Part shown: piece by piece, positions 1 to 64,000 of the stretch
Position numbering within the stretch: the first letter of the stretch is position 1
How the letters are laid out: the number at the start of each line of letters is the position of its first letter
Assembly (NCBI GenBank): GCA_947054455.1
Contig: CAMRWN010000001.1
Location: 74,966 to 138,965, forward strand
Direction of reading: 5' to 3'
Length of the DNA stretch: 64,000 nucleotides
From: an uncultured Alphaproteobacteria bacterium
GTDB taxonomy: Bacteria; Pseudomonadota; Alphaproteobacteria; Rs-D84
Position numbers and translations under genes: made by a program
Notes under the pieces: model-generated
What the model was told of the DNA's origin: nothing
The model's database searches: none
The model's input: the letters and a program-made list of their open reading frames with translations, nothing else

Positions 1-3000
1 GGCGCTCAGTGAATTGCTTTCCGTTGCCTTGACGATTTCGGCATCGGCCTTTTCATTCAGCAGCTTCAATTTCAGAACATGCTGTTCGCGCAGTTCGTCG
101 ATTTTAGCCTGGGCTTCCTTGTTCTTGACCACCAGTTTTTTAACATCCGCCGGCTTTATGCCTTCGAAAACTTCTTCGGTCAGTTTCTTGCCGATAAACG
201 GCTTCAGGCTGCCCGTGCCGTTTTCGATAACCATGCCTTCGGCAATCTGGAATATCTGGTCGGCAAAGCCTTTTTCGATAATGGATGTTTCTTCTTCGCG
301 GTCCTTGTTAATCTTTTCGATTTTCTGCAGTTCAATCATCTGTGTGCGTTCGTCTTTCTTTACGCCATGACGTGTCAAGACGTTTACACCGATAACTGTT
401 CCTTCTTCGTTCGGTCCGACCTTCAGCGAAGTATCCTTTACATTCAGCGCCTTTTCACCAAAGATGTTGCGCAACAGCGCTTCTTCCGGCGTCAGCAGCG
501 TTTCGGATTTCGGTGAAACACGGCCCACCAGAATGTCGCCCTGCTTCACGCGGGCACCGACATATATGATGCCGGATTCGTCCAGGTTTTTCAGTGCTTC
601 TTCGCTGACGTTGGGGATGTCGCGTGTCAGGGTTTCCGGGCCCAACTGCGTATCGCGGACCTTGAATTCCTTTTCCACAATCTTGATGGATGTAAACACG
701 TCGTCGCGGGAAATACGTTCGGAAATAACGATAGAGTCTTCGTAGTTGTATCCACGCCACGGCATGAACGCCACCAGAACATTGCGTCCCAGCGCCAATT
801 CGCCATAGTTCATCGACGAACCGTCCGCGATGATGTCGCCGGCCGCCACGCGGTCGCCAACCTTGACCAACGGTTTCTGATGAATCAGGGTTTCGCTGTT
901 GCTGCGTTCAAATTTTTCCAGATTGTAAATATCAACACCCGTCACGACATTGCGGCTGTTCATGCACTTTACCACAATACGGTTTGCATCAACGGATTCC
1001 ACAACACCGCTGTGCTTTGCCACCTTGCCGGTGCGGGAATCGCGCGCAACTTCGCGTTCAATGCCGGTACCGACCAGCGGGGCCTGAACACGCATCAACG
1101 GCACCGCCTGGCGCTGCATGTTCGAACCCATCAACGCGCGGTTCGCGTCATCGTTTTCAACGAACGGAATCAATCCAGTCGCAATGGACACCACCTGACG
1201 CGGTTCAACGTCAATCAGGTCGATTTCATCTTTGGGAACCATTGTAAATTCGCCGTCTACGCGCGCGGTCACCATGTCTTCGGCCAGAACGCCCGCAGAT
1301 GTTGTCGGGGTGTTTCCCTGTGCGATTTTGTGGCCCAGTTCCTCGTCCGCGGTCAGATACACCATCTTGTCGGTGATTTTGCTGTTCTCAACGACATAGT
1401 ACGGCGTTTCAATAAACCCATAGGGATTTACACGCGCATATGTCGACAAATGGTTAATCAAACCAATGTTCGCACCTTCGGGCGTGTGAATCGGGCACAG
1501 TCTGCCGTAATGTGTGGGATGAACGTCGCGGACGTCGATGCCGGCACGGTCGCGGTTCAAACCACCAGGACCCAGTGCGGAAATCAGACGCTTCTGTTCC
1601 AATTCGGTCAGGGGATTGTACGCTTCCATAAACTGGGACAACTGCGACGTTCCCAAGAATTCGGCAACCAAGGACATCAACGGTTTTACATTGATGGCAT
1701 CCTGGGGCTGCATATTGGCAATATTCGGGCTGGACAGCGCTTCGCGTACCAAGCGTTCGATACGAACCATTCCGGTGCGGAAATTCTGTTCCAGCAATTC
1801 GCCAACCGTGCGGACGCGGCGGTTTGCCAAGTTGTCGATGTCGTCGACAGTGTCCTTGCGGTCGATAATATTTGTCAGCGTCTTCAGCACCGCCAGGAAA
1901 TCTTCCTTGCTCAGCAGACGTTCGTCTTCCGGTTTCTTGCCGGATTCAATTTTCAGACGCTTGTTCATCTTAAAGCGGCCGACCGCGGACAAATCATAAT
2001 ATGCCGCGTCAAATCCTTGGCGCAGGAAGAGGTTTATCGCCGCCTCCAGCGTCGGACGTTCGCCCGGTCTGATGATGTTATAAATTTCAATCAGCGCTTC
2101 TTCGCGGTTCGTTGTCTTGTCCGCCATCAGCGTGTTGCGCATGTGCGCGCTGATTGTGGTGTTGTCAATGGCAATCAACGAGATGTTCTTGACGTTCATC
2201 TTGTCCAAATCAGACAGCACTTCTTCCGTTATTTCGGTACCCGCGGGGAACACGACCTCGTCGCCGGACATGACCGGTTCGAACAGATATTCGCCAACCA
2301 GCGATTCCGGTTTTATGCCAAACGTTTTCGACGTCGTCATAATTTTGCCCAAACGCTTTGCATTCAGGCGGTCGCCCTTGGACGCCATCGCCTTTTTATC
2401 CTTGGGGTTAATCAGGTCATAGTTCAAGCGATATTTATCCAGACCTTCGAAGCTGGCGACATCGCCAGTCCACATCGCGCCGTCAAACGACAGCGGTATG
2501 CGCTGATAGAACGCGTCCAGAATTTCCGTGTCGGACATGCCGCGAATTGATGTCTTGCGCGGGTCGGCCAGCCATTTCTTTTCATCTTCGGCCGTCGGCA
2601 GACAACGCAGCAGCACCGTCGCAGGAACCTTGCGGCGACGGTCGATACGAACATAGATAACGCCTTTGGCTTCTTCAAAATCAATCCAGCTGCCGTGTTC
2701 GGGAATGATACGCGCAGTATATGTCGTCGGATTTCCCGCAACTTTCGATTCTTTGGTGGTTGCAAACACAACGCCCTGGGCACGGTGCATCTGCGAAACA
2801 ATAACACGTTCCACACCCGATGCGATAAAGCTGCCGCGTTCAGTCATAAGCGGCACTTCGCCCATAAATATTTCTTGTTCCTTGATATCGCGCAAAGTCT
2901 TTTTGCCGTCTTCGGCGACATCCCATAAAATCAATCTCAGCTTCAATTTCAGCTTGCTGGAATATGTCATATTGCGCAGCATGCATTCTTTTACATTATA

Positions 3001-3237
3001 CACAGGCTTGTCCAGCGTGTATTCCACGAACTCCAGGTCCGCGATACCCGCATAATCCTTGATTGGGAACATGGAAGAAAACACGTTCTGCAATCCGATG
3101 TTTTTACGGTTTTGCGGCTCGACGTCTGCCTGCAGGAAATCTTTGTAGGAATTGTATTGAATTTCAACCAAATCTGGAAGCGGAGTTTGCAAAAAACTTT
3201 TACCAAAAGATTTTCTAAGTTTCTGGATAACTGCCAT
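1..3237 (-). CDS. rpoB: DNA-directed RNA polymerase subunit beta, N-terminal ~1079 aa; the gene's 3' end runs off the window start
   Basis: The reverse-strand translation from the ATG at 3237..3235 reads MAVIQKLRKSFGKSFLQTPLPDLVEIQYNSYKDF... and continues through conserved RpoB blocks (GPGGLNRDRAGIDVRDVHPTHYGRLCPIHTPEGANIGLI, NMQRQAVPL). There is no stop before position 1. It is absent from the ORF track because it is open-ended. Confidence 0.95.
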   Translation of the reverse strand, partial: MAVIQKLRKSFGKSFLQTPLPDLVEIQYNSYKDFLQADVEPQNRKNIGLQNVFSSMFPIKDYAGIADLEFVEYTLDKPVYNVKECMLRNMTYSSKLKLKLRLILWDVAEDGKKTLRDIKEQEIFMGEVPLMTERGSFIASGVERVIVSQMHRAQGVVFATTKESKVAGNPTTYTARIIPEHGSWIDFEEAKGVIYVRIDRRRKVPATVLLRCLPTAEDEKKWLADPRKTSIRGMSDTEILDAFYQRIPLSFDGAMWTGDVASFEGLDKYRLNYDLINPKDKKAMASKGDRLNAKRLGKIMTTSKTFGIKPESLVGEYLFEPVMSGDEVVFPAGTEITEEVLSDLDKMNVKNISLIAIDNTTISAHMRNTLMADKTTNREEALIEIYNIIRPGERPTLEAAINLFLRQGFDAAYYDLSAVGRFKMNKRLKIESGKKPEDERLLSKEDFLAVLKTLTNIIDRKDTVDDIDNLANRRVRTVGELLEQNFRTGMVRIERLVREALSSPNIANMQPQDAINVKPLMSLVAEFLGTSQLSQFMEAYNPLTELEQKRLISALGPGGLNRDRAGIDVRDVHPTHYGRLCPIHTPEGANIGLINHLSTYARVNPYGFIETPYYVVENSKITDKMVYLTADEELGHKIAQGNTPTTSAGVLAEDMVTARVDGEFTMVPKDEIDLIDVEPRQVVSIATGLIPFVENDDANRALMGSNMQRQAVPLMRVQAPLVGTGIEREVARDSRTGKVAKHSGVVESVDANRIVVKCMNSRNVVTGVDIYNLEKFERSNSETLIHQKPLVKVGDRVAAGDIIADGSSMNYGELALGRNVLVAFMPWRGYNYEDSIVISERISRDDVFTSIKIVEKEFKVRDTQLGPETLTRDIPNVSEEALKNLDESGIIYVGARVKQGDILVGRVSPKSETLLTPEEALLRNIFGEKALNVKDTSLKVGPNEEGTVIGVNVLTRHGVKKDERTQMIELQKIEKINKDREEETSIIEKGFADQIFQIAEGMVIENGTGSLKPFIGKKLTEEVFEGIKPADVKKLVVKNKEAQAKIDELREQHVLKLKLLNEKADAEIVKATESNSLSA

Positions 3238-3399
3238 GGGTATCAATCCTTTTTATTTGTGCGTTTTGCAAACGAAAATGTTTGTCTACATTTTACGCCT
3301 GTATGCCCGCTTGGGAATTTCATCCCCAAGCGGGCGTTGGCGGCCGCATATAAACCTGCGGCAAGTTTTTATAAAGAACCCGAAAGGTTCAAGACCGAA

Positions 3400-3765
3400 T
3401 TACTTCAATTCAATCTTGGCACCCGCCGCTTCCAATGTCGCCTTCATTTTTTCGGCTTCATCTTTGGCAACGGCTTCCTTCACGGCCTTCGGCGCGGATT
3501 CGACCAAAGCCTTGGCTTCGCCCAGGCCCAGACCAGTGATGTCTTTGACGGCCTTGATAACAGCCAGTTTGTTCGCACCGACTTCGGCCAGAACAACGTC
3601 GAATTCCGACTTTTCTTCCGCGGCGGCGGCAGCCGGGCCGGCTGCAACTGCAACAGCGGCGGCGGCGGAAACGCCCCATGTTTCTTCCAACGCCTTGGAC
3701 AGTTCAACAGCTTCCAAAACGCTCAATTTTGACAATTCTTCAACCAACTTTTGAATGTCTGCCAT
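3400..3765 (-). CDS. rplL: 50S ribosomal protein L7/L12
   Basis: The 121-aa ORF reads [32 protein letters not shown]... with an Ala-rich hinge and the C-terminal [12 protein letters not shown] motif. It sits in the canonical position downstream of rplJ. Confidence 0.95.
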
Positions 3766-3813
3766 TTTATTACTCCTATTCAGTAATTCAGAATGTTGCC
3801 ATTCTGCATGTTA

Positions 3814-4290
3814 TTAATTCTTTTTTCCATACTCTGCGGAAACGCGTGCCAAGCGCGAGGCCGGTTCGACCAAAATACGCGCGATTGTACCGCGGATTTC
3901 CAACAGGGAAGGAAGCTTGGATAATTGCACAACGCCGGCCTGATCCAGAACGTCCGCATCCATTTTACCGCCGACAATGGTCAAATTCGGATGTGATTCC
4001 GCAAACTTGGCCAATACTTTGGTAACCGCCAGTCCGTCCGTCGCAACAGCGACCGCGGTCGGGCGTTTCATCATATCGGATACGGGTTCGAAATCGGTGT
4101 CTTTCAACGCCAATTTCATCAAACGGTTTTTAACGACTTTGAACAATGAAACCAACGGGCGCAGTTCATTGCGCAAGGATTCCATTTCTTTAACAGTCAA
4201 GCCGTGGTTTTCAATAATGAAAACACCGTTCGCTTCTTTCAAGGACGACTGCAACGCTGAAATCAAATCTGATTTTTCTTCGCGTCTCAT
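3814..4290 (-). CDS. rplJ: 50S ribosomal protein L10
   Basis: A 158-aa ORF lying between rplA and rplL in the conserved order. Size and composition fit L10. Confidence 0.85.
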   Translation of the reverse strand: MRREEKSDLISALQSSLKEANGVFIIENHGLTVKEMESLRNELRPLVSLFKVVKNRLMKLALKDTDFEPVSDMMKRPTAVAVATDGLAVTKVLAKFAESHPNLTIVGGKMDADVLDQAGVVQLSKLPSLLEIRGTIARILVEPASRLARVSAEYGKKN

Positions 4291-4463
4291 CTATCTACCC
4301 TTACTTCTTCTTTTGTTAACTTTCCATGCCGGTCGCCCGGAATGGGGCCATTTTCCTGCCCCAAAGAATTTTTTCTTTGTCTATGATGGAAATTAAGCGT
4401 TATGCACCATCAGTCTCGGACAGAAATCTGTTTGGCGCGACGCCGTGCGGCGCCGCGCTGTTA
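4291..4463 (-). promoter_or_regulatory. rplJ leader region, probable L10(L12)4 autoregulatory leader
   Basis: There is a 173-nt untranslated gap between rplA and rplJ. In bacteria this leader is the established autoregulatory site for L10. The structure itself was not verified. Confidence 0.3.
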
Positions 4464-5138
4464 TTATTTTGTTTCGACCTTCAGACCCGGTCCCTGGGTT
4501 GTCGCGATTGCCGCACCCAAGATATACTGGCCCTTGGCGGACGCAGGCTTAATCTTTTTCAGCTGATCAATCAACGCTGTCGCGTTTTCAACCAACTGCT
4601 GCGTCGTGAAAGACATTTTGCCGATACCGGCGTGGATGATGCCCTTCTTTTCCGCACGATATTCAATCTGGCCGGCCTTGGCTGTCGCAACAGCTTCGGC
4701 AACGTTGTTTGTAACCGTACCCAGTTTCGGATTCGGCATCAAACCTTTCGGGCCCAGGATGCGCGCGATTTTAGACATCTTCGGCATCATGTCCGGGGTC
4801 GCAATTACGCGGTCGAAATCAATTTCGCCGTTTGCAACCTTTTCAATCAGGTCTTCACCGCCTACAACATCGGCACCCGCCTTTTTGGCTTCGTCCTGGC
4901 TGTTGATTGTAAAGACGGCAACGCGAACTGTCTTGCCCGTGCCGTTCGGCAGGGACAGCATGCCGCGAATATTCTGATCGGCCTTGGTCACGTCAATACC
5001 CAGACGGATGGCGATTTCCAAGCTTTCGTCAAATTTCTTGGACGCATACGGACGCAGGGCTTCAATCGCATCGGCGATTGCATAAACCTTTTCACGGTCC
5101 AGGTTGGCCCATGTTTTTTGTCTTTTCGTCAGTTTCAT
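4464..5138 (-). CDS. rplA: 50S ribosomal protein L1
   Basis: A 224-aa ORF with typical L1 sequence (..GKTVRVAVF.., ..AKKAGADVVGGEDLIEKV..) in the conserved rplK-rplA order. Confidence 0.95.
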   Translation of the reverse strand: MKLTKRQKTWANLDREKVYAIADAIEALRPYASKKFDESLEIAIRLGIDVTKADQNIRGMLSLPNGTGKTVRVAVFTINSQDEAKKAGADVVGGEDLIEKVANGEIDFDRVIATPDMMPKMSKIARILGPKGLMPNPKLGTVTNNVAEAVATAKAGQIEYRAEKKGIIHAGIGKMSFTTQQLVENATALIDQLKKIKPASAKGQYILGAAIATTQGPGLKVETK

Positions 5139-5141
5139 GTC

Positions 5142-5573
5142 TTATTCCTCCACCTTTACGCCCATAGAACGGCACTGACCCGCAACGATGTTCATCGCAG
5201 ATTCAATGGTAGAGCAATTCAAGTCCGGCATTTTCGCTTCCGCGATTTGCTTGATTTGGTCTTTGGAAATTGTTCCAACGAAATCACGACCCGGCTTGTG
5301 TGAACCGATTTTCAACTTCAACGCCTTTTTGATGTAATAGGACACCGGCGGCAGCTTCATGATAAATTCAAAGCTGCGGTCCGTATAAACCGTGATAATG
5401 CACGGAATCGGCATACCCGGTTCCTTGTCAGACGTTTTGTCGTTAAACTGTTTGCAGAATTCGGCGATGTTTACACCCGCCGCACCCAACGCCGGTCCAA
5501 TCGGAGGCGCAGGATTTGCCTGTTTTGCAGGGACGACCAGTTTGACCAGTCCCTTTACTTCTTTTTTTGCCAT
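5142..5573 (-). CDS. rplK: 50S ribosomal protein L11
   Basis: The 143-aa ORF reads [30 protein letters not shown]... and carries the L11 PPIGPALG motif. Confidence 0.95.
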
Positions 5574-5668
5574 TTTTTCACTCCATTTCTTTGGTTAGTG
5601 TCGTGGTACGATGTGGCGCATCCACCACCTGATTTGCGGCTTTTACTAAAACCGCGGAAAACTTTCTG

Positions 5669-6202
5669 TTATACGCGCTCGACCTGTTCAAAGTCCAATT
5701 CAACGCTGGTTTCGCGACCAAATACCAAAATGGTCACGGTCATCTTTTGCTTTATATTATCAACCTCGGACGCGATACCGTTAAAGCCCGCGAACGGCCC
5801 GTCGATAACATGCACTTCCTGTCCTACTTCGTATTCAATATCGTCAGATACTACACTGCCTTCCTCGACCTGCTTTTGCAGACGGCGTGCTTCTTCCTCG
5901 CTGACGGCGATGGGTTTGTTTTTCGCACCCAGGAACATAACCACCTGGGGCATCAGCTTAACCAGCGAAAACGTTTCGTTGTTCAGAACCATCTGAACGA
6001 CGATATAACCCGGGAAAAATTTCTTTTCAGATTTTACGCGCTTGCCGCCCTTGATTTCCGTGATTTCACGCGTCGGCACCAAAATTTCACCAAACAACGC
6101 GTTCAGACGCCGCTTGTCAATCTGTTCACGCAGACCGCGCGCAACCTTGTCTTCGCACCCGGTATGAACATTAACGACGAACCACTGCATTTTGTCTTCC
6201 AT
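5669..6202 (-). CDS. nusG: Transcription termination/antitermination factor NusG
   Basis: A 177-aa ORF with an NGN domain (WFVVNVHTGCEDKV) and a C-terminal KOW region (GQEVHVIDGPFAGFNGI). It is in the conserved position between secE and rplK. Confidence 0.9.
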   Translation of the reverse strand: MEDKMQWFVVNVHTGCEDKVARGLREQIDKRRLNALFGEILVPTREITEIKGGKRVKSEKKFFPGYIVVQMVLNNETFSLVKLMPQVVMFLGAKNKPIAVSEEEARRLQKQVEEGSVVSDDIEYEVGQEVHVIDGPFAGFNGIASEVDNIKQKMTVTILVFGRETSVELDFEQVERV

Positions 6203-6223
6203 TGCGCACTTCCTTTGCCAGTG

Positions 6224-6403
6224 TTAGAAAATCCAACCAACAATCGCGTTCAGCACACTGTCCACAACAAAAAAGAACAGCGCCGCCAAACCTGAAAACA
6301 CCAGAATCATAATCGTTGCACGTACAACACTGTCGCGCGACGGCCATACAATCTTGAACCATTCACTGCGCACCGATTTAATATATTCCAGTATTTTTTT
6401 CAT
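6224..6403 (-). CDS. secE: Preprotein translocase subunit SecE (59 aa, below the ORF-track cutoff)
   Basis: Manual reverse-strand translation gives MKKILEYIKSVRSEWFKIVWPSRDSVVRATIMILVFSGLAALFFFVVDSVLNAIVGWIF*. It has a single TM helix and the SecE signature (EL/V.KV.WPSR), and sits between tRNA-Trp and nusG. Confidence 0.85.
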   Translation of the reverse strand: MKKILEYIKSVRSEWFKIVWPSRDSVVRATIMILVFSGLAALFFFVVDSVLNAIVGWIF

Positions 6404-6455
6404 AAAACTTTATCCAATGTTGCCACTTTCCCTATCTATCCCAGGTTCAGCAATC

Positions 6456-6529
6456 TGGCAGGGGCAGAAGGAATCGAACCCTCATCCGCGGTTTTGGAGA
6501 CCGATATTCTACCGTTGAACTATGCCCCT
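6456..6529 (-). tRNA. trnW: tRNA-Trp (anticodon CCA)
   Basis: The reverse complement is AGGGGCATAGTTCAACGGTAGAATATCGGTCTCCAAAACCGCGGATGAGGGTTCGATTCCTTCTGCCCCTGCCA. It folds as a cloverleaf with anticodon loop CTCCAAA, a GGTTCGATTCC T-arm and a 3' CCA, and is close to E. coli tRNA-Trp. Confidence 0.9.
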
Positions 6530-6667
6530 ACTGTGCAAATTTACCGACCTTGCGTACCGCCGTACCCCGATAGTCTGCGCTAAGATAGCACATCAATACG
6601 AAAAATCAAGCAGAAAGTATTATATGATTTTAATCGCGAATGTGCAAGTAAAAATTCAAGTTATCTT

Positions 6668-6677
6668 TTGTATAATC
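6668..6677 (+). promoter_or_regulatory. Extended -10 promoter element TTGTATAATC upstream of virB8
   Basis: A TGnTATAAT-type extended -10 lies ~78 nt upstream of the virB8 GTG start. It is related to, but not identical with, the TGTGATATAAT motif found elsewhere in the window. Confidence 0.4.
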
Positions 6678-6754
6678 TGTATTTTATGCACTTTTTGCTT
6701 GCGCATGTCCGCCGTTTTTTTCTACAATCGCATTATCACGAGGGGGAGAAAAAC

Positions 6755-7432
6755 GTGCAAAACCGCATAGAACCGCCAATTTTGCTATCCAGACTGCTGA
6801 CATTCACATTTGCCGCGGCCTTGGTTGTGCTGTTCGCGCTGGTCATGACACTGGCAAAAATGTTTCCCCTGAACCGGCCCGAAGTGTTTTTTCTGACGAC
6901 CCAGAATCCCGCAAATCTGGAAATGTATGTCAATGAAATGCCGCCGGACGATGCAAATATGGATAATTACAAGCGCATGTTCATACGCGAATACATCAAG
7001 GCCAGGAACGAGGTTAATCCCGCACCATCGGCCATGGCAAAGAAATGGAACGCGGCCGACGGCGTTGTACGCACATGGTCCGCGACCGACGTGTTCGCCG
7101 ATTTTATGCAAACCGCGCTGTGGACAGACCTGATGACGGACGCACCGGATTTCGATTTTTCCTGTTCGGTGGAGTTCAAACCGGGCGCCATAACAAAATA
7201 TTCGACGGACGGCAGTACATATACCGTAAATTTTGCCTGGTTTTGCACAGATAATTATGGACAGACCGCCAAAAAAGATTATACAATAAAGATAAAGCTG
7301 GCAACAGACGACAACGCCGCGTTAAAATGGGCGGACCGGTTGGAAAATCCGTTGGGGATTCGCGTTGTAGAATATTCGGTCGAATCCGGCAACGGCGACC
7401 CACTGAACGCACTGGGGTCGGCAAGACAATAA
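6755..7432 (+). CDS. virB8: Type IV secretion system VirB8-like protein
   Basis: The ORF runs in frame from 6668, but the best start is the GTG at 6755, preceded by a strong RBS (GAGGGGGAGAAAAAC). The protein is ~225 aa with a short cytoplasmic N-terminus, one TM helix (LLTFTFAAALVVLFALVMTL) and a periplasmic domain that ends in the VirB8-family NPLGxxV signature (ENPLGIRVVEY). It is followed by virB9 and virB10 homologues. Confidence 0.8.
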   Translation: MQNRIEPPILLSRLLTFTFAAALVVLFALVMTLAKMFPLNRPEVFFLTTQNPANLEMYVNEMPPDDANMDNYKRMFIREYIKARNEVNPAPSAMAKKWNAADGVVRTWSATDVFADFMQTALWTDLMTDAPDFDFSCSVEFKPGAITKYSTDGSTYTVNFAWFCTDNYGQTAKKDYTIKIKLATDDNAALKWADRLENPLGIRVVEYSVESGNGDPLNALGSARQ

Positions 7433-7451
7433 CCACACCGAAACGGAAGGA

Positions 7452-8990
7452 ATGGGCATGACGTTTTCAAGAGTGATAAAATTAAATATTTCCGCACTGT
7501 GTCTGGTTGGCACATGCTTTGCCGCAGAACCTGCCATGTTCGGCATTCAAGAGGCGTGGGACAACCCCAACGCCAACATGGCCGCAGGCAGCATAAAGCC
7601 CGGATACGCACAACTGCCGTGGTCCCAGGGCAGTGTTTTGCCAATCAAGCTGCGCAACGGAATGGTTACGATGCTGACCCTGCCCAACGGTGAACAGATT
7701 GCGGACGCCGTCGTCGGTGATTCCGGCAAGTTTGTGATTGATACGACGGTCGGCGACCGCACCATGTTCATTTCGCCAGAGGCATCAAACCAAGGCAGCG
7801 ACACAAACATGATTGTGACGGGCAAATCCGGAAACAAATACATATTCTATCTGCGGGCAGAACCGTCAAATTCCAGCGAAATCACATATTCCCAGGTTGA
7901 CGTCATACTGGACGGGAACGCGGTACTGCCGGGTGCGTCAGCGTCGGCGACCGGCGCCCAGTCAACCGGAAAGATGAGTTCGATATTTAAAAAATCGACG
8001 TCGGGCGCAGCGGGCGTTGTCGGCGTTGACGGCGAAGATTACGGCTGGATAAAATCAATGAAAATCGACCCGTCGGAATTCCGTTTCGATTTGGACATAT
8101 TCGTGCCGAACCCCGACGATTATGTCATCGCGCCGGAACGCGTGTGGCGCGACAGAATATTTACATATATTGATTTCGGGGACAAGGTTATCGCAATGAC
8201 ACAGCGACCGGTGGTTTCACTGTTGGTCGAAGGTGGCGAATCCCCGGTCGGATTCCGCACGGACGGCGAAGACGGCCGCCTGTTGATAGTAGAGGCGGTT
8301 GGCGACATGGTTCTGCGCAGCGGACAGCGCATTGTCTGCATCAAAAAGCGTGAAAAGCCGTTCCTGATTGCCGACACGGCGTCGGTCATGGCCCTGGCAG
8401 AGGCGAATGTCGCCCAATCCATGATGTCCGGACAGTCGCTGAACAATATTGCATACACAATGGACCAGAACGCGATAAACGCGGCCGGGATAAATTATAC
8501 TGGCACGCCTGTGATGATTGGCAACACCGCATCAAGTGCCGGCGCGGGATACTACATGCCGGCGGGATTTTCCACCGCCGCCACATACGGCGCAACACCG
8601 ACGGGCACCCCCGTCATGATGCCGACCGAAAGAATAACGGCGGGTTCATATTTGCCGCAATCAAACATACCGCTGATTACCAGCAACCAATCCGGGGTCG
8701 CGGTGGAACTGAAATCCGATACATCAATCAAGGCACTGGACGAATACTGGGTTGGCCTGCTGGCAAAATTCAGCGGCGAAAACGGTGTGGGCGTGCTGAC
8801 CCCTTACAAGGACATGGTGTTCTTTGCGGTTGACGAACAGGGTGTCGGTGATTTGGGCGCGGGTTCGTCAACGGCGCGCCTGTATCGCCTGCGCATAGGG
8901 CCGATGTCAGATATTGAAACCGCGCAGAAACTGTGCGACCAGCTGTTGAAGTTCAGCGGCGCCAGCTGCAGCGTGGTGCGCATCCAGTAA
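7452..8990 (+). CDS. virB9: Type IV secretion system VirB9/TrbG-like protein with a C-terminal extension carrying a SPOR-like domain
   Basis: It has a signal peptide (ALCLVGTCFAAEP). The N-terminal domain matches the VirB9 pattern (VVGDSGKFVIDTT...TNMIVTGKSGNKYIFYLRA). The VirB9 C-terminal domain is present (IFTYIDFGDKVIAMTQ...LLIVEAVGDMVLRSGQRIVCIKK). An extra ~200 aa of Gly/Ala/Thr-rich sequence then ends in LYRLRIGPMSDIETAQKLCDQLLKFSGASCSVVRI, which resembles the second half of a SPOR peptidoglycan-binding domain. Confidence 0.8.
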   Translation: MGMTFSRVIKLNISALCLVGTCFAAEPAMFGIQEAWDNPNANMAAGSIKPGYAQLPWSQGSVLPIKLRNGMVTMLTLPNGEQIADAVVGDSGKFVIDTTVGDRTMFISPEASNQGSDTNMIVTGKSGNKYIFYLRAEPSNSSEITYSQVDVILDGNAVLPGASASATGAQSTGKMSSIFKKSTSGAAGVVGVDGEDYGWIKSMKIDPSEFRFDLDIFVPNPDDYVIAPERVWRDRIFTYIDFGDKVIAMTQRPVVSLLVEGGESPVGFRTDGEDGRLLIVEAVGDMVLRSGQRIVCIKKREKPFLIADTASVMALAEANVAQSMMSGQSLNNIAYTMDQNAINAAGINYTGTPVMIGNTASSAGAGYYMPAGFSTAATYGATPTGTPVMMPTERITAGSYLPQSNIPLITSNQSGVAVELKSDTSIKALDEYWVGLLAKFSGENGVGVLTPYKDMVFFAVDEQGVGDLGAGSSTARLYRLRIGPMSDIETAQKLCDQLLKFSGASCSVVRIQ

Positions 8991-9014
8991 ACCGACAAAC
9001 GCGGCGGATATGTT

Positions 9015-11384
9015 ATGAACAAAATAAAAATGCAGTTTTCACAGTTGCGCAACACAACGCCAAAGTACGTGCAATGGCTGCTGTTGCTGGCGGCGTTTCT
9101 GGTCGTAATTATATTGTTTACGCTGATGATGACGGGGTCTAAAAAAGCGCCTGTCATTGAAAAGGAATCCACCGCTGTCAAAATAACGGTGTCTGACGAA
9201 AACATAGACTGGGCCGCGACCAAGGTCGGCCAGAAAAAGACGCAGTCGATAAAAATAACCACGACCGCGCCCGCCCGCATCGCCGTCAGACGCACCAAGG
9301 ACATAGACGGATTCAAACCGCTGGATACATGCAACAACATAGGCGAGATAACGCCCCAGTTCCCGTGTACAATAACACTGGAATATGCACCGACGCATGA
9401 AATGCCGGTTCAGGGCGTACCACTCTTTATAGATTGGCGCGGCGCCGACATGCCCGAAAGCATGAACGAAACTATCAAGATTACCGTCGTACTGGGCGCC
9501 AGCGAACCAGAACCTGCGGTAATTGCCGAACCCGTCGTCGAACCGGTACCGGCGGTCATCCCAGAACCAAAGCCTGAGCCGCAGCCGGCCCCCACCCAGA
9601 TTCAGCGCGAGATAGAGGCAATCGCCCCGTCATACGATGAAATATTCGAACCCAAGCCAGCAGCCCAAAAGAAAAAGGAAGTTTTCCAACCGCAGACCCA
9701 GGCCGAGATGACAAAAGAGGCATGCTCGGATTTCGCGTTTCCTGGATACGATACATCCGGCAACCAAATCGGCTGGATAAAGCCGGAGGGCGGTGCATAC
9801 TATTTCCATCCGTTTTCGGACAAAAACTGCGACACACCGACCGGTGTTTACAACCCGGACAACGGAATCATAACCGACATAAAAAACACTGGCAATAAAA
9901 TCGGCACCGATGCGGAACACATCGGTTATACAATGATAAGCGCTGCCGCAATCCCACAGCTGTCAAACGCGCCGTCATCAAAACGTGTAAACCGCGCGGT
10001 ACAGGCGCCAACACCAATCAACAGCACCGGCATGGCCAGAATGAGCAATGATTGGACCACGCTGACACAAAGCATTGTCTCCCCGGCACCGCAAGAAGAT
10101 GTTATTTTCGGAACAACCGGTGATGTGGTTGTTGCCACCGCCCCGTACGACCGCACATTTATTCTGCGCCAGTACAAGCCGATTCCGGCAACAATCGTCT
10201 CTGACGTTCGCGCCGACACCGCGCTGGCGAAGGATAATTTGAAATTCCCCGTACGCGCAACCGTCGACCGCAATGTATATTCCGACAACGGTCGCACAAT
10301 TATCATACCGACGGGAACCCTGCTGATGGGATACGTATCGGGCGATGTGCCGGGCCCCTATAAGGCAATCGGCCGCATGAACATAAAATGGTACCAGTTT
10401 GTTTTGCCCAACGGGGTTGAATTTAATTTCGAAATCGGAGACGAACCGGAATCCGCCGACTCTCAGGGACGCATCGGCGTACCCGGCCGTGGCAGCACGG
10501 ATTACATGGAACAGTTTGTGATGCCGATGCTGACGGCGATTGTACCGGCGGCGGTGAATATGATTGCACCTGTCGCGGACAAGTTTGTAAACCAGATTGA
10601 CCTGGACAACAACACCGTCGTGCAATCCGGCACGCTGCGTTCGTCCGAACTGGCCAAGAACGAAATTATAACCGCATGGAACCAGGTTGCGCAAAAGCTG
10701 ATGGTGGACATGATGGACAACACCGTGCCGCCCTTTACAATCCCTGCCGGCACACGCATAACCGTATACGCCCCGACCGATTTGGCGGTATCATGTACGG
10801 ACTCTACAAAAAAATGCTATATGGAAGACCTGCGCAGCAAAGCGAATAATAAGCGCACGAATCCTAAGTGGAATGCGACCGAGGCAGATGATGATTCCTG
10901 GGTTGGACAGGTACGCTCATTCAATTCGCAACAATATTGCACCCAGGATGCACAAGGTTTATGGACAGCCCAAGAACGTTGCGCGCAATATGGTGTATGT
11001 GGCAACTATTCATACAGAACGTTGCTGCTGTACTGCCAATCGCTGAACTATCAGTCAAAAAACAACGCCCGCCAAGAACAGTTGTTCCAGAACCAGCAAG
11101 ATGCATCAAACAAAAACAGCATCGCCAGCATGGGCGGCGTCGGTTCGACGCAATATAATGAAAATGTCCTGGGATTGCAGTACGCCGACGAAGACAAGAC
11201 GACAATAGTAAATCCGTTCCAAACCCTGCCCAAGGAAGAGGCGCCCGCCGCACTCACATGCATGGACGGTTCCAATCCGGACATGAACGGATGCTGTGCC
11301 GGGGAAATATATACCGACATGGGCGATCAGGGATTCAATTGCTGTCCTGAAACGGGTGGCGACTGTTTCCCGCCGATACTGTAG
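9015..11384 (+). CDS. virB10: Type IV secretion system VirB10/TrbI-like protein (789 aa) with a Pro-rich linker and a Cys-rich C-terminal extension
   Basis: There is an N-terminal TM helix (WLLLLAAFLVVIILFTLMM) followed by a Pro-rich region (EPEPAVIAEPVVEPVPAVIPEPKPEPQPAP). The VirB10/TrbI barrel domain is present (VYSDNGRTIIIPTGTLLMGYVSGDVPG...WYQFVLPNGVEF...GRIGVPGRGSTDYMEQFVMPMLTAIV). About 200 further C-terminal residues contain 14 Cys. Confidence 0.85.
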   Translation: MNKIKMQFSQLRNTTPKYVQWLLLLAAFLVVIILFTLMMTGSKKAPVIEKESTAVKITVSDENIDWAATKVGQKKTQSIKITTTAPARIAVRRTKDIDGFKPLDTCNNIGEITPQFPCTITLEYAPTHEMPVQGVPLFIDWRGADMPESMNETIKITVVLGASEPEPAVIAEPVVEPVPAVIPEPKPEPQPAPTQIQREIEAIAPSYDEIFEPKPAAQKKKEVFQPQTQAEMTKEACSDFAFPGYDTSGNQIGWIKPEGGAYYFHPFSDKNCDTPTGVYNPDNGIITDIKNTGNKIGTDAEHIGYTMISAAAIPQLSNAPSSKRVNRAVQAPTPINSTGMARMSNDWTTLTQSIVSPAPQEDVIFGTTGDVVVATAPYDRTFILRQYKPIPATIVSDVRADTALAKDNLKFPVRATVDRNVYSDNGRTIIIPTGTLLMGYVSGDVPGPYKAIGRMNIKWYQFVLPNGVEFNFEIGDEPESADSQGRIGVPGRGSTDYMEQFVMPMLTAIVPAAVNMIAPVADKFVNQIDLDNNTVVQSGTLRSSELAKNEIITAWNQVAQKLMVDMMDNTVPPFTIPAGTRITVYAPTDLAVSCTDSTKKCYMEDLRSKANNKRTNPKWNATEADDDSWVGQVRSFNSQQYCTQDAQGLWTAQERCAQYGVCGNYSYRTLLLYCQSLNYQSKNNARQEQLFQNQQDASNKNSIASMGGVGSTQYNENVLGLQYADEDKTTIVNPFQTLPKEEAPAALTCMDGSNPDMNGCCAGEIYTDMGDQGFNCCPETGGDCFPPIL

Positions 11385-11407
11385 AAATACACGTCCAGAA
11401 ACAACCA

Positions 11408-11440
11408 AGGCGCGCATACATTGCGCGCTTTCTTTATTAT
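11408..11440 (+). terminator. Rho-independent terminator after virB10
   Basis: A GC hairpin, aaggcgcgca-tacat-tgcgcgcttt, followed by a T-rich tract, lies ~25 nt after the virB10 stop. Confidence 0.6.
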
Positions 11441-11622
11441 CCGGAAAAACAAAATGATAAAAAACCAGATTTTAACCGATTCGCTACAGACGCTATAAAA
11501 CCGCATTTCGATTCGAATTTCCGATTCGCCGTTCAACCGTCGGTTGTACCATTTTACAGACTTCAACTCTTGTTTTATACATCAAAGACATCAACGTCAT
11601 AAAAAACCAAAGGAGAGGACAC

Positions 11623-11964
11623 ATGACACAAACACAATCCGCATGCACACCGGAAAAATTTCAAAATTCGGAACAACTGTGGTTCTGGTTTCTATATTCC
11701 AAATCGGTGCAGTCCGGATTCATACGCACACATGGCAACGCGACGCGACGGCCGTGCGAATTGTTGGACGTTGAAACCCTTATCACTAAATTGTATTTGT
11801 CCGGCGCACTGACGGATGAACAACTGGCCGTTATGAAGCAGTTCGGCGACAGGCGCCGCGCACCGCACCAATACATATGGGCGGAAAATCGGGCGGCCGA
11901 CCTGTGGCGCCGCGCAATGGCGACACTGCAGAACGCCGCAGTCAAACGCGGCTGGATAGAATAG
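11623..11964 (+). CDS. Hypothetical protein (113 aa)
   Basis: An ORF with a strong RBS (AAAGGAGAGG) 7 nt upstream of its ATG. No recognisable family. It lies immediately downstream of the virB8-10 operon terminator. Confidence 0.5.
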   Translation: MTQTQSACTPEKFQNSEQLWFWFLYSKSVQSGFIRTHGNATRRPCELLDVETLITKLYLSGALTDEQLAVMKQFGDRRRAPHQYIWAENRAADLWRRAMATLQNAAVKRGWIE

Positions 11965-12016
11965 CTGGCACGCGCGCCGCCGATACGGGCGGTGCGCACA
12001 AACAACGGAAAATAAC

Positions 12017-12364
12017 ATGATAATAATCGCATTTACAAGTCATACGTCCAAAATACCGCCCCGCATATTCTGCAGACATTTCCGGCACTGCGCGGTCATC
12101 GTTCCCAACGGCGCCGGTGTCCGTTCAATGACGATGCACCAGTTCGTCCGCCGTCGAAATGTTGCGCAAATATCGCTGGCGCCGCGCGACATACGGATAC
12201 TTGGGGCGCACGGATGGCGCTTCATATATCTGGCGTGCGATATCGCGAACGATTTCAATCCGTCGCATGCGCGCACATGTGTGGATTTAAGCAAGCGCGC
12301 CATCGGAATTCACGCGCCGCTGATACAGACGCCGGATGCACTGTACAAATATTTGAAAAAATAA
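12017..12364 (+). CDS. Hypothetical protein (115 aa)
   Basis: An ORF with a weak RBS, followed directly by a bidirectional terminator. No family recognised. Confidence 0.4.
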   Translation: MIIIAFTSHTSKIPPRIFCRHFRHCAVIVPNGAGVRSMTMHQFVRRRNVAQISLAPRDIRILGAHGWRFIYLACDIANDFNPSHARTCVDLSKRAIGIHAPLIQTPDALYKYLKK

Positions 12365-12392
12365 ATCCGCCCCGTTTGGGGCGGATTTTTAC
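12365..12392. terminator. Bidirectional rho-independent terminator between the hypothetical ORF and yidC
   Basis: The sequence aaatccgcccc-gttt-ggggcggattttt is a perfect hairpin flanked by A and T runs on both sides. Confidence 0.75.
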
Positions 12393-12396
12393 ATCG

Positions 12397-13962
12397 TTAT
12401 TTCTGCATGCGACGCTTTATGATATACATCTGCGCGATTCCGAACAGATTGGAAACGGTCCAGTACAAAACCAGTCCCGCCGGCATCCACGCAAACAGAA
12501 CCGTAAACAGCACCGGCATCCATCGCATGGCCTTTTGCGTCTGCGCCAGCGCATCGCCGGTCGCACCCTTGTTCGACGCAGACTGCAAATACTGCTGCAG
12601 CCACATTGTCAGTCCCATCAGCACGGGCATGATGAAATACGGATCCATTGCCGCCAAATCCGATATCCACAGGAAATGCGCGTTGCGCATCTGCACGGAA
12701 ATCAGCAGCGCCTTGTACAACGCAAAGAAAATCGGAATCTGAATCAGCATCGGCAGACATCCCGACATCGGCGACGTCTTGTGTGTCTGGTACAGACGCA
12801 TGATTTCAACCTGCATGCGCGTCTTGTCGTTGGCATAGAGCTTTTGAATGCGCGCCATTTCCGGCTGCATCTTCTGCATCGCTATCATTGATGTGTATGA
12901 TTTGCGCGTCAGCGGCCACAGCAGCATGCGCAGCAAAATTGTCAGAATGATAATCGCAATGCCATAGTTCATCACGATTGCATTAATCGCGTTCAGCAAC
13001 CACAACATCGGACGCGCCAAAAACCAGAACCAGCCGTAATCCATCGTCTGATTTGCGCCGGCAATCAGTTTTGACGCCGCCCCCAGCGCATCACGTTCGC
13101 GCGGTCCGGCATACAGGTGCGTGGTTATGCGTGCTGTTGCGCCCGGCGCCACGGAAACGGCCGCCGCAGATGCGTCCGTCTGATAACGCGCGCCCTGCTT
13201 TTGCGCACGGATTGTCTGGTCAGGGCTGTCTATTGCAACCAGCGTTTCCCAGTATTGGTCGGCAAATCCCGTAAAGCCCTGCCCGGTTGTGTATGCCCGC
13301 GGCTTCTTATCCAAATCGCGCCAGTCGTCATGTTCCACATCGCCGTTGGCGTATGCGACCAGCCCAGTGTACACACCGGCCGATGCACGCGCGTCGGCAG
13401 GGCGCACAATGCGCGCATACGGCGCGAACGCGAAATCTTTTTTGGCGTTGTTTTTTATCTCGTCTATGACGGTTATGACATATCCGTCCGCAGACACTGT
13501 GCGCGTAAACAGCACGCCGTCAGAATTGCGCCATGTCTGCGCACCATTGGACGCACGCCATACTGTTTCGGCGGTCGGCGCCGCAGTTCCGCGCGCCACC
13601 ATGCCGATTTCCGCGAACGCATCTTCATCCGGCAACAGGCGCATCGGCGCATCCCCGTCGGCTTCGCGCTTGAAATCCTTTAAATCTATGTCGGATATAC
13701 GCAGACCGCGAACGCGGGCGGTTATCTTCTCGCCGTCCAATTCGGATACCGGAACGGCCGAAACGTCCGCCTCTATGACAGGCGCGGGCGTATTGGACGC
13801 ATCATGCTTTTTCGGCGCGACAAACGTACCAACCAGCCACCATGCCGCCACAAACAGCACGAACCACCACAACATACCTGAAAAACGCGATTTTCCGGCA
13901 CCAGATTGCTGACGTGCATTCCATTGATTGAATCCGGAGTTTTTATCCAAAAATTTTACCAT
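12397..13962 (-). CDS. yidC: Membrane protein insertase YidC
   Basis: A 521-aa ORF with a large periplasmic domain and the conserved C-terminal 60-kDa inner-membrane insertase region (LLWPLTRKSYTSMIAMQKMQPEMARIQKLY...GCLPMLIQIPIFFALYKAL...). Confidence 0.9.
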   Translation of the reverse strand: MVKFLDKNSGFNQWNARQQSGAGKSRFSGMLWWFVLFVAAWWLVGTFVAPKKHDASNTPAPVIEADVSAVPVSELDGEKITARVRGLRISDIDLKDFKREADGDAPMRLLPDEDAFAEIGMVARGTAAPTAETVWRASNGAQTWRNSDGVLFTRTVSADGYVITVIDEIKNNAKKDFAFAPYARIVRPADARASAGVYTGLVAYANGDVEHDDWRDLDKKPRAYTTGQGFTGFADQYWETLVAIDSPDQTIRAQKQGARYQTDASAAAVSVAPGATARITTHLYAGPRERDALGAASKLIAGANQTMDYGWFWFLARPMLWLLNAINAIVMNYGIAIIILTILLRMLLWPLTRKSYTSMIAMQKMQPEMARIQKLYANDKTRMQVEIMRLYQTHKTSPMSGCLPMLIQIPIFFALYKALLISVQMRNAHFLWISDLAAMDPYFIMPVLMGLTMWLQQYLQSASNKGATGDALAQTQKAMRWMPVLFTVLFAWMPAGLVLYWTVSNLFGIAQMYIIKRRMQK

Positions 13963-13964
13963 GA

Positions 13965-14507
13965 TTATTTACCACCTTTTGATTTTACAGAATTAATGCA
14001 GCGACGTCTGGCAAGAATCCAATTCAAAACATACAGCGCAACGCCCGTGCAGATACAGATGTCGGCGACATTGAACGCAGGCCAGTGATATCCGCCCAAA
14101 TGAAAATCCAGGAAATCTATCACCGCGCCGAAACGCACGCGGTCAATCAGGTTTCCAATCGCCCCGCCCGCAATCAGCGTCAGCGGCAGCATTTCATATT
14201 TCGCCGCGCGGCGCCACATATAATGCAGTATGAATCCGACGACCAGCCCCGTGCCGATTATCATGATTATCGGCGCGGCTTCGCCCATGTCGCTGAGCAT
14301 TGAAAACGATGCGCCAAAATTCCAGGTAAATACGACGTTGAACACATCGCACACCTGGGCCATCAGATAAGAAACCGGCACCAGTGTCAACGCCGCCCCG
14401 AATGCCGGAACGCGCCCTGTAATCAGGTACAGCAGAAAATCCTTGGACACCTGGTCAAGCAATATTATCGCAATTATGATTGCTGCGTATTTTAAAAACT
14501 TTTTCAT
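13965..14507 (-). CDS. lspA: Lipoprotein signal peptidase II
   Basis: The LspA motifs are present (NWGASFS-like NFGASFSML, GNLIDR, VIDFLDF). The likely start is the internal MKKFLKYAAII at 14507; the track ORF extends to 14660 from an upstream out-of-context Met. Confidence 0.8.
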   Translation of the reverse strand: MKKFLKYAAIIIAIILLDQVSKDFLLYLITGRVPAFGAALTLVPVSYLMAQVCDVFNVVFTWNFGASFSMLSDMGEAAPIIMIIGTGLVVGFILHYMWRRAAKYEMLPLTLIAGGAIGNLIDRVRFGAVIDFLDFHLGGYHWPAFNVADICICTGVALYVLNWILARRRCINSVKSKGGK

Positions 14508-14562
14508 ATTTCCTTTCCCGTTTGTCGGAAATATAGCAGTACGCCCCCGCAAAAGCAAATAA

Positions 14563-14590
14563 AATGTCCCCCGCAGGGGACATATTTTAC
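14563..14590 (-). terminator. Rho-independent terminator downstream of the kef-type antiporter gene
   Basis: The hairpin atgtcccc-cgca-ggggacat is followed by T-rich sequence on the minus strand. Confidence 0.6.
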
Positions 14591-14601
14591 GCATCAGGAA
14601 A

Positions 14602-16308
14602 TCATTCCTGCGCATCGGTATTGCCGTCCAGCGCGGCATAATTATCGGCCCGCATCGCATCCAGCATCCGCCCTATCCGCACATCGGAAATCCCAAGATG
14701 CGACATCACGCCCCGCGCCAAGAAGAACGAAGATTCAATCGTTTCAGGCAGCGCCTCGCATACACCGTGGCGCCGCAAAATTTTTGATTCGGCCAAGTTT
14801 CGCGCACGCGCAAATATGCGGACACGCGGCGCCACGGACTTTACCGTCAATACGGTGCGACGCGCCACCTCGGCATTGTCAAGCGCAACAACCACCGCGC
14901 GCGTTTTGCGCGGCGCCAGGCCAAAGTTTGATAAAACATCGCGGTTGGTCGTGTTTCCATATACGACGTTGAATCCGTTCTCGCGTCCCTGCATGACGGC
15001 GTTTACATCCATGTCTATGGCAACGTACGGCACGCCGCCCGCATCCAGCATCTGCGCCACAATCCGACCGACCCGTCCAAATCCGCATATAATGACATTG
15101 GGCACCGCGCCGGGCTGGGCGTCGTTCAACGCGCGCGTATTGGCCGACGCGAACAGCCGCCCGCTGCGCCGCAGATAATCGAACACCGCCAGCAGAACGG
15201 GCGTCGCCATAATCGACAGGATTATAACCGCACTCAAAATTTCCGCATGCGCATCCGGAATCGCATTTATTCCGCCCGCCTTCATCATATGCAGTATCAA
15301 CAGGCCGAATTCACCACCCTGGGCCAATATCAGCGCAATGAACGCCGCATCTGCAACAGGCACATGGCGCACGCGCGCGACCATGAACATCGCCATAAAC
15401 TTTACCGCAACCAATCCGACCAATCCGCCCAGCACAATGTACCACCGCCCAATCAGCAGCGACAAATCAAGCCCCATTCCCAGCGATATGAAAAAGAACG
15501 CCATGAACAACATCGCATAGGGATTTATCTCTGCGCTGATTTGATGCCGGTATATTGTTTCAGACATCAGCATGCCGGCCAAAAATGCCCCCAGTCCCGC
15601 AGGCAGCCCCATCAAATCCATAACAACGGCCCACAGCACGATATTAATCATCACGGCCAGCAGCAACGCCTCGCGGGATTTTAAATTGGCGACGCGCCGC
15701 AGCAGCGGGTTTAAAATAAAACGTCCAACCACAACAACCGACAGCACCAGCAAAACAGACAACACCGCGATATCAATCGCCGTCGCCCCCAGATTAAAAG
15801 ATTTTCCTGCAAACACCGGCAGCATCGCCAGCAGCGGAATCGACAGCAAATCCTGGAACAGCAGAATTGAAAAAGTCTGGCGGCCGGCACCGGTATTAAG
15901 CTGATTCCGTTCTGTCAGCAGATTCAGGTCTTCGGATGTGCTGGACATTGCCAGGACCAGCGCCACCATTATGCACCCCAGCACAGACCAGTGCGTCAGT
16001 CCGAACAGCAGCGGGAACATCATCACCGCCGCCATCATCACCTGGGCCGCGCCAAAACCGAATATGGTGCGCCGCATCGTCCACAAACGCTTTATATTTA
16101 TCTCCAGCCCGATGTTGAACCACAGAAACATTATACCCATGTTGCCCAGAAATTCCCACGTCTGGTTCAGTTCGAACAAATTTAGAACATACGGCCCCGA
16201 CAAAATGCCCGCCACCAGAAACGCAACCAGCGCGCCAATTTTCGCCATGCGCAGCGCGCATACAAAAACAAACAGAATTCCAAAAAATATTAAAACAGAC
16301 AGTGGCAT
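14602..16308 (-). CDS. Kef-type monovalent cation:proton antiporter (CPA2 family) with a TrkA-N/RCK domain
   Basis: A 568-aa ORF with ~12 TM helices and a C-terminal Rossmann RCK motif (VIICGFGRVGRIVAQML). Confidence 0.85.
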   Translation of the reverse strand: MPLSVLIFFGILFVFVCALRMAKIGALVAFLVAGILSGPYVLNLFELNQTWEFLGNMGIMFLWFNIGLEINIKRLWTMRRTIFGFGAAQVMMAAVMMFPLLFGLTHWSVLGCIMVALVLAMSSTSEDLNLLTERNQLNTGAGRQTFSILLFQDLLSIPLLAMLPVFAGKSFNLGATAIDIAVLSVLLVLSVVVVGRFILNPLLRRVANLKSREALLLAVMINIVLWAVVMDLMGLPAGLGAFLAGMLMSETIYRHQISAEINPYAMLFMAFFFISLGMGLDLSLLIGRWYIVLGGLVGLVAVKFMAMFMVARVRHVPVADAAFIALILAQGGEFGLLILHMMKAGGINAIPDAHAEILSAVIILSIMATPVLLAVFDYLRRSGRLFASANTRALNDAQPGAVPNVIICGFGRVGRIVAQMLDAGGVPYVAIDMDVNAVMQGRENGFNVVYGNTTNRDVLSNFGLAPRKTRAVVVALDNAEVARRTVLTVKSVAPRVRIFARARNLAESKILRRHGVCEALPETIESSFFLARGVMSHLGISDVRIGRMLDAMRADNYAALDGNTDAQE

Positions 16309-16355
16309 TTTCCCTCTCCCCGACGCCTTGGTAAAATTATATCAAAAATCCGCCG

Positions 16356-17177
16356 CTATGGCATCAAAATTTGTGCAATGCGTGCAAATGTTTCGGGCGA
16401 CAACTGCTCGGCCCGTTCGGTTCCGGTCAGACCAACGCGCGCCCAGTCAACGCCCGGCATTATGCCGCGTATCATTTTGCGGCGCTGGCCAAACAATTTG
16501 GCGGTCAGCGCCTCTATCCGCGCCAGGTTTTCAATCGCGCGAATCTTGTCCGCATTTGGAATGATTTGCACAACCGCACTCTGAACCTTGGGACGCGGAA
16601 CAAATGCGGTGTTTGGCACATCAAACAAAATGCGCGCGTCGGCAATCAACGCGGTCAGCACCCCCAGACGACCGTACTGCGGCGTTGCGGGACGCGCGAC
16701 AATACGCTGCGCCACCTCGCGCTGGAACATCAGTGTCATGGATTTTATCGGCGCGCCAGATGCCATCTGCTGCAGCCATCCAATCAACAGTTCGGTCCCC
16801 ACATTGTACGGCAGATTCGCACATATCGCATATTCATCAATCCCCAGCGCGGAAAAATCCACATTCAGCGCATCGTCATAAACAACGCTCAGACGCCCCT
16901 GGGACGCATCGGCGATGCGTGTCAAAATCGGTGCGGTGGCGCTGTCCTTTTCTATCGCGACCAACCGCGGGGCGCCCGCCGTCAAAATGGCGCGCGTCAG
17001 TCCGCCCGGGCCGGGTCCAACCTCTACCACGGGGATGTTTTCAATATCCGGTACACTGCGCGCTATGCGGCCCGTCAGATTTAAATCAAACAAAAAATTT
17101 TGTCCGAATTGCTTCTTGGGTTCCAATCCGCCTTCGCGCATCATTTCCGCCACCGGCGGCAGTTGTTCAATTGTCAT
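16356..17177 (-). CDS. rsmA: 16S rRNA (adenine1518/1519-N6)-dimethyltransferase
   Basis: The KsgA/RsmA motifs are present (KKQFGQNFLFD, VVEVGPGPGGLT, ANLPYNVGT). Confidence 0.9.
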   Translation of the reverse strand: MTIEQLPPVAEMMREGGLEPKKQFGQNFLFDLNLTGRIARSVPDIENIPVVEVGPGPGGLTRAILTAGAPRLVAIEKDSATAPILTRIADASQGRLSVVYDDALNVDFSALGIDEYAICANLPYNVGTELLIGWLQQMASGAPIKSMTLMFQREVAQRIVARPATPQYGRLGVLTALIADARILFDVPNTAFVPRPKVQSAVVQIIPNADKIRAIENLARIEALTAKLFGQRRKMIRGIMPGVDWARVGLTGTERAEQLSPETFARIAQILMP

Positions 17178-17767
17178 AATGCCTTGCGCCCCCCGAACGC
17201 CAATGTCAACGTGCCGTCATCCAAATAATCCAAATCCCCGCCCAGCGGCACGCCCGAGGCCAGTTCTGAAAACGCGGCGGCATCGGCCCCGATGACTGAC
17301 ATGACGTAGTGCTGGGTTGTCTTGCCTTCGACCGTATTGGGCAGTGCGAAAATAACCTCTGCCACGTTTTCATCATGTATGCGCGCCGGCAGGTTTGATA
17401 TATTCAAATCATCGGGCATCGTGCCGGACGCCCCCGACAACAATCCGCCTATTATATGATAACGTCCGCGAAACACCGACGATTTTTCCAACGTCCAGAC
17501 ATCGGACAAATCGCGCACAACACACAGCTGGCCGTTGGCGCGCGACGCATCGCGACAGAATTCGCACGGCGCGCCCGCATCCGTCAAAACACCGCAGTTT
17601 GCGCACGGTGCAATTGTAGCTGACGCTTCCAGCAGGGCCGCGGCCATGTTTTCGGCGCGACCGCCCCTGTCCTGCAGCAGCGACAGAACTATGCGCTGCG
17701 CTGCGCGGTTGCCGACGCGCGGCAATTTTGCAAATTGTTTTATTAACTTTTCAATCTTTGGATTCAT
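17174..17767 (-). CDS. recR: Recombination protein RecR
   Basis: A 197-aa ORF with the HhH N-terminus (LPRVGNRAAQRI), a C4 zinc finger (CANCGVLTDAGAPCEFC) and a Toprim region. It overlaps the rsmA start by 4 nt. Confidence 0.9.
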   Translation of the reverse strand: MNPKIEKLIKQFAKLPRVGNRAAQRIVLSLLQDRGGRAENMAAALLEASATIAPCANCGVLTDAGAPCEFCRDASRANGQLCVVRDLSDVWTLEKSSVFRGRYHIIGGLLSGASGTMPDDLNISNLPARIHDENVAEVIFALPNTVEGKTTQHYVMSVIGADAAAFSELASGVPLGGDLDYLDDGTLTLAFGGRKAL

Positions 17768-17776
17768 ATGCAGAGC

Positions 17777-18946
17777 CTAATGAAATATATAGCTGTCGAT
17801 GCCGGCCGCCGCCGCCGCGGATTTCAATTTTCCGGCCGCCGCATCCGACAGATTGTTTACACGCACGCGGTGCATGCCGGTTCCGGTGTCTTCGACGACC
17901 GGCGAAACCCCCAGTTTGTTTTTTACATTCCGCACCTGGTTTTGCGCGGCTGCGCGCGATGAAAACGCCCCGAACTGCACACCGGCATGGCCCGCCTTCA
18001 ACGCGGGCGCGGTGGCGGCCGATACCGGCGCGGCGCCCGTTGCTGCGTTATATGCCGCAGAAAATGTCCACGGCGGCGTGCTTGATACCGGTGCGGCGAC
18101 AGGCGCGGATGATGTCTGACGCGAAACGGGCGCCGCCTTTTCCCCCAGCATTTTAAATCCGCGGTTCAGCATCTGTGCCGCAATATTGGCACGAACATCC
18201 TTGTTCTCGGCCCCCAGCACGACCGCCAAAACACGCGAATTCCCGCGGTGCGCGGTCGCAACCAAAGAATATTTTGATTTGTTGGTGAATCCGGTTTTCA
18301 TCCCGTCGCATCCCGCGTACATCCCCAGCAAACGGTTTCCGTTTGTATATGTTTTGCCGTTGTATGTCCACGACTTTATCCCGAAATATTTCCAGTACTG
18401 CGGAAAATGCTTATACACCGCCATAGACATCAGCGCGATATCACGCGCCGTCGACAGGTGGTCGTCATCAGGCAATCCGGACGAGTTTTCAAAATTTGTC
18501 TGCGACAGTCCGATTTCAGATGCAACGCGCGTCATCAAGGTTGCAAAATTCCCTTCCTTGCCGCCCTTTAAATTTTCCGCCAACACGCGCGCCACATCGT
18601 TGGCACTGTGTACGGCGACCGCCTTAATCGCGTCTTCGACGGTGATTTTACTGCCCGCGGGCAGCCCCAGTTTCACCGGCGACGCATTCGCCGCCGTCTG
18701 CGACACAATCAGATAATCATCCAAATGCAGGCGTCCATGTTCCAGCGCATCAAACGTCAGATACAGCGTCATGATTTTCGTCAGGCTGGCGGGATAATTC
18801 AAATCACCCGCATTTTCAGAATACAAAACGCGTCCTGAATCCATATCCGCAACCAGCGCCGCGCGATACTGCGCCCCATGCGCCGCAATTGCGGGCATCG
18901 CCACCGCGGCCAGCGCGGCAAAAAAAACATTTCGAATATTCATCAA
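17777..18946 (-). CDS. dacA: D-alanyl-D-alanine carboxypeptidase (PBP5/6 family) fused to a C-terminal SPOR domain
   Basis: It has a signal peptide, the SxxK active site (ASLTKIMT), the SGN and KTG motifs, and a C-terminal SPOR-like segment (GVQFGAFSSRAAAQNQVRNV...GMHRVRVNNLSDAAAGKLKSAAAAAG). Confidence 0.85.
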   Translation of the reverse strand: MMNIRNVFFAALAAVAMPAIAAHGAQYRAALVADMDSGRVLYSENAGDLNYPASLTKIMTLYLTFDALEHGRLHLDDYLIVSQTAANASPVKLGLPAGSKITVEDAIKAVAVHSANDVARVLAENLKGGKEGNFATLMTRVASEIGLSQTNFENSSGLPDDDHLSTARDIALMSMAVYKHFPQYWKYFGIKSWTYNGKTYTNGNRLLGMYAGCDGMKTGFTNKSKYSLVATAHRGNSRVLAVVLGAENKDVRANIAAQMLNRGFKMLGEKAAPVSRQTSSAPVAAPVSSTPPWTFSAAYNAATGAAPVSAATAPALKAGHAGVQFGAFSSRAAAQNQVRNVKNKLGVSPVVEDTGTGMHRVRVNNLSDAAAGKLKSAAAAAGIDSYIFH

Positions 18947-18969
18947 ACGAATACTACAAAAAATCCGCC

Positions 18970-18998
18970 CCTGTGGTCAAGGGCGGATAAGTCGCATT
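18970..18998 (-). terminator. Rho-independent terminator after pyk
   Basis: The hairpin atccgccc-ctgtggtca-agggcggat has a T-rich tail on the minus strand. Confidence 0.6.
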
Positions 18999-19008
18999 CG
19001 ACGACAAA

Positions 19009-20379
19009 TTATCCCAGTTTGCGCAGGGAAATTTTTTCGCCGTCAACGATAACCAACACACCGGATTCCAGTCCGAACCACTTGGCCGCGGCAATCGCGT
19101 CGCGGGATTCGAACATTTCCTTGTCGCACTTGGCGCATACGCCGCGCGACAGGCACAGCTGGTTCGCAACAACGTCTTCGCGCGTGATTGCAAACACCGG
19201 AACATCCGGACGACGGCACGAAATCAGTGTCGCGGCCTTGGTTGTTTCCGCGAACACGACAATAGCCGCCGCTTCGTTCAATTCCGCCATGACGGTGATG
19301 GACAACGCCCAATCGTTTTCCGGCAAATCTTCGGCATCGGACCAGTCCTGGCTGTTTTCAATAGAATCGATGTCCGCATTTTCCAAAATCTTGGCCATGG
19401 TTTCTACAACAAACGGCGGATTTTCGCTGATTGTTGTTTCTTCGGACGTCATTGTGGCGTCAACATGCAGATATGCGGCGGTCGCGATATCGGAAATTTC
19501 CGCGCGGGTCGGGAAATCGCTGCCGACCATGGACCCCAGCATCTGGGTGGCCATGATAACCGGCTTGTTCTTTTCACGGCACATGCGGATGATGCGACGG
19601 GAAATCGCCGGCACCTTTTCAAACGGAACTTCGACCGCCAGGTCGCCGCGCGCAATCATTATGCCATCGGCCGCATCAATAATGGCATCAAGTTTATCAA
19701 CCGCCTGGGGGCGTTCGATTTTCGCGATGATTTTAACCGGGTGCGATGTGCGCGCCGTTATGAATTCACGTGTTTCGACAACATCTTCGGGTTTCTGGAC
19801 AAATGAAATCGCGACGAAATCCGGATTCTTGGTCAGAACATATTCCAAATCCGCACGATCCTTGGCAGTCAGAACGGATGTGGCAACTTCGGTGTCGGGC
19901 AGGTTAAAGCCACGACGGGACCATATTTCGGTTCCGCGGACAACAACGGCCTCGATGCTGTCGGAATTGACCTTTTCCACCTTCATTTCAATCTTGCCGT
20001 CGTTTAACAAAACGCGGTCGCCGGATTTCAAAGACTTGATAACATCCATATCGGGCAACTGCACGCGGTTAGAATTTCCCGGTGTCGGGTCGGAATCGAA
20101 AACGAATTTCTGGCCGGGGACAATCGGAAACTTGTCTTCGGTTTCAAAATTACCGATACGGTGCTTTGGCCCCTGCAAGTCCGCCAGAACCGCAACGGGA
20201 CGGCCCATTTCGGCCGCAATTTCACGGATATAGTCAATTTTTTGTCCCTGTACATCGCCGGTGTCGTGGCTAAAGTTCAGACGGCATACGTTTACACCGG
20301 CGGAAATCATTTTTTCCAGAACTTCGCGGCTGCCGCTTTTGGGGCCGATGGACGATGTAATTTTGGTAAATCTTTTCAT
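19009..20379 (-). CDS. pyk: Pyruvate kinase
   Basis: A 456-aa ORF with the PK family signature (KIIAKIERPQAV, MIARGDLAVE, MATQMLESM-like ATQMLGSM). Confidence 0.9.
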   Translation of the reverse strand: MKRFTKITSSIGPKSGSREVLEKMISAGVNVCRLNFSHDTGDVQGQKIDYIREIAAEMGRPVAVLADLQGPKHRIGNFETEDKFPIVPGQKFVFDSDPTPGNSNRVQLPDMDVIKSLKSGDRVLLNDGKIEMKVEKVNSDSIEAVVVRGTEIWSRRGFNLPDTEVATSVLTAKDRADLEYVLTKNPDFVAISFVQKPEDVVETREFITARTSHPVKIIAKIERPQAVDKLDAIIDAADGIMIARGDLAVEVPFEKVPAISRRIIRMCREKNKPVIMATQMLGSMVGSDFPTRAEISDIATAAYLHVDATMTSEETTISENPPFVVETMAKILENADIDSIENSQDWSDAEDLPENDWALSITVMAELNEAAAIVVFAETTKAATLISCRRPDVPVFAITREDVVANQLCLSRGVCAKCDKEMFESRDAIAAAKWFGLESGVLVIVDGEKISLRKLG

Positions 20380-20475
20380 TTCCTTGCTCTCTTTTATATG
20401 GTGATTGTTGTTTTTCTTGATTTTTAGCTTTTATGGTATATCATACAATTTTGAAATACACAAGGGGAAATCGAT

Positions 20476-20724
20476 ATGAAAAACGCAAATCATGGTGCCA
20501 TTGACAACCAGCAGTTAACCAGCATTATCGAACGTATTGAAAAGCTGAACGAGGATACAGCCGCAATCGCCGCCGACATCAAGGAAATCTATAGCGAGGC
20601 GAAATCCGCCGGATTCGACCCGAAATATATCCGCCAGATGATACGCCTGCGCAAGCTGGATCCGGATGAACTGGACGAAGCGGACGAACTGACCCAGATG
20701 TACCGCAACGCGCTGGGGCTGTGA
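20476..20724 (+). CDS. gapR: GapR-like DUF2312/UPF0335 nucleoid-associated protein
   Basis: The 82-aa protein contains QLTSIIERIEKLNEDTAAIAADIKEIYSEAKSAGFDPKYIRQMIRLRK, matching the conserved alphaproteobacterial GapR/DUF2312 core. Confidence 0.7.
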   Translation: MKNANHGAIDNQQLTSIIERIEKLNEDTAAIAADIKEIYSEAKSAGFDPKYIRQMIRLRKLDPDELDEADELTQMYRNALGL

Positions 20725-20732
20725 TTTTTGTC

Positions 20733-21047
20733 ATGAAATCATTCACCAAGACAGTAGAAGATTTTACATGCGCCCATTGCGGCGCATGTGTTTGTGGAAA
20801 CGGGTATACAAACCATTGTCCGCAATGCCTGTGGTCGCGTCATGTCGACAACAATCCCGGCGACCGCGCGGCATCATGCGGCGGCATGATGCGTCCAATT
20901 GCCGTCAACGGGGCCGGCGACGGATTTATCATAACCCACCGCTGCGAAACATGCGGCAAGACAATACGCCAACGCAGCGCCCAAAACGACAACATTGACG
21001 AGATAATAAAAATATCCGCAAATAATTCCTTTATATTCGGCGAATAA
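20733..21047 (+). CDS. RNHCP domain-containing protein
   Basis: It carries the RNHCP-like motif FTCAHCGACVCGNGYTNHCPQCLWSRHVD..PGDRAASCGGMM...HRCETCG. It is probably co-transcribed with gapR, starting 8 nt after the gapR stop. Confidence 0.6.
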   Translation: MKSFTKTVEDFTCAHCGACVCGNGYTNHCPQCLWSRHVDNNPGDRAASCGGMMRPIAVNGAGDGFIITHRCETCGKTIRQRSAQNDNIDEIIKISANNSFIFGE

Positions 21048-21064
21048 ATTCCTATACTTTTCCC

Positions 21065-23002
21065 ATGCGGAATTGGTTGCAAAATAACATCGGGGACGCC
21101 TTTGTGTTCGCACCGTTTATAATTGCGGGCGGGGCCGCGCTGTATTTCACATGCGGCGCCGAACCCGGCATACCAATGTGGGCCGCAGGCGCGGCGATTG
21201 CGGCATCTATCATGATGCTGCAAAAAACACAAATTATTACGCGGGCAATCGCACTGTTTGCATTCGGATTTTTCTATGCCATGGTCTATACGAATGCAGT
21301 CGACACGCCGCTGATGACCCGAAACATGCGCGACGCCGCATTGGACGCAACGGTTGAAAACATAGATTACACACCCGACAAACACAGAATTTATCTGCAG
21401 GTCGATGCATCCGACATAAATGCCGGCGACGGTCGTGCAATCGTGCGTGTTTCCGCGCCAGGGGATTCGACGCCACCGCAAATCGGCGACAAAATCCGTG
21501 CAAACGTCGGCTTGTTTCGTCCCGCGCCCGCGGATGCACCCGGCGCGTTCGACTATGCACGCTGGGCATATTTCAACAAACTGTCCGCGACTGGATACAT
21601 GGACGAATACACAGTACTGGCCGACAACGGCGGCGGTGGAATAAATTCCGTGCGAAAGTTTCTGCATGAAAAGGCCAATTCCCACCTGACAGACGGGCTG
21701 GTGCTGGGATATAAAAACATCCTGACCCAGGACGAGCGGCAATATTGGACCACCGCCGGCATCGGACACGTCTGGTCAATCAGCGGATTTCACATGACAC
21801 TGGTGGCGGGATGGCTGTTTGCAATATTCTATATGATATTCAGATGCATTCCACGCATCACCCGTGCATATCCGGCGCGCATTCCAGCGATGTTCGCCGC
21901 ATGGTGCGGACTGGTCGGGTACCTGATGATTTCGGGCGTGGGCGTCGCGACGGTGCGCGCATTTCTGATGACAAGCCTGATGTTCGCGGCGGTGGCCCTG
22001 GGGCGCAGCGCGATTTCAATGCGAAACATATGCATTGCGTTCTGCATTATATTTCTGATTAATCCGCACAATGTCATGCAGGCCGGATTCCAGTTGTCTT
22101 TCGCCGCGATTTTCGGTCTGATTTGGTTTTGGGGCGTTGTGCGTCCTAAAATGCCGCGTGGCAGAATATCAAAAATTATTTTCACAGCGGTGATGACATC
22201 GCTGGTGGCGACAATATTCACAACGCCGTTCGTCGCCGCGCACTTTCACACCATACCGACATACGGGCTGATTGGCAATCTGACGCTGCTGCCTATATTT
22301 TCCCTGTTGATAATGCCGCTGGTTATGGTGGGGACGTTTGCGGCCGCGATCGGAATTCATGCCCCGCTGGAATTGGCGCATTGGATTTATGATTTTGCAC
22401 TGCTGGGCGCGCGGCAAATATCGGCGCTGCCGATGGCTGAAATAATAACACCGCATATTCCAGGTATCGCACTGGTCATTATGACGGCCGGACTGGTTGG
22501 ACTGATGTTTATCAAGCCCGGCAGATATAAAATCAACGTTATTATATGCAGCCTGGCCATGGCCGCCGGATGCACGATGACGGCATTGGCGCCGCGTCCG
22601 ATGTTTTTCGCAACAAGCGACCACGAACTGGTCGCGTTCGCGAACGATGATGCAATCGAGTTCAACAAGGCGCGCGCATCAAATCACTATTTTACATTCG
22701 ACACATGGAAGCAGATGCTGGGGCTGCCCGCCGGCACCAAAAATATTCGCCGCGCACACGACCGGGGCGTGTACGATTTCAAGACGCAGAACTTTCACTT
22801 GGTATACATTCAAAAATTCGTGCCGCTGATGCGCAACATTGAAAAACTGTGCCATGACCCGGACATTGATTACATAGTGTCATATTTTGATATTCAATCG
22901 CCGTCATGCGGGGACAAAATTCTGCGCGGCGGATTTGTAATCGACCCGTCGGGTCGTGTCAGAAACGCGCAGCTTAATCGTCGCTGGCATAATCACAGCT
23001 GA
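21065..23002 (+). CDS. comEC: ComEC/Rec2 family DNA internalisation channel protein; no C-terminal metallo-beta-lactamase domain evident
   Basis: A 645-aa ORF with an N-terminal DUF4131-like region and the polytopic competence domain (HVWSISGFHMTLVAGWLF, VRAFLMTSLMFAAVALGRS, QLSFAAIFGLIWFW). Confidence 0.8.
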   Translation: MRNWLQNNIGDAFVFAPFIIAGGAALYFTCGAEPGIPMWAAGAAIAASIMMLQKTQIITRAIALFAFGFFYAMVYTNAVDTPLMTRNMRDAALDATVENIDYTPDKHRIYLQVDASDINAGDGRAIVRVSAPGDSTPPQIGDKIRANVGLFRPAPADAPGAFDYARWAYFNKLSATGYMDEYTVLADNGGGGINSVRKFLHEKANSHLTDGLVLGYKNILTQDERQYWTTAGIGHVWSISGFHMTLVAGWLFAIFYMIFRCIPRITRAYPARIPAMFAAWCGLVGYLMISGVGVATVRAFLMTSLMFAAVALGRSAISMRNICIAFCIIFLINPHNVMQAGFQLSFAAIFGLIWFWGVVRPKMPRGRISKIIFTAVMTSLVATIFTTPFVAAHFHTIPTYGLIGNLTLLPIFSLLIMPLVMVGTFAAAIGIHAPLELAHWIYDFALLGARQISALPMAEIITPHIPGIALVIMTAGLVGLMFIKPGRYKINVIICSLAMAAGCTMTALAPRPMFFATSDHELVAFANDDAIEFNKARASNHYFTFDTWKQMLGLPAGTKNIRRAHDRGVYDFKTQNFHLVYIQKFVPLMRNIEKLCHDPDIDYIVSYFDIQSPSCGDKILRGGFVIDPSGRVRNAQLNRRWHNHS

Positions 23003-23717
23003 CAAAATACAAGCCGGCCGCCGGCGCGGTTGGCCCGGCCGCAGAGCGGCGCGCCGCAGCAAAAATTTCATCAATATCGTACGGCTTGCCCAATCCGATT
23101 TCAACCAGTGTTCCGACAATATTGCGCACCTGGTGATGCAGGAATGAACGCGCGGAAAATTCAAACACCACCGCGTCGCCGGATTTCGTTATCCGGCACA
23201 CGTCCAATGTTTTCATCGGGCTTTTCGCCTGGCACTGGGTTGCGCGGAAACTGGTGAAATCATGTTCGCCGATAAGACGCATGGCGGCATTTTTCATCGC
23301 ATTCAAATCCAGTTCGCGCGGCACCCACCAAACGCGGTTTTTATCCAGCACCGCCGGCGCACGACGGTTCAACACAACATATTTGTAATGACGCGCGACG
23401 CAGTCAAAGCGCGCGTTGAAATCATCGGCGACGATATCGCATTTCAAAACGGCGACGGGCTTTTCCGCCAGATAAAAATTCAGCGCGCGCATCACCGTCG
23501 ACGCATCGCGCGCATCCGGCAAATCAAAATGCGCGCACATCCCCAGCGCATGGACCCCCGCATCAGTGCGACCCGCCGCGACAACATCCGGACGCACGCC
23601 ACAGAATTCGCAAATCGCGTCCTTCATAATCGACTGGACCGACGGGCCCTGGCGGTTTTCCTGCCAGCCTATCAGGCCCGTGCCGTCGTATTCCAAAATC
23701 ACCCTGTATCGTGTCAT
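22974..23717 (-). CDS. truA: tRNA pseudouridine(38-40) synthase TruA
   Basis: The protein reads MTRYRVILEYDGTGLIGWQ...GRTDAGVHALGMCAHFDLP and carries the catalytic Asp motif (RTDAGVHA). It converges on and overlaps comEC by 29 nt. Confidence 0.9.
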   Translation of the reverse strand: MTRYRVILEYDGTGLIGWQENRQGPSVQSIMKDAICEFCGVRPDVVAAGRTDAGVHALGMCAHFDLPDARDASTVMRALNFYLAEKPVAVLKCDIVADDFNARFDCVARHYKYVVLNRRAPAVLDKNRVWWVPRELDLNAMKNAAMRLIGEHDFTSFRATQCQAKSPMKTLDVCRITKSGDAVVFEFSARSFLHHQVRNIVGTLVEIGLGKPYDIDEIFAAARRSAAGPTAPAAGLYFVSCDYASDD

Positions 23718-23719
23718 GA

Positions 23720-23938
23720 TTATTTTGCTTTCTGTACGTACCGGCGGCACAGGTCGCATTTCGTGTTGTCAAGGCTTCTTAATAGCTCGGCAATTTTTCT
23801 GCCGTATTCCGAACAGCTCTTGCAGTTCAGGCCGTTGCAGTCCATACACCGGCACCTACCGTTATCATTGTGGTGCGACACGTCGATATGTTCCCCAAAC
23901 AGGCCGCAAAATCTTTTGATATTCTTATTGTTGTTCAT
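23720..23938 (-). CDS. Hypothetical Cys-rich small protein (72 aa; 8 Cys in CxC/CxxC spacing, possible zinc ribbon)
   Basis: An ORF wedged between fmt and truA in the same orientation. It contains CRCMDCNGLNCKSC...CDLC. Confidence 0.4.
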   Translation of the reverse strand: MNNNKNIKRFCGLFGEHIDVSHHNDNGRCRCMDCNGLNCKSCSEYGRKIAELLRSLDNTKCDLCRRYVQKAK

Positions 23939-23943
23939 AATTT

Positions 23944-24750
23944 TTATTCCCCGTATTTTATGTCCGCGCCACGCAGACCGTTTACAAAACTTTTCCAGTC
24001 CATGGGTTTCTTGCCTGCAGGCTGGATTCGCAAAATTTCCAGTGCGCCGTCATTGACGCGCGTTTCCAGAATCTTGACGTCCGTGCCGTTTATCCGTGTC
24101 CGCCCCGCCCCCAGCGCGCGAACCAGATTATGTATTTCGCGTGGTGTTTTCGACCAGTCTATTATTTCATCCGCACCGGTGAATTTTCGCGTATATGTTG
24201 CGTCCCCGGATTGCGGTACCGGCGGATATGCGCCCGGATTTTTCAGATATTCGACCAGCATTTTCGCACCGATTTCAGACACGCGCTTTTCAACCACTTC
24301 GTTGGTGTCGTTTTCACCGATTTCAAACGGCGCGCGCATAAAGACGTCGCCCGCATCCATCTGGGCTGTGATGCGCATCAGACAGACCTGGGACTGGGTG
24401 TCGCCATTGTAAACGGCGGTTCGTATCGGCGACGGCCCGCGGTATTGTGGCAGACGGCTGGGATGTATGTTTATGCACGGCGCGGAATTCAGCACGTTGT
24501 CGCGCAATATAACACCATAAGACACCACGACAACCATGTCCGGCGTGAAATCGTATTCGCTGATATTGGTATAGACCGGCAAATTTTTTGACATCGCCCA
24601 GACATGCACCGGCGACGGGGTCAAAACCTGTCTGCGGCCGGCGGGCTTGGGCGCGCGCGTAAACACCGCCATAACTTCGTGCCCCGCATTTAAAACCGCG
24701 TCAAAAATCGGGACGACAAAATCGTTCGTCCCCATCAGGACCAATTTCAT
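23944..24750 (-). CDS. fmt: Methionyl-tRNA formyltransferase
   Basis: The likely start is MKLVLMGTNDFVVP. It has the formyltransferase motif (NIHPSRLPQYRG) and the conserved def-fmt arrangement. Confidence 0.85.
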   Translation of the reverse strand: MKLVLMGTNDFVVPIFDAVLNAGHEVMAVFTRAPKPAGRRQVLTPSPVHVWAMSKNLPVYTNISEYDFTPDMVVVVSYGVILRDNVLNSAPCINIHPSRLPQYRGPSPIRTAVYNGDTQSQVCLMRITAQMDAGDVFMRAPFEIGENDTNEVVEKRVSEIGAKMLVEYLKNPGAYPPVPQSGDATYTRKFTGADEIIDWSKTPREIHNLVRALGAGRTRINGTDVKILETRVNDGALEILRIQPAGKKPMDWKSFVNGLRGADIKYGE

Positions 24751-25256
24751 TTCTTGTGCCTCCGAACCTTGCGCATGACCATTTCGCGGCGCACCGGCGA
24801 CAGATGGTCTATGAATAAAACACCGTCCAGATGGTCTGCTTCGTGTTGTACGATGCGTGCAGCCAGACCGGACATTTCTGCGGCGCACGACGCGCCCGTT
24901 TCATCCGTCCATTCAACGCACACCGCTTGGGGACGTGAAACATTTGAAAACACCGGCAGATTATCCGGCCCCAGAACGGACAGGCAGCCCTCCTCCATTG
25001 TGCATACCTCGTCGCTCTTGGATACAATTTTCGGATTCAGCATTTTAAACACCTGGTCGGTGTCCGGATTCATCATGACCAGAAAACGCTGGGTTATGCC
25101 GACCTGGGGCGCGGCCAGGCCGACGCCGTTCTGTTCGCGCATCATCCCCACCATTTCATCCAGCACCGCCAGCAGCTGCGGCGTTATATCCGCAACCGGC
25201 GCACATTTTTCGCGCAGGGTCAAATCCCCGCAAAGTTTCATTTCCAAATTACTCAT
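24747..25256 (-). CDS. def: Peptide deformylase
   Basis: The three PDF motifs are present: GVGLAAPQVG, EGCLS and HEADHLDG. The start is placed at MSNLEMK; the track ORF extends further upstream. Confidence 0.9.
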   Translation of the reverse strand: MSNLEMKLCGDLTLREKCAPVADITPQLLAVLDEMVGMMREQNGVGLAAPQVGITQRFLVMMNPDTDQVFKMLNPKIVSKSDEVCTMEEGCLSVLGPDNLPVFSNVSRPQAVCVEWTDETGASCAAEMSGLAARIVQHEADHLDGVLFIDHLSPVRREMVMRKVRRHKK

Positions 25257-26469
25257 CCCTGTATTCCAATGATATTTTCTTGTTTGTTGTGATGCCGCTT
25301 TTCTGTTTGATTTTTTCAAACCAAACCGACATGTTTCCCTTGCCTTCGGCCAACTGGCCCAGGGCGCCGTCATACGCGCGCTGGGCGCCCGTGATTGCGC
25401 GCCCGACGGCGGCGAAATTTTCGGTAAATCCGACATATTTCTCGTACAGTTTGTTCACCATTTCCACGACTTCGGAAATATTCCTGTTCTGGCGGTCCAA
25501 TTTCAGCAGCATTTCCACCGTCTTGAGTATCGGGAACAGCAGCGACGAAGTTATCAGCGCCACATTTTTCATCTGGGCGCCGGCATACAGTTCAGGCTTT
25601 CTGCGCATGGCCAGAATATACGCCGATTCCAGCGGCATGAACATGAATACATAGTCCAGTCCGCAATCCTTGACCTTTTTCTGATAATCCTTGGCCCCCA
25701 GTTTGTTTATATGAGTTTCGGTGGCGCGAATGAATTCATCGGCAAAGCGTTCGCGGTCCGCATCGTTGTCCGCGTTTTCATAGTTCATATAGCTTTCCAA
25801 TGAAACCTTGGAATCTATGATGATGCGTTTGTTGTTGGGCAAATTCAGAATAAAGTCCGGACGAATGTCGCCGTCATCACTGTGGAAAAACTCCTCTTTG
25901 GTATAGTCCACGTTTTCCACAAACCCCAGCATCTGCAGCACGTTTTCAAGATACGCCTCGCCCCAGCAGCCCTGGGTCTTTTTATTACGCAGCGCATTTG
26001 CCAGGTTTGTCGCCTCCTGCTGCAGGCTGTCGCTTTTTGCCAGCATGTTTTTTATCTGTTCGTCAATGCTGGTTTTGTTTTCAACGGAATTTTTCAGCAT
26101 TTCCTGAATGCGGCGGTCAAAGCCTTCCTTCAGTTCCTTCATCTCTTGTTGAACGGGCATCAAGACAGTTTTCTGCGTGCCGATGACGGATTCCTTTTGC
26201 CGCTCTATCAATTCGGCGGAAACCGCCTTGAAATCGTTCAGCATTTTTTCACGCACACTGCGCAGGGTTTCCACCTCGCGCGCGGCGGCGGCGGCATCCG
26301 CCACCAAACGGTCGTTCTTTATACGCAGGTTTTCAATATCCTGGCGCTGTTGTTTCAACAACGCCTCCAGCCGCGCCAAATTCAGCGCGCCCGAACGGTC
26401 GCGCGGACGCAGCACAAACCCCAGCACACCGCCAACCGCCAGACCTATCAACAGACCGATATAATCCAT
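25249..26469 (-). CDS. rmuC: DNA recombination protein RmuC
   Basis: A 406-aa ORF with an N-terminal TM helix and coiled coils, and a conserved RmuC C-terminal region (DFILNLPNNKRIIIDSKVSLESY). Confidence 0.8.
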   Translation of the reverse strand: MDYIGLLIGLAVGGVLGFVLRPRDRSGALNLARLEALLKQQRQDIENLRIKNDRLVADAAAAAREVETLRSVREKMLNDFKAVSAELIERQKESVIGTQKTVLMPVQQEMKELKEGFDRRIQEMLKNSVENKTSIDEQIKNMLAKSDSLQQEATNLANALRNKKTQGCWGEAYLENVLQMLGFVENVDYTKEEFFHSDDGDIRPDFILNLPNNKRIIIDSKVSLESYMNYENADNDADRERFADEFIRATETHINKLGAKDYQKKVKDCGLDYVFMFMPLESAYILAMRRKPELYAGAQMKNVALITSSLLFPILKTVEMLLKLDRQNRNISEVVEMVNKLYEKYVGFTENFAAVGRAITGAQRAYDGALGQLAEGKGNMSVWFEKIKQKSGITTNKKISLEYRDE

Positions 26470-26545
26470 ATTTGAACCTTTTTACGCATTATATACCAAA
26501 AAAGAGGCATTTCAAGCGGCGCCGCGCAATAAAAACAGGGGAATT

Positions 26546-26905
26546 TTATTTCCCCTGTTTTTTTGTCTTTTTTACCGTTTTTACAGTTTTGATCGAACGC
26601 GCGGCCTTTGTCTTTCCCGCCGCCGGGGGCGCATCCGCGGCGGACGACGCACTCATAATCTGCATTTGCATTTCCAGAATCATGTTCTCTTTGGTTTGGA
26701 TGACGCTTTCCTTTTCGCGTATCATTTCCAACAGGCGGTCGTTTTCCAGTTGGACTTTTGCCAGCTCTTTGCGCCCCAGAACAACCTGGTCGGACAATTG
26801 ACGACGGCGTCCGCGACTGAATAGACCGGTCACAATCGCCCCGACCAGCGCGCCCGATGTCGCGCTGACCAAATCAAACAAAGTATCTATCAACGGTGTT
26901 GCCAT
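26546..26905 (-). CDS. Hypothetical membrane-anchored coiled-coil protein (YhcB/ZapG-like architecture)
   Basis: A 119-aa ORF with an N-terminal TM segment, a coiled coil and a Lys-rich tail. A terminator hairpin follows at 26531..26562. Confidence 0.45.
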   Translation of the reverse strand: MATPLIDTLFDLVSATSGALVGAIVTGLFSRGRRRQLSDQVVLGRKELAKVQLENDRLLEMIREKESVIQTKENMILEMQMQIMSASSAADAPPAAGKTKAARSIKTVKTVKKTKKQGK

Positions 26906-26938
26906 GCATCAAATATAACACGGCGGTTTAAAAAATCA

Positions 26939-27541
26939 CTAGGCGTGTTTTCTTAATCCCGTCTTGGGGTTTATCCAAACCTCTTCGGCCGCGATTTCCA
27001 TCATCGGCATGTCGGCACGGCTGTCGGAATAGCTGCGCACGACGCGCGGGATGAACTTGTTTTTCTTGGCCCATTCGTCCAGTGCTAAAACCTTGTTCGC
27101 GCCCCAGCACAAAAACTTGTATTTCGCGGGATGGCGCCGGTTCATTTGTGAACAGATAACCGCGTCAAACTTGATATCGCGAACCAGTTGCGGAATCAGA
27201 TAGTCCGGCCCCGCAGAAATCAAAACCACCTTGCGGCCGGCGGCTTTTTCCGCCTCGACCTGGTCGCGCGACCATCCAAAGCGTTCACGCTTGTGCTGTT
27301 TTATAAATGCAGGCGACAATTTTTCCACCATCTCTGGCGTCATAAAGCGACGCATGTTTTCACGCCACCACAATCCCCCCGGACGCAGCCGGTGCGCAAC
27401 CCCGCACACCGCCATCAGCGGCAGATACAACCACGGCCGCGCACGGTGGCGGAAACAGTACTTTACAAATCCGACGTTGCAGTCCCCGGCGGACAAAGTG
27501 CCGTCAAAATCAAACACGACGACATCAACTTTCTTTAACAT
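26939..27541 (-). CDS. HAD-superfamily hydrolase (HAD-IB/phosphoserine phosphatase-like)
   Basis: The HAD motif I (VVVFDFDGTL) sits at the start MLKKVDVVVFDFDGTL. The start was chosen at the internal Met at 27541. Confidence 0.65.
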   Translation of the reverse strand: MLKKVDVVVFDFDGTLSAGDCNVGFVKYCFRHRARPWLYLPLMAVCGVAHRLRPGGLWWRENMRRFMTPEMVEKLSPAFIKQHKRERFGWSRDQVEAEKAAGRKVVLISAGPDYLIPQLVRDIKFDAVICSQMNRRHPAKYKFLCWGANKVLALDEWAKKNKFIPRVVRSYSDSRADMPMMEIAAEEVWINPKTGLRKHA

Positions 27542-27641
27542 GTATAATATTCCTTTATTTGTACGGCGCGTATTATAACAACCTTTTGCACGCACCGCAA
27601 ATTTTATATTGCGGAACAAAAAAACGGGGTTTCCCCCGTTT

Positions 27642-30600
27642 TTATTTTTTCTTTTTGCGTGCCATTTTGCGTGCGCGACGCGCGGCCTTGACGCGCTGGC
27701 GCATACCTTCTAGCAGGAAGAACAGCGCGGGCGTCAGCGTGAACGTCCATACCAGGGACGCCGCCATGCCGCCAATCATAACCGCGGACATCGCGACCTT
27801 CATCCCGTCGGTCGACCACAGCTGCGGCAGCATTCCTGTGATAACCGCAATGGATGTCATCAGAACCATGTTCTTTTTCTCGGTCAGTTCGGTCCACAAC
27901 GCGACACGCGCGACCGCACCTTCGGATATGCGCTTGATGGTCGGTTCCAGCACCAGAATATTGTTGTTAACCACCAATCCGACCAGCATGACGAACGCCA
28001 ACATCGCACCCACGTTCATCGACGCCCCTGACAGGAACAGCATTATAAACACACCCGCAAAGCTGGTTATAATCGATGTCGCGATTGTAAAGGGATGAAC
28101 CAGCGAATTCAGAATCGCCGCCAGCAACATAAATGTCAGTATCGTCGCCAACAGGAACGCCTGGCCGATTTCGCCGGTGGTTTCGCTTTGCGTTTCCGAC
28201 ATGCCACCGAACTGGGCGCTGTATCCGGCCTGCCATTCCATTTCATCCAGCGCGGCCTGAATCTTCTGCTGGACCGGGCCCATTGTGGATTTACCGATGT
28301 TTATGTCGATTTCGGTGATACGGCTTTTGTCCAGACGACGGATTTCCGGCGTGGCCGGCACAGACTGCACCGCCCCCAGCTGGGACAACGCAACCATGCC
28401 CTTTTGCGAATTCACGTACACGTTGTCAAACAGTTCGGAATTCTTAAACGGTCGGGCGAATTCCAATATAATCGGATATTCTTCGCCGCGTTCCTTGTAC
28501 TTGTAATCGTCGTTTCCATACAGTGCGGCACGCAGCGCGGTACCCGCATACGCATTCGAAACGCCCCATGAATTCATTCTGTTTTCATCGGGGATGAAAC
28601 GAATTTCATTGTTCGGGGTCTGCTGCGCCAGGACGGCGGTCGACACCTCTGGGATACGGTTTATCATCTCTACGATTTTGACCGCATATGCGTTGCGCGT
28701 GGCATCGTCTTCGCCGTATACATTCAACACCATGTCGGATGTGGAACTGGACGACATGCCGGCGCCCGCGACAATCTGGATTTCAGCGTCCGGAATTTCC
28801 GACAGCACCGGCAGCATTTCGCGCACCAGTTTCTTATCGGAAACCTTGCGTTCACCCAGTTCGCGCAAATCAACCTTCATGGAAATGTTCTGCAGACCCT
28901 GGTCCCCGATTTTCGCAGTGGTCGCGACCACATCAGGAAACGCCTGCAGCTTTTCTTCAATCTGGCGGACAATCTGTGCGGACTTTTCATATGTCGCACC
29001 CATGGGCGCACGCGCCGTGATGTTTATTTCGTTCGTGTCGGTCGCCGGCGAAAATTCGTTTCCGACAAACCGCATCAGCATCGACGATGCAAACAATATC
29101 ACCACCGCCCCCAGAACCACGCGGCCGGGATGACGGAACTGATAATCAAACCACTGGCGCAGCGGCGTCTTTTCAACAGGCACCGGGGCGTCTGCCGCCA
29201 CGGGCGACTTTTGGTCCTTGGGTGCGGTCAGACGCAGGAACTTTGCAATCATCATAGGCGCCAGCGTGAACGAGAACATCAGCGACAACAGCGTCAGATA
29301 CACGACGGTCATACCGAACTGCGCCATGAACTGGCCCGCGATTCCGCCCATAAACGCCAGCGGCAAAAACACCACGACGTTTGTTCCGACACCGGCCAGA
29401 ACGGAAACCGCAACCTTTTTCGTTCCGTCGATGGCCGCGTTTTCAGGATTCTTGCCCTTGTGCATTTCCTGCAACGCGGATTCAATCAGAATAATTGCAT
29501 TCGACACCAGCGTACCCAGCGCCGACGAATACGCCAGCAATGTCATCGCATTGATTGTAAATCCGGCCCCGTCCATAAAGAAGAATCCCGCGACCAGTGA
29601 TGCCGGAATAACCGCGCCCGCGATAATTGTCGAACGCCAGTTTCCTGTGAACACCAGCAACACCAGAACGGTGAAGATGATACCAAGCACGATACCCCAA
29701 ATTGTGCTGTACGTTTCATCCGCAATCGATGTGGATGAATCAGACACAATCATCATTTCCGCGTTGGGAAAACGGGACTGCAAATCCGCGCTCAGCTGCG
29801 GCAGGCGCTGGTTCAGCGCGGTCGAAATCTTGATTGCGTTGCCATCGTCGGCCTTGACAACGGATGCAATCACGACATCCGCGCCGTTATAGCGCGCACC
29901 GGTTTCGATATCGCGCGCGGCATCAGACACCGCGGCAACGTCGGCCAATTTGAACTTCTGTCCTTCGGCTGTGATGACCTGCAGGTTTTCAATTTCATCA
30001 ATCGACTGGAATTCACCAATAAAGCGAACGTTCGACGACGATGCGGACGTTTCGATTTTACCGCCCGGCACGTTCAGGTTCTTATTTCCCAGCGCGGAAA
30101 CAATATCAACAATCGTAACACCGCGCGCGGCCATCAAATCCGGATCCATTTCGATACGCACCGCACGCTCGCGGCCACCGAAAACATCGACGCTGGCGAC
30201 ACCGGAAATGGCTGTGATTTTGTTCGACAGGACATTGTCCACATATTCTTCCAAATCACGGGCGTCCGCACCGCGTAGAACGATGTCAACGACGGATTCC
30301 TGCAGTGGGTTCAGCTTTTCAACAACAGGCTGCTTCATTGCATCCGGAAAATCGGACGCCAACGCGTCTATCTTTGTCTTGACCTCGGCCGCCTTGTCGT
30401 TGACGTTTACGCCCAGATTAAATTCAGCCATTACATATCCGCCGTTTTCAAACGCGCGCGACGTCAGCTTTTTCAGGCCGGCAACCTCCGCAATCGCGTC
30501 TTCGGCCTTTTTGATTACCTGGGATTCGATTTCGGCGGGTTCGGCGCCCGGGTACACGAACGTTGCCGTAACCATCGGGAAATCCAGCGACGGCGTGCGT

Positions 30601-30698
30601 TCTATATTCATTTTGGGGAACGAAACCAGCCCCAGCACAACCCAGAACAACACGAACATCAGGGTCGTGATTGGTCTGCGAACAAAAAATTTCAACAT
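27642..30698 (-). CDS. RND-family efflux transporter permease (AcrB/AcrD-like)
   Basis: A 1018-aa ORF with 12 TM helices and two large periplasmic loops, typical of HAE1 RND pumps. It is the last gene of the marR-tolC-MFP-RND operon. Confidence 0.9.
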   Translation of the reverse strand: MLKFFVRRPITTLMFVLFWVVLGLVSFPKMNIERTPSLDFPMVTATFVYPGAEPAEIESQVIKKAEDAIAEVAGLKKLTSRAFENGGYVMAEFNLGVNVNDKAAEVKTKIDALASDFPDAMKQPVVEKLNPLQESVVDIVLRGADARDLEEYVDNVLSNKITAISGVASVDVFGGRERAVRIEMDPDLMAARGVTIVDIVSALGNKNLNVPGGKIETSASSSNVRFIGEFQSIDEIENLQVITAEGQKFKLADVAAVSDAARDIETGARYNGADVVIASVVKADDGNAIKISTALNQRLPQLSADLQSRFPNAEMMIVSDSSTSIADETYSTIWGIVLGIIFTVLVLLVFTGNWRSTIIAGAVIPASLVAGFFFMDGAGFTINAMTLLAYSSALGTLVSNAIILIESALQEMHKGKNPENAAIDGTKKVAVSVLAGVGTNVVVFLPLAFMGGIAGQFMAQFGMTVVYLTLLSLMFSFTLAPMMIAKFLRLTAPKDQKSPVAADAPVPVEKTPLRQWFDYQFRHPGRVVLGAVVILFASSMLMRFVGNEFSPATDTNEINITARAPMGATYEKSAQIVRQIEEKLQAFPDVVATTAKIGDQGLQNISMKVDLRELGERKVSDKKLVREMLPVLSEIPDAEIQIVAGAGMSSSSTSDMVLNVYGEDDATRNAYAVKIVEMINRIPEVSTAVLAQQTPNNEIRFIPDENRMNSWGVSNAYAGTALRAALYGNDDYKYKERGEEYPIILEFARPFKNSELFDNVYVNSQKGMVALSQLGAVQSVPATPEIRRLDKSRITEIDINIGKSTMGPVQQKIQAALDEMEWQAGYSAQFGGMSETQSETTGEIGQAFLLATILTFMLLAAILNSLVHPFTIATSIITSFAGVFIMLFLSGASMNVGAMLAFVMLVGLVVNNNILVLEPTIKRISEGAVARVALWTELTEKKNMVLMTSIAVITGMLPQLWSTDGMKVAMSAVMIGGMAASLVWTFTLTPALFFLLEGMRQRVKAARRARKMARKKKK

Positions 30699-30720
30699 TG
30701 CTTACCCTCTTGTGATGAAA

Positions 30721-31350
30721 TTATTTTTTAATCTGAATCTTGTCGCCGTCGGCAATCTGGGACAATATAACCATGTCCCCGTCGGCCAGACCGGACGTGA
30801 TATACGCGGTATCGGCATCTGTGCGCGCAACCGACACGGGACGCGCAACCGCAACATTATCCTGTGCGACGAACACCACACCGTTTTTTACCGCATAGAC
30901 GGGAACGAAATATCCGTCGGCACGAAATTCTGCGTACTGCAGCCCGTCCGCCACACCGCGCGTGCGAACCGCATGCATACCGGTGTCCAGATTTATTCCG
31001 TCCGCCACCGAAACAACGACGCCGTCGCCGATTTTCTGTCCGGGACGTATCAGCGCGACGCGCGCACCGGAAATATATGCGCGGTTATTCCTTATCGTAA
31101 TCGGTTCGCGCAACACACCCTGGTGGCGGGATACGGTCATAACCTCTACAACGGTGCCGTCGGTCAGCGCCGCGCGCGCCGGGTTATAGACAACCAGACG
31201 GTTCTGGGCGCCAACAACCGCGAAACGAAACGCGACCCAGCACGCAACCAGCACAACCAGCGCCGCATACATTCTTTTTTTGGTGCGCGGTCTTTTCGCC
31301 CACACCTTCAGATTTTCCATTTTTTCCTTTAAACCTTCCATTTTACTCAC
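30721..31350 (-). CDS. Unusually short (209 aa) membrane-fusion/periplasmic adaptor-like protein of the RND operon
   Basis: It has an N-terminal TM helix followed by beta-barrel/membrane-proximal-like sequence (GARVALIRPGQKIGDGVVV...AVKNGVVFV...VILSQIADGDKIQIK). There is no alpha-hairpin region. It is tightly packed between tolC and the RND gene. Confidence 0.6.
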   Translation of the reverse strand: MSKMEGLKEKMENLKVWAKRPRTKKRMYAALVVLVACWVAFRFAVVGAQNRLVVYNPARAALTDGTVVEVMTVSRHQGVLREPITIRNNRAYISGARVALIRPGQKIGDGVVVSVADGINLDTGMHAVRTRGVADGLQYAEFRADGYFVPVYAVKNGVVFVAQDNVAVARPVSVARTDADTAYITSGLADGDMVILSQIADGDKIQIKK

Positions 31351-32671
31351 CCAACTTTTTTACAGATTCAGCCGACATCAAAATATTGTACTTGGCGTTC
31401 AACAGCGCCATGTCCAATTGATACAGGCCTGCCGAAACCTCGGCCAGTTCGATGGCCGACGTCTGGCCCGCGGCAAAACGTTCCTGAGAGAACTGGTACG
31501 CCTTGGCCGCCAGATTTCGCGCATTCTCCAGCGTCGCCAGATTGCCGCGCAAATGATTGTACTTCTTTATCGCCGTGTTGTATTCTTCTGTCTTCAGCTT
31601 TTTGGACTTGTCCAAATCCTGGCGTGCGGCCTCGGCGTCCATGGCGGAAACCGTGGCGTTCGCACGGTGCAGACCGCCGCTGAAAATCGGCATCTGCAAC
31701 GCCAGTCCCCACGACGCGGACTGCGAACCCTTTTTATCAAACATTCCGTCGAATTCGGAACCCATCGCATAATAATTGTAAGACGCGGTCGCCGCCAGTG
31801 TCGGCAGATATTCCGCACGCGACGACTTCGCTTTGGATTCGTACATGCTGACCTGCTGGGCCAGGATTTCCCATTCCGGATTGTTCTTCAGTTTTCCCGC
31901 ATCCAACGCCGAAAACTTGGTGGGGAAATTATCGGTCAGAACGATTTCCTCGTCCATGTCGATGCCCGCCAAAATCTTCAGCATGCGGTACGCCGTGTCG
32001 CGGTTGAATTCCGCATCGGACAAATTTATTTCCTTGCTGGCGATATCGGATTCGATTTTCACCAGATTGCTGCGCGACGCGCGGCCGGCCGCCCCCAGGT
32101 TGCGACGTGCGCTTTTCGCCGCCTGCAGGTCGGAACGTGCAATCTTTACTATATCATCGGTCATTTTGGCCGTCCAATACAGGTCGACCGCGCTGTATTT
32201 AACCTCGCGGCGGGTCAGCTCGCGGCTGGCCTCGGACATCTTTATTGCGGACTTTACGCTTTTGACCGCATTGCCTATCTTGCCAAATGTGTAAATTGGC
32301 TGGGACACGCTGACGCCGGCCATAAATATGTTGTCCGGTATTTCAATATACACAGACTGGTTCTTCAACGATTCCGAAATCAGTCCCCCGAACGCAGGCG
32401 GCAGCTCTATGCCCTTGGACTTGGACGGATCTTCTACGTTGACCATGTTCATATACGACGCCGTACCCTTGATATTGAACCAGCGGTTTGCATTCGCCGC
32501 ATCCAACTGGGCCTGGGCTTTTTGCACGTTGGCCTCGGCCTTTTTCAAGTCCTGGGATTCATGCATGATTTTTTCAACCGCGCCGTTCAGCGACAAATCC
32601 ATACACATCGCGTTGCCGCACAAACACGCAACACCGGCCCCTATGACAATCGCCGGTCTGATTTTAATCAT
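31343..32671 (-). CDS. tolC: TolC-family outer membrane efflux protein
   Basis: A 442-aa ORF with a signal peptide and two tandem repeats of the OEP/TolC coiled-coil pattern. Confidence 0.85.
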   Translation of the reverse strand: MIKIRPAIVIGAGVACLCGNAMCMDLSLNGAVEKIMHESQDLKKAEANVQKAQAQLDAANANRWFNIKGTASYMNMVNVEDPSKSKGIELPPAFGGLISESLKNQSVYIEIPDNIFMAGVSVSQPIYTFGKIGNAVKSVKSAIKMSEASRELTRREVKYSAVDLYWTAKMTDDIVKIARSDLQAAKSARRNLGAAGRASRSNLVKIESDIASKEINLSDAEFNRDTAYRMLKILAGIDMDEEIVLTDNFPTKFSALDAGKLKNNPEWEILAQQVSMYESKAKSSRAEYLPTLAATASYNYYAMGSEFDGMFDKKGSQSASWGLALQMPIFSGGLHRANATVSAMDAEAARQDLDKSKKLKTEEYNTAIKKYNHLRGNLATLENARNLAAKAYQFSQERFAAGQTSAIELAEVSAGLYQLDMALLNAKYNILMSAESVKKLGE

Positions 32672-33113
32672 TATTCAACTCCATCTTTGTTAAAACATTG
32701 TTCATTGTCTTCAGCGCGCCGGTCAGAACCTCTTCATCCTCGCGGCTGATGTTTTCGAACATGTGCGCAATGTCTTCACGGAACACCTCCATCGCCTGGC
32801 GGGCTATTTCCTCGCCTGCGGGCGTGCAGGAATACCATGTATTGCGACGGTCGTGTTCGTCAACGGTACGCGCGACCATTCCGTCCTGTTCCAGTTTGCG
32901 GAACGTGGCGCACAAATTCGGCGCCGGAACCATTTCGCGGCGTGCGATATCTTTTAGACGGGCACGCCCCCCAATGCTCAGCCGCACCAAAACCATCAGT
33001 TGGTTGCGCGGATATCCGGTACGGATATGCGGTGCGCGCTTTAACCGGTCAGCCAGTCTGTCTAAAATCAAGATATTTGATTCAAACAAACGAATAAATT
33101 CCTTGCGGGCCAT
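32664..33113 (-). CDS. MarR-family transcriptional regulator
   Basis: A 149-aa ORF with a winged-helix motif (RLKDIARREMVPAPNLCATFRKLEQDGMVAR). It is the first gene of the efflux operon. Confidence 0.85.
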   Translation of the reverse strand: MARKEFIRLFESNILILDRLADRLKRAPHIRTGYPRNQLMVLVRLSIGGRARLKDIARREMVPAPNLCATFRKLEQDGMVARTVDEHDRRNTWYSCTPAGEEIARQAMEVFREDIAHMFENISREDEEVLTGALKTMNNVLTKMELNND

Positions 33114-33257
33114 ATTTTATCCTTTATAATAACATCGTTCGGCCTTTAATAATTAAAAACCTGAATTATTATATTTTTTAACAAATTAATTGCAAGCACA
33201 AAATTAAAAAAATTTCAAAAATCTTTGCCTGAATATTGAAAAAAGCATTTTTTGTTA

Positions 33258-33285
33258 TTGCAAAAGCCGTAAAGTTCTTTATAAT
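33258..33285 (+). promoter_or_regulatory. Sigma70-type promoter for tRNA-Gln (TTGCAA-N16-TATAAT)
   Basis: The -35 TTGCAA lies at 33258-33263 and the -10 TATAAT at 33280-33285. The tRNA 5' end is 12 nt downstream. Confidence 0.55.
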
Positions 33286-33297
33286 CTGTGATGCCTT

Positions 33298-33371
33298 TGG
33301 GGTGTCGTCTAATGGTAGGACAAGAGATTTTGGTTCTCTTTATCATGGTTCGAATCCGTGCGCCCCAACCA
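33298..33371 (+). tRNA. trnQ: tRNA-Gln (anticodon UUG)
   Basis: The sequence is TGGGGTGTCGTCTAATGGTAGGACAAGAGATTTTGGTTCTCTTTATCATGGTTCGAATCCGTGCGCCCCAACCA. It has a 7-bp acceptor stem, anticodon loop ATTTTGG(T), a GGTTCGAATCC T-arm and an encoded CCA. Confidence 0.85.
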
Positions 33372-33383
33372 GTTTCAAAACAA

Positions 33384-33410
33384 ATGCCCCAGACGGGGCA
33401 TTTATTTTGA
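33384..33410 (+). terminator. Rho-independent terminator after tRNA-Gln
   Basis: The hairpin aaatgcccc-agac-ggggcattt is followed by a T-run. Confidence 0.65.
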
Positions 33411-33636
33411 AATGATGTATCGCGCGGATTGTAATCGTCCGTTTCACACGATTACAGCAAAACGTTATTAACGTTTTGTACGCGTTTTGTTCCAAAACGC
33501 TAGTGGGGCCATCCCCACACCCCTGTGTGCGCCCCAACCAGGATAAACAAAGTCAGCACACAGGCGACTTTTTCTTTGGTTTTCCAGTGTTTGATTTCGG
33601 AAAATAGCAATTTTTTTGAACTTTCGAACTTTTTTA

Positions 33637-33645
33637 TGATAAAAT
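33637..33645 (+). promoter_or_regulatory. Extended -10 element TGATAAAAT placed 9 nt upstream of the protease ATG (leaderless-type architecture)
   Basis: TATGATAAAAT-gcacatgaa-ATG. No -35 match. The architecture parallels the TGTGATATAAT promoters found elsewhere in the window. Confidence 0.4.
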
Positions 33646-33654
33646 GCACATGAA

Positions 33655-34581
33655 ATGCGTAAGATATTTGTATTTTTATCATGTTTAATAACAGCGCCAG
33701 CGATTGCGGCTGATGATGCCTGCACAAAGCCGAAAGAGTTCACAGTCGATAAACGTTGCTATGTTACCAGTGCACAAAAAAAACAAAAGCCATTTAATGC
33801 AACAGTCGGCTTAGTTAATGGTGATTTAAAAGCATACTGTACGGGCACAATCGTGAAGGGATACTACGGATATAACGGCGATAAAGCAACCACACAAGAA
33901 AAAGAAACCATATATGTTTATACTGCCAAACATTGCACCGACCGCAACAAAGACGGCAAACCCGACACTTATCTGGATATAGTATTACAAAATGGCGACA
34001 GTTATAAAATTAAATTTGCACGTGCTGGTCAATACAAGATTCTGTCAGACGAAAAAGCTGCAGGCGACTATGCATTATATACTATAGATGAGCAAACTGA
34101 CATTCCAGGCAGCAAAATACCATATACAACAATAAGCGACAAATGGGGGTTCCTGGGACTCAGACAACTGGATGCACGTGTTGTTGGATATGGCACATTA
34201 AAGATTATGTCCGACAAAGAAATAAAAATATTCAAAAGCAAATATATTAATTTTATGAAACAACAAGGTATGTCTGCCAAGGATTCTGGTGTAAAGATAA
34301 GCACGAAGTGGGGTACAAAATTTATGCAAAACTTAGATCATGACTACCAGAACGATTTATTCGCCAACCATAGCTTGAAAGTTTCAAATTGTAAATACCA
34401 CAGTGTCGGCACACAAATAGGCTGTCAAGCATGGAGCGGTAATTCTGGGGGTGGCATATTTGATAATAATGGCGAACTGATGGGAATTTATACCAGAGGG
34501 CATCGTATCGTAGGCGGGGAAAATCATGCAGCCTCAATTACCACAACAAAATACCCATCAACAATTCCTATCGCATTTTAA
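33655..34581 (+). CDS. Secreted trypsin-like (S1/chymotrypsin-fold) serine peptidase, island-encoded
   Basis: It has a signal peptide (FVFLSCLITAPAIAADD) and a His motif (YTAKHC). An Asp lies in DYALYTID, and the Ser motif GNSGGG is a variant of GDSGGP. The gene is AT-rich relative to the window. Confidence 0.65.
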   Translation: MRKIFVFLSCLITAPAIAADDACTKPKEFTVDKRCYVTSAQKKQKPFNATVGLVNGDLKAYCTGTIVKGYYGYNGDKATTQEKETIYVYTAKHCTDRNKDGKPDTYLDIVLQNGDSYKIKFARAGQYKILSDEKAAGDYALYTIDEQTDIPGSKIPYTTISDKWGFLGLRQLDARVVGYGTLKIMSDKEIKIFKSKYINFMKQQGMSAKDSGVKISTKWGTKFMQNLDHDYQNDLFANHSLKVSNCKYHSVGTQIGCQAWSGNSGGGIFDNNGELMGIYTRGHRIVGGENHAASITTTKYPSTIPIAF

Positions 34582-34601
34582 CAAAATTTAAGGAGCGCAC
34601 A

Positions 34602-34955
34602 ATGAAACAAAAAACAGATAAGATAAAAAACTTGAAACGCGCTGGTACGATAATTGCAATCGCGGGCAGTTTGGCACTGGGTAGCGTGTCAATTTCACGC
34701 ACCACCAAAGACGACTCCACAGATCCTACAGAAAACAAGGAATATATTAAACACTTGGAACATGTTGCGGATGAAATGACACATGAGCAAAAACTGCAAT
34801 TTATTCACGATGGAAAAGAAGTATTGAATAATCTGCAACAGAAAATTGATTCTGATGAAACCAATCCCGAAGAACGCTTTGAGGCATTAAGATCAAAACG
34901 TTTGGTTAATAAGGAAATTGAAGTAATGCAGAAAAAGTTGAATAACGGAAGATAG
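34602..34955 (+). CDS. Hypothetical small secreted or membrane-anchored protein (117 aa)
   Basis: A good RBS (AAGGAG) lies 7 nt before the ATG. The N-terminal hydrophobic segment is TIIAIAGSLALGSVSIS. The gene is AT-rich and followed by a terminator hairpin at ~34984..35010. Confidence 0.5.
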   Translation: MKQKTDKIKNLKRAGTIIAIAGSLALGSVSISRTTKDDSTDPTENKEYIKHLEHVADEMTHEQKLQFIHDGKEVLNNLQQKIDSDETNPEERFEALRSKRLVNKEIEVMQKKLNNGR

Positions 34956-35029
34956 ATATCGGCAGAATATTCTACTAATACAAAGTCGCATCTAATGGTG
35001 CGATTTTTATATTCAGATTGCATACGAGC

Positions 35030-35974
35030 TCAAAACGCTTCTTCGCAACGGTGGGTTTCTTTAATAATCTTGTTTATCTTGGTCAAACTCGCAATATTAA
35101 ATCCGGTTGAAACACCACTCAGCACAGTTGTCGCACCCGCCATCACATTCGCGGTTGTATTCAGGTTCTTTTCCTTCTTTTTGCCAGATTCTGAATTATC
35201 ATTACGAATGCCCGATGAATTTGCCACGGCACTGTTTACTGTGCCGGTTGCACCGGTAACGCCCCCCGCAATACTTGTTCCCATGACAACAGTTTGCTGT
35301 TTTTCAAATTTTTCTATTTCTGTGGCGTCAATGTTTCCACACCATGTTTTTATATTATCAAGTTTCCGAACAATTGGATTTTCCATAGGATTCAGCCCGC
35401 CTACATCCGCATTTTTGACCGATGCAACCGCGTTATTACATGCAGTTATCTGCTGTATTAAATCAGACTGATTATGATTGACACCCGACACAATCGCAGA
35501 CGTAATATTTGTTGCCGTTGCACCCGCCATCAGGCCCGTACGCCAATTTCCCATTCTTTTTGAACGTTTTTCCGCATCCACCAATTGCTGTTGCAATTCG
35601 GCAATTTCAGACATCGGCAGTATAACACTGTTAAAGAAAGTATCCGGGCTCATTTGCGCCACCGTATCGGGATTACACCCGCCGGCATCACAAATCTGCT
35701 TTTCCAAGCGTTCTATTTCTTTATCTATCTGAGCCTTGGATAATCCTGCATATAATGCACCACCAGCCGCAACGGCACCAACACCGGACACAACCGTGCC
35801 TGCCGTCGTCATATTTTTCAAATGTTGCAATTCATCGGATATACCACTACAAACAGCGCTTGTTGCATTATAAAGTTGTGTAAGTTGTAAAATTCTGTCC
35901 GCATCATCTGCATGCGCTGATGTATTAAGCGTCAACACCGCAACCATAAACAAGAACAAATAACCGGATTTCAT
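35030..35974 (-). CDS. Hypothetical secreted protein (314 aa) with Gly/Ala/Thr-rich segments and scattered Cys
   Basis: It has a signal peptide (MKSGYLFLFMVAVLTLNTSAHA). The ATG lies 9 nt from a TGTGATATAAT extended -10. The gene sits in the AT-rich island. Confidence 0.6.
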   Translation of the reverse strand: MKSGYLFLFMVAVLTLNTSAHADDADRILQLTQLYNATSAVCSGISDELQHLKNMTTAGTVVSGVGAVAAGGALYAGLSKAQIDKEIERLEKQICDAGGCNPDTVAQMSPDTFFNSVILPMSEIAELQQQLVDAEKRSKRMGNWRTGLMAGATATNITSAIVSGVNHNQSDLIQQITACNNAVASVKNADVGGLNPMENPIVRKLDNIKTWCGNIDATEIEKFEKQQTVVMGTSIAGGVTGATGTVNSAVANSSGIRNDNSESGKKKEKNLNTTANVMAGATTVLSGVSTGFNIASLTKINKIIKETHRCEEAF

Positions 35975-35982
35975 GATGATGA

Positions 35983-35995
35983 ATTATATCACAAC
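35983..35995 (-). promoter_or_regulatory. TTGTGATATAATT extended -10 promoter motif; 9 nt separate TATAAT from the ATG of the 35030..35974 gene
   Basis: This is an exact copy of the 11-mer TGTGATATAAT, read on the minus strand. Confidence 0.55.
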
Positions 35996-36295
35996 ATCTA
36001 AATACAATCTATAATAAATAACATAGGTTAGCTGTTGTCCTATGTTTTTAATATATCTATAACTTGCTCGATTTCCGGTGCCATTTTTATCAAATCATTA
36101 TAATAATTAGTTCAAAGATTGTTTATCACGCACAACCAAAAACACCCCGCGGGGTGTTTTTATTTATTTACACTTTCGAGCTGCGTGGTTGTGGTCGGCC
36201 AGCATGATGCATTGATTTTTATTTAGCAGAAACTATATATATGGTATAATTTATTGGATATTTGATTTTATTGTAAAAATAACAGAGTAGCGCTT

Positions 36296-36913
36296 ATGAC
36301 AAAAGATAGTTTTTACCAAGGGATCAAACAGATAGAACTACATAAATTTTATCATGGTTCCGCAACAAAAATCAAAGGCGATTTTTTACAACCCAGAGAA
36401 CAATTTAATAGCATTCAAAACGAACGTGTAGTCGGAGCATTTGTCACATCCGACATAAAGCACGCTAAGTTTTTTGCGATTTGGAAATGTTTAACTGGTG
36501 GTGGCCAAACACAACAAGATGTAAAAAAAGGGACAAAAAGAATTTTTTTTGAAAAATTGTCTGATAATATAAAACCAGAGTTCAATTTGTATACAGTATA
36601 CGAAGCGCCCGACACAAAATTTATTCACGACAAAGGCACAGAATATTATTCGCCTGCACCAATAAAAATCTCAGAACACCAAATATGCAATACTGTTGAA
36701 GAAATAGAAAAATTAGGATATGAAATTTATGTATTAAACGAACCATTAAAAAACAAACCCGACAAACAAACTAATAACAATCAAGCTGTCCAATCTGAAA
36801 TGCATCAAGCAATTGAAAATGGAGCGTATCATCGTGTTGATATTGCAAACTTAATTGAACAACAGAAATCAAAAAACATATTTTATAAACTATTTAATTG
36901 GCAAAAAGATTAA
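36296..36913 (+). CDS. Hypothetical protein (205 aa), island-encoded, with no signal peptide
   Basis: An AT-rich ORF preceded by a TGGTATAAT extended -10 at ~36245. A terminator hairpin (aaaccgcc-aatct-gggcggttt) lies at ~36952-36975. Confidence 0.5.
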   Translation: MTKDSFYQGIKQIELHKFYHGSATKIKGDFLQPREQFNSIQNERVVGAFVTSDIKHAKFFAIWKCLTGGGQTQQDVKKGTKRIFFEKLSDNIKPEFNLYTVYEAPDTKFIHDKGTEYYSPAPIKISEHQICNTVEEIEKLGYEIYVLNEPLKNKPDKQTNNNQAVQSEMHQAIENGAYHRVDIANLIEQQKSKNIFYKLFNWQKD

Positions 36914-37098
36914 ACTGTTCGCATCACGCTGACAGACCACAACCAAGATAAACAAAACCGCCAATCTGGGCGGTTTAATATTGGTATTGGGCCACGGGTT
37001 CGCAATCGCGACAAATGTCGCCGGTTCGACTATGAGTTGGCGTTTGGCGCATGAGCGCGGCGAACGCCATACGAATGCCCCGCAGGCGCAAATGGGTA

Positions 37099-37701
37099 CT
37101 AAAGCTCCCGCTGGCGATTGCGACGTATTGTTTCCTTTATTTCCGCGCGGCGGATTTGCACGCTGTATATCAAATCCAATACATGCCGCCCATGACAGCG
37201 ACGCCCCAGAACACGGCTGTAATATCTCCGGGACAAAACAGGCGCATCATTGCTGCCCAAAACCTGGTATGCGGCCGCATCCAAAGACGATGCAAATGTT
37301 CCTTCATCCATATTAATTTCGTAAACAAAGTCCGGACTTAAAACAGCACGCGACGCAACCGCGGTCGTATCCGCACGCATGCCGGCGTCTTTTTTGCGCA
37401 TGCGCTGTTCCAATTTTTTATTTTTCGCAACCAATTCATTGTACAACGCGTTCAGCCGCACCGTGTCATGCGCCAGCATTCCTATCAGCGACGCGTCCGC
37501 AACAGGACAATGAGACGTATCACGCATATGGCGCGCGGCATAGTTATAGTGCAGCCATACCGGCCCCATATAGGCCACAAATTTATGGACTGGTTCCTCT
37601 TCCCAGACCTGGATATAAATTCTTTGGCTGCATGCGGTCGCCATCAGTGTCATCGACGCCAAGGATGCCTTTAGAACCGCATTTTTTATCTTGTTTTCCA
37701 T
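37099..37701 (-). CDS. Hypothetical lipoprotein (200 aa)
   Basis: The N-terminal signal ends in the lipobox LMATAC. No family recognised. Confidence 0.5.
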   Translation of the reverse strand: MENKIKNAVLKASLASMTLMATACSQRIYIQVWEEEPVHKFVAYMGPVWLHYNYAARHMRDTSHCPVADASLIGMLAHDTVRLNALYNELVAKNKKLEQRMRKKDAGMRADTTAVASRAVLSPDFVYEINMDEGTFASSLDAAAYQVLGSNDAPVLSRRYYSRVLGRRCHGRHVLDLIYSVQIRRAEIKETIRRNRQREL

Positions 37702-37837
37702 TTGTTTAAATTCCGGATATGCATAATTTCATAGTTATTCCTGTAAACATAACCACAAATCAGCAAAAATGCAATATGACGATTTTAAAAAAAATTTGAT
37801 GACAAAAATCAAAACAATGTTATTATAGGGTACGTCC

Positions 37838-37912
37838 GCTCCCATCGTCTAGCGGTTAGGACATCAGATTCTCATTCTGACGACACGGGTTCGAGTCCCG
37901 TTGGGAGTGCCA
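37838..37912 (+). tRNA. trnE: tRNA-Glu (anticodon CUC)
   Basis: The sequence is GCTCCCATCGTCTAGCGGTTAGGACATCAGATTCTCATTCTGACGACACGGGTTCGAGTCCCGTTGGGAGTGCCA. It folds as a cloverleaf with anticodon loop TTCTCAT (CTC), a GGTTCGAGTCC T-arm, a G1-U72 wobble in the acceptor stem and a 3' CCA. A terminator hairpin follows (gcccc-aaa-gggc, T-run). Confidence 0.75.
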
Positions 37913-37965
37913 AGATAAAAAAATTGCCCCAAAGGGCATTTTTTTTACGCCAAACTACCCACTAA

Positions 37966-38700
37966 TCAATTTTTATCCCCGTAATACAGACGCTTGTATT
38001 CACGGTGCACGACGTTCATCAGTTCGCGGCGGGGCGTGCGCTGTTCGGCGGAAAAGACGTATGAAAAATCGCCGTACATATTGTCTTCCCAATCTATAAA
38101 GGTGGTGATTTCCATTGTTTCTGGATTCACCAAAAAATTGTCGCATATATCACCCTGGAACCATCCGTACATAAATCCGGGCGCACCCGCGTCGGCCGGT
38201 TTCAAATCGCGCAATTGGGCCGGATCCCGACGCGCGATTTCATGGATAAAAACCGCAATCTGACGCGCCAGCGTATCAATATTGGCCAACACATCTTCGG
38301 TCGACAACTGACGCAGCGTGCATCCGCGAATAAATTCATACTTGCGAACAATGTGTCCGTCATAGTCCAGCAGCTCCACCCCCGGTATCGGTATTGGCGA
38401 GACGGCATGAAACACATCGACAACACGCTTTTCACGCAGCGCAAGTTCGCGCGAATTGTCCCGGCGCAGCGGAAACTTGTATATATATTCGTCGTTAACG
38501 CCTATAATCAGATTGCGCGTCTGCTGACCGACGAACATCTTGACCCGGCGCAGCGGCTGCTTCAAATCTTTTTTAATAAACTTTATATGCCGTATTGTCG
38601 GCGAATTCAATACCGCACGCAGCGTTTTGCGCCGATGCTTGTTATAAACCAGCGCACAAATAATATTCGTAAAAAAACGCCTGATTTTTGAGCTTTCCAT
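37966..38700 (-). CDS. Phosphotransferase/kinase-like protein (aminoglycoside phosphotransferase/choline kinase fold)
   Basis: A 244-aa ORF with a Brenner-like motif (QGDICDNFLV) and a downstream IDWED motif resembling the APH catalytic and Mg-binding loops. Confidence 0.5.
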   Translation of the reverse strand: MESSKIRRFFTNIICALVYNKHRRKTLRAVLNSPTIRHIKFIKKDLKQPLRRVKMFVGQQTRNLIIGVNDEYIYKFPLRRDNSRELALREKRVVDVFHAVSPIPIPGVELLDYDGHIVRKYEFIRGCTLRQLSTEDVLANIDTLARQIAVFIHEIARRDPAQLRDLKPADAGAPGFMYGWFQGDICDNFLVNPETMEITTFIDWEDNMYGDFSYVFSAEQRTPRRELMNVVHREYKRLYYGDKN

Positions 38701-38718
38701 TATGCATCCACCGCGCGG

Positions 38719-39096
38719 TTATGATACCGACAATATTTCGCGCGCCTTGCGCAGCATCGAAAGCGCCAATTCTATTTCCGCCCGCGCCGGCGCCGCATCA
38801 CACTGCGCCGCCACAGGCGTGTCGGCCGGCGCCTGAATTTCATCAACGGATTTTGGCAATGTGCCGTCGCGCAGCAATTTCTTGACGCCCGCGATTGTCA
38901 TTCCGCGCGTATACAGCAAGTCCTTGATGACGGCCAGTCGCGACACGGTTTCCGCACGATAATAACGGCGGCCACCCGCGCCTGTTGTCGGCTTTATCAC
39001 GACGGGAAACTGCTTTTCCCAATAGCGCAGGGTATGCGCCGGCACGGACAGACGTTTTGAAACCTCGTTAATGGATGCAAAGTATTCGTTATCCAT
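38719..39096 (-). CDS. MerR-family transcriptional regulator
   Basis: It has the N-terminal HTH (SINEVSKRLSVPAHTLRYWEKQF) and the MerR signature RRYYRAETV. Confidence 0.8.
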   Translation of the reverse strand: MDNEYFASINEVSKRLSVPAHTLRYWEKQFPVVIKPTTGAGGRRYYRAETVSRLAVIKDLLYTRGMTIAGVKKLLRDGTLPKSVDEIQAPADTPVAAQCDAAPARAEIELALSMLRKAREILSVS

Positions 39097-39108
39097 GCCG
39101 GCCCCCGT

Positions 39109-41862
39109 TTATTGTTGCGCGTCCGTACCGGCATCAGTGTCGATGACGGCTTCTTCTTCGGCGCTGTCGTCTTTTTCAATCGAAATGGCAGAGACAACCT
39201 TTTCGTTTTCCGCCGTGCGGAACAGCGTCACACCCGCCGTCGCGCGGCCCGCGATGCGAACATCGGACACCGGCGTGCGAATTATCTTCCCGCCGTCAGT
39301 TACCATTATTATGTCATGGTCGTCGGATACCGGGAACGAACCGGCGACAGCCGTGTTCTTGCCACCCAGTTTTATATTCGCAAACCCGCCGCCGCCGCGA
39401 TGCGTGATTCGATATTCATAGGAACTGGTGCGCTTGCCGAATCCGTTTTCCGAAATGGTCAGGATAAATTCTTCGGCCGCGGCCATTTCGGCCATCTTGG
39501 CGTCGTCCAGAATCATGTTTGTCGTCTCTTCATCGGCGTCGCCGGCATCTTCCTCTATTCCGGTGGCGGCGCGGCGTGCGGCACGCGACTGACGTATATA
39601 TGCGGCGCGGACGGCGGAATCAGCCTCGCCGTGGTTCAGCATGGCCATGCCGATGATGCGGTCGTCGGCCCCCAGTGTCATTCCGCGCACGCCGGTCGAA
39701 TTGCGGCCTGCGAACACGCGGATTTCCGGAACGGGGAATCTGATGCAGCGGCCGCGGTACGTCGCCAGAAATACATCCTGGTCTTCGGTACACGGCAGAA
39801 CTGAAATCAGGCTGTCGCCCTCGTCCAGTTTCATCGCGATTTTACCGTTGGCACGGATTGAATCAAAATCGGACATGCGGTTGCGGCGAACTGTTCCGGA
39901 CGCGGTTGCGAACATCAGGAAATGTTCCTTGCCGGATTCGCGCGCGCGTTGCACGTCCTCGTCGGCGACGGGCAGAATCGCGGTTATTGTCTCGCCGTTT
40001 TCCAACGGCAACAGATTGACCAACGGGCGCCCCTTGGCCGCGGCGGCCGCCTCTGGCAGCTTATAGGTCTTGAGTTTATAGCATATTCCCTTGGAACTGA
40101 AGAACAGCAGCGGTGTATGCGTGTTTGCGACAAACACCTGAACCACATAATCGTCGTCCTTGGTCGCCATGGCATTGCGTCCCTTGCCGCCGCGTTTTTG
40201 CGCACGGTAAGTATCCAGCGCCACGCGCTTGATATACCCGGTGTTCGACACGGTTATAACCATGTCCTCGCGGGCGATTAAATCTTCGATATCAATATCG
40301 ATTTCGGCATCGGATATGTCCGTGCGGCGCGGCTGGGCCCAGTTGTCGCGCACAGCCGTGGTTTCGTCGCGGATGATTTGGACAATGCGTTCATGACTGC
40401 CCAGAATTTCCAACAAATCCTTAATCTGCGCACCCAACCCGGTCAGGTCGTCGTGAATCTTGTCGCGTTCCAGCCCGGTCAAACGGTGCAGCTGCAGTTC
40501 CAGAATCGCGCGCGCCTGGTCTTCGGACATGCGGAACATTCCGTCCTTGTATTCGGTATTCGGGTCGTCAATCAGCTGAATATAATATTCAATGTCAGAC
40601 GCGGCCCATGTGCGCGCAACCAACGCGTTGCGTGCCGCCTCTGGATTTTCACTGGATTTTATCAGTTCTATAACCTCGTCCAGGTTGCCGACCGCCACCG
40701 ACAGCCCCAGCAAAGTATGCGCACGGTTGCGCGCCTTGTTCAGGTCGAATATCGTGCGACGGCGAATAACCTCTGTCCGGAATTCAACGAACGCGTCCAA
40801 AACACCGCGGATATTAAACAGCATCGGCCGGCCACGGTTCAGCGCCATCATATTAACCGGGAAATTCGTCTGCATTTCCGTGTATTGGAACAAATGGTTC
40901 AATACCACGTCCGCAATTGCGTCGCGCTTTAGTTCAATAACGATGCGCAATCCTTCCTTTGACGACTCGTCTCGGATTTCGGATATTCCTTCGATGCGCT
41001 TGTCCTTTATCAGTTCGGCGATTTTGATAATCATCTGCGCCTTGTTCACCTGATACGGTATTTCATCAACGATAATCGCCTGATGGTCGCGAAATTCCTC
41101 GATATGGGTCTTGGCGCGAACAATAATCGAACCGCGGCCTGTGGTGTGCGCCTTGTATGCGCCGGCGCGCCCCATTATGACCGCCCCCGTCGGGAAATCC
41201 GGCCCCGGGATAATCGTAAACAATTCGTCGTCGGTTATCTGCGCGTTGTCCAGCACGGCCAGGATGCCGTTGCAAACCTCGCCCAGGTTATAGGTCGGGA
41301 CGTTTGTCGCCATACCGACGGCAATACCGCTGCCGCCGTTGACCAGGAAATTCGGGAACTTGGTCGGCAAAACCACAGGTTCGGACAGCGTGCCGTCGAA
41401 ATTCGGCATCCAGTCAACGGTGTCCTTTTCCATATCGTCCATCAACGACGCCCCCAGTTTGGACAACCGCGCCTCTGTATAACGCATGGCGGCGGGTTTG
41501 TCGCCGTCGCGTGAACCGAAGTTTCCCTGCCCCTGAACCAGCATTTCGCCCATGGAAAAATCCTGGGCCATACGGGCCATCGCCTCGTATATAGAACTGT
41601 CGCCGTGCGGATGATACTTACCCATAACATCACCGACGATACGCGCGGATTTAACGGTCGCCTTGGTTGCGGGCGCCACGTCGTTCATGACGTAGAGAAT
41701 GCGGCGATGCACGGGCTTGCACCCGTCGCGCACATCGGGCAGCGCACGGTCAACGATAACCGACATCGCGTAATCCAAAAAGCTGGTCCGCATTTCGTGT
41801 TCCAGGGAAGACTGCGGAATTTTTATTTCGTTTGTTTCATTAACATTGTTGATTTCGGACAT
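39109..41862 (-). CDS. gyrA: DNA gyrase subunit A
   Basis: The GyrA N-terminus is present ([31 protein letters not shown]; active-site region ..AMRYTEARL..), with C-terminal beta-pinwheel repeats. The start is placed at MSEINNV (41862); the track ORF begins 20 codons upstream. Confidence 0.9.
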
Positions 41863-41944
41863 ACTTAACCTTTCCCTATTTTTAACATGCAAAATATAGC
41901 AAATATTTCGGCTTTTGGTCAAGAAATAAACCCCAAATTTTAGA

Positions 41945-41973
41945 TTGACAAAACCACGATTTGTGGTATTATT
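41945..41973 (+). promoter_or_regulatory. Near-consensus sigma70 promoter (TTGACA-N17-ATTATT/TATTAT)
   Basis: The sequence ttgaca-aaaccacgatttgtggt-attatt lies upstream of the small ORF at 42001. Its spacer contains a 5-bp inverted repeat (accac...gtggt). Confidence 0.5.
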
Positions 41974-42000
41974 ATTTTGTTTAAACCAAGGTATAAAAAC

Positions 42001-42186
42001 ATGAGTGTTATAAAGTCGGCAATTCAGGATAACCTGAAAAACGTGGAAGAAACAATATCTGACCCGAAAACAAACGGTCTGCAGCGTACCCAGCTGTATG
42101 GAATGCAGATGAACATGTTATGCATGCTGGCCATTACAGAGGCGGTTGAAAAAATAATCGCAAAATGCCGCGGCCGTCAAAAATAA
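42001..42186 (+). CDS. Hypothetical small protein (61 aa from MSVIK; 69 aa from the upstream Met)
   Basis: An ORF downstream of a strong promoter and upstream of rpmH. No family recognised. Confidence 0.35.
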
Positions 42187-42358
42187 AGGCAAACAGCACA
42201 ATGAACATATTTTTACCGGCATACAGATTTTTTATAGCGATTTTTGTCTACTACCTGATGCTGGAGGCATTAAAAAAGCTTGGACTGATAAAATCCAAAT
42301 AAAAAGGTTGCTTTTTTATAAAACGTATGCTTAAATATGCGCACAAAAGGATTTAGTT

Positions 42359-42511
42359 ATGGCAACAAAACGTACTTATCAACCTTCTAAAACGCGCCGC
42401 GTGCGTACGCACGGGTTCCGTGAAAGAATGTCAACCAAGGGCGGACGCGAGGTTTTGAACCGTCGTCGCGCGTGCGGTCGCAAAAGATTGGCGGCAACTG
42501 CTGCAAATTAA
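42359..42511 (+). CDS. rpmH: 50S ribosomal protein L34 (50 aa, below the ORF-track cutoff)
   Basis: Manual translation gives [50 protein letters not shown], the canonical L34 sequence. An RBS AAAGGA lies 8 nt upstream. The terminator hairpin aaaatcccccgattgggggatttttatttt follows at 42511-42545. Confidence 0.9.
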
Positions 42512-42611
42512 AAAATCCCCCGATTGGGGGATTTTTATTTTTCCAAAAATCAATAAGTGCCGCCTTTACCCCGCAACAATTAACTGTTAAGGCATTGATT
42601 CCATGCAGTGG

Positions 42612-42624
42612 TTGTGATATAATC
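42612..42624 (+). promoter_or_regulatory. TTGTGATATAATC extended -10 promoter motif upstream of the secreted repeat-protein operon
   Basis: An exact TGTGATATAAT 11-mer, 56 nt upstream of the ATG at 42680. Confidence 0.5.
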
Positions 42625-42679
42625 AAACGTAAAAATTATATTCGCAATTTGGATTTTATGATAAGGGGGAAATTTTTCA

Positions 42680-42954
42680 TGAAGCATCGATTGCTGCCGA
42701 TAGTTTTTACGGCTCAATGCTTTATATTATCTATGCCGTCTTTTGGTGCCACACCAAACGAACAGGTGGCATCTGCGGCATATGTCGACAACCGCGTCAA
42801 CGAAATGGAAAGCCGCACCGTCAACAAGGACGAATTCAAAACATTTTCCGACGAACTGCCCAATCGCTTTGTCGACACCACCGAAAATCAGACAATTTCC
42901 GGTGTAAAAACTTATACGTCTTCCCCGATTGTTCCGACGCCGCCGCTGCCGTAA
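42680..42954 (+). CDS. Small secreted hypothetical protein (91 aa), first gene of a two-gene operon
   Basis: A strong RBS (AAGGGGGA) lies 7 nt before the ATG. It has a signal peptide (MKHRLLPIVFTAQCFILSMPSFGA). Its stop overlaps the next gene's start (TAATG). Confidence 0.6.
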
Positions 42955-44231
42955 TGATAAAACGTCTGCTGATTCTTTTTTGCATATTGTTCGCACCCGC
43001 CGCCCGGTCGGCGGAAATGGTCAGCGTCGAATACATTCACAACGCCATCGAACAACGCTGCGGCATCGTCGTGCCGTACAATCCCGCGCTGGGCAACAAG
43101 AAAGTCGCCGCAAATATGAAATATCTGCTGACGGCGATTGACCGGGCGAACGAAATACAAAACAACCGGGCCGTTTCACACTACGGCGACAATTCGACAT
43201 TTGCAACAATGGCGGCCGCCGACACGGTCGCGACAAATGACGCGATTGACCGCCTGATAAAGATGCCGTTTACCATCACCACAACGCCCGATACAACCGT
43301 GTTCAACTTTGACCTGTCCGCGCGCGGAACATTTGCGGTCAACTGGGGCGACGGCACGTTCCAAACAATCCAGCGCGATAATACAGAATTACAAACATAT
43401 TCCCACACATACGCCAAGGCCGGCAAATATAAAATCGGAATTGCCGGAACGGCAACAGGATATAGCATTGCGGACGACACCCCAAACACAACCGCGGCAA
43501 TACATTTTAGAAAGAACGAAAACATTGCGGAAATTCATGGCTCGGTTGGGGCAATATTCGGCACCATCGGCGATGGCACGATTGCCGGAAATCAACCGAA
43601 TTTTCGCAACACATTCCGCGAATGCCCCAACCTGACCAGCGAAATTCCCGCCGAATTGTTCGACGGCGTTCATGGCGCGCCCGTTCCATGGATGTTTGCC
43701 GGAACTTTTGAAGCCACGCCGTTTTCTGGTTCCATACCTGAAAATTTGTTTTCCGGCATACAGGGCAGTCCGATATTCGCAATGTTTAACAACACATTCA
43801 AAGAAAGTAAGATTTCCGGCACGATACCCGCAAAACTGTTCAGCGGGATACACGGCGCGCCCGCGCCCTATATGTTCGCCGGCACATTTTACTGGGTGGA
43901 AAACTTGACCGGTAGCATCCCCGCAGGCATGTTTGCCGGAATTCGTGGTGAACCTGCAATATATATGTATCACGGCTTGTTTGTTAATTGTTCCGGTCTG
44001 ACCGGCCAGATTCCCGAAAATTTGTTTGGCGACATTTCCGGCCCCGCCGCCGAATTCATGTTTCGTTATACATTCCAAAACTGCAGCGGTCTGACCGGGC
44101 CGTCGGCGCGTATCAACGGCAAATATCTGTATGAAATATGGCCCGACGCGCCCGCCAACGCAACCCAGTTATGCTATAAAAGCGTAACAGGCTTATCCGA
44201 TTATGCCACGATACCGGCGGCATGGAAATAA
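42954..44231 (+). CDS. Secreted protein with ~6 tandem ~31-aa LRR-like repeats of pattern MF.GTF...L(T/S)G.IP..LF.GI.G.P (DUF285/BspA-like character)
   Basis: It has a signal peptide (MIKRLLILFCILFAPAARSA). Six repeats cover aa ~215-400, for example MFAGTFEATPFSGSIPENLFSGIQGSPIFA, MFNNTFKESKISGTIPAKLFSGIHGAPAPY and MFAGTFYWVENLTGSIPAGMFAGIRGEPAIY. The ORF is translationally coupled to the upstream small gene. Confidence 0.7.
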   Translation: MIKRLLILFCILFAPAARSAEMVSVEYIHNAIEQRCGIVVPYNPALGNKKVAANMKYLLTAIDRANEIQNNRAVSHYGDNSTFATMAAADTVATNDAIDRLIKMPFTITTTPDTTVFNFDLSARGTFAVNWGDGTFQTIQRDNTELQTYSHTYAKAGKYKIGIAGTATGYSIADDTPNTTAAIHFRKNENIAEIHGSVGAIFGTIGDGTIAGNQPNFRNTFRECPNLTSEIPAELFDGVHGAPVPWMFAGTFEATPFSGSIPENLFSGIQGSPIFAMFNNTFKESKISGTIPAKLFSGIHGAPAPYMFAGTFYWVENLTGSIPAGMFAGIRGEPAIYMYHGLFVNCSGLTGQIPENLFGDISGPAAEFMFRYTFQNCSGLTGPSARINGKYLYEIWPDAPANATQLCYKSVTGLSDYATIPAAWK

Positions 44232-44255
44232 AAATCCCCGCGAACGCAGGGATTT

Positions 44256-44453
44256 TTATCTGATGCGCAGCGCATCCAAAATTCGCATAAAATCATGCAC
44301 GGCGACAATTTCCGCGCCGCGTTCAATTGCGCGATAACTCCGGGCCGGAATTCCGGACATAGATGCCGCATCATGCACGGTTATATTTCGCCGGCAACGC
44401 AGACCGCACAGCTCGCGCCCTAATTTTGTATAAAATATTTCTTCGTCCGTCAT
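44256..44453 (-). CDS. XRE-family HTH transcriptional regulator (65 aa)
   Basis: It has an HTH_XRE-like core (LRCRRNITVHDAASMSGIPARSYRAIERG). Confidence 0.55.
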   Translation of the reverse strand: MTDEEIFYTKLGRELCGLRCRRNITVHDAASMSGIPARSYRAIERGAEIVAVHDFMRILDALRIR

Positions 44454-44462
44454 ATGCGCCCC

Positions 44463-44813
44463 CTATTTTACCGACGCCAGGCGGTCAATCAACGCGCAGA
44501 CCATTGCGCGGTCGGATTCCCCCATCAGACACAGCCCCTCGATTGCGCGGCGCGTATCCGCATCGTATATGTCGCCACGGCGAAGCTCGGTAAACACACC
44601 GTCAAACGGCGCGTCCAGTATTTTCAAAATATTATAAAATCGCGAAACCGACATGCGGTTTGCGGCAACCTCGTACTTTTGCATTTGCTGAAAGGTTATT
44701 CCCAATTGCGCGGCCAATGCCTTTTGCGACAGGCCTTGCCTGCGCCGCAATATACTGACCAGTTGCCCGGCCTGAACATCAATGGCCGTCGGCGTGAATG
44801 GTTTTCCAGACAT
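44463..44813 (-). CDS. XRE-family HTH transcriptional regulator (116 aa)
   Basis: It has a canonical HTH_XRE (LRRRQGLSQKALAAQLGITFQQMQKYE). The RBS is GGGGGAG. Confidence 0.7.
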   Translation of the reverse strand: MSGKPFTPTAIDVQAGQLVSILRRRQGLSQKALAAQLGITFQQMQKYEVAANRMSVSRFYNILKILDAPFDGVFTELRRGDIYDADTRRAIEGLCLMGESDRAMVCALIDRLASVK

Positions 44814-45343
44814 TCATCTCCCCCCGTTGTCTTAAACAAAAAACCACCGGAAATTATTTCGAGGTGGTTGGAGGTAGAAAACAATAAACCAGAGTAATTG
44901 CCTGTCTTATTCAATATATTCGACAGCCCCCAACCATTCAGTTGAAGTATGTGCCTGCGCCTGCATCAGGCGCATCTGGTTTAGAGGTTTTCCAGCCTCA
45001 CATTCGCAATGGGTGTACGAATTATGCAATTACATTATATCCCATCGGGCGCAAAATTCAACCGATAAAAATATAATGCCCGCCGTCAAAGACAAAGCGG
45101 GACTGGAGCTAGTAATAGCACAATACCATGCCAGTGATTTATTGATTATTCATCACCATCCAGTCCCATTGGACTGGCATTTAACGCATGCAGGCGGGTA
45201 TTGTGCGGGATTACTAGTCCCGCATAATGGATTCCCATTACAGGTGATATTATATCCTATATCATATGAAATTTCAAATAAAAAACATAATCCAATTGAC
45301 AGAGGCAAATAAAAATCCCCGCATTCGCGGGGCACAGGAGTAT

Positions 45344-53539: not shown

Positions 53540-55606
53540 CTATAAAACCTCTACAAAATTTTTCATGACATTTTTTATTCCGCACGAACCGAACGCCACG
53601 GTCAGCACGTCGCCGTTTTCCGCGATAACGGTGCCGCGGCCCATTTCCGCATGCGCGACCAGTTTGCCGACCATCGTGGTCGAAATTCTGGGGCGCGGGG
53701 CCGGGCGCGGGCCGTATGCACGCGGAACGTCGGCATATGCACGGCGCGGCGCACCGCCCTGGAAATCCAAAAACGCACCGTCCATTTCAGTGATGAACCG
53801 GCTGGGCGAATTATACTGTCGCGTACCGAAAACCATGCGCGACATCGCGTTTAATATAACCGCACGGCGGCGCGCACGCGTTATCGCGACATAGGCCAGA
53901 CGACGCTCCTCTTCCAGGGCGCCCTCCGACACGGCCTTGTCGTTGGGGAATATTCCCTCCTCCCAGGCGGGCATGAACACCGTGTCAAATTCCAGACCCT
54001 TGGCCGCATGTATTGTCATTATACTGACCACGTTGCCGTTTTGGCGGACTTCGCCCTCGTCATCATCGGTGGTCATCAGGGCGGCTTGCTCTAAAAATTC
54101 GGGCAGGCTTTCATACTTTGCAATTACGTTCGTTATCAGTTCGCGAATATTGTCCAGTCGGTCTGACGCGTCGGCATCCTTGGATTCACGCCACATCTTC
54201 AGGTATCCGCTGCGTTCCAGCAGGGTCTGTGCCGCCTCACGCGGGGGCATGGTCGCCCAGTCGAAATCAAACGCCCCCAGAAATTCGTCCGCCGCCGCAC
54301 GTTGTTTCGCCGGCAGCGCGGCTGCACGCAACCCGGTCATCAAATCGGCGCCCGCCGCACGCAGCTTGTCTATTGCGGCCGCACCGAAACCGCGCCGCGG
54401 CTTTGCAATAACGCGCAGAAACGATATATCGTCAAACGGATAGACCAGCAGTCGCAAATATGCAATCGCATCACGGATTTCCATCCTGTCATAAAACTTG
54501 GTCGCGCCGACAAGGCGGTACGCAATGCCGCGGCGCGCAAACTCTTCTTCAAACAGGCGCGACAGACTGCCCGCGCGTATCAAGACCGCATGCCGACTAA
54601 GATTTTCAGTACCTTCGCGGGAAATCGCATCGGCGACGACGCGCGCCTCGTCCAAATCGGACGGCACCGTCAGGATATATACCGGCTCGCCGTCGTTAAC
54701 GTCGGGCGCGCTGCGCAAATCCTTGCCCAGGCGGCCGCGATTGTGCCGTATCAGGGAATTTGCCGCCCCCAGGATGCGGGGCGTGCTGCGATAATTTGTT
54801 TCCAGACGGATTATCTGAACATCATCATATGTCTTGTCAAAATTCAGGATATGTTTTATCTCGGCCCCGCGCCATGAATATATGGACTGGTCGTCATCGC
54901 CGACGCAGCATATGTTCGGTTGCGGACGGACACGGGTCAGCATCTCCAGAAACTGCATCTGCGCGCTGTTGGTATCCTGGAATTCATCAACCATTATATA
55001 TTTGAACTGGTTTTGATAACGCCCCAGAATTTCTGGATTGGAATCAAACAGCTGCAAGACCTTTAGTATTATGTCCCCGAAATCAACCGCGTTCAGCCGC
55101 GCCAGTTCCGCGTTGTACGCGGCAAACATCTTGTCCGGATGGGACAGCGCGTCCAGCCCCCGGTCCTTGATTGCGGAAAACTGTTCCACATAATCGCCGG
55201 GTGTTTTTGTCGCACCGCCCGACGCGGTCAGCAGGCTTTTCACGACAGCCTTTTGGTCGTCTTCGCCAAATATTATGAAATCCCGGCGCAATCCGGCGGC
55301 GGCCGCATTCGCACGCAGTATCCGCAGACATACCGAATGAAACGTGCCGCACCACAAATCCGCGGCGTTCCACGTGGCGGACGCGTCCGCAAAATCTGCG
55401 ATACGCCGCTTCATTTCATTGGCCGCCTTGTTCGTGAATGTCAGGGCCAGCACCTGCCACGGCATCGCCAGACCGGTGTTCAATATATGCGCGACGCGCG
55501 TTGTCAGAACGCGCGTCTTGCCCGTCCCCGCCCCCGACAGAACCAACAGCGGCCCTTCGGTCGTTTCGACGGCCAGACGCTGTTCGTTGTTAAGATTTTC
55601 TAGCAT
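53540..55606 (-). CDS. uvrD: UvrD/Rep/PcrA-family ATP-dependent DNA helicase
   Basis: The Walker A (LVLSGAGTGKTRVLT) and UvrD helicase motifs are present (TFTNKAANEM, VDEFQDTN, TIHAAKGLEFD, VAITRAR). The start is placed at MLENLN. Confidence 0.85.
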   Translation of the reverse strand: MLENLNNEQRLAVETTEGPLLVLSGAGTGKTRVLTTRVAHILNTGLAMPWQVLALTFTNKAANEMKRRIADFADASATWNAADLWCGTFHSVCLRILRANAAAAGLRRDFIIFGEDDQKAVVKSLLTASGGATKTPGDYVEQFSAIKDRGLDALSHPDKMFAAYNAELARLNAVDFGDIILKVLQLFDSNPEILGRYQNQFKYIMVDEFQDTNSAQMQFLEMLTRVRPQPNICCVGDDDQSIYSWRGAEIKHILNFDKTYDDVQIIRLETNYRSTPRILGAANSLIRHNRGRLGKDLRSAPDVNDGEPVYILTVPSDLDEARVVADAISREGTENLSRHAVLIRAGSLSRLFEEEFARRGIAYRLVGATKFYDRMEIRDAIAYLRLLVYPFDDISFLRVIAKPRRGFGAAAIDKLRAAGADLMTGLRAAALPAKQRAAADEFLGAFDFDWATMPPREAAQTLLERSGYLKMWRESKDADASDRLDNIRELITNVIAKYESLPEFLEQAALMTTDDDEGEVRQNGNVVSIMTIHAAKGLEFDTVFMPAWEEGIFPNDKAVSEGALEEERRLAYVAITRARRRAVILNAMSRMVFGTRQYNSPSRFITEMDGAFLDFQGGAPRRAYADVPRAYGPRPAPRPRISTTMVGKLVAHAEMGRGTVIAENGDVLTVAFGSCGIKNVMKNFVEVL

Positions 55607-55673
55607 TAAATTCACGCCTCTATTATAATACACAAAGTTTGTTAATCAAAAATATATTTTATGGGGAAGGAAA

Positions 55674-56351
55674 ATGAAACGCGTCATCTGCTTTGACATT
55701 GAAACAACCGGATTTGATTACCTGCGCGGGGACCGGTGCATCGAAATCGGCGCGGTGGAACTGATAGACGGAAAACTGACCGACAATTCATTTCACGAAT
55801 ACATAAACCCCGAAGGAAAAATCATTCCGCCTGAAACATACATGGTTCACAAAATTTCAAACGCATTTCTGGAAGACAAGCCAAAGATGTCCGAAATTGC
55901 GCCGAAATTTCTGGAATTCATCGGCGACAGCCCCGTCATCGCCCACAACGGACTGGACTTTGACTTTCCCTTTGTAAATCATGAACTGTCAAAACTGGGC
56001 CTGCCCCAGATTCCGCGTGAACAGCAATTCGACACGCTGGTCATCGCGCGCAACCGCGTATTCGGCCCCAAGAGCTATACTTTGGACGCACTGGCAAAAT
56101 GGTTTGGAATATCGCTGGCGACGCGTGCGGACGCGCACGGGGCGCTAATCGACTCTGAAATTCTGGCCAAGGTGTATGTGGAACTGGAAAACACCGCACC
56201 GGCGCCCGACATCCGCGATATAATTGCCGACCATCACAAGGCCATGCTGGCCCATCCGAAAATAGGCGCAGATTTTCCACGACGCAAATTTGCCCCGCAT
56301 GCGGACGAACTGGCCAATCATACGGCGTTTATGGAAAAGATAACGGCATAA
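55674..56351 (+). CDS. dnaQ: DNA polymerase III epsilon subunit-like 3'-5' exonuclease
   Basis: The three DEDDh exonuclease motifs are present: Exo I (FDIETTG), Exo II (IAHNGLDFDFPF) and Exo III (HGALIDSEILAKVY). Confidence 0.85.
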   Translation: MKRVICFDIETTGFDYLRGDRCIEIGAVELIDGKLTDNSFHEYINPEGKIIPPETYMVHKISNAFLEDKPKMSEIAPKFLEFIGDSPVIAHNGLDFDFPFVNHELSKLGLPQIPREQQFDTLVIARNRVFGPKSYTLDALAKWFGISLATRADAHGALIDSEILAKVYVELENTAPAPDIRDIIADHHKAMLAHPKIGADFPRRKFAPHADELANHTAFMEKITA

Positions 56352-56352
56352 A

Positions 56353-56396
56353 AAAAATCCCGCGCAGTTTGATGCGCGGGATTTTTTTTATTTTGT
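56353..56396. terminator. Bidirectional rho-independent terminator between dnaQ and the 743-aa secreted protein gene
   Basis: The 10-bp GC stem atcccgcgca-gtttga-tgcgcgggat is flanked by A and T runs. Confidence 0.75.
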
Positions 56397-58619
56397 TTCC
56401 TGTTGTGTACAGATACCGCCCTTCATGCTGTATCCCTCATCACATACGCATTGGCCCGTGGTCGGGTTGCGCTTTGAATTGGCGCCACAGTTCAAAACAC
56501 AGGCCGTCCCCCACAGCGTATATCCAACATTGCAGGTGCATCTGGCGTTGACATAACACTTCTGGGTAGGCGACGCAACGCAACCGTTTACGCTCAACGT
56601 CGATTCTTCCTGCTGATATGTGGAATTTTCCGGACACAGCAACGACTGATAGAACATTTCGGAAATATTACTGATGCATGTATCCGGGCTATCGGCGGGG
56701 CATAGCGCTTTATCATCATTATCCGTGGCATCCTGGAACACCGCATACGCACAGGTCAGCGCAACATTGCGGCACGCACCACGCATTACGTTGTAAATGC
56801 TGTTGATTGTTGCTGACGAAGACCATGAATTAACCTGGGTCACCTGCTGGTTATAACATGTCGCGATTTCAGTCATGCATGTTGACGCATAATCCGAAAT
56901 AATCTTTTGCTGCGCGGCCTTGATGTTTACCATCGCACGCTGTACATAATTTACAACAACATCGTTATACGGCTCATAAGTTCCGGACGACGAATATGTG
57001 TAATTCTGACACTTGTCCAAAACCGCACGGCACAGACCACCATCGGTGGTTTTTTGCCCCGTTCCGATTTTCGTCATCAGATATTTTACATTGCACGCTC
57101 CGTCGCCGCCTTTACCGTCATCACCAACGCAGGCGTCCTTGCTGATTGAAGACATTTTGTCCGCGGCTGCCAGAAAACCGCGGTTAATATCCGCATTGTT
57201 ATAGTTTTCCATAAACGTGGTTATATCGGTTATATTCTGCCCCAGGACGACATTGCCGTTTTCGTCGATATATCTTTTCGTCGGGTCCAGACACTTGTTG
57301 TAATCGGCACCGCACACCATGTCGTCGGTCATGCATGCATCCAGCGCGGCGATGCATCCCTTGGCATCGTATTGGTTCTTGTTCTGCAAAACGGCCAGAC
57401 GCGCCTTTTGCAGCATGCGACCCGCACTGCGCACATTTGACACCAGCGTTTCATTCATCTTGGTCAATCCCTGCTCGTACGCGATACAGTCCTTGTCAAT
57501 CGCCAGGTCGTAATTGCCGGTTATCTGCTGGGACGTGGCGCCAACCTCCTTGCACTGGGTCAGGATTGTGTTGCAGCGCCGTTTTGCCGCATTATACAAT
57601 TCCGTTCCGCGCAGGTTTGAAAAACTGCTGCTGGCGCCGGCATTCAGGAAATCCAGACTAAACATGTCGGAATTGTCGGCCGAAAAATCCAAATCTATAT
57701 CAAATCCGTTGTATGTGTCCGCGGAATAGGAGGTCGCACTGACCGGGTCTTTTATCAGCTTTTCAATTTCATCAAGCATGCTGCGCGTTTCGGTGCTATC
57801 CACCTTGCCCGACAGTGCCTCTTCCGCCTCTGTCGCGGTCATAATCGCACGTATTTCATCAGCCGACAAACCAACATAGCGAATACGCTGCGCGACATCG
57901 TTAAGCTGGGTGTTGGCCTCTTTCACGGCATTTTCAACCTTGGTGTATCGCGACAGGTTTGCACTGCAGCTGCAGCGTTTCTGATTTGCGTCGACAACCG
58001 CGCAGAACTGGTCCATGCAGTCATTATACTGTTCCTGGCAGGATTTGTTAAGCTCCGCCGTTTGTTCCAGACGCTCCTTGGCCTCTGCTATGGATTCGCG
58101 GGTTGTTTGTGCTGCGGCACGGGCGCTGACACTGCGGGCGCTGGACGCAACGTTTGACCCCGTCTGAATATTTGTTTCACCGATTGTGGCGCGGCCCCCG
58201 ACCTCTGCCGTGCTGGGGCGCAGCGTCACGCCCACCCGGCGCAACGCGGGGTCGTTGTTTATTGCAGCGGCGCTGACGCGGGCGTTGCGACCAACCGTGT
58301 TCACCGCCGCATCCAGACCGGCGCGCGACGCGACGGCCGCAGACGACGACTGGGCCGCGCGATGCGCGACACTGGATTGACGCACACTGGCCGTATCACG
58401 CGTTGGCGCGGCGGCCGACGCATCAGACGCCGTACGTGAAATTGTGCGCGACGGCGCGGCCGCGGTGCGCGCGACGGCCGTGCGGGCGGTGTCGGTCGAC
58501 GACGGCGCCGCAGTTGCGCCCGATGACGGAATCACGCGCGATGCAGTCGCACCGTCGGCCGCAAACGCGCCGGGTGCAAAAAACATTCCGCAGAAAAAGC
58601 ACAGTGCAAGTTTATTCAT
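56388..58619 (-). CDS. Large secreted Cys-rich hypothetical protein (743 aa) with a ~190-aa Ala/Ser/Thr/Arg-rich low-complexity N-terminal region
   Basis: It has a signal peptide (MNKLALCFFCGMFFAPGAFAADG). More than 45 Cys are concentrated in the C-terminal 550 aa, with no recognisable repeat family. Its ATG lies 10 nt from a TGTGATATAAT extended -10. Confidence 0.65.
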   Translation of the reverse strand: MNKLALCFFCGMFFAPGAFAADGATASRVIPSSGATAAPSSTDTARTAVARTAAAPSRTISRTASDASAAAPTRDTASVRQSSVAHRAAQSSSAAVASRAGLDAAVNTVGRNARVSAAAINNDPALRRVGVTLRPSTAEVGGRATIGETNIQTGSNVASSARSVSARAAAQTTRESIAEAKERLEQTAELNKSCQEQYNDCMDQFCAVVDANQKRCSCSANLSRYTKVENAVKEANTQLNDVAQRIRYVGLSADEIRAIMTATEAEEALSGKVDSTETRSMLDEIEKLIKDPVSATSYSADTYNGFDIDLDFSADNSDMFSLDFLNAGASSSFSNLRGTELYNAAKRRCNTILTQCKEVGATSQQITGNYDLAIDKDCIAYEQGLTKMNETLVSNVRSAGRMLQKARLAVLQNKNQYDAKGCIAALDACMTDDMVCGADYNKCLDPTKRYIDENGNVVLGQNITDITTFMENYNNADINRGFLAAADKMSSISKDACVGDDGKGGDGACNVKYLMTKIGTGQKTTDGGLCRAVLDKCQNYTYSSSGTYEPYNDVVVNYVQRAMVNIKAAQQKIISDYASTCMTEIATCYNQQVTQVNSWSSSATINSIYNVMRGACRNVALTCAYAVFQDATDNDDKALCPADSPDTCISNISEMFYQSLLCPENSTYQQEESTLSVNGCVASPTQKCYVNARCTCNVGYTLWGTACVLNCGANSKRNPTTGQCVCDEGYSMKGGICTQQETK

Positions 58620-58628
58620 TCTCAGCTA

Positions 58629-58641
58629 AATTATATCACAA
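58629..58641 (-). promoter_or_regulatory. TTGTGATATAATT extended -10 promoter motif; 10 nt separate TATAAT from the ATG of the 743-aa secreted protein gene
   Basis: An exact TGTGATATAAT 11-mer, read on the minus strand. Confidence 0.55.
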
Positions 58642-58683
58642 GTATATTTGTTTTGAAAAACAAATTTTCAACACGGTCAAAAT

Positions 58684-59412
58684 TTACATCGGGGCCCAGC
58701 GGCATATGACAGAGGCATGATCCACATCGCCGGTGCGAATCTTGTGATACGACACCAGGCCGTCAATCGCGACATCAACCTGAACCTGGGGGGTGTCCGG
58801 ACTGATTTCACGTTTGAAATTCAATTCTATTCCCGTCAGCCGGTGCGCATTGCGATATTCGTATCCGACGCTTTCGGTCGCCCAGACGGCATACACCGCA
58901 TTGTTTATATGCTGATTTACGTCGACATCATCAAAACGGCATTTCATGGTATGGGTTTTTGTCGGGGTAAAATCCGGAAACTTTTCAAATTTTCTGTCCC
59001 ATGCGCGGCATTCGTTCACCGTCCACCGCGGCAGATTTTCATCCAGACGCAGCGGCCGGCGACGCGCCATATCAATCAGAACCCACTGCGACGTGGCCCG
59101 CACCAGCAGGCGCCCGTCCGCACCGCGAATTTCAAAATCGCGCGTCGCGCGCACCGCATCCTGGCACGACGGCCATGTCTTTATGCTTAATTTTTCCAGT
59201 TCGGTCGGCATTTCAACAATGTCGACCAGATAGTGCGTTACAACCCACGCGATACCGTGTGCCTGACAGTACTGATATCCGACCCCCAGCATTTCGGCAT
59301 GCCTGTCCCCCATGCCCTGCAGTTCGTTCATCAAAATCAACGGACGCACGTTCCCGTACCGGTCGCATTGATACGCCTGAAGCGTTCTGTTTTCGGTCAG
59401 TATTTCAGACAT
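58684..59412 (-). CDS. Acyl-ACP thioesterase family protein
   Basis: A 242-aa tandem hot-dog fold protein. The conserved acyl-ACP thioesterase blocks are present (YQCDRYGNVRP, VDVNQHINNAVY). Confidence 0.7.
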   Translation of the reverse strand: MSEILTENRTLQAYQCDRYGNVRPLILMNELQGMGDRHAEMLGVGYQYCQAHGIAWVVTHYLVDIVEMPTELEKLSIKTWPSCQDAVRATRDFEIRGADGRLLVRATSQWVLIDMARRRPLRLDENLPRWTVNECRAWDRKFEKFPDFTPTKTHTMKCRFDDVDVNQHINNAVYAVWATESVGYEYRNAHRLTGIELNFKREISPDTPQVQVDVAIDGLVSYHKIRTGDVDHASVICRWAPM

Positions 59413-59423
59413 GCCGGCCCCCC

Positions 59424-61814
59424 TTATGCCGCGACAACAAAATCTATTGCATCGCCCAGCTGAACATCGCCGGCGCGCGCCGCCGACTTTATCACGCCAT
59501 GCAGCGCCGCGGGCGTTGACGACGGAATTACCAATGTTTCCAGTTTGGCGCCGTTGCCAACCTTGCGTTCGGTACGCAGTCCGCGCACCGTTTTCAAAAT
59601 ATCCAGCGCAATCTGCATTTCCGACACGTCCGTCGCGCGTGCGGCGTCAATATCCGGATATGCGGTCAGATGCAGTGTTTCGCCACCTTCGAACGGTTTG
59701 TAAATTTTCTGCCACAGTTCTTCGGTCAGGAACGGAATAAACGGCGCATACAGGCCGATGACCGCACGCAGCACCTGCCACAGCGTCCACTGCGCCGACA
59801 GCTTTGACGTTGCGCTGTATTTTTCCGGCGACCAGAAACGGTCCTTGATGAATTCCAGATACTGGTCGCAGAACACGTCATAGAAAAACGTGTCAATCGC
59901 CGCACGGGAATTATAGTTGTCATACTTGTCCAAATTACGACGGACATCGGCAATTGTTTTGTTCAGTTCGTCCAACACCCAGCGGTCTTCGATAAATCTG
60001 TCGGCAATGTCCACGGGCGTGGCCGCATCCGGTTCAAAATCAGTCAAATTCATCAAAACGTACTTTGACGCGTTCCACAGTTTTGTCAGCAGACGGCTGC
60101 CGCGTTTTACCTCGTCATCGCTATAGCGAATGTCAGTACCAATCGGCGCCGTGGCAATCCAATAGCGCAGCGCGTCCGCACCGAACTTTTCAACCGTGTC
60201 CAGCGGGTCCGTGCCGTTGCCCTTGGTCTTGGACATTTTCTGTCCCTTGCTGTCGCGGACCAGGCCATGGAAATTAACCGTGCGGAACGGAACGTCGCCC
60301 ATGACATACATTCCCATCATGACCATGCGCGCAACCCAGAAGAATATGATGTCCGGCCCGGTGTACAGCAAGTCGGTCGGATAATATTTTTCCAATTCCG
60401 CCGTCGCGTCCGGCCACCCCAGCGTTGAAAACGGCCACATACCGGATGAAAACCATGTGTCCAAGCACGACGTTTCGCGCGTCAATTCACGCCCGCCCGC
60501 CTGTTTTATGGCATCCTGTTCGGTTTCGGCGACGTAGATGTTTCCGTCCGCGTCATACCATGCGGGAATCTGGTGTCCCCACCACAATTGACGCGATATT
60601 GACCATTCGTGTATGTCCTTCATCCACGCCATAAACAGATTATAGCGGTGTTCGGGCATGAATTTTATTTTTCCGGCCTCTACCGCGGCGACGGCGGGCG
60701 CGGCCAGTTTACGCGCATCGACAAACCATTCGTCGCGAACCATGTATTCAACGACAACACCGCCGCGTTCGGAATAAGGCGTCGGGATAACCTTGTCCTC
60801 TATGCGCGTCAGCAAACCCGCCGCATCAATATCCTTGATTATTTCCGCGCGCGCCGCAAAGCGGTCCATCCCGCGGTATTTTTCCGGCACCTGTTCAATG
60901 TCCGCCATCTTGGCATCGTTTGTCAGAACGCACAGCGGCGTCAGATTATGGCGCAATCCGACCGCCCAGTCGTCCTTGTCGTGCGCGGGTGTTATCTTTA
61001 CCGCGCCGGTTCCCTTTTCAGGGTCCGCATGCACGTCCGCAATCACCGGAATTTCAATATCAGTCAACGGAATCACCGCCGTCTGTCCAATCAGATGCGC
61101 CAGCTTTTCATTTTCCGGATGAACAGCAATCGCCTGGTCCCCGAACAATGTTTCCGGACGCGTCGTTGCAATTTCAATGACGCCGCCGTCCTTTAACGGA
61201 TAATTGAAATAATAGAATTTACCTTTTTCGTCGCGGACATCAACCTCCAAATCAGAAATCGACGTCTGCTGTTTCGGACACCAGTTGACCAACCGACGCG
61301 CCCTGTAAATCAGTCCGTCGTTGTACATTTTCACAAACATCCGAATCACCGCGCGCGACAATCCCTCGTCCATGGTGAAGCGCTGGCGCCCCCATGCCGG
61401 GGTGGTCCCCAGCGTATGCAGCTGGCCCACAATCTGGCCGCCCTTGTCTTCCTTATACGCCCATGCGGCGTCCAACAACTGCTCCTTGGTAAGTGCGCGG
61501 GGATTTATTCCGCGTTTTGACAAATCACGTTCCACCATCAGCTGCATCGCGATTGATGCATGGTCGGTTCCCGGCTGCCACAGAACGTCATAACCACACA
61601 TGCGCTTGTACCGGCAAACGATGTCGGTCAGAACATTGTCCAGCGCATGGCCCATGTGCAGGTTGCCCGTGACATTTGGCGGCGGCATCATTATGCAAAA
61701 CGGCTGTTTGTCGGATTTTACATCGTTTTCCCAGAAACGGTTTGAATCCCAGAACTGCTGTATGCGGGTTTCTATTTCACGTGGATTTATGTTTTTGCCA
61801 AGTTCGATATTCAT
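59424..61814 (-). CDS. valS: Valine--tRNA ligase, short form (796 aa) without the C-terminal coiled-coil
   Basis: The class I HIGH motif (PNVTGNLHMGHAL) and KMSKS motif (KMSKTKGN) are present. The editing domain and anticodon-binding blocks are typical of ValRS. Confidence 0.9.
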   Translation of the reverse strand: MNIELGKNINPREIETRIQQFWDSNRFWENDVKSDKQPFCIMMPPPNVTGNLHMGHALDNVLTDIVCRYKRMCGYDVLWQPGTDHASIAMQLMVERDLSKRGINPRALTKEQLLDAAWAYKEDKGGQIVGQLHTLGTTPAWGRQRFTMDEGLSRAVIRMFVKMYNDGLIYRARRLVNWCPKQQTSISDLEVDVRDEKGKFYYFNYPLKDGGVIEIATTRPETLFGDQAIAVHPENEKLAHLIGQTAVIPLTDIEIPVIADVHADPEKGTGAVKITPAHDKDDWAVGLRHNLTPLCVLTNDAKMADIEQVPEKYRGMDRFAARAEIIKDIDAAGLLTRIEDKVIPTPYSERGGVVVEYMVRDEWFVDARKLAAPAVAAVEAGKIKFMPEHRYNLFMAWMKDIHEWSISRQLWWGHQIPAWYDADGNIYVAETEQDAIKQAGGRELTRETSCLDTWFSSGMWPFSTLGWPDATAELEKYYPTDLLYTGPDIIFFWVARMVMMGMYVMGDVPFRTVNFHGLVRDSKGQKMSKTKGNGTDPLDTVEKFGADALRYWIATAPIGTDIRYSDDEVKRGSRLLTKLWNASKYVLMNLTDFEPDAATPVDIADRFIEDRWVLDELNKTIADVRRNLDKYDNYNSRAAIDTFFYDVFCDQYLEFIKDRFWSPEKYSATSKLSAQWTLWQVLRAVIGLYAPFIPFLTEELWQKIYKPFEGGETLHLTAYPDIDAARATDVSEMQIALDILKTVRGLRTERKVGNGAKLETLVIPSSTPAALHGVIKSAARAGDVQLGDAIDFVVAA

Positions 61815-61818
61815 CTCA

Positions 61819-62343
61819 TTATTTCCTGATTGTGGGTTTCCAGCCGGCTGTGTCCGTGTTCTTTAATTGGGCGGGCAACTGCGCCGTCGTCAGCGCGTTC
61901 CATTTCTGCGTACGGCCAAACGGTCCGATTTTTCCGCGCACGTTCAGCGTGCCGGGCGCATCCTGCCATATTACGCTGGAATAAACCTTGCCGGATGTGG
62001 GGTCCATGATTTTTCCGTCTTCAAATTTGTTGTCGTCCGCATCCCATTCCATATCCCATATGATGTCCATGCCGACATATTTCGGCGCACCCGGCACGCC
62101 GGCGGCAACCTTTACCGGTGCGGCCAATGTTTCCGAAACCACGCCGTCCGCATTGTATAGCGCAACAATCCGCCCTGCCAGTTCAACATCATCACCGTCG
62201 GTGTATTCATACAGCGCGACAATAGATTTTGGACGATTTGTCTCGTCATCTATTGTCTGATAAAAACCGACATGCGGCAATGCGGCCGCCGCCGCGTTTA
62301 CAAACGCCAGCCCCGCCACGGCAAAAGTAAAGCAAAGTTTCAT
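61819..62343 (-). CDS. DUF2147 domain-containing periplasmic protein
   Basis: It has a signal peptide (MKLCFTFAVAGLAFVNAAAA). The DUF2147 pattern is present (GFYQTIDDETNRPKSIVALYEY...GRIVAL...GKIMDPTSGKVYSS). The start is at MKLC; the track extends upstream. Confidence 0.6.
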   Translation of the reverse strand: MKLCFTFAVAGLAFVNAAAAALPHVGFYQTIDDETNRPKSIVALYEYTDGDDVELAGRIVALYNADGVVSETLAAPVKVAAGVPGAPKYVGMDIIWDMEWDADDNKFEDGKIMDPTSGKVYSSVIWQDAPGTLNVRGKIGPFGRTQKWNALTTAQLPAQLKNTDTAGWKPTIRK

Positions 62344-62493
62344 ATACAACCCTTTTATCTTAAATGTAAATCCTATCAGATTAAAATCAAAATTCAAGCG
62401 TGCATATATAAAGTATCCGAATAAATACTTGACAAATTATATTTTATGTATTATATTTTCACACAGAAATATAAATACCAAAGGAATAACATA

Positions 62494-62883
62494 ATGAACA
62501 AATTGTTGGAAAAGACGATTATAGATACAATAAAAAATAACGACGTACGCGAATTCAACGACTGGAACTACAACTCGTACACGGTTGTAAACCATTCCGG
62601 CCACACACTGATTCAGGCAACAATGTCATGGAAATACAATACCTGCAAGATTAACGTAAACGGCAAAAACCTGGCCACGGTAAAATTGTTCAGTAAACCA
62701 ACAAACGAAATGCCGGCCGACCAGCAGTCCGCACACAACATCATCAACGCATGCGCGGACAGGGTCAAGGAACAAAAAATAGCCAAGCGCAACATTGAAA
62801 CTGAATACAGCCAAGTATTGCGCCTGAAATCCGAAGAACGCGAATTCTATTCATTTCTGCGTCAAAACGCAAAACAACACTAA
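62494..62883 (+). CDS. Hypothetical protein (~129 aa from MNKLLEK)
   Basis: An AT-rich promoter lies upstream (TTGACA...TATATT). The bidirectional terminator tgcggcc-aaac-aggccgca lies at 62895-62930. Confidence 0.4.
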   Translation: MNKLLEKTIIDTIKNNDVREFNDWNYNSYTVVNHSGHTLIQATMSWKYNTCKINVNGKNLATVKLFSKPTNEMPADQQSAHNIINACADRVKEQKIAKRNIETEYSQVLRLKSEEREFYSFLRQNAKQH

Positions 62884-62922
62884 TAAATCAAAAATAAATG
62901 CGGCCAAACAGGCCGCATTTTT

Positions 62923-63669
62923 TTATTCGGTACGCGCAACGCGACAAAATGTCAAACCGTAAACAGCCGACGCGCCCGAACGATGCAACACACGGTATAA
63001 TTCGTAAAACGTTGCACCGGTCGTCATAACGTCGTCAACCAGCAATATGCGTTTCCCACGGATTTTGTCGGGATTGACAACCTCGAACACACCGCGGATG
63101 TTTTCAGCGCGTTGGCGCGCGTTTTTATGTCCCATGTCTTCGCGGTAAATTCTGCGCACGGATTCCAAATCCATGGGAACACCCATTGCGCGTGCAATCG
63201 GCCGCGCCAGCAATGTCGCCTGATTATAACCGCGGTGCCGCAATCTGCGCCCGGCCAGCGGCACAGGCATTATAACATCCGGCGAAATATCCGCATCACG
63301 CAGCGCCCAAATCATCCCGCGCGACATAAATCGGGCATACTGTATCCGACCGCCGTGCTTGAACGGCAGCATGGACGCCCGCGAAGCATCGTCGTAAACG
63401 CACGCGCTGCGTATCAAATCCATCGGACATGCGCCGGACGCGCATGCAGGACACACCGGCAATGCCCCCGGTTCAAACCCGCCCGCAACCGGATATCCGC
63501 AACGCGCGCAATGCATATCACCAATCCAGTTGAACGCCGTCCAGCAATCACCGCACAGTTCGCCATGCACGGACACCGGCGCCGCGCAAAGTGGACACGC
63601 AGTCGGAAACAAAAATTCAACCAATGATTTTCCAATTCCCAAAATGCGGGATTTTAAAATGTTTACCAA
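62923..63669 (-). CDS. comF: ComF-family protein (phosphoribosyltransferase-domain competence protein)
   Basis: It has an N-terminal double zinc ribbon (CPLCAAPV...CGDCW...CARCGYPV...CPAC) and a C-terminal PRTase motif (ILLVDDVMTTGAT). Confidence 0.8.
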   Translation of the reverse strand: MVNILKSRILGIGKSLVEFLFPTACPLCAAPVSVHGELCGDCWTAFNWIGDMHCARCGYPVAGGFEPGALPVCPACASGACPMDLIRSACVYDDASRASMLPFKHGGRIQYARFMSRGMIWALRDADISPDVIMPVPLAGRRLRHRGYNQATLLARPIARAMGVPMDLESVRRIYREDMGHKNARQRAENIRGVFEVVNPDKIRGKRILLVDDVMTTGATFYELYRVLHRSGASAVYGLTFCRVARTE

Positions 63670-64000
63670 GACATGCTCTTGTATGATTTCTTGCCGACAG
63701 TGTCGCCGAACATGTTTCGCTGACGTTGGGTAAGGGTTTCATACTGGTCGCTGGAAATGATGCGCAGGACGAACCCCTCCTCGTCGCGGGCGGACAAAAC
63801 GGGCATTATGCGCTGCTCGGAAACACCGGTATCGCGCAATACCTGTTCCACAATCGCCAGGCGGCGCGCCGCCAGTTTACGTTCATCCATGTTTTTGGTT
63901 GCGTTCTGCGGAATCGAAACCTGAATTGCGCGCTTGGGATTGCTGACAACAATTGACGCATATTCCGAAAGCAAATTGTAATTATCGCGCGACAGGGCCG
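63663..64000 (-). CDS. Hypothetical protein, 3' portion only (the ORF runs to the window end with no start visible)
   Basis: The reading frame is open from 63663 to the window edge. Weak OmpA-C-like pattern. It overlaps the comF start. Confidence 0.3.
   Translation of the reverse strand, partial: ALSRDNYNLLSEYASIVVSNPKRAIQVSIPQNATKNMDERKLAARRLAIVEQVLRDTGVSEQRIMPVLSARDEEGFVLRIISSDQYETLTQRQRNMFGDTVGKKSYKSMSW

What the first reader, a model, noticed from the sequence alone, without database searches (positions are those of the whole stretch)
6755..11384. Stand-alone virB8-virB9-virB10 operon embedded next to the secE-nusG ribosomal cluster, without virB11/virD4
Three translationally adjacent genes carry clear family signatures: VirB8 (NPLGIRV), VirB9 (both domains) and VirB10 (TrbI barrel). 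They sit between tRNA-Trp/secE/nusG and two hypothetical genes, yidC and lspA, and a strong terminator follows virB10. In Agrobacterium-type and Rickettsia rvh operons virB11 and virD4 follow virB10. Here they do not, so the ATPase genes must lie elsewhere, or the system uses a different energising module. The two small hypothetical genes that follow (11623..11964 and 12017..12364) are candidates for accessory components or substrates.
Basis: partly seen in the sequence, partly recalled or inferred. Interest (0 to 1): 0.6.

Follow-up and report, generated by a model that had tools for sequence, protein, structure and literature searches.

The report
Conserved ATPase-less VirB8-9-10 secretion operon
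A small-genome, uncultured gut bacterium (Candidatus Enterousia) keeps a highly conserved three-gene operon for the envelope-spanning scaffold of a type IV secretion machine among its housekeeping genes, with no motor (ATPase) genes nearby; this points to a contact-dependent or DNA-uptake lifestyle, but whether the motors exist elsewhere in the genome could not be tested here.

Summary
Window 6755-11384 holds three tightly spaced genes matching VirB8, VirB9/CagX and VirB10/TrbI (Pfam E 3e-11 to 3e-22), followed by a hairpin terminator. The window comes from Ca. Enterousia (order Rs-D84), gut Alphaproteobacteria with genomes of about 0.75-1.0 Mb. The module sits at the same core-genome site (nusG | B8-B9-B10-orfA-orfB | yidC) in all 80 species examined. 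VirB9 is as conserved as RecR (77% identity), so this is not a mobile element or a relic. No VirB2-7, VirB11 or VirD4 homolog lies in the 64-kb window or within 10 kb of the operon in any species.

The proteins carry unusual parts. VirB9 has a SPOR-like peptidoglycan-binding C-terminus. VirB10 has a PapD-like Ig domain, an extra beta-domain and a tail with 10 invariant Cys. More distant relatives of this VirB9 subfamily sit in complete clusters with VirB4 and VirB11, arranged like Rickettsia rvh, or in conjugative clusters.

The most likely reading is one islet of a dispersed chromosomal T4SS. A ComB-like DNA-uptake role and a truly ATPase-less complex remain open. The decisive whole-genome VirB4 search could not be run. 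The small downstream genes are real, but nothing links them to the operon.

The parts
6755..7432 (+). virB8-like gene (225 aa). Bitopic protein with an N-terminal TM helix at aa 7-40 and a periplasmic VirB8 domain carrying the NPLGIRV motif.
   Evidence: Pfam PF04335 E 2.8e-11. GTG start with RBS GAGGGGGAG. TM prediction. The same 225-aa gene is called in other assemblies. Mean identity across 80 species is 54%.
7452..8990 (+). virB9-like gene (512 aa; 510 aa from the ATG at 7458). It has a signal peptide, the VirB9/CagX N- and C-domains (aa 54-299, nt 7611-8348), an invariant linker, and a SPOR-like C-terminal domain (aa ~415-512, nt 8694-8987).
   Evidence: Pfam CagX E 3.1e-22 and SPOR E 1.4e-4 (22.5 bits against a cut-off of 21). 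SPOR is also precomputed on several homologs and on an outgroup. Mean identity is 77% across 80 species. The linker and C-terminus are near-invariant.
9015..11384 (+). virB10-like gene (789 aa). It has a TM helix at aa 15-45, a PapD-like/ASH Ig domain at aa 55-165 (nt 9177-9509), a Pro-rich spacer at aa ~166-235, a conserved small beta-domain at aa 237-316 (nt 9723-9962), and a TrbI barrel at aa 385-590 (nt 10167-10784). The barrel contains two long antenna-like helices at aa 497-528 and 544-568. A Cys-rich tail at aa 591-789 (nt 10785-11381) has 10 invariant Cys and ends in an invariant NCCPETGGDCFPPIL.
   Evidence: Pfam TrbI E 2.8e-19 and ASH E 4.7e-5. NCBIfam VirB10 3e-17 and ComB10 1.7e-12, both below cut-off. 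PDB sequence hits to CagY and ComB10. Conservation pattern. AF2 model. Foldseek matches the barrel to CagY, TrwE and Xanthomonas VirB10, and the Ig domain to HYDIN/CEP192 PapD-like domains.
11407..11431 (+). Intrinsic-terminator-like hairpin that closes the operon (10-bp stem, 6 GC pairs, T-rich tail).
   Evidence: An equivalent hairpin is present in 79% of 78 species, with different stem sequences. Mean MFE is -18.1 against -8.7 kcal/mol for shuffles.
11623..11964 (+). orfA, a conserved 113-aa cytoplasmic protein of unknown fold with its own RBS (AAAGGAGAGG). It is a neighbour of the operon; a functional link is not shown.
   Evidence: Present in 74 of 80 loci at 72% mean identity. 35 invariant residues. 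No hit in Pfam, NCBIfam, PHROGs or PDB. Called as a gene elsewhere.
12017..12364 (+). orfB, a conserved ~115-aa protein with invariant Cys19, His24 and Cys88. It is missed by some gene callers. It is a neighbour of the operon; a functional link is not shown.
   Evidence: Found in 71 of 80 loci at 50% identity. Invariant residues. Codon-position substitution rates are 0.43/0.31/0.61, and it is the only open frame in 70 of 70 regions. Not called in L103. No family hits.

Best explanation
The three genes are a functional, vertically inherited operon for the envelope-spanning scaffold of a type IV secretion system, fixed in the core genome of Ca. Enterousia.

Proposed mechanism:
- VirB10-like is anchored in the inner membrane by one TM helix. 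It crosses the periplasm through a Pro-rich spacer, and its C-terminal barrel with a helical antenna forms the outer-membrane pore.
- VirB9-like is exported and forms the outer-membrane-associated ring with VirB10. Its SPOR-like C-terminus ties the ring to peptidoglycan. This may take over the stabilising role of the VirB7 lipoprotein, for which no gene is seen next to virB8.
- VirB8-like is the bitopic inner-membrane assembly factor.

The operon is most likely one islet of a dispersed chromosomal T4SS, organised like the scattered rvh system of Rickettsia. VirB4, and possibly other inner-membrane parts, would be encoded elsewhere on the ~0.9-Mb chromosome. The machine would serve exchange with a partner cell, either effector or macromolecule transfer or DNA uptake, in a bacterium that lacks most biosynthesis and standard transporters.

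Shown here: the gene identities, protein topologies, extra domains, clade-wide fixation and constraint, the operon boundary, and the local absence of ATPases. Inferred: the existence of distant ATPase genes, the role of the SPOR domain, and the transported substrate.
For: - Family and topology.
- Organism and lifestyle: (264 species-level genomes carry a relative; one closed chromosome of 958,618 bp). PMC12306168: genomes of 0.75-1.0 Mb, no TCA cycle or respiration, no standard transporters, partner-dependent lifestyle proposed.
- Fixation and constraint: the order nusG|B8-B9-B10-orfA-orfB|yidC is identical in about 80 species, with VirB9 at 77% identity, comparable to RecR at 77% and RsmA at 75%. 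Both large proteins are conserved end to end.
- Self-contained transcription unit.
- Relatives of the same VirB9 subfamily (only 471 clusters in 1.84 billion proteins) sit in complete chromosomal clusters ordered VirB2x2-VirB4-unknowns-VirB8-small ORF-VirB8-VirB9(SPOR)-giant VirB10-VirB11 (L087, L095, L100, L101, L090, L091). Others sit in conjugative clusters (L081-83, L099). The module therefore descends from a full T4SS.
- Rickettsia sets a precedent for a conserved T4SS split into islets in a reduced genome (PMC2653234).
- VirB8 is an inner-membrane part. Keeping it under selection makes most sense if an inner-membrane complex exists.
- Weak hint: a conserved array of five polytopic paralogs at 46954-53527, whose model gives TrwI/VirB6 chains as its top PDB fold hits.
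Against: - No VirB4, VirB11, VirD4 or VirB2/3/5/6/7 homolog was found in the 64-kb window, in L084, or within 10 kb of the operon in 80 species, even with query proteins from the nearest T4SS family.
- At least two other lineages also show ATPase-less B8-B9-B10 modules (L088/89, L102; probably L086). The stripped state is therefore recurrent and could be the functional end state.
- The only genomic study of the lineage available here mentions no secretion system.
- The VirB6 fold hint is marginal (E 0.014, TM 0.3-0.4) and gets no support from profile comparisons.
- The VirB10 barrel and antenna are modelled at low confidence (pLDDT 40-58).
Confidence: 0.6

Rival explanations
1. ComB-like DNA-uptake machine. 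The B8-B9-B10 scaffold, together with a VirB4 encoded elsewhere but with no VirB11 or VirD4 at all, imports environmental double-stranded DNA across the outer membrane. It hands the DNA to ComEC for transport into the cytoplasm, as in Helicobacter pylori. In this reduced bacterium the imported DNA would serve nucleotide scavenging or transformation. This is a functional sub-variant of the best explanation, not an exclusive alternative.
For: - ComB consists of VirB2-4 and VirB6-10 homologs, lacks VirB11, VirD4 and VirB5, and partners with ComEC (PMC12857230).
- ComEC lies 9.7 kb downstream of virB10 at 21065-23002. A ComF-like ORF lies at 62923-63669 (identified from its sequence, not profile-tested).
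- In outgroup L090 the VirB8-9-10-11 genes lie between a ComM-like gene and gltX/ComEC.
- The closest solved relatives of VirB10 by sequence include ComB10, and NCBIfam ComB10 scores E 1.7e-12.
- The paper reports no type IV pili for Rs-D84 and very limited biosynthesis.
Against: - The related complete clusters keep VirB11, which ComB lacks.
- The ComB10 equivalog score is far below its cut-off (47 against 300 bits), and the generic VirB10 model scores better.
- comEC, comF and comM are widespread in Alphaproteobacteria that are not known to use a T4SS for uptake (my own knowledge). ComEC is not near the module in L086, L087 or L088.
- No ComB4 has been seen.
Confidence: 0.25
2. Autonomous ATPase-less envelope complex. 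Enterousia genomes encode no VirB4, VirB11 or VirD4. The B8-B9-B10 proteins have been exapted into a peptidoglycan-anchored trans-envelope channel or tether. It would be energised differently, for example by a TonB-like response of VirB10 to the membrane potential, or not energised at all.
For: - No ATPase was found in any examined neighbourhood.
- The stripped module recurs in several lineages at different chromosomal sites.
- The proteins gained lineage-specific, invariant additions (SPOR-like domain, PapD-like domain, Cys-rich tail) that suggest a new function.
- The published genome analysis mentions no T4SS.
Against: - VirB4 is the only ubiquitous T4SS protein (PMC4027160), and to my knowledge no VirB4-less derivative is known.
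- Only about 7% of the genome was inspected.
- Dispersed T4SS genes are the norm in reduced Alphaproteobacteria (PMC2653234).
- Retention of VirB8 points to an inner-membrane partner complex.
Confidence: 0.15
3. Decaying remnant of an integrated conjugative (Trb/VirB) element, with no current function.
For: The nearest annotated relatives of VirB9 are on conjugative or mobilizable replicons with MobA/MobL relaxases.
Against: - The ORFs are intact in 80 of 80 species. VirB9 is 77% identical across them, as constrained as housekeeping genes, and conserved end to end.
- GC matches the flanks.
- There is no relaxase, integrase or repeat boundary.
- The site is fixed and is bounded upstream by tRNA-Trp/secE, with no att-like duplication noticed.
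Confidence: 0.02

Closest known systems
Rickettsiales vir homolog (rvh) T4SS (Gillespie et al. 2009, PMC2653234)
   Same: - A chromosomal, vertically inherited P-type T4SS kept under constraint in a reduced alphaproteobacterial genome.
- Genes are split into separate islets among housekeeping genes.
- More distant relatives of the Enterousia VirB9 show the order VirB8 - small ORF - VirB8 - VirB9 - VirB10 - VirB11, with VirB4 followed by several unknown genes. From my own knowledge, this resembles the rvh islets.
- A five-member tandem array of polytopic paralogs in the window loosely parallels RvhB6a-e.
   Different: - In rvh, virB11 and virD4 follow virB10; here they do not.
- The window shows no duplicated VirB8 or VirB9.
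- VirB9 carries a SPOR-like domain. VirB10 carries a PapD-like domain and a Cys-rich tail.
- The paralogs have no TrbL/VirB6 sequence signature.
- The organism is a gut lumen or associated bacterium of order Rs-D84, not Rickettsiales.
- The ATPases have not been located.
Helicobacter pylori ComB DNA-uptake T4SS
   Same: - Works without VirB11, VirD4 and VirB5, and cooperates with ComEC (PMC12857230).
- ComEC is present in the window.
- ComB10 and CagY are the nearest solved VirB10 relatives by sequence.
   Different: - ComB has ComB4 (VirB4), ComB2/3, ComB6 and the ComB7 lipoprotein. None of these was seen here.
- The equivalog score is far below its cut-off.
- Related complete clusters retain VirB11.
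Conjugative VirB/Trb-type T4SS of alphaproteobacterial plasmids (Erythrobacter aureus NZ_CP031358, Sphingosinicella p1, Microvirga pMVF16-3)
   Same: These carry the closest annotated VirB9 relatives (31-38% identity over the two VirB9 domains, E down to 6e-51). They also have longer-than-usual VirB9 proteins (430-550 aa).
   Different: - They are complete clusters with a MobA/MobL relaxase, VirB2-B4, VirB11 and VirD4, on large extrachromosomal replicons.
- Pfam detects no SPOR domain on the two of these VirB9 proteins that were scanned.
- The Enterousia module has no transfer genes and sits at a fixed chromosomal site.
Cag T4SS outer-membrane core (CagX/CagY)
   Same: The barrel of VirB10-like aligns best to CagY in both sequence and fold. 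Relatives of the Enterousia system have giant CagY-like VirB10 proteins of 1507-2717 aa.
   Different: The Enterousia VirB10 is only 789 aa. There is no cag island, no CagT/Cag3/CagM and no adjacent ATPase.

Membership tests
Type IV secretion system (Gram-negative, VirB-type) | VirB10/TrbI barrel protein with an N-terminal inner-membrane anchor and a Pro-rich spacer | tested here: met
   PF03743 E 2.8e-19. TM helix at aa 15-45. TonB-like Pro-rich hit at aa 162-217. Foldseek matches to CagY, TrwE and Xanthomonas VirB10.
Type IV secretion system (Gram-negative, VirB-type) | VirB9 with both N- and C-terminal domains and a signal peptide | tested here: met
   PF03524 E 3.1e-22 over profile positions 5-197 of 198. 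The signal-like N-terminus is visible in the sequence.
Type IV secretion system (Gram-negative, VirB-type) | VirB8, a bitopic NTF2-like assembly factor | tested here: met
   PF04335 E 2.8e-11, above the cut-off. TM helix at aa 7-40.
Type IV secretion system (Gram-negative, VirB-type) | VirB4 ATPase, the only ubiquitous T4SS protein (PMC4027160) | tested here: inconclusive
   Absent from the 64-kb window and from within 10 kb of the operon in 80 species. The rest of the genome could not be searched.
Type IV secretion system (Gram-negative, VirB-type) | VirB7 lipoprotein partner of VirB9 in the outer-membrane core complex (PMC12857230) | tested here: not met
   No homolog of the small ORFs at the VirB7 position of two nearest plasmid clusters (Ery_B7, Mic_B7) was found in the window or the 80 loci. 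Only 225 nt separate tRNA-Trp from virB8, whereas relatives have an ORF of 54-71 aa beside virB8. A VirB7-like gene elsewhere in the genome is not excluded.
Rickettsiales rvh-type T4SS | virB8-virB9-virB10 followed by virB11 and virD4 in the same islet | tested here: not met
   virB10 is followed by a terminator, orfA, orfB and yidC in about 80 species.
Rickettsiales rvh-type T4SS | Duplicated components (VirB4, VirB8, VirB9, five VirB6) scattered in islets | tested here: inconclusive
   The window has a single VirB8 and a single VirB9. Five polytopic paralogs lie at 46954-53527, and the model of one (par3) gives TrwI/VirB6 chains as its top fold hits, but there is no TrbL sequence or profile signal.
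ComB DNA-uptake T4SS | Membership of the ComB10 equivalog family | tested here: not met
   NF038092 scores 47 bits against a cut-off of 300.
ComB DNA-uptake T4SS | ComB4 (VirB4) as sole ATPase, with VirB11 and VirD4 absent genome-wide, and a ComEC partner | tested here: inconclusive
   ComEC is present. Genome-wide presence or absence of ComB4, VirB11 and VirD4 could not be tested.
Conjugative element (ICE/plasmid Trb or VirB) | Relaxase, coupling protein, integrase or att boundaries, and patchy distribution | tested here: not met
   None of these lie in the window or flanks. The module sits at a fixed site in 80 of 80 species, and GC matches the flanks.

The most novel reading that the evidence does not exclude
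Ca. Enterousia, and at least two other lineages with stripped B8-B9-B10 modules, have lost every T4SS ATPase. They retain VirB8, VirB9 and VirB10 as an autonomous, peptidoglycan-anchored trans-envelope complex. This would be the first T4SS-derived machine without VirB4. It might act as a passive or PMF-gated conduit, or as a cell-cell junction through which a metabolically dependent bacterium exchanges material with its partner.
Probability: 0.15. Interest if true: 0.85.

Novelty: new variant of a known kind. Interest (0 to 1): 0.5.

Why it matters
Ca. Enterousia (order Rs-D84) is widespread in human, mouse, ruminant, horse and chicken guts. Its genome is about 0.9 Mb and lacks respiration, most biosynthesis and standard transporters. 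The one genomic study available here proposes a partner-dependent lifestyle but names no machinery for it.

A T4SS scaffold that is as conserved as housekeeping genes and fixed in the core genome is the first concrete candidate for that machinery. It turns "how does this bacterium obtain what it needs?" into testable questions: which ATPases does it have, what is the partner, and what is the substrate?

The analysis also defines a narrow, undescribed VirB9-SPOR subfamily of T4SS. This subfamily ranges from conjugative clusters, through rvh-like chromosomal clusters with giant VirB10 proteins, to stripped three-gene modules. That series is useful for studying how secretion machines are reduced and repurposed. 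If VirB4 is really absent, this would overturn the rule that VirB4 defines every T4SS.

Tried and rejected
1. Misassembly hiding virB11/virD4. Rejected: the same junctions occur in 80 species and in independent assemblies.

2. Integrated conjugative element or relic. Rejected on conservation, the fixed site and the lack of transfer genes.

3. Sequence-level test of the five tandem membrane paralogs as VirB6. A profile search against the PDB, Pfam, hhalign against canonical VirB6 with controls, and hmmsearch/phmmer against the unknown genes of related clusters were all negative. Only a marginal Foldseek hit remains. The protein at the VirB6 position of the nearest plasmid clusters turned out to be soluble, so that comparison was dropped.

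4. orfA and orfB function. There were no hits in Pfam, NCBIfam, PHROGs, or the PDB with ortholog profiles.

5. VirB4 in the clade through a metagenome scan.

6. Supplements of the Enterousia paper for KEGG T4SS entries: none are held. The earlier Enterousia paper is not held.

8. The look-up of encoding contigs for the window's own VirB10 protein found nothing on record.

9. An Rfam scan of 5500-13000 found only tRNA-Trp.


Full report
**1. Observation check**

The window has three tightly spaced plus-strand ORFs at 6755-7432, 7452-8990 and 9015-11384. They match Pfam VirB8 (E 2.8e-11), CagX/VirB9 (E 3.1e-22, nearly the whole profile, so both VirB9 domains) and TrbI/VirB10 (E 2.8e-19). All three scores are above the gathering cut-offs. 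All three are far below the NCBIfam equivalog cut-offs, so these are divergent family members.

virB8 starts at the GTG at 6755, behind a GAGGGGGAG ribosome-binding site. Other assemblies of the same species call the same 225-, 510-, 789- and 113-aa genes. Upstream on the minus strand lie tRNA-Trp, secE, nusG, rplK, rplA and rplJ. Downstream lie yidC, lspA and a kefB-like gene. A GC-rich hairpin with a T-rich tail sits at 11407-11431.

**2. Organism and fixation**

Full-length homologs number in the hundreds, and all come from uncultured gut Alphaproteobacteria. A scan of one genome per species found 264 genomes with a VirB9 relative. The best 80 are labelled Alphaproteobacteria bacterium, Candidatus Enterousia or similar, from human, mouse, ruminant, horse and chicken gut. 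One is a closed circular chromosome of 958,618 bp.

PMC12306168 places Enterousia in GTDB order Rs-D84. It describes genomes of 0.75-1.0 Mb without a TCA cycle, respiration, flagella or standard transporters, and proposes a partner-dependent lifestyle. It mentions no secretion system. Other literature searches found no description of a T4SS in this lineage.

The order nusG(-) | B8 B9 B10 orfA orfB (+) | yidC lspA kefB rsmA recR dacC (-) is essentially invariant in the 80 loci. Mean identities to the window proteins are:

| Protein | Mean identity |
|---|---|
| VirB8 | 54% |
| VirB9 | 77% |
| VirB10 | 54% |
| orfA | 72% |
| orfB | 50% |
| YidC | 63% |
| RecR | 77% |

. GC content matches the flanks. 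The module is therefore core-genome, vertically inherited and strongly constrained. It is not a mobile element, a relic or an assembly artefact.

**3. Anatomy**

- **VirB8-like** is bitopic, with a TM helix at aa 7-40.
- **VirB9-like** has a signal peptide and the two VirB9 domains (aa 54-299). These are followed by an invariant linker and a C-terminal domain (aa ~415-512) that hits Pfam SPOR just above its cut-off (22.5 against 21 bits). SPOR is also recorded on several homologs and on an outgroup. The whole C-terminal region is near-invariant.
- **VirB10-like** (789 aa) has a TM helix at aa 15-45 and a beta-sandwich at aa 55-165. The sandwich is confidently modelled (pLDDT 70-86) and matches PapD-like/ASH domains (HYDIN, CEP192; TM 0.55-0.69). 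A Pro-rich spacer follows, then an invariant small beta-domain at aa 237-316 (pLDDT ~80). The TrbI barrel spans aa 385-590 and matches CagY, TrwE and Xanthomonas VirB10. It contains two long helices in the position of the outer-membrane antenna, though this part of the model is low-confidence. The 200-aa tail has ten invariant Cys and an invariant C-terminus, NCCPETGGDCFPPIL.
- By sequence, the nearest solved relatives of VirB10-like are CagY and ComB10. VirB9-like has no solved relative by sequence.

**4. Operon boundary and the two small genes**

An intrinsic-terminator-like hairpin follows the virB10 stop codon in 79% of 78 species. The stem sequences differ between species. Mean MFE is -18.1 kcal/mol, against -8.7 for shuffled sequence. 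orfA starts 225-454 nt further on and has its own strong RBS.

orfA has 35 invariant residues. orfB is not called by some pipelines, but it evolves as a coding sequence. Its substitution rates by codon position are 0.43/0.31/0.61, and it is the only open frame in 70 of 70 orthologous regions. Cys19, His24 and Cys88 are invariant.

Neither protein has a signal peptide, a TM segment or any hit in Pfam, NCBIfam, PHROGs or the PDB, even with ortholog profiles. The whole region is collinear in the clade, and the closest outgroup has an unrelated secreted 135-aa protein after virB10. Adjacency alone is therefore not evidence that orfA or orfB belong to the system.

**5. The missing parts**

Pfam scans and ORF inspection of the rest of the window found only housekeeping or unknown genes. 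These include an RND pump with MFP and TolC, MarR, GyrA, UvrD, ComEC and RmuC.

The nearest annotated relatives of VirB9 (31-38% identity) are on large replicons of Erythrobacter, Sphingosinicella and Microvirga. There they sit in complete clusters of MobA/MobL relaxase, VirB2-B3-B4 and further genes, then B8-B9-B10-B11-VirD4. I searched with all of those proteins by tblastn against the window plus the 80 loci. Only B8, B9 and B10 matched.

So no T4SS ATPase, pilin, VirB3, VirB5, VirB6 or VirB7 is encoded in the 64 kb or within 10 kb of the operon in any species. That covers only about 7% of a genome. It is not a valid test of absence.

**6. Evolutionary context**

An exhaustive search of 1.84 billion representative proteins found only 471 clusters related to this VirB9, of which 85 scored E <= 1e-30. 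This is a narrow subfamily. Their gene neighbourhoods fall into three states.

- **(i) Conjugative clusters** with relaxase or VirD4: L081-83 and L099.
- **(ii) Chromosomal complete clusters.** The order is two VirB2 pilins, VirB4, several unknown single-TM proteins, VirB8, a 54-71 aa ORF, VirB8, VirB9 (430-577 aa, SPOR faint), a giant VirB10 of 1507-2717 aa, then VirB11, with no VirD4 beside it. Examples are L087, L095, L100, L101, L090 and L091. From my own knowledge, this order resembles the rvh islets. The paper read here documents 18 rvh genes scattered in five islets, with duplicated VirB4/6/8/9 (PMC2653234).
- **(iii) Stripped chromosomal modules** with no ATPase after VirB10. These are Enterousia itself; its closest outgroup L088/L089, which has rpsB-tsf-B8-B9-B10 (the representative search lists this VirB9 at 51% identity, BLASTP gives 42% over the full length); L102; and probably L086.

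The Enterousia operon therefore descends from a full T4SS, and the stripped state has arisen or persisted in several lineages.

**7. The paralog array (outside the finding's coordinates)**

Window 46954-53527 holds five tandem polytopic paralogs of 406-476 aa with 5-7 TM segments each. The family is conserved clade-wide at 64-72% identity, has no Pfam domain, and sits among housekeeping genes in another species.

An AF2 model of one paralog (pLDDT 64, pTM 0.60) has the TrwI/VirB6 chains of the R388 T4SS stalk as its top PDB matches. Foldseek probability is 0.99, while every unrelated hit is at or below 0.15. However, the E-value is only 0.014 and the TM-scores are 0.3-0.4.

Profile comparisons with canonical VirB6, and with the unknown genes of related clusters, are negative and no better than controls. 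This is a lead, not a result. Rickettsia has five RvhB6 paralogs whose VirB6 domains average 413 aa.

**8. Interpretation**

The best-supported reading (confidence about 0.6) is one islet of a dispersed chromosomal T4SS. VirB10 would span both membranes and form the outer-membrane pore. VirB9 would form the ring, anchored to peptidoglycan by its SPOR-like domain. This could compensate for the missing VirB7 lipoprotein gene. VirB8 would nucleate assembly at the inner membrane. VirB4, and possibly other parts, would be encoded elsewhere.

The function would be exchange with a partner cell. A ComB-like DNA-uptake role is a serious functional variant (about 0.25). ComB works without VirB11 or VirD4 and hands DNA to ComEC (PMC12857230). 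ComEC lies 9.7 kb from the operon. In outgroup L090 the T4SS genes lie between a ComM-like gene and ComEC. Against this, related clusters keep VirB11, and competence genes are common in Alphaproteobacteria.

The most novel reading not excluded (about 0.15) is that no VirB4 exists and the three proteins act as an autonomous trans-envelope complex. VirB4 is regarded as the only ubiquitous T4SS protein (PMC4027160), so this would be a categorical novelty. The evidence for it is only local absence.

**9. Verdict**

- The finding is best filed as a new variant of a known kind: a divergent VirB9-SPOR-type T4SS scaffold operon fixed in the core genome of a reduced gut alphaproteobacterium.
- Interest is moderate (0.5). 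Split T4SS operons, and systems lacking VirD4 or VirB11, are known. The lineage, the degree of conservation, the domain additions and the unresolved ATPase question make it worth the cheap decisive test, which is profile searches on the closed genome OZ007020.1.

Noticed in passing
window 46954-53527 (plus 46376-46885): Five tandem polytopic membrane paralogs of 406-476 aa (one on the minus strand, four on the plus strand), preceded by a conserved 169-aa ORF. The family is conserved across the clade at 64-72% identity and has no Pfam domain. The AF2 model of one paralog gives TrwI/VirB6 chains of the R388 T4SS as its top PDB fold hits (E 0.014, probability 0.99, TM 0.3-0.4). All sequence and profile tests against VirB6 are negative.
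   Followed up: partly
window 56388-58619 (-): A secreted 743-aa protein with 34 cysteines and no family hit. The ORF at the corresponding position in another Enterousia species is 1204 aa (L084). The clade seems to have a Cys-rich exported proteome, and the VirB10 tail is also Cys-rich.
   Followed up: no
window ~33400-37900: A low-GC island (40% against ~52%) bounded by tRNA-Gln (33298-33371) and tRNA-Glu (37838-37912). It encodes a secreted trypsin-like peptidase (33655-34581) and several small unknown proteins with signal-like N-termini. It is probably a variable or acquired region.
   Followed up: no
window 21065-23002 (+) and 62923-63669 (-); L090 7164-21015: ComEC (DUF4131 + Competence domains) lies 9.7 kb downstream of virB10, and a ComF-like ORF lies near the window's end. 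In a distant relative (L090), VirB8-9-10-11 sits between a ComM-like Mg-chelatase-family gene and gltX/ComEC.
   Followed up: partly
window 12017-12364 (+): orfB is not called as a gene in other assemblies of the same species. It is clearly coding, by its codon-position substitution pattern and because it is the only open frame in 70 of 70 species. Invariant Cys19, His24 and Cys88 suggest a small enzyme or a metal-binding protein.
   Followed up: yes
L087 11611-19764; L100 11608-19569; L101 4115-10939; L090 11563-16086; L091 6649-11535: Related chromosomal T4SS clusters in uncultured low-GC bacteria (35-46% GC) encode giant CagY-like VirB10 proteins of 1507-2717 aa, with the TrbI barrel at the extreme C-terminus. 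Some also carry duplicated VirB8 genes separated by an ORF of 54-71 aa.
   Followed up: partly
window 17777-18946 (-): The D-Ala-D-Ala carboxypeptidase (DacC-like) also carries a C-terminal SPOR domain (E 3.6e-8). SPOR-mediated targeting to peptidoglycan is therefore used by at least two envelope proteins in this small genome.
   Followed up: no
window 42717-44231 (+): An ORF whose translation shows a repeated 'IPxxLFxGxxGxP...F' motif, reminiscent of leucine-rich-repeat surface proteins. It was seen only in the translation and was not profile-tested.
   Followed up: no

Follow-up and report, generated by a model that had tools for sequence, protein, structure and literature searches.

The insertion of type IV secretion systems (T4SSs) through the cell wall, their positioning on it and their mechanical coupling to it are only partly understood. 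Model T4SSs use separate factors, namely VirB1 lytic transglycosylases, VirB7 lipoproteins and OmpA-like accessory proteins, and the solved systems contain 13 to 16 copies of VirB9 per core complex. OmpA-like domains are carried by several machines (Dot/Icm DotK, Brucella VirB12, T6SS TssL/TagL and MotB) and LysM domains by TsaP/FimV; such modules tie trans-envelope nanomachines to the sacculus, and they usually sit on separate accessory proteins. SPOR domains, of which those of RlpA, FtsN, DamX, DedD and CwlC are the classical examples, adopt an RNP-like beta-alpha-beta-beta-alpha-beta fold of ~75-100 aa and are borne by divisome proteins or cell-wall hydrolases; in FtsN, DamX and DedD the domain lies at the C-terminus, behind a long low-complexity periplasmic linker. 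Mutual identity among SPOR domains is below 20%, yet all those that have been characterised bind denuded glycan (bioRxiv 10.1101/2022.07.01.498525). LysM, AMIN and SPOR domains have been listed together in a study of PilQ, whose AMIN domains bind peptidoglycan and serve both to place the secretin of the type IVa pilus and to hold it in position: they recognise peptide-poor (septal or polar) peptidoglycan, with recruitment to future division sites (bioRxiv 10.1101/087965).

The window analysed here, a stretch of 64,000 nucleotides, comes from Candidatus Enterousia, an alphaproteobacterium of the gut whose genome measures about 0.9 Mb (range in Enterousia about 0.75-1.0 Mb; PMC12306168). It contains a gene for a VirB9 homologue that continues into a C-terminal domain predicted to have the SPOR fold (Table 1), as in FtsN, DamX and DedD behind a long low-complexity linker. 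We establish the domain architecture, the conservation and the operon context of this fusion and, by structure prediction, the fold of its tail. The protein is made of four parts, a signal peptide (helix 7-20 in the structure model, with a putative cleavage site), a VirB9 domain that is complete although divergent, a 111-aa linker and a 99-aa C-terminal domain, and the stretch 8420..8990 that had first drawn attention encodes residues ~324-512, that is, the tail and most of the linker. Public gene calls place the start at the ATG at 7458, two codons downstream, giving a protein of 510 aa, and a 100% identical protein (P0001) is found in public assemblies.

Table 1. Features of the virB8-virB9-virB10 locus and of the fusion protein (positions in the window)
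Feature	Position	Strand	Basis
VirB8 homologue, 225 aa from GTG at 6755	6755..7432	+	Pfam VirB8 44.1 bits; gene call
VirB9-SPOR fusion CDS, 512 aa and stop	7452..8990	+	ORF list; Pfam CagX and SPOR
Sec signal peptide (predicted), residues 1-25, cut between ...LCLVGTCFA and AEP	7452..7526	+	Read off the sequence
VirB9 core, residues 54-302	7611..8357	+	Pfam CagX; alignment to TrwF (7o3j) and X. citri VirB9 (6gyb)
Low-complexity linker, residues 303-413, closing with the conserved motif SYLPQSNIPLI	8358..8690	+	Composition; pLDDT
C-terminal SPOR-fold domain (predicted), residues 414-512	8691..8987	+	
VirB10/TrbI homologue, 789 aa	9015..11384	+	Pfam TrbI 70.1 bits
Conserved 113-aa ORF after virB10	11623..11964	+	Kept after virB10 in 75/81 loci

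The first-pass annotation had called this protein a VirB9 homologue, and both its sequence and its neighbours bear this out: Pfam CagX (PF03524) matches residues 54-299 over positions 5-197 of the 198-position model (79.8 bits, against a cutoff of 34.2), and VirB8 and VirB10 homologues are encoded on either side. The scores on the NCBIfam models lie below cutoff, at 54.6 bits for VirB9 (TIGR02781, equivalog cutoff 217.7) and 19.8 bits for TrbG (TIGR02775, cutoff 180.85). Judged from these profiles, the fusion protein belongs to the CagX family as a divergent member, but it is an equivalog of neither the model VirB9 nor the model TrbG. It shares a signal peptide and a two-domain core with VirB9/TrwF (R388), TraO (pKM101), Xanthomonas citri VirB9, CagX and DotH; the core comprises an N-terminal beta-sandwich (~54-155), a variable Gly/Ala/Ser stretch (~156-200) and a C-terminal domain (~201-302). 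A Foldseek search with the full-length model gives 6gyb_B (E 3e-12) and 8rt6_B (E 1e-11); its VirB9 N-terminal domain resembles those of TrwF (TM score 0.80-0.83), X. citri VirB9, DotH and CagX. Both domains align with TrwF (266 aa) and X. citri VirB9 (255 aa), whose C-termini fall within a few residues of the equivalent of residue ~301. The ~210 residues beyond this point are therefore a genuine extension, as had been proposed at ~200 aa; canonical VirB9 proteins lack it, and the fusion is very divergent from them in sequence.

The extension begins, after the string RIVCIKKREK (293-302), with the low-complexity linker already recognised in the first-pass annotation. It is Ala/Thr/Ser/Gly-rich, with 74% of its residues being G/A/T/S/P/N/M/Y and only five being charged, and the AlphaFold pLDDT, below 40, predicts disorder. 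Across the family, its length varies from 38 to 244 aa (median 112). The tail that follows (ALDEYW at 428, RLYRLRIGP at 476, end at ...SCSVVRIQ) is modelled by AF2 with a pLDDT of 80 and the RNP-like beta-alpha-beta-beta-alpha-beta topology: beta1 415-423, alpha1 426-440, beta2 456-461, beta3 477-485, alpha2 488-502 and beta4 507-511. The three top Foldseek matches of the tail model are the RlpA SPOR domain with and without denuded glycan, and DedD, and the best named matches are SPOR domains by two independent structure-comparison methods; the closest structure of all is that of an uncharacterised exported protein, which is not a known peptidoglycan binder. At the sequence level, Pfam SPOR (PF05036) is significant: the whole protein scores 22.5 bits and the isolated tail 26.0 bits, for a gathering score of 21. 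A profile search and a fold prediction, two of the checks proposed at the outset, both came out in favour of a SPOR fold, and neither of the two outcomes named there as refuting the claim occurred. The Pfam alignment is limited to positions 40-76 of 76, which correspond to beta3-alpha2-beta4. Only these elements resemble SPOR at the sequence level; the first half of the tail does not.

Could this likeness have arisen by chance, or from the biased composition of a low-complexity C-terminus? The Pfam score exceeds the gathering threshold of the SPOR family by just 1.5 bits with half of the model covered, and a search of PDB sequences with the tail profile retrieved no SPOR chain. However, the DacA homologue encoded in the same window (17777..18946, minus strand), which carries a SPOR domain as had been stated (full-length match, 34.1 bits), likewise retrieves no SPOR chain from the PDB, and the search is therefore uninformative. 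A direct comparison of the tail with this DacA domain by hhalign gives a P value of 4e-4, for 32 aligned columns only. Moreover, the tail forms a well-ordered, conserved domain in which two cysteines are invariant, its fold is predicted with confidence, and its best named structural matches are SPOR domains by both methods. The presence of this tail is well beyond chance; it is kept in hundreds of homologues. We consider the artefact effectively refuted.

Apart from the fold, the tail and the classical SPOR domains have in common the beta3 motif YRxRxGP and the arginines of the basic patch. They differ by an additional short helix and a longer beta2-beta3 loop in the tail, and by the beta1 strand, which reads (A/S)-V/I-E-L-(K/G)-S-D instead of x-Q-V-G-A-F. 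The two invariant cysteines, C495 and C506, probably form a disulfide linking alpha2 to beta4, whereas that of FtsN links beta1 to beta4. The beta4 cysteine presumably falls at the position of FtsN C312, according to a manual alignment. In FtsN, C252 pairs with C312 (PMC6895207).

The likely binding face is where the tail departs most from the classical domains. The beta1 glutamine of SPOR domains (RlpA Q270, FtsN Q251, DamX Q351) is the one highly conserved glycan-contacting side chain, which hydrogen-bonds the MurNAc lactyl and GlcNAc N-acetyl groups; RlpA F274, an aromatic residue at the end of beta1, stacks on MurNAc, and a basic patch lies on the sheet (RlpA R302/R309/R311, FtsN R285) (PMC6895207). 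With equivalence to the SPOR glutamine set by strand register and motif rather than by a printed structural alignment, the corresponding tail residue is E419, on beta1. Among 285 unique tails, 276 have Glu at this position, 7 have Asp and 1 has Gln; the canonical glutamine is thus absent from nearly all of them. At the end of beta1, D423, the equivalent of RlpA F274, is Asp in 240 of ~287 tails, in place of the aromatic residue. The basic patch is kept in the beta3 motif YRLRIGP: R479 (Arg in 215 tails, His in 81) and R481 (Arg in 294 of 300) align with RlpA R309/R311 and FtsN R285. On the sheet, the positions whose side chains are predicted to point outward hardly vary, which is what a binding site would show.

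If the contacts described for RlpA apply (PMC6895207), a carboxylate in place of the glutamine should be repelled by the lactyl carboxylate that denuded MurNAc exposes. From the sequence of this face, with Glu and Asp replacing Gln and Phe and the arginine pair kept, anchoring to the wall appears plausible and classical binding to denuded or septal glycan unproven; as the face is non-canonical, the tail may bind something other than the fully denuded glycan recognised by FtsN, DamX and RlpA. Binding of denuded septal glycan and tethering at division sites, both proposed for the tail in the first-pass annotation, are what we infer at most, and the sequence weakens both, with Gln and Phe replaced and the SPOR sequence likeness confined to the second half. 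In a variant of the septal-recruitment reading discussed below, likewise unlikely to us, the Glu/Asp for Gln/Phe swap would retune the tail to a chemically different glycan, for example an N-deacetylated one, which would define a new specificity class of SPOR domains.

The same substitutions by near-invariant acidic residues also fit another scenario, in which the SPOR fold has been repurposed and its charged sheet face (E419, K/G421, D423, R479, R481) binds a protein or another non-peptidoglycan ligand; candidates are VirB10, through its Pro-rich or giant extensions, a component of a pilus or adhesin, and a second copy of the tail, giving a periplasmic ring. The ferredoxin-like/RNP fold serves many ligands, the SPOR HMM is blind to the first half of the tail, the top structural match is an uncharacterised exported protein, and the co-evolving VirB10 partner has very large lineage-specific extensions. 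However, the arginine pair typical of the SPOR basic patch is retained, and a linker of this length and disorder is better suited to spanning the distance to another layer than to holding a fixed contact with a protein. The full-length AF2 model, in which the tail again matches the RlpA SPOR domain, shows no docking of the tail on VirB9, which is weak evidence in the same direction. Given also that characterised SPOR domains with less than 20% identity all bind denuded glycan (bioRxiv 10.1101/2022.07.01.498525), we regard such a repurposing as rather unlikely, while giving it serious weight.

Over 81 species, for which synonymous sites are saturated, pN/pS is 0.03 for the VirB9 C-terminal domain (98% identity), 0.14 for the tail, 0.21 for the VirB9 N-terminal domain and 0.30 for the linker; the tail is thus under purifying selection, and tighter than the VirB9 N-terminal domain. 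Selection has fixed the fusion throughout a very large clade of uncultured Alphaproteobacteria from the gut. When clustered at 90% identity, the proteins of this clade form at least 1,400 clusters, and one genus alone has 264 species-level genomes. Searching for homologues with an alignment of the tail retrieved short contig-end fragments of the same genus, some of them labelled 'SPOR domain-containing protein' by NCBI, and no further lineages. Of 89 representative homologues, 12 likewise have a Pfam SPOR match, and precomputed annotations list the domain for many more. The first-pass annotation had considered the fusion undescribed. Our literature search found no paper joining VirB9 or a T4SS with a SPOR domain, and in this respect the claim stands; databases already annotate PF05036 together with PF03524 on some homologues, however, so that the architecture is not new to them.

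A related arrangement exists in long VirB9/TrbG homologues of other Alphaproteobacteria. Microvirga yunnanensis WP_262266973.1 (556 aa) consists of a VirB9 core and a ~200-aa extension, whose terminal module has the same two cysteines. Long VirB9 proteins of this type are 25-35% identical to the fusion in the VirB9 part, and their beta1-like motif is x-x-G-P-Y/F, as against E-L-G-S-D in the window-type tail. By hhalign, beta3-alpha2-beta4 are homologous between the two types (probability 93%, E 4e-7); Pfam gave no SPOR match on ten divergent Microvirga-type tails, and the kinship is seen by hhalign only. Among the 88 nearest full-length representatives, 47 have a SPOR-like tail or a Microvirga-type tail.

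The gene order virB8-virB9-virB10 is that of canonical VirB9 systems. Directly upstream of virB9, in the same operon, virB8 has its longest ORF starting at the TTG at 6668, and virB10 begins 24 nt downstream of virB9. The VirB10 homologue comprises a transmembrane anchor, an Ig-like ASH domain, a Pro-rich region, a TrbI domain (385-590) and a Cys-rich C-tail, and scores 62.8 bits on NCBIfam VirB10, under the equivalog cutoff. The 113-aa ORF, without a family match in Pfam or NCBIfam, is probably the last gene of the operon. Both virB8 and virB10 flank virB9 in all 81 loci, and the synteny is fixed as nusG / virB8-virB9-virB10-orf113 / yidC. A ComB-type DNA uptake function was considered as well, ComEC being encoded in the window and one homologue being named 'ComB9' by JGI; NCBIfam scores of 62.8 bits for VirB10 and 47.2 bits for ComB10, both far under the cutoffs, do not discriminate.

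In relatives at 32-36% identity, the same fusion lies within full T4SS operons encoding VirB4, VirB8, a VirB7-like protein, VirB8, VirB9-SPOR, a giant VirB10 and VirB11, the VirB10-domain protein having very large lineage-specific extensions. In the window, Pfam and NCBIfam scans of ~40 ORFs detected no further T4SS component, VirB4, VirB11, VirD4, VirB6, VirB2/3 and VirB7 included, and a tblastn search with the VirB4 and VirB11 of a relative against 80 Enterousia loci (+-10 kb) returned nothing. Unlike canonical VirB9 systems, Enterousia has no adjacent virB7: a search of its loci for the VirB7-like lipoprotein (relatives' motif ELKxSPCAC) gave spurious matches only. These sit at the inferred position of tRNA-Trp, from the positional offset in the window. 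Five tandem polytopic membrane proteins (46954..53527) were examined as VirB6-like candidates and had no match in Pfam, NCBIfam or the PDB; they are not similar either to the unknown genes of the relatives' T4SS operons, which encode secreted single-anchor proteins and not polytopic ones.

The Enterousia trio might therefore be imagined not to belong to a working secretion system, being instead a leftover of genome reduction or a stand-alone scaffold, with the tail as a general tether between outer membrane and wall. VirB4, VirB11, VirB7 and the second VirB8, which relatives hold in one operon, are not adjacent in the 81 loci or present in the 64-kb window, and these genomes are small (about 0.75-1.0 Mb; PMC12306168). 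Decay is nevertheless argued against by intact genes and strong purifying selection, all three genes being intact in 81 of 81 species and the VirB9 C-terminal domain having the low pN/pS given above. Scattered T4SS gene islands are moreover normal in reduced alphaproteobacteria, as in the rvh system of the Rickettsiales, and the window covers ~7% of the genome. On this evidence, a trio devoid of any secretion function is improbable.

We therefore favour, with modest confidence, the reading in which the gene encodes the VirB9 of a divergent T4SS whose SPOR-family tail most likely binds glycan and anchors the core complex on the sacculus. The system would be a divergent one of alphaproteobacterial (P-type / VirB-like) kind, with the fusion as its VirB9 subunit. 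The VirB9 domains would build two layers of the core complex, the I-layer in the periplasm and the O-layer beneath the outer membrane, with the flexible linker of ~110 residues leading to the disulfide-containing SPOR-family domain. If the stoichiometry of the solved systems applies, 13 to 16 VirB9 copies would result in a ring of SPOR-like modules hanging in the periplasm. By binding the glycan backbone of the wall, as is most likely, these modules would hold the outer-membrane core complex in place. PilQ is alike in principle, as an outer-membrane channel subunit with a wall-recognising domain, but belongs to another machine, and its module is AMIN rather than SPOR and N-terminal; function is experimental for PilQ, and deduced for the VirB9 tail.

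A further step, that the tail recruits new VirB9 to peptide-poor septal glycan, so that the core complex is built into the wall there and ends up at the new poles, seems unlikely to us at present. If true, it would be a SPOR-based counterpart of the AMIN-dependent pre-installation of the type IVa pilus, and it could spare a dedicated VirB1-type wall-cutting enzyme in genome-reduced lineages.

While classical SPOR domains are borne by divisome proteins or hydrolases, and OmpA-like or LysM modules usually by accessory proteins, the SPOR fold is here fused directly to a core subunit of a secretion system, and each protomer of the outer-membrane ring would bear one module. This suggests a built-in route of wall anchoring, or of division-site targeting, for T4SS assembly. 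The tail family represents a SPOR subfamily with an altered yet strongly conserved face, and offers a handle on the ligand specificity of SPOR domains, for which cultured Microvirga with related long VirB9 proteins provide an experimental entry point.

The C-terminal extension proposed for this VirB9 homologue in the first-pass annotation is genuine, and the sequence strings cited there lie in the protein where they had been placed. The two closest solved VirB9 proteins, TrwF of R388 (266 aa) and Xanthomonas citri VirB9 (255 aa), align with both halves of the core and end a few residues from the equivalent of residue ~301, so that the last ~210 residues of the fusion, here VirB9-SPOR, are a true extension. 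It comprises a linker, in which G/A/T/S/P/N/M/Y account for 74% of residues and only five are charged, and a final block, the tail (residues 414-512). The identical protein also occurs on public contigs as long as 340 kb, where its start is placed at the second ATG (510 aa).

Features of the window and of related loci
Feature	Position	Strand	Details
virB8	6668..7432	+	start ambiguous: longest ORF, from TTG at 6668, 254 aa; public calls (225 aa) would start at about 6755, GTG in the window, just after the tRNA-Trp/secE region
VirB9-SPOR ORF	7452..8990	+	512 aa
Sec-type signal peptide	residues 1-25		
VirB9 core	residues 54-299		Pfam CagX/PF03524, 79.8 bits (gathering score 34.2)
Linker	residues 303-413		111 residues
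Final block	after linker		~100 residues
VirB10 homologue	9015..11384	+	789 aa
ORF after virB10	11623..11964	+	113 aa; no signal peptide or family match
DacA-type D,D-carboxypeptidase	17777..18946	-	canonical SPOR domain (GVQFGAF...HRVRV)
ComEC homologue	21065..23002	+	Competence and DUF4131 domains
tRNA-Gln	33298..33371		bounds low-GC stretch
tRNA-Glu	37838..37912		bounds low-GC stretch
Predicted secreted protein	42717..44231	+	504 aa
Polytopic membrane protein	46954..48243	-	
Polytopic membrane proteins	48313..53527	+	four overlapping genes
Predicted secreted protein	56388..58619	-	743 aa; Ala/Ser-rich N-terminal region
Lipoprotein between two virB8 copies, relatives (58-66 aa)	L084 9050..9238; L086 9030..9230; L087 9087..9275; L088 8976..9152; L089 9053..9241		own locus coordinates

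The tail was thought to be a SPOR domain, and both sequence and predicted structure bear this out. Pfam SPOR (PF05036; gathering score 21) matches the whole protein with 22.5 bits and the tail alone with 26.0 bits, over HMM positions 40-76 of 76 only. The structure predicted from an alignment of 39 tails (identity down to 21%; mean pLDDT 80) has the expected ferredoxin-like fold: beta1 (415-423), alpha1 (426-440), a short helix, beta2 (456-461), beta3 (477-485), alpha2 (488-502) and beta4 (507-511). In a Foldseek search of the PDB the top three places go to the SPOR domain of RlpA, as structures with denuded glycan and without it, and to DedD (TM 0.72 on the target). The full-length model gives a confident N-terminal VirB9 domain, which resembles TrwF, X. 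citri VirB9, DotH and CagX, and disorder over residues 282-412; its tail is again confident and retrieves RlpA SPOR and DedD. A chance resemblance to SPOR is extremely improbable: two structure-comparison methods and the conservation of the tail effectively exclude it.

A scan of species-representative genomes detected relatives at 264 loci. The best-matching 80 come from MAGs labelled Alphaproteobacteria or Candidatus Enterousia, sampled from human, ruminant, horse, mouse and bird guts, one being a closed chromosome of 958,618 bp. Enterousia, of the order Rs-D84, has genomes of 0.75-1.0 Mb in which genes for rod shape and peptidoglycan are retained; it has neither flagella nor respiration (PMC12306168). 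The gene order nusG, virB8-virB9-virB10, ... yidC is found in all 81 sequences (the window and these 80 loci); the 113-aa ORF comes after virB10 in 75 of these, which makes it a probable, uncharacterised member of the operon. Among the 81, synonymous sites have reached saturation (pS about 0.7), and regions differ sharply in non-synonymous change, with pN/pS of 0.03 in the VirB9 C-terminal domain, 0.14 in the SPOR-like tail, 0.21 in the N-terminal domain and 0.30 in the linker. These values mark the tail as a functional part of the protein that is under selection.

Among 1.84 billion 50%-identity representatives, searched exhaustively, 471 VirB9 relatives were identified. A profile of the domain recognises the tail in 35 of the top 150, always at the extreme C-terminus and with VirB9 identity down to about 33%. 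A further 24 long homologues, among them those of cultured Microvirga species (WP_262266973.1), finish with a two-Cys module whose homology to the tail spans beta3-alpha2-beta4 (hhalign probability 93%); ten such Microvirga-type tails were scanned and had no Pfam SPOR match. Taken together, 47 of 88 full-length representatives have the tail or the two-Cys module. A profile of the distant full-length forms retrieves at least 1,405 clusters at 90% identity, Alphaproteobacteria wherever an organism is named.

In five distant carriers (32-36% identity), VirB9-SPOR lies in a single shared operon: VirB4, several secreted proteins of unknown family, VirB8, a VirB7-like lipoprotein, a second VirB8, VirB9-SPOR, one or two giant proteins (1,650-2,700 aa) with a C-terminal VirB10/TrbI domain, and VirB11. 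The fusion therefore belongs to a real type IV secretion system (T4SS). The lipoprotein, with a lipobox Cys and a conserved ELKxSPCAC...LPEW, is likely a VirB7 analogue. In Enterousia only virB8-9-10 are still clustered; VirB4, VirB11 and VirB7, including a counterpart of this lipoprotein, were not found in the 64-kb window or the ±10-kb flanks of the Enterousia loci. With these neighbours missing, the trio could be a relic, or an envelope scaffold without a role in secretion; we judge this reading quite improbable, as the genes are intact and under strong purifying selection in 81 species, which speaks against decay. The VirB10 homologue is unusual in its make-up: from the N-terminus it has a TM anchor, an Ig-like ASH/'choice-of-anchor D' domain (~55-135), a TonB-like Pro-rich stretch and a TrbI domain (385-590), and it is extended at the C-terminus by ~200 aa with a terminal Cys-rich block (...CMDGSNPDMNGCCAGEIYTDMGDQGFNCCPETGGDCFPPIL).

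Other features of the window were recorded. The ComEC competence-channel homologue, in a ~0.9-Mb genome, would be relevant if the VirB8-10 genes serve ComB-like DNA uptake; the evidence at hand favours neither uptake nor secretion. The five polytopic membrane proteins (406-476 aa, 5-7 predicted TM segments each) have no Pfam, NCBIfam or PDB matches, show detectable paralogy only between the 46954 and 49582 proteins, and proved unrelated to the unknown genes in the relatives' T4SS operons. A low-GC stretch (~33000..38000; 0.40 versus about 0.52-0.54 elsewhere), with a trypsin-like peptidase and several ORFs lacking family matches, may be an acquired island. The two large predicted secreted proteins are likewise without significant family matches.

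The question arises as to what the tail binds. In RlpA-glycan crystal structures the sole highly conserved side-chain contact is a beta1 Gln (RlpA Q270, FtsN Q251, DamX Q351), RlpA F274 stacks on MurNAc, and an arginine patch (RlpA R302/R309/R311; FtsN R285) holds the lactyl carboxylate, which becomes exposed when amidases remove the peptide (PMC6895207). The sequence similarity of the tail to SPOR is limited to beta3-alpha2-beta4, both in the Pfam model and in hhalign against the DacA SPOR profile of the same organism (32 columns, P 4e-4). By strand register, its beta1 V-E-L-K-S-D (family consensus I-E-L-G-S-D) corresponds to canonical L-Q-V-G-A-F, the equivalences resting on topology and motif rather than on a printed structural superposition. 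Among 300 unique tails, the Gln position (E419) is Glu in 276, Asp in 7 and Gln in 1, and the Phe position (D423) is Asp in 240; of the basic-patch arginines, R479 is Arg in 215 and His in 81, and R481 is Arg in 294. C495 (alpha2) and C506 (beta4), Cys in 298 tails each, virtually never vary and probably pair in a periplasmic disulfide. Judged from these counts, the exposed sheet face is conserved to the degree expected of a binding site, with a chemistry that differs from that of FtsN and RlpA. The DacA homologue does carry the SPOR domain ascribed to it and keeps both Gln and Phe, which the VirB9 tail lacks; two SPOR flavours therefore coexist in one small genome.

In solved core complexes, the VirB9 C-terminal domain lies immediately beneath the outer membrane, where it surrounds VirB10, and the N-terminal domain makes up the I-layer; the layers are named in entries matched by the full-length model (7o3t/8rt6/6gyb). 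A disordered tether of ~110 residues (38 to 244 across the family) that leaves the C-terminal domain can readily bridge the few nanometres between it and the peptidoglycan, and one tail on each protomer would give the complex a multivalent ring of SPOR-fold modules. We lean, by a little, towards a tail that would bind peptidoglycan and so anchor and position the core complex on the wall, its best-supported function. What the data establish is the architecture, the fold, the selection on the tail and the operon membership; peptidoglycan binding and anchoring are inferred. That the T4SS is pre-installed at the septum, or that the tail has a new SPOR ligand specificity, seems unlikely. The nearest functional precedent is PilQ, in which peptidoglycan-binding AMIN domains bring the type IVa pilus machine to future division sites and have also been proposed to give it mechanical support (bioRxiv 10.1101/087965).

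The fusion had been called undescribed. This holds for papers: our literature search found none that links VirB9 to a SPOR domain, or T4SS to SPOR in the same sense, and nothing on Rs-D84 secretion systems. It does not hold for databases, where the architecture is implicit in precomputed PF05036+PF03524 annotations on some homologues and in the NCBI name 'SPOR domain-containing protein' on some homologous fragments. That envelope machines carry modules which bind the wall is well known; what is new within this theme is the fusion of a SPOR fold to VirB9, a core subunit, and a subfamily of SPOR domains whose acidic beta1 is conserved.

Follow-up and report, generated by a model that had tools for sequence, protein, structure and literature searches.

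To our knowledge, no T4SS subunit other than VirB10 spans both membranes, and in canonical systems VirB10 forms a 14-mer ring. The Rs-D84 locus described here encodes a VirB10 homologue with a long cysteine-rich tail beyond its barrel, and it raises two questions: whether this tail belongs to the protein, and what it might do there. The gene lies in a window of 64,000 nucleotides (the whole stretch of DNA that was analysed), and the trio, the parts of VirB10 and the hairpin described below are on the + strand.

The virB10 homologue is an uninterrupted ORF at 9015..11384 (stop codon included) and is the last gene of a stand-alone virB8-virB9-virB10 trio. The trio opens with a virB8 homologue at 6668..7432 (Pfam VirB8, 44.1 bits with a cutoff of 23.2), for which an internal ATG may be the true start. 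It continues with a virB9 homologue of 512 aa at 7452..8990 (Pfam CagX, 79.8 bits, aa 54-299), whose C-terminal extension ends in a SPOR domain (aa 474-510; Pfam, 22.5 bits with a cutoff of 21). A terminator-like hairpin at 11407..11431, 23 nt past the virB10 stop (10 bp stem with 6 G-C pairs, T-rich tail), is likely the transcript end of the trio. The same trio recurs in relatives and is part of the core genome in Rs-D84 / Ca. Enterousia, a lineage of uncultured alphaproteobacterial gut symbionts. These organisms have genomes of less than 1 Mb that lack many biosynthetic pathways, and dependence on other cells has been proposed for them (PMC12306168). A tblastn search that covered the window and, in relatives, the DNA up to 10 kb from the trio (1.83 Mb in total) found no gene for VirB4, VirB11 or VirD4 and none for VirB2, VirB3 or VirB6; tblastn is insensitive for the small subunits. 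Five tandem membrane paralogues at 46.9-53.5 kb were considered as VirB6 candidates. They have no Pfam match and no PDB profile match, and hhalign gives probabilities of 0.6% against three TrbL/VirB6 proteins and 0.1-0.2% against the proteins that occupy the VirB6 position in the Microvirga and Sphingosinicella clusters; VirB6 identity is thus not supported.

The identification of the 789-aa protein as a VirB10 homologue, made in a preliminary description of this DNA, is borne out by the ORF length and by a Pfam TrbI (PF03743) match of 70.1 bits (cutoff 35) at aa 385-590, spanning profile positions 3-186 of 188. The PDB sequence matches are CagY and ComB10. Against the NCBIfam equivalogs, the protein scores 62.8 bits versus 220 for NF038091 (VirB10) and 47.2 versus 300 for NF038092 (ComB10). 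By these profile matches, it is a genuine but divergent VirB10/TrbI member and not an equivalog.

The bitopic layout of VirB10, an N-terminal transmembrane anchor followed by a Pro-rich spacer, is present. The anchor spans aa ~15-39 (9057..9131), with a hydropathy scan indicating aa 15-33 and AF2 a helix at aa 17-39. Basic residues precede it, which indicates an N-in topology and hence that all of VirB10 downstream of the anchor is extracytoplasmic. An Ig-like beta-sandwich domain at aa ~55-165 (9177..9509) carries a conserved Cys106/Cys118 pair and is modelled by AF2 as strands at a pLDDT of ~80; its database matches are weak (ASH, E 4.7e-5, below cutoff; choice-of-anchor-D, E 0.0026). The 30-aa PEP-type proline linker noted previously corresponds to a Pro/Glu-rich segment of ~32 aa at aa ~166-200 (9510..9614), evident in the sequence and the alignment and with a weak TonB polyproline match. 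A second, conserved beta domain follows at aa 237-305 (9723..9929; invariant Cys237/Cys272, conservation 0.849, AF2 pLDDT ~80). The VirB10/TrbI beta-barrel occupies aa 378-590 (10146..10784), as delimited by Pfam TrbI, by CagY and ComB10 in the PDB and by plasmid VirB10 matches. With a barrel start at aa ~378-385, about 380 residues precede it, rather than the ~450 estimated previously. At the antenna position inside the barrel, the AF2 model has two long helices (aa 495-533 and aa 543-568), albeit at a pLDDT below 50, and the hydropathy scan finds a hydrophobic stretch at aa 502-520. The full-length AF2 model (pLDDT 54) is too poor for placing the tail relative to the barrel.

Beyond the barrel, 199 residues are fused in frame, in agreement with the ~200 reported, and the peptide strings quoted from this region are present. 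The starting coordinate of 10780 given for it is one base out of frame, as codon 589 starts at 10779. The extension contains 12 of the 16 cysteines of the protein (at 594, 601, 642, 656, 662, 674, 749, 760, 761, 776, 777 and 784) and not the 14 originally counted; the CC pairs are two in number (760/761 and 776/777). Given the Cys frequency of 1.13% in the window, the probability of at least 12 cysteines in 199 aa is 3.5e-6, so this density is not due to chance. The Gln/Asn-rich character is also real: Asn and Gln each make up 9% of the extension versus 4.9% and 4.6%, respectively, of the remaining protein. Two parts can be distinguished: an Asn/Gln-rich, moderately conserved neck at aa 591-735 (10785..11219) that holds the first six of the listed cysteines; and, beyond a short Pro/Glu/Ala linker at aa 736-748 (11220..11258) seen in the alignment, a terminal six-Cys module at aa 749-789 (11259..11381) with the pattern C-x10-CC-x14-CC-x6-C-FPPIL.

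In Rs-D84 / Ca. Enterousia, this extension truly belongs to VirB10 and is under selection. At least 120 homologues listed match the protein with 99-100% query coverage and 54-100% identity, and a relative is encoded in 256 species-level genomes of the lineage. Conservation in related genomes, which had been put forward as a check, is therefore extensive: the fusion is found in about 85 related loci as well as in these 256 genomes, and the module matches from the 85 sources all lie within stop-free segments of at least 600 aa. Across 79 loci, 84% of module codons specify the same amino acid, half of those by a different codon; this combination of synonymous divergence and amino acid conservation indicates that the frame of the extension is translated and under purifying selection. 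Conservation within the protein is highest in the module (0.913), with the barrel at 0.878 and the neck at 0.573. An assembly artefact, whether an overlooked stop, a frameshift or read-through into a separate gene downstream, is the outcome that the preliminary description had named as fatal to its proposal. It is barely credible and is refuted by the homologue coverage, the species genomes, the stop-free segments and the codon conservation. The ORF is intact, the fusion recurs in over 120 independent assemblies, and among the homologues the extension is never a gene of its own; the few short tail-only database proteins (e.g. P0122 and P0129) begin inside the neck or after unrelated sequence, as fragments or chimeric contigs would.

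The cysteines of the extension behave as pairs. Their number is even (8, 10 or 12) in 138 of 139 VirB10 C-termini, the exception being a truncated sequence with 7; within the neck, Cys642 and Cys674 are lost jointly, and Cys656 and Cys662 are gained or lost jointly. From this pattern we infer that the neck is braced by up to three disulfides (594-601, 642-674 and 656-662). In an AF2 model of the extension built on a 118-sequence alignment (mean pLDDT 85.8), pLDDT is 69-96 in the neck and 90-97 in the module, where a beta-hairpin is predicted at aa 764-768/774-778. The 41-aa module probably consists of three disulfides around this one hairpin. Taken with the N-in anchor, the even counts and the paired gain and loss make a disulfide-rich extracellular or periplasmic module, as originally suggested, the most economical reading.

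The extension has no recognizable relative among known domains: no match was obtained in Pfam or NCBIfam, even at E <= 1-10, none in the PDB at E <= 10 with a sequence profile, and none at E < 1 when Foldseek was run against the PDB and BFVD. The closest resemblance is to granulin/epithelin (PF00396), likewise a small beta-hairpin domain with CC pairs flanking the strands. However, granulin has 12 cysteines and four CC pairs, as opposed to six and two in the Rs-D84 module; the granulin Pfam model gives a sub-threshold match in 3 of 118 sequences (best E 0.076), and Foldseek against human granulin A gives an E of 8.6. The likeness is a resemblance only, and the module is not a member of the granulin family.

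The two parts of the tail differ in distribution. Searched against 1.84 billion proteins, a profile of the tail gave matches (E <= 1e-3) in 252 representative proteins. The neck (profile positions 1-150) matched only VirB10-like proteins of the lineage, while matches outside VirB10 cover only positions ~150-204. The preliminary description had missed that it is only the last 41 residues that form a reusable module, recurring on other envelope families. Besides VirB10, at least three extracytoplasmic protein families, all unannotated, bear the module at their extreme C-terminus: an inner-membrane-anchored protein of 600-850 aa whose Pro-rich spacer is long, small signal-peptide proteins that close a MacB-type ABC operon, and mini-proteins of ~60-135 aa. 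All carriers have a signal peptide, or a transmembrane segment with the module outside, and in two carrier families a Pro-rich spacer tethers the module to a membrane-anchored body. The C-x10-CC-x14-CC-x6-C spacing is retained in 101 of 157 module copies, 140 of 141 carriers have their last Cys at a distance of 4-11 residues from the C-terminus, and the module ends in GGDCFPPI[LK] plus 0-6 residues. Several small carriers contain two to three tandem copies, an arrangement that typifies binding modules rather than sorting signals.

The carriers outside VirB10 either adjoin gcrA or sit in a conserved ABC operon beside ftsQ; the genes for those of 84 aa and 250 aa come last in a conserved operon (MacB_PCD/FtsX + ABC). 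They are named as Alphaproteobacteria MAG proteins, and their placement in the lineage is based on these names and on gene contexts. No known domain was detected in the 127 non-VirB10 carriers. A search of the 64-kb window (HMM, six-frame translation) found no second module, VirB10 being the only match, and no second module gene occurs within 10 kb on either side of virB10 in 84 loci. Judged by this distribution, the six-Cys module is a modular unit that the lineage places at the C-termini of unrelated envelope proteins.

Among known systems, the VirB10/TrbI subunits of minimised T4SSs (pKM101 TraF, A. tumefaciens VirB10, H. pylori ComB10 and the CagY C-terminal domain) have in common with the Rs-D84 protein the N-terminal inner-membrane anchor, the Pro-rich spacer and the C-terminal TrbI barrel, and the virB8-virB9-virB10 gene order is also shared. 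The Rs-D84 protein differs in its two extra N-terminal beta domains and in the 199-aa Cys-containing tail, and its locus differs in that no VirB4, VirB11 or VirD4 gene is nearby. Among the matches to VirB9, the closest (identity of 31-37%, E as low as 3e-50; Microvirga plasmid VirB9 at 31% and 3e-50) belong to an uncharacterised T4SS subtype of alphaproteobacterial plasmids, found in Sphingosinicella sp. BN140058 p1, Erythrobacter aureus, Microvirga sp. VF16 pMVF16-3 and also Ca. Paracaedimonas plasmids. This subtype has a long C-terminal VirB9 extension and, as in Rs-D84, a VirB10 with extra N-terminal sequence and a post-barrel tail; unlike the surroundings of the Rs-D84 trio, its clusters also encode a VirB4-like gene, VirB11 and VirD4. 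In 465 plasmid VirB10/TrbI matches, not one aligning past query aa ~648, VirB10 does end soon after its barrel, as had been presumed. The nearest plasmid relatives (Microvirga pMVF16-3 and Sphingosinicella p1) depart from this: their tails of about 70-130 aa are Gln/Pro-rich, contain no Cys and bear no sequence relation to either the neck or the module of Rs-D84. The bacteria-killing T4SSs of Xanthomonas, in which VirB7 and VirB8 have C-terminal extensions of unknown role (PMC6536674), are a precedent for envelope-spanning subunits decorated with extra C-terminal pieces. Their elaborations are on other subunits (VirB7, VirB8 and VirB2), and the VirB8 extension is a low-complexity sequence of high Ala, Gln, Gly and Pro content, neither a Cys-rich folded module nor present on non-T4SS proteins.

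The presence of one module on unrelated envelope proteins suggests a common docking unit. As its most likely role, we tentatively propose that the module, stabilised by disulfides and tethered to the core ring of the secretion system, docks onto or binds a single common ligand; we regard this as quite possible, though short of probable. Both the binding function and its stoichiometry are inferred. If the VirB10 ring is a 14-mer, it would display a crown of flexibly tethered binding sites, and this crown could tie the secretion core to a shared envelope component, possibly to a component of a partner cell. Dockerin offers a functional analogy: like the Rs-D84 module, it is a small unit, Asp/Asn/Gly-rich and sometimes duplicated, at the C-terminus of many unrelated extracytoplasmic proteins in a single organism. 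Dockerins are Cys-poor Ca-binding helix pairs, and the module has no Pfam match to PF00404, no likeness to dockerin in sequence or fold and no known cohesin-like partner. The analogy would extend to use as a shared C-terminal docking unit and not to ancestry.

A putative surface adhesin or host-contact role, as first suggested, would have the tail pass through or around the outer-membrane channel and bind a partner cell or host, serving the attachment of an obligately partner-dependent bacterium. The dependence proposed for the lineage would fit such a role, as would the Cys-rich, Asn/Gln-rich composition, which is common among extracellular proteins, and the position of the module at the tip of long Pro-rich spacers. 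Export is also possible for the module-only small proteins with signal peptides in MacB-type pump operons, which could be exported peptides instead of parts of a docking system. In canonical systems, however, crossing of the outer membrane is confined to the antenna helices of VirB10, its barrel being the inner ring of the periplasmic O-layer (PMC12857230). The module is also unlike any known adhesin domain, and the 743-aa secreted Cys-rich protein, proposed as another place to look for it, lacks it (E > 10) and is unrelated. We consider a surface adhesin unlikely, though deserving of attention. Still more doubtful is a broader form of the docking proposal, a lineage-wide docking code in which the module would assemble several envelope machines on a single scaffold, which would attach to a partner cell or feed on it. 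These machines would be the stand-alone VirB8-9-10 core (possibly without the canonical T4SS ATPases), the MacB-type pump and the periplasm-spanning inner-membrane-anchored protein, and the VirB10 tail would plug the co-opted core into the apparatus.

Two further readings seem improbable to us. The first is a C-terminal sorting or export tag, by which a dedicated machine, such as the neighbouring MacB-type ABC system, would export or anchor the bearers. The strictly C-terminal position in 140 of the 141 carriers agrees with this, as does the terminal place, within their operon, of the genes for the carriers of 84 aa and 250 aa, and MacAB-TolC is a known exporter of a small disulfide-bonded peptide, the enterotoxin STII. 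Internal tandem copies nonetheless exist, and VirB10, fixed in a core ring, is implausible as export cargo. The module also lacks the hydrophobic helix and basic tail that define sortase/exosortase-type signals (LPXTG, PEP-CTERM and GlyGly-CTERM), for which NCBIfam gave no match. At 41 aa with a single hairpin, it does not resemble the T9SS C-terminal domain (a beta-sandwich of ~80-100 aa), and no T9SS or other sorting-domain model in Pfam or NCBIfam matched it. The second is a metal-binding site (Zn, Cu or Fe-S) or a redox switch formed by the six cysteines and conserved Asp, Glu and Asn residues, an equally poor prospect in our estimation. Six invariant cysteines within 36 residues, two CC pairs among them, many invariant acidic and amide residues, and six cysteines intact in every copy found would all be expected of such a site. 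Against it are the extracytoplasmic location of the module, the disulfide-like behaviour of the neck cysteines and the lack of a match to any known metal-binding family; the compact hairpin that AF2 predicts with high confidence without a metal is weak evidence in the same direction.

Known elaborations of VirB10, such as those of CagY and DotG, are N-terminal. Our literature search found no report on C-terminal or Cys-rich extensions of VirB10 or on a T4SS in Rs-D84, and a comprehensive 2025 review does not mention C-terminal extensions, cysteine or SPOR. The Cys-knot module on VirB10 is previously undescribed, and it is also used on other unannotated envelope proteins of the lineage. Should it prove to be a docking unit, it would help to identify what the secretion core is attached to in organisms that defy cultivation, and it would be a first functional link among several families of hypothetical proteins in this lineage.

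The open reading frame at 9015..11384 (+) runs uninterrupted for 789 codons and, as proposed in the preliminary description, encodes a 789-aa homologue of VirB10. Its TrbI/VirB10 barrel (residues 385-590) scores 70.1 bits in Pfam against a gathering score of 35. The best NCBIfam matches are VirB10 and then ComB10, both far under the equivalog cutoffs, and the only PDB relatives found by sequence are CagY and ComB10: the protein is a bona fide but divergent VirB10. Four elements precede the barrel: an N-in transmembrane (TM) anchor at aa ~15-39, an Ig-like domain at aa ~55-165, a linker rich in Pro and Glu at aa ~166-200 and, at aa 237-305, a conserved beta domain in which one Cys pair is invariant. 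The start of the barrel is near residue 380, and not after the ~450 residues previously estimated. An AlphaFold2 (AF2) model of the full-length protein was poor (pLDDT 54).

The barrel is followed by a 199-aa tail (aa 591-789) consisting of a neck (aa 591-735), a short linker and a terminal module of 41 residues (aa 749-789) that ends in CFPPIL. The interval originally assigned to this extension, 10780..11384, corresponds to residues 589-789 and is off frame by one base. The peptides quoted from it are present in the tail, but its cysteines number 12 (residues 594, 601, 642, 656, 662, 674, 749, 760, 761, 776, 777 and 784), not 14. This density is improbable at the window Cys frequency of 1.13% (P = 3.5e-6); Asn and Gln account for 9% of the tail each. 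Ten of the tail cysteines are invariant in an alignment of 30 homologues. Among 139 VirB10 C-termini, 94 have ten tail cysteines (lacking 656 and 662), 32-38 have all 12 (4-6 of them with small alignment shifts), six have eight (642 and 674 both missing) and one truncated sequence has seven. The number is even in every C-terminus except the truncated one, and Cys 656 and 662 are gained or lost jointly. This is the behaviour of disulfide partners, and these sequence patterns suggest the neck pairs 594-601, 642-674 and 656-662.

Conservation (the fraction of the majority residue in each column) is 0.573 in the neck, 0.878 in the barrel and 0.913 in the last 41 residues, making the terminal module the most conserved part of VirB10. 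An AF2 model of the last 204 residues, built from a 118-sequence alignment, has a mean pLDDT of 85.8, with values of 90-97 in the module, and contains a single beta-hairpin (aa 764-768/774-778) with the CC pairs on either side. The pTM of this model (0.43) fits sub-domains that are flexibly joined.

A tail of this kind could arise artificially from a missed stop, a frameshift or a separate downstream gene. A search of 5.8 billion proteins recovered at least 120 homologues of 772-836 aa, and every one of the 120 listed has 99-100% query coverage (54-100% identity). When one genome per GTDB species was scanned, 256 genomes were found to encode a relative of this VirB10; all 80 loci among the matches listed align to residues ~1-789. 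In 85/85 sources examined, a segment of 600 aa or more without a stop encloses the module, which is therefore in frame with the barrel. Across 79 loci, 84% of module codons keep the amino acid of the window, half of those with a different codon. With synonymous sites close to saturated, the protein stays constant. A terminator-like hairpin with a 10-bp stem is located 23 nt 3' of the virB10 stop codon. A few short database proteins comprise the tail only, but these begin within the neck or are fused to unrelated sequence and look like fragments or chimeric contigs. The full-length homologues, in-frame module, codon pattern and hairpin together exclude an artefact, so that both refuting conditions given in the preliminary description fail: the tail belongs to VirB10, and purifying selection on it is strong. 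Because it is positioned after the N-in TM anchor, it lies outside the cytoplasm.

Directly upstream of virB10 are genes for homologues of VirB8 (6668..7432, +) and VirB9/CagX (7452..8990, +), both identified by Pfam. The latter protein has 512 aa, versus ~270-300 aa in the canonical plasmid systems compared, and consists of CagX, a spacer of ~170 aa rich in Ala, Gly and Thr and, at the C-terminus, a SPOR (peptidoglycan-binding) domain. The virB8-virB9-virB10 trio is isolated in the core genome, surrounded by housekeeping genes both in the window and in distant relatives: most loci examined place it between secE-nusG-rplKAJL-rpoB and yidC or gyrA, and in one related locus (L094) the trio is between ClpB-like and ABC-transporter genes. 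No homologue of VirB4, VirB11, VirD4, VirB6, VirB2 or VirB3 was found in the window and 97 related loci (1.83 Mb total); VirB4, VirB11 and VirD4 were likewise not found within 10 kb of the trio (6668..11384, +) in ~85 loci. Beyond the hairpin 3' of virB10 are two small ORFs (11623..11964 and 12017..12364, both +; 113 and 115 aa) with no Pfam match, which are kept in place in ~80 related loci, with 74-84% identity for the first.

The sources of the loci are uncultured Alphaproteobacteria of the gut and rumen; many are named Candidatus Enterousia, some are labelled 'uncultured Rickettsiales', and complete chromosomes (958 kb and 716 kb) are among them. They belong to GTDB order Rs-D84, whose members are described as having genomes under 1 Mb, as unable to make amino acids, nucleotides and lipids, and as probable obligate symbionts or parasites (PMC12306168). 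The word 'secretion' does not occur in that paper, and no literature linking Rs-D84 to type IV secretion was found. In a lineage without nucleotide synthesis, it is conceivable that the trio is a ComB-like DNA-uptake candidate.

The nearest relatives of the trio belong to a rare plasmid type IV secretion system (T4SS) subtype, represented by eight plasmid records by VirB9, with members including Sphingosinicella p1, Erythrobacter aureus, Microvirga pMVF16-3 and Ca. Paracaedimonas plasmids. Unlike the trio, the plasmid clusters also encode a VirB4-like gene, VirB11 and VirD4. VirB9 of the Microvirga and Sphingosinicella plasmids is extended (~430-550 aa), as in the window. The post-barrel VirB10 tail of the subtype is ~70-130 aa, Gln/Pro-rich and without Cys. 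Since these VirB10s have tails, a tail may be ancestral to the subtype; specific to Rs-D84 are the neck, which is structured and contains Cys, and the grafted module. A VirB10/TrbI match was found for 465 of 72,556 plasmids; none aligned past query residue ~648, and several of these alignments run directly into virB11. Neither Pfam nor NCBIfam has a model that matches the extension, and it has no counterpart among PDB sequences by profile or among PDB and BFVD folds. The CC-hairpin layout of the module is reminiscent of granulin, with sub-threshold matches in 3/118 module sequences (best E 0.076), but the defining 12-Cys pattern of granulin is missing. In a 2025 review, VirB10 barrels form the inner ring of the O-layer, and 'C-terminal extension', 'cysteine' and 'SPOR' are absent from the text (PMC12857230). 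The C-terminal appendage of VirB10 is previously undescribed.

A profile of the 204-aa tail was compared with 1.84 billion representative proteins, yielding 252 matches at E <= 1e-3 and 105 at E <= 1e-10. Matches to the whole profile are VirB10s; the remainder cover only positions ~150-204. The module consensus is C-x-DG-x2-P-[DN]-x2-GCC-x-GE-x-[YF]-[TK]-D-[ML]-G-x3-[FY]-x-CCP-x2-GG-[DE]-C-[FY]-PP-[ILM], and 101/157 copies have the spacing C-x10-CC-x14-CC-x6-C. The best 150 of the 252 representatives fall into four classes: VirB10s, full-length or fragments (~19); proteins of 600-850 aa with a cytoplasmic coiled-coil N-terminus, one TM segment, a long Pro-rich spacer, the motif KPAYNVSQNEKMFVA and the module (~30); proteins of 130-330 aa with a signal peptide, a helical segment with a Cys pair (R-x2-C...YR-x2-C) and 1-3 modules (~39 or more); and proteins of up to 135 aa in which the module directly follows a hydrophobic N-terminus (~19-35). 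The last Cys is 4-11 residues from the C-terminus in 140/141 carriers. No recurrent or interpretable Pfam domain was found in 127 non-VirB10 carriers (six families each match one member), and those with a database name are entered as 'hypothetical protein [Alphaproteobacteria bacterium]' and derive from similar gut MAG projects. Unrelated extracytoplasmic proteins of the lineage end in the module, some of them in tandem copies, and it defines an unannotated domain family common to other 'dark' envelope proteins of the lineage. The window contains no second copy, and the 743-aa secreted protein at 56388..58619 (-; 34 Cys, Ala/Ser/Thr-rich N-terminal region, no Pfam match), suggested earlier as another possible bearer, is unrelated to the VirB10 tail or module (HMM E > 10).

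A long carrier adjoins gcrA and a prepilin-peptidase cluster. In two related loci (L085 8001-10397 and L095 3001-5241), a single-TM carrier of 746-798 aa is near a cluster with a prepilin peptidase (Peptidase_A24) and several large unannotated genes, and in L085-L087 gcrA lies between carrier and cluster; the cytoplasmic N-terminal domain of this carrier is highly conserved ('DRKWDDILSNDYGVDLETVRPKKDNKYQKLDIEYSGL') and has no Pfam match. Carriers of 84 aa and 250 aa occupy the same slot (L088 8001-8255 and L096 6001-6753, respectively), in each case at the end of a conserved operon that lies beside ftsQ and also has genes for a MacB_PCD/FtsX permease, an ABC ATPase and four or five proteins without annotation.

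Several other features of the window were recorded. A ComEC-like gene (21065..23002, +) was assigned by synteny with relatives, and a ComFC-like gene (62923..63669, -) encodes a double zinc ribbon and a phosphoribosyltransferase. Five adjacent distant paralogues of 406-476 aa (46954..48243, -; 48313..53527, +), each with 5-7 TM segments, are kept across the clade and have no Pfam match; at least three have a CxxC near the N-terminus. Their assignment as VirB6/TrbL is unsupported (hhalign probability <= 0.6%). The stretch 32000..38000 has a GC content of 0.40-0.46 (~0.52 elsewhere) and may be an acquired island; it includes a trypsin-like peptidase (33655..34581), an APH-like phosphotransferase (37966..38700) and several signal-peptide proteins without Pfam matches. 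A 504-aa protein (42717..44231, +) with about six tandem ~27-aa repeats ('SG-x-IP-x2-LF-x-GI-x-G-x-P...MF...TF') and no Pfam match may be a repeat-containing surface protein.

The tail cysteines would form three disulfides in the module and, at most, three in the neck. Three features suggest that the module serves to bind or dock to one common ligand, which may be in the bacterium's own envelope or on a partner cell: it occurs in tandem copies, membrane-anchored carriers have it at the tip of a Pro-rich spacer, and it is extremely conserved across otherwise dissimilar carriers. The VirB10 ring has 14 copies in canonical systems, and a module on each would produce a crown of tethered binding sites. 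An adhesin role for the tail, as first put forward, is a live rival to this docking unit; a sorting or export tag, or a metal or redox site, is a weaker one.

The preliminary observation is confirmed in part, with its Cys count and domain boundaries corrected, and its interpretation is supported in part. These results do not overturn T4SS biology. They link several hypothetical protein families to a secretion core, and provide a testable handle on how uncultured gut symbionts with reduced genomes organise or use their envelope.

Follow-up and report, generated by a model that had tools for sequence, protein, structure and literature searches.

Results

The window analyzed here, a stretch of 64,000 nucleotides, comes from an uncultured gut alphaproteobacterium of the order Rs-D84 (PMC12306168), kin of Candidatus Enterousia. 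It contains an AT-rich block (33372-36980) that begins directly behind a tRNA-Gln(UUG) gene (33298..33371, plus strand; ARAGORN, Rfam tRNA 57.7 bits). The array described below is anchored at the last bases of this tRNA, ...GTGCGCCCCAACCA, and a tRNA-Glu(CUC) gene (37838..37912, plus strand; ARAGORN, Rfam) forms the far border of a variable interval. An earlier, sequence-only reading had placed both tRNA genes at exactly these positions and described four open reading frames in the block, all of which we recover. Loci used for comparison are labeled L plus a number (e.g., L081 from a conspecific strain, L092 from a related species).

The same reading had proposed that the block is AT-rich, and this is borne out by the composition. 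Its GC content is 38.3%, against 52.6 ± 1.8% for all other 3.6-kb windows (minimum 0.469; z = -7.8); the background is thus about 52-53% and not the ~60% assumed before. In 400-nt windows, GC ranges from 0.31 to 0.47 between about 33,000 and 36,980 and is back to 0.54 at 37,000. The tetranucleotide L1 distance amounts to 0.45-0.53 over 33,001-38,000, compared to a median of 0.22 for the whole window. The four block genes have GC3 values of 0.35 (protease), 0.36 (p117), 0.39 (p314) and 0.24 (p205), against 0.55-0.69 for the flanking genes (TolC, MarR, a 200-aa protein, APH-like, MerR and GyrA). We conclude that the block is real and foreign; it is a composite of at least three modules with conserved non-coding junction elements, not one island.

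The modules are delimited by copies of the tRNA-Gln 3' end, although direct repeats of this end had been reported as absent. The exact 15-mer GTGCGCCCCAACCAG at the tRNA-Gln end (33358-33372) is found again at 33527-33541. The 20-mer CCCCAACCAGGATAAACAAA at 33532-33551 recurs as CCACAACCAAGATAAACAAA at 36937, with 18/20 matching positions and 0.02 such matches expected by chance. Short copies are also present at 36130-36138 (GCACAACCA) and at 36937-36945 (CCACAACCA), the latter with the displaced native tRNA terminator behind it. The overlap of the distal cores with tRNA-Gln is no more than 8-9 nt. The copies divide the block into Module 1 (33372-33540), Module 2 (33541-36138) and Module 3 (36139-36945). 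No repeat of the tRNA-Glu 3' end is present within the window.

Module 1 (plus strand) is an ORF-less, structured unit of 169 nt, designated type A, that ends in the exact tRNA 3'-end copy (33527-33540). It starts with the tRNA terminator hairpin (33373-33412), followed by four more hairpins within a closing stem. Type A units occur in 10 other species, and there only beside tRNA-Gln. In their alignment, 96.9% of cells are paired and 12 pairs show compensatory changes (RNAalifold, pair counts); none of 500 shuffles equals this pairing, and slid controls reach 38-55%. Module 1 has no match in Rfam. A second kind of structured unit, type B, also shows covariation. The type B census and the L081 sequence identify 36985..37090 (plus strand) as the 5' two-thirds of a truncated type B unit; in L081 the unit is complete, with GTGCGCCCCAACCA as its end and a lipocalin gene behind it. 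For the type A and B units, the repeat of the tRNA end may have a role at the RNA level instead of in recombination.

Module 2 opens with a leader (33541..33654, plus strand) composed of GGATAAACAAAG, a terminator-like hairpin, a CTTTCGAAC motif and a promoter-like site, TTGAAC-18-TGATAAAAT (33616-33645, promoter scan), which stops 9 nt short of the protease ATG. L082 and L083 have a homologous leader with the promoter at the matching position. The homology between the Module 2 versions of the window and L083 begins at ~33615 instead of at the core, and the initial 60 nt of the window leader are similar to the leader of the first cassette in L003. The Module 2 leaders are thus mosaic, as would fit homologous exchange in conserved linkers.

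The first gene of Module 2 (33655..34581, plus strand) encodes a 308-aa secreted S1 serine protease of the V8/exfoliative-toxin-like kind. The earlier assignment as a trypsin-like protease with a signal peptide is upheld by Pfam, with Trypsin_2 at 30.0 bits (cutoff 27.6) and Trypsin at 25.2 bits (cutoff 20.6); the N-terminal signal-like sequence was called by eye. The catalytic triad H93, D138 and S264 (in TAKHC, GDYA and GNSGG) is invariant in 22 homologues. Sequence matches in the PDB are weak and comprise a staphylococcal-type serine protease and exfoliative toxin A (E 0.016-0.3). Next, p117 (34602..34955, plus strand; 117 aa) has an N-terminal hydrophobic anchor or signal and is charged and helical over the rest of its length. 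A family search with p117 gave no match; it is 98% identical in the conspecific L081, has a 35% homologue in the L040 hotspot and is missing from the L082 version of Module 2. A hairpin that the terminator scan scores as terminator-like on the minus strand (34986..35003) separates p117 from the convergent p314 gene.

p314 (35030..35974, minus strand) is a secreted, Cys-rich protein of 314 aa that is all-helical and has four hydrophobic segments rich in Gly and Ala. Its family counts at least 503 proteins, and the source names and contigs that we inspected all belong to uncultured gut (alpha)proteobacteria. The alignment shows seven invariant cysteines and the motifs GNWRTGL, NQSDLIQ and MGTSIAG. 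The AF2 model (pLDDT 62) is helical throughout, and a fold search with it returned no significant match. p314 genes adjoin trypsin-like genes in L082, L083 and L086. A putative extended -10 element, TGTGATATAAT (35983..35993, minus strand), precedes the p314 ATG by 8 nt, with identical motif and spacing in L085. The motif noted as a promoter in the earlier reading is in place, and judged from this spacing the transcript may be leaderless, as was suggested there, or carry a very short leader.

The right end of Module 2 is a conserved non-coding element that we call element C (36020..36138, plus strand), with a hairpin CATAGG..CCTATG, an internal AAATCATTATAATAATTnGTTCnAAnATTG and the terminal GCACAACCA. 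The same end is present in L081, L042, L085, L003, L086, L011 and L092, sometimes with unrelated cargo, and it always directly precedes a different terminator or module; five different sequences follow it in the window, L081, L042, L003 and L085. The 2.6-kb Module 2 is found with the same ends in four species, without an integrase remnant. At the equivalent site of a relative with 38% GC, the protease/p314 module has 80% nucleotide identity and native composition, and the p314 and protease homologues in L086 and L082 have GC3 values of 0.36-0.39, the native value there. The native composition of Module 2 at the equivalent site of the 38%-GC relative suggests that the transfer was recent, with lower-GC relatives as its source.

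Module 3, the p205 cassette (36139..36945, plus strand), consists of a terminator (36138-36161, plus strand; terminator scan), inverted repeats, a promoter-like site TTAGCA-16-TATAAT (36223-36250, plus strand; promoter scan) and the p205 gene. Its inverted repeat, I3, is 25 nt long and 88% complementary, with TGGTTGTGGTCGGCCAGCATGATGC as left arm (36186-36210) and GCATCACGCTGACAGACCACAACCA as right arm (36921-36945). L018, L056, L061, L066 and L072 share this terminal-inverted-repeat architecture, their inner arms co-varying, and L062 and L072 match the left end (36185-36251) at 90% identity, ahead of other cargo. p205 (36296..36913, plus strand; 205 aa) is a cytoplasmic alpha/beta protein with a conserved FYHGS...GD.L motif and 53 homologues from uncultured Alphaproteobacteria in varied genomic contexts. 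Searches against Pfam and PDB sequences gave no match. Its AF2 model (pLDDT 87.6, pTM 0.80) has Arr rifampin ADP-ribosyltransferases as best PDB fold matches (E 0.02-0.05, probability 0.82-0.90, TM 0.26-0.41), and hhalign against Arr-2 aligned the YHG motif alone. Going by the predicted model, p205 may have a distant ADP-ribosyltransferase-like fold.

At the distal junction (36937..36976, plus strand), CCACAACCA is followed by AGATAAACAAAACCGCCAATCTGGGCGGTTT, which represents displaced native tRNA-Gln downstream sequence with its terminator (hairpin 36955-36976, plus strand; terminator scan). The junction matches the tRNA-Gln 3' end and downstream sequence of L092 at 85%, and a similar sequence lies directly 3' of tRNA-Gln in L002, L003, L004 and L072. 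Farther on, a lineage-specific 200-aa protein with a hydrophobic, lipoprotein-like N-terminus (37099..37701, minus strand) lies within the variable interval but is not AT-rich (GC3 0.55, native composition). It is 95% identical in the conspecific L081, with no homologue among 80 related loci and no family match.

The variable region thus extends past the AT-rich block as far as tRNA-Glu. In 32 related species, tRNA-Gln and tRNA-Glu lie between 94 bp and 8.6 kb apart, and the 243 ORFs in between fall into 159 clusters, 117 of them singletons, so almost nothing is shared. The tRNA genes at the borders are near-invariant. MarR and TolC genes adjoin the site in 80/80 related loci, and all 65 loci in which the tRNA-Gln 3' end was detected have it in identical form. 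No fewer than 10 MAG contigs break off within a few hundred nucleotides of tRNA-Gln. Most relatives have accessory intervals here whose GC content is a few points lower than that of their own flanks. The nearest species (L092, L001-L010) do not have the block genes at the tRNA-Gln site. Conspecific strains differ as well: in L081 a lipocalin-gene segment takes the place of 36153-36970, between flanks with about 97% nucleotide identity.

The junctions recur throughout the clade. Junctions of the form CACAACCA|terminator were counted at least 16 times, in at least 12 species. Core-like matches in the Gln-Glu gaps are strongly biased toward the tRNA strand (60, versus 13 on the opposite strand), which also holds every exact copy. 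Duplicated units stand in tandem in L029 (three) and L043 (two). Module order is shuffled: the unit ahead of Module 2 is of type A in the window and of type B in L083, and the p205 cassette is preceded by Module 2 in the window but by a type B unit in L040.

Neither the island nor the 64-kb window encodes a recombinase, which agrees with the earlier remark that an integrase is absent. Across the 92 loci, recombinases of the serine type were detected in L005, L039 and L002 only, in a screen that covered serine recombinases and tyrosine recombinases, the latter with a single XerD query that divergent integrases would escape. In L005 and L039, the large-serine-recombinase elements adjoin ...CCAACCA. 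A search of IMG/VR with three junction patterns returned 0 matches, and neither an excised circle nor a phage or plasmid with attP turned up.

Discussion

In this study, we propose that the AT-rich block is a recent, foreign tandem stack of integrase-less modules, built up by site-specific recombination in trans at a clade-wide hotspot at the tRNA-Gln 3' end; we assign this reading a probability of roughly 60%. Each module starts with its own terminator and leader, and at its far end the 3' end of tRNA-Gln is repeated in short form (...C[C/A]CAACCA). Upon entry, the ...CAACCA site of the incoming DNA would recombine with the like sequence at the end of the tRNA or of a resident module. Newcomers would thereby displace earlier modules distally and tRNA-Gln would receive a new terminator from every incoming module. 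The recombinase would be encoded outside the window and work in trans, the sole candidate seen being a large serine recombinase like those adjoining the tRNA-Gln end in two relatives. The suspected horizontal acquisition at a tRNA gene is supported by the composition, the hypervariable site, the replacement of a module between strains and the natively composed homologue of a module in lower-GC relatives; the notion of a single island is not retained. Nor do we see any sign of the old age that had been considered, because GC3 is unameliorated, equaling that of homologues in low-GC hosts, and one module differs between strains with ~97% nucleotide-identical flanks.

The strongest competitor, which we hold to be possible though rather unlikely, is an exchange of cassettes by homologous recombination, on the model of minimal mobile elements. 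DNA from relatives would be taken up and would take the place of the resident content by double crossovers in conserved linkers (type A/B units, terminator/TTCGAA leaders, element C), without site-specific recombinase. The identity of the tRNA-Gln 3' region in all 65 loci where it was found, the linkers that are 75-90% identical across species carrying different cargo, the mosaic Module 2 leaders and the failure to find a linked recombinase all speak for such a process, and the window itself holds a ComFC-like gene, RecR and RmuC. Crossovers would scatter, yet the junctions fall at one exact base after ...CAACCA in at least five neighbor contexts. Moreover, the tandem units of L029 and L043 and the 60 versus 13 strand bias fit better with a polar, site-specific process, and homologous exchange leaves the tRNA-end-like sequence at each module end unexplained.

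A scenario in which one or a few larger, integrase-bearing elements (prophage, ICE/IME or large-serine-recombinase element) entered tRNA-Gln and then decayed to the present block through deletion of their mobility genes, with the repeats as old attL/attR scars, appears improbable to us. Att-like repeats, foreign GC and a tRNA border are classic traits of tRNA islands, and intact large-serine-recombinase elements occupy the equivalent site in L005 and L039. However, modules down to 169 nt recur in many species with ends and size kept, some of them in tandem, and the 2.6-kb Module 2 has the same ends in four species without integrase remnant. The block holds neither phage or conjugation genes nor a recombinase pseudogene, and its unameliorated composition together with a strain-polymorphic module leaves little time for extensive decay. 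A native region with low GC through local mutational or selective bias (secreted Lys/Asn-rich proteins, low expression) is strongly disfavored: accessory intervals are slightly below flank GC in most relatives and homologous gene families exist at the equivalent site in other species, but the GC3 gap of 0.2-0.4 is far beyond amino-acid bias, the nearest species lack these genes at the site, Module 2 is 80% nucleotide-identical to the copy of a 38%-GC organism whereas the flanking genes of the closest detected species reach only 74%, and conspecific strains differ in whether they carry the p205 cassette.

Several known systems resemble the proposed array. The islands of Prochlorococcus are described as growing by serial integration at tRNA genes, so that partial tRNAs are dispersed through them (Hackl et al., bioRxiv 10.1101/2020.12.28.424599). 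These islands and their tycheposons share with our locus a small, streamlined genome, a fixed position beside a specific tRNA gene, newcomers that push older elements inward, scattered partial tRNA copies and strain-variable cargo. Tycheposons, however, carry their own site-specific integrase and replication genes, which no module here does. The present modules are also far smaller (0.17-2.6 kb), share 8-15 nt with the tRNA compared to about 40 nt, and include conserved, structured ORF-less units.

Streptococcal CIMEs (cis-mobilizable elements), with their accretion at ICE attachment sites, resemble our modules as att-flanked elements without integrase or conjugation genes that stand in tandem at the 3' end of a tRNA or other gene, thought to be mobilized by the recombinase of a related element. 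CIMEs arise from ICEs by deletion, with few per site. Here, in contrast, many unrelated cargoes share few end sequences across dozens of species, and the putative helper is seen in other species only (L005, L039). Integron cassette arrays (attI/attC, IntI) are similar in being polar arrays of one- to three-gene cassettes at a single chromosomal site, delimited by short conserved cores that lie within structured sites or imperfect inverted repeats; both also show ORF-less cassettes, varying neighbors for one cassette and strain-dependent content. Unlike integrons, the array has MarR and TolC genes (80/80 loci) and no intI beside it, is anchored at a tRNA 3' end, has end elements unlike attC, and consists of cassettes with their own promoters and terminators in both orientations. 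In the minimal mobile elements of Neisseria, alternative cassettes between conserved genes lack mobility genes and are thought to be exchanged by transformation and homologous recombination. Alternative cassettes, conserved flanks and missing mobility genes are common to both, but tRNA-end repeats and junctions sharp at a specific short sequence set our locus apart.

With its H/D/S triad in TAKHC, GD and GNSGG and its secretion signal, the 308-aa protease is similar to peptidase family S1, subfamily S1B (V8/exfoliative toxins), yet its similarity to characterized members is very low (PDB E 0.016-0.3). It belongs to a clade-specific expansion, often with tandem paralogues beside p314. The cargo of the array probably comprises secreted or surface effectors, and its donors would be lower-GC members of Rs-D84 that hold Module 2 at the equivalent site with native composition.

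Results

Composition and Layout of the Block

Stacked modules without an integrase make up the AT-rich block at 33372-36980. They occupy a tRNA-Gln hotspot shared across the clade, and their junctions are precise and recurrent. The positions that the sequence-only reading gave for tRNA-Gln(ttg) (33298-33371) and tRNA-Glu(ctc) (37838-37912) were confirmed, its open reading frames were found as described, and the TGTGATATAAT motif indeed lies 8 nt upstream of the start codon of p314. The GC content amounts to 0.31-0.47 in 400-nt windows from about 33,000 to 36,980 and is back to 0.54 at 37,000. As a whole, the block has a GC content of 0.383 against a mean of 0.526 for all other 3.6-kb windows (sd 0.018, minimum 0.469; z = -7.8). 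The tetranucleotide distance of 33,001-38,000 from the window average is about twice that of the median 2-kb window, and GC3 is 0.35 for the protease, 0.36 for p117, 0.39 for p314 and 0.24 for p205, with 0.55-0.69 in six flanking genes. The AT-rich deviation is thus borne out by GC, GC3 and tetranucleotide usage, albeit against a background of about 53% GC instead of about 60%. Two more AT-rich patches (GC 0.37-0.45), at 41,800-43,000 upstream of gyrA and at 62,000-63,000 near a DUF2147 gene, have no associated tRNA gene within the window.

Direct repeats of the tRNA 3' end, initially reported as absent, do exist at 33527, 36130 and 36937. Positions 33527-33541 repeat without mismatch the final 14 nt of tRNA-Gln and the base after them (GTGCGCCCCAACCAG); by simple arithmetic, such a 15-mer would have a probability of about 1e-4 of occurring again in 64 kb. 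A second repeat pairs the 20-mer CCCCAACCAGGATAAACAAA at 33532 with CCACAACCAAGATAAACAAA at 36937 (0.02 matches expected), where the tRNA-end copy reads CCACAACCA, and a third copy is GCACAACCA at 36130-36138. Every copy in the block is directly followed by a hairpin and a T-run. Repeats of the 3' ends of tRNA-Glu and tRNA-Trp were sought in the window and none was found, indicating that the phenomenon is specific to tRNA-Gln here.

Over 40 nt, the sequence AGATAAACAAAACCGCCAATCTGGGCGGTTT after the last copy is an 85% match to the stretch directly 3' of tRNA-Gln in L092 (TolC 83%), which ranks among the two closest of the relatives found, and it also resembles the sequence at that position in four other relatives (L002, L003, L004, L072). 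We infer that 36937-36976 represents the displaced native tRNA end with its terminator and, consequently, that all DNA between tRNA-Gln and 36937 has been inserted. The layout then comprises module M1 (33372-33540), module M2 with the protease, p117 and p314 (33541-36138), module M3 with p205 (36139-36945), a truncated further unit (36985-37090) and a lineage-specific gene of native composition (37099-37701). The latter encodes a 200-aa protein with a hydrophobic, lipoprotein-like N-terminus, for which homologues are present in none of the 80 related species and were found only in the conspecific contig L081.

The tRNA-Gln/tRNA-Glu Interval in Related Species

Via the TolC-like gene adjoining the block, 80 loci were recovered from 80 species of uncultured gut Alphaproteobacteria, many of them labelled Candidatus Enterousia. 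MarR-TolC and tRNA-Gln are conserved among these relatives and the sequence after tRNA-Gln is variable. In the 32 loci with both tRNAs, their spacing ranges from 94 bp (L075) to 8.6 kb, including near-empty sites of 94, 190, 259 and 283 bp (in L075, L004, L041 and L010). The 243 ORFs in the intervals fall into 159 clusters, 117 of which are singletons, and comprise autotransporters, Slam-type lipoprotein-assembly proteins, an ABC exporter, GNAT and HD enzymes, a cytosine methylase and small GIY-YIG proteins, besides many genes without annotation. In most species the interval lies a few points of GC under its flanks, the gap reaching 13-15 points in the window. Variable presence is therefore well-supported, both by the different interval content in 32 species and by the replacement of the p205 module in the conspecific strain.

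The junctions themselves recur: at least 16 junctions of CACAACCA with a terminator were counted in at least 12 species. Core-like matches in the intervals number 60 on the tRNA strand and 13 on the opposite strand, every exact copy being located on the tRNA strand.

Several further observations concern this interval. In at least 10 contigs (L012, L017, L024, L025, L032, L054, L059, L069, L071, L074) the metagenome-assembled sequence ends 1-350 nt from tRNA-Gln, which is consistent with assembly breaks due to population or strain heterogeneity at the hotspot. Small genes with a GIY-YIG nuclease domain are located 100-400 nt after tRNA-Gln in L023, L030, L036, L037 and L044, and a conserved CACTTCGCGTCTGCGACGCTTCG... 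is present directly 3' of tRNA-Gln in the first three of these and in several other loci; both together may correspond to another kind of element using the tRNA-Gln site. In some species tRNA-Glu is inverted relative to tRNA-Gln (L004, L010, L079, L085), and in some (e.g., L028) an APH-like gene lies inside rather than outside the interval, implying that the far border of the hotspot has been rearranged repeatedly.

Cassettes with Cargo and Differences between Strains

M2 is also found at this site in a 38%-GC organism (contigs L082-L085), with 80% nucleotide and 80-81% protein identity in the p314 region and with the promoter, the protease start and the right end in common. This right end, element C (...AAATCATTATAATAATTnGTTCnAAnATTG...GCACAACCA; 36020-36138), is kept in the window, L081, L042, L003, L085, L086 and L011, and the sequence directly after its ...CAACCA differs each time, being M3, a type B unit, a type A unit, the leader of another cassette or a native-type terminator. 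Moreover, element C closes cassettes with unrelated cargo in L042, L003 and L092.

M3 is bordered by the 25-nt inverted repeats TGGTTGTGGTCGGCCAGCATGATGC and GCATCACGCTGACAGACCACAACCA. The same outer repeat, together with a co-varying inner repeat, is found in cassettes of L018, L056, L061, L066 and L072. In the loci sampled, the motif lies only on the hotspot side, and in the window it occurs only at this site; one apparent copy elsewhere proved to belong to the coding sequence of a conserved gene (...PDMVVVVSYG...).

The conspecific strain (L081) shares 96.8-97.5% nucleotide identity with the window, and GyrA, MerR and APH are 98.8-99.2% identical in protein. It contains M2 and misses 36153-36970, i.e., p205. 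More distally there is a full-length type B unit with an exact GTGCGCCCCAACCA at its end, and next to it a gene for a 113-aa Lipocalin_3 protein. At least one module has thus been gained, lost or exchanged within the species.

Leaders of the cassettes carry an inverted GTTCGAAAG / CTTTCGAAC pair, 30-40 nt apart (window 33621-33629 and 36171-36179; L003, L062, L072, L083, L092, L042), whose second motif falls in the spacer of an outward promoter-like site. This arrangement looks like an operator for a DNA-binding protein. GGTTCGAA is also present within element C.

Structured Units without ORFs

In the window, and likewise in 24 of the 65 related loci, the first copy of the tRNA end is followed by a second at a distance of 155-170 nt, and the intervening ORF-less units can be stacked in tandem (of type B, three in L029 and two in L043). 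Type A units always adjoin tRNA-Gln (window 33372-33540; L009, L010, L015, L022, L037, L038, L042, L052, L061, L070), and their ends repeat the final 14 nt of tRNA-Gln exactly. Their predicted fold consists of a terminator hairpin and four hairpins within a closing stem, with 96.9% of cells paired and both-side changes in 12 pairs (35 cells), a result that none of 500 shuffles matches and for which slid controls give 38-55%. One 8-bp helix has six co-varying positions and zero broken pairs. Judging by conserved G-U pairs, the structure belongs to the tRNA-sense strand. Type B is represented by about 30 copies in L011-L083 and by the truncated copy at 36985-37090. It has T-loop-like GGTTCGA motifs, shows compensatory changes in 16 of 35 predicted pairs and starts with TGGTTnGnGGCCAC, an imperfect inverse of its tRNA-like 3' end. 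Neither type is matched by Rfam, with which just the two tRNAs score in 32500-38500 (E up to 1). Such units may act as small RNAs, as recombination sites formed by folded single strands, or as minimal cassettes. A bridge-RNA or IS110-like role was considered as well, a speculative reading to which no Rfam match lends support.

Proteins Encoded by the Modules

The trypsin-like protease announced by the sequence-only reading has a signal-like N-terminus and passes the Pfam thresholds for Trypsin_2 (30.0 bits, cutoff 27.6) and Trypsin (25.2 bits, cutoff 20.6). With the triad H93/D138/S264 invariant in 22 sequences, profile and conserved His-Asp-Ser residues together predict this 308-aa protein to be a peptidase S1 of trypsin/chymotrypsin fold. 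It belongs to a clade-specific expansion whose members often adjoin p314, and this repeated linkage suggests a functional pair of secreted or envelope proteins. In p314, a signal sequence is accompanied by seven invariant cysteines and by four hydrophobic segments rich in Gly and Ala. Its model is all-helical but of low confidence (pLDDT 62), with zero significant fold matches. An alpha-helical pore-forming toxin of the ClyA/MakA/AhlB/XaxAB type is not supported, as this low-confidence model matched such toxins only at noise level (E 0.26-1.2, TM below 0.3).

In the case of p205, the model is confident (pLDDT 87.6) and the top two PDB fold matches are Arr ADP-ribosyltransferases, although weak (E 0.02-0.05, TM 0.26-0.41). 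A FYHGS..GD.L motif recalls Arr, yet an hhalign comparison aligned the FYHG motif alone, and by sequence p205 has no match in Pfam or PDB. Searching the PDB with profiles of p314 and p205 likewise gave either no match or no meaningful one. An Arr-type ADP-ribosyltransferase is consequently a model-based lead rather than an assignment. Four p205 homologues (P0149, P0150, P0152, P0156) are 350 aa long with two tandem YHGS-type domains.

Surroundings in the Window

Housekeeping genes of the window include those for NusG, LspA, KsgA, RecR, Fmt, Def, RmuC and GyrA, and VirB8-type and ComFC-like genes are present as well. Together with two large ORFs after it (512 and 789 aa), the VirB8-family gene occupies 6668-11384, beside tRNA-Trp and a mildly AT-rich patch at 6,000-7,000, and may belong to a type IV secretion gene cluster. 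The ComFC-like protein (double zinc ribbon and phosphoribosyltransferase; 62923-63669) and RmuC (25249-26469) are relevant to the capacity for DNA uptake and recombination. Two proteins, P0121 and P0174, are 100% identical to window proteins and sit on a 340-kb contig; exact look-ups for the protease, MarR and the 200-aa protein returned no match.

Discussion

We estimate at roughly 0.9 the probability that the block is recently acquired DNA at a hotspot, and the horizontal-transfer reading holds. The composition of its homologues points to the source. In L086 (GC 0.42) the hotspot contains a p314 homologue followed by three trypsin-like paralogues with a GC3 of 0.36-0.39, the level of the native genes there (0.38-0.43), and the p314 copy of L082 has a GC3 of 0.39 in a 38%-GC contig. 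The window copies have retained 0.35-0.39, versus 0.55-0.69 for native genes. The nearest species found by flanking genes (TolC 83%, flanks 74% nucleotide identity) have no M2-type genes at the site. These data are most simply read as a recent transfer, with clade members of lower GC as the donors. The sequence-only reading had regarded the same genes with native composition in relatives as evidence against acquisition; such genes are indeed native in composition in the donors, but not in this host.

Entry of the modules is probably, though by no means certainly, due to site-specific recombination by a trans-acting enzyme. Recombination would occur at ...CAACCA, the 3' end of tRNA-Gln, as supported by the sharp and recurrent junction, the polarity, the tandem units, the displaced native end and the rule that a terminator for the tRNA comes with every module. 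Each event would push earlier content distally, as newcomers likewise do in the tRNA-linked islands of Prochlorococcus (bioRxiv 10.1101/2020.12.28.424599). A hypothetical M2 circle would join ...GCACAACCA to GGATAAACAAAG and an M3 circle ...CCACAACCA to AAAACACCCC, while a precise empty site would read, e.g., GTGCGCCCCAACCA directly followed by AGATAAACAAAACC. A perfect 9-bp inverted repeat (TTGTTTATC/GATAAACAA) surrounds the hypothetical M2 junction; since it is unique to the window, no weight is given to it here. In IMG/VR, the arm-plus-core sequences of types A and B and the end of element C had zero matches, neither an attP-bearing phage nor a circular form, and a metagenome scan for element C gave a single contig, L092, which was useful to define the native site and has no circular junction.

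In line with the earlier remark that no integrase was seen, Pfam detects no recombinase domain in the four island proteins, and six-frame ORFs of the window yield no XerD-like or serine-recombinase match. Across the 92 loci the same screens, which covered XerD-like tyrosine recombinases and serine recombinases, retrieved serine recombinases only (L005, L039, L002); the lack of XerD-like matches refers to a single XerD query, which has limited sensitivity. The elements with a large serine recombinase in L005 and L039 abut ...CCAACCA, the CCA end of tRNA-Gln, exactly, which leaves this family as the sole observed candidate, acting in trans. The respective genes (with DUF2924, Resolvase and Recombinase domains) are located at L005:4316-6619 and L039:7042-9346, the latter being split into two ORFs. 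Homologous recombination in conserved linkers seems to contribute too, as suggested by the mosaic leaders after the core: 33541-33595 resembles the leader of L003, and homology to M2 of L083 begins only at about 33615.

Of the known systems, islands that grow at a tRNA gene through serial integration come closest to the block, which also has traits of integrons and of CIMEs and carries the integrase of none of them. It shares with a classical tRNA-associated genomic island the deviant composition, the insertion at a tRNA 3' end with direct repeats and the variable presence, but an integrase or recombinase of its own was not found in the block. With respect to the attC sites of integrons (imperfect inverted repeats with a conserved core), the picture is mixed: cassette ends of the block are inverted-repeat or structured and have a conserved terminal core, but integron cassettes are mostly promoterless and in one orientation, and those of the block have their own promoter-like sites and terminators and both orientations. 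Tentatively, the locus might even be an undescribed integron-like cassette-capture system on the tRNA-Gln 3' end in Rs-D84, with shuffling at ...CAACCA by a recombinase unlinked to the array, a reading we regard as somewhat doubtful. The block would then consist of three such cassettes, the ORF-less ones would encode structured RNAs of about 170 nt or single-stranded DNA sites, and either these structured units or the terminal inverted repeats would possibly direct the recombinase. True integrons differ in that intI adjoins attI, whereas MarR and TolC adjoin tRNA-Gln in 80 of 80 loci. Tycheposons are defined by a site-specific tyrosine (or large serine) recombinase and hallmark replication genes, and the block has neither. 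The terminal inverted repeats of M3 could recall a MITE or DDE-transposon derivative, but there is no flanking duplication (GCTGCG versus AGATAA), and the repeat motif occurs at this site only in the window and on the hotspot side only in the other loci. A phage or defence-system reading is not supported, as the island proteins had weak protease matches at most in PHROGs, PADLOC and NCBIfam.

The gut bacteria of Enterousia and its order Rs-D84 are uncultured, and their genomes, of about 1 Mb or less, encode neither a TCA cycle nor a respiratory chain (PMC12306168). In genomes as reduced as these, the locus described here is one clade-wide swap site, where secreted proteases, secreted proteins of membrane-active appearance and other accessory genes are exchanged between species and strains. 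The junction signature is precise enough for direct testing in metagenomic reads. Once a trans-acting recombinase and a role for the structured 170-nt units were identified, the locus would represent a new site-specific cassette-capture system and provide a handle on the effector repertoire of these bacteria; otherwise, it would be a well-documented tRNA-linked island.
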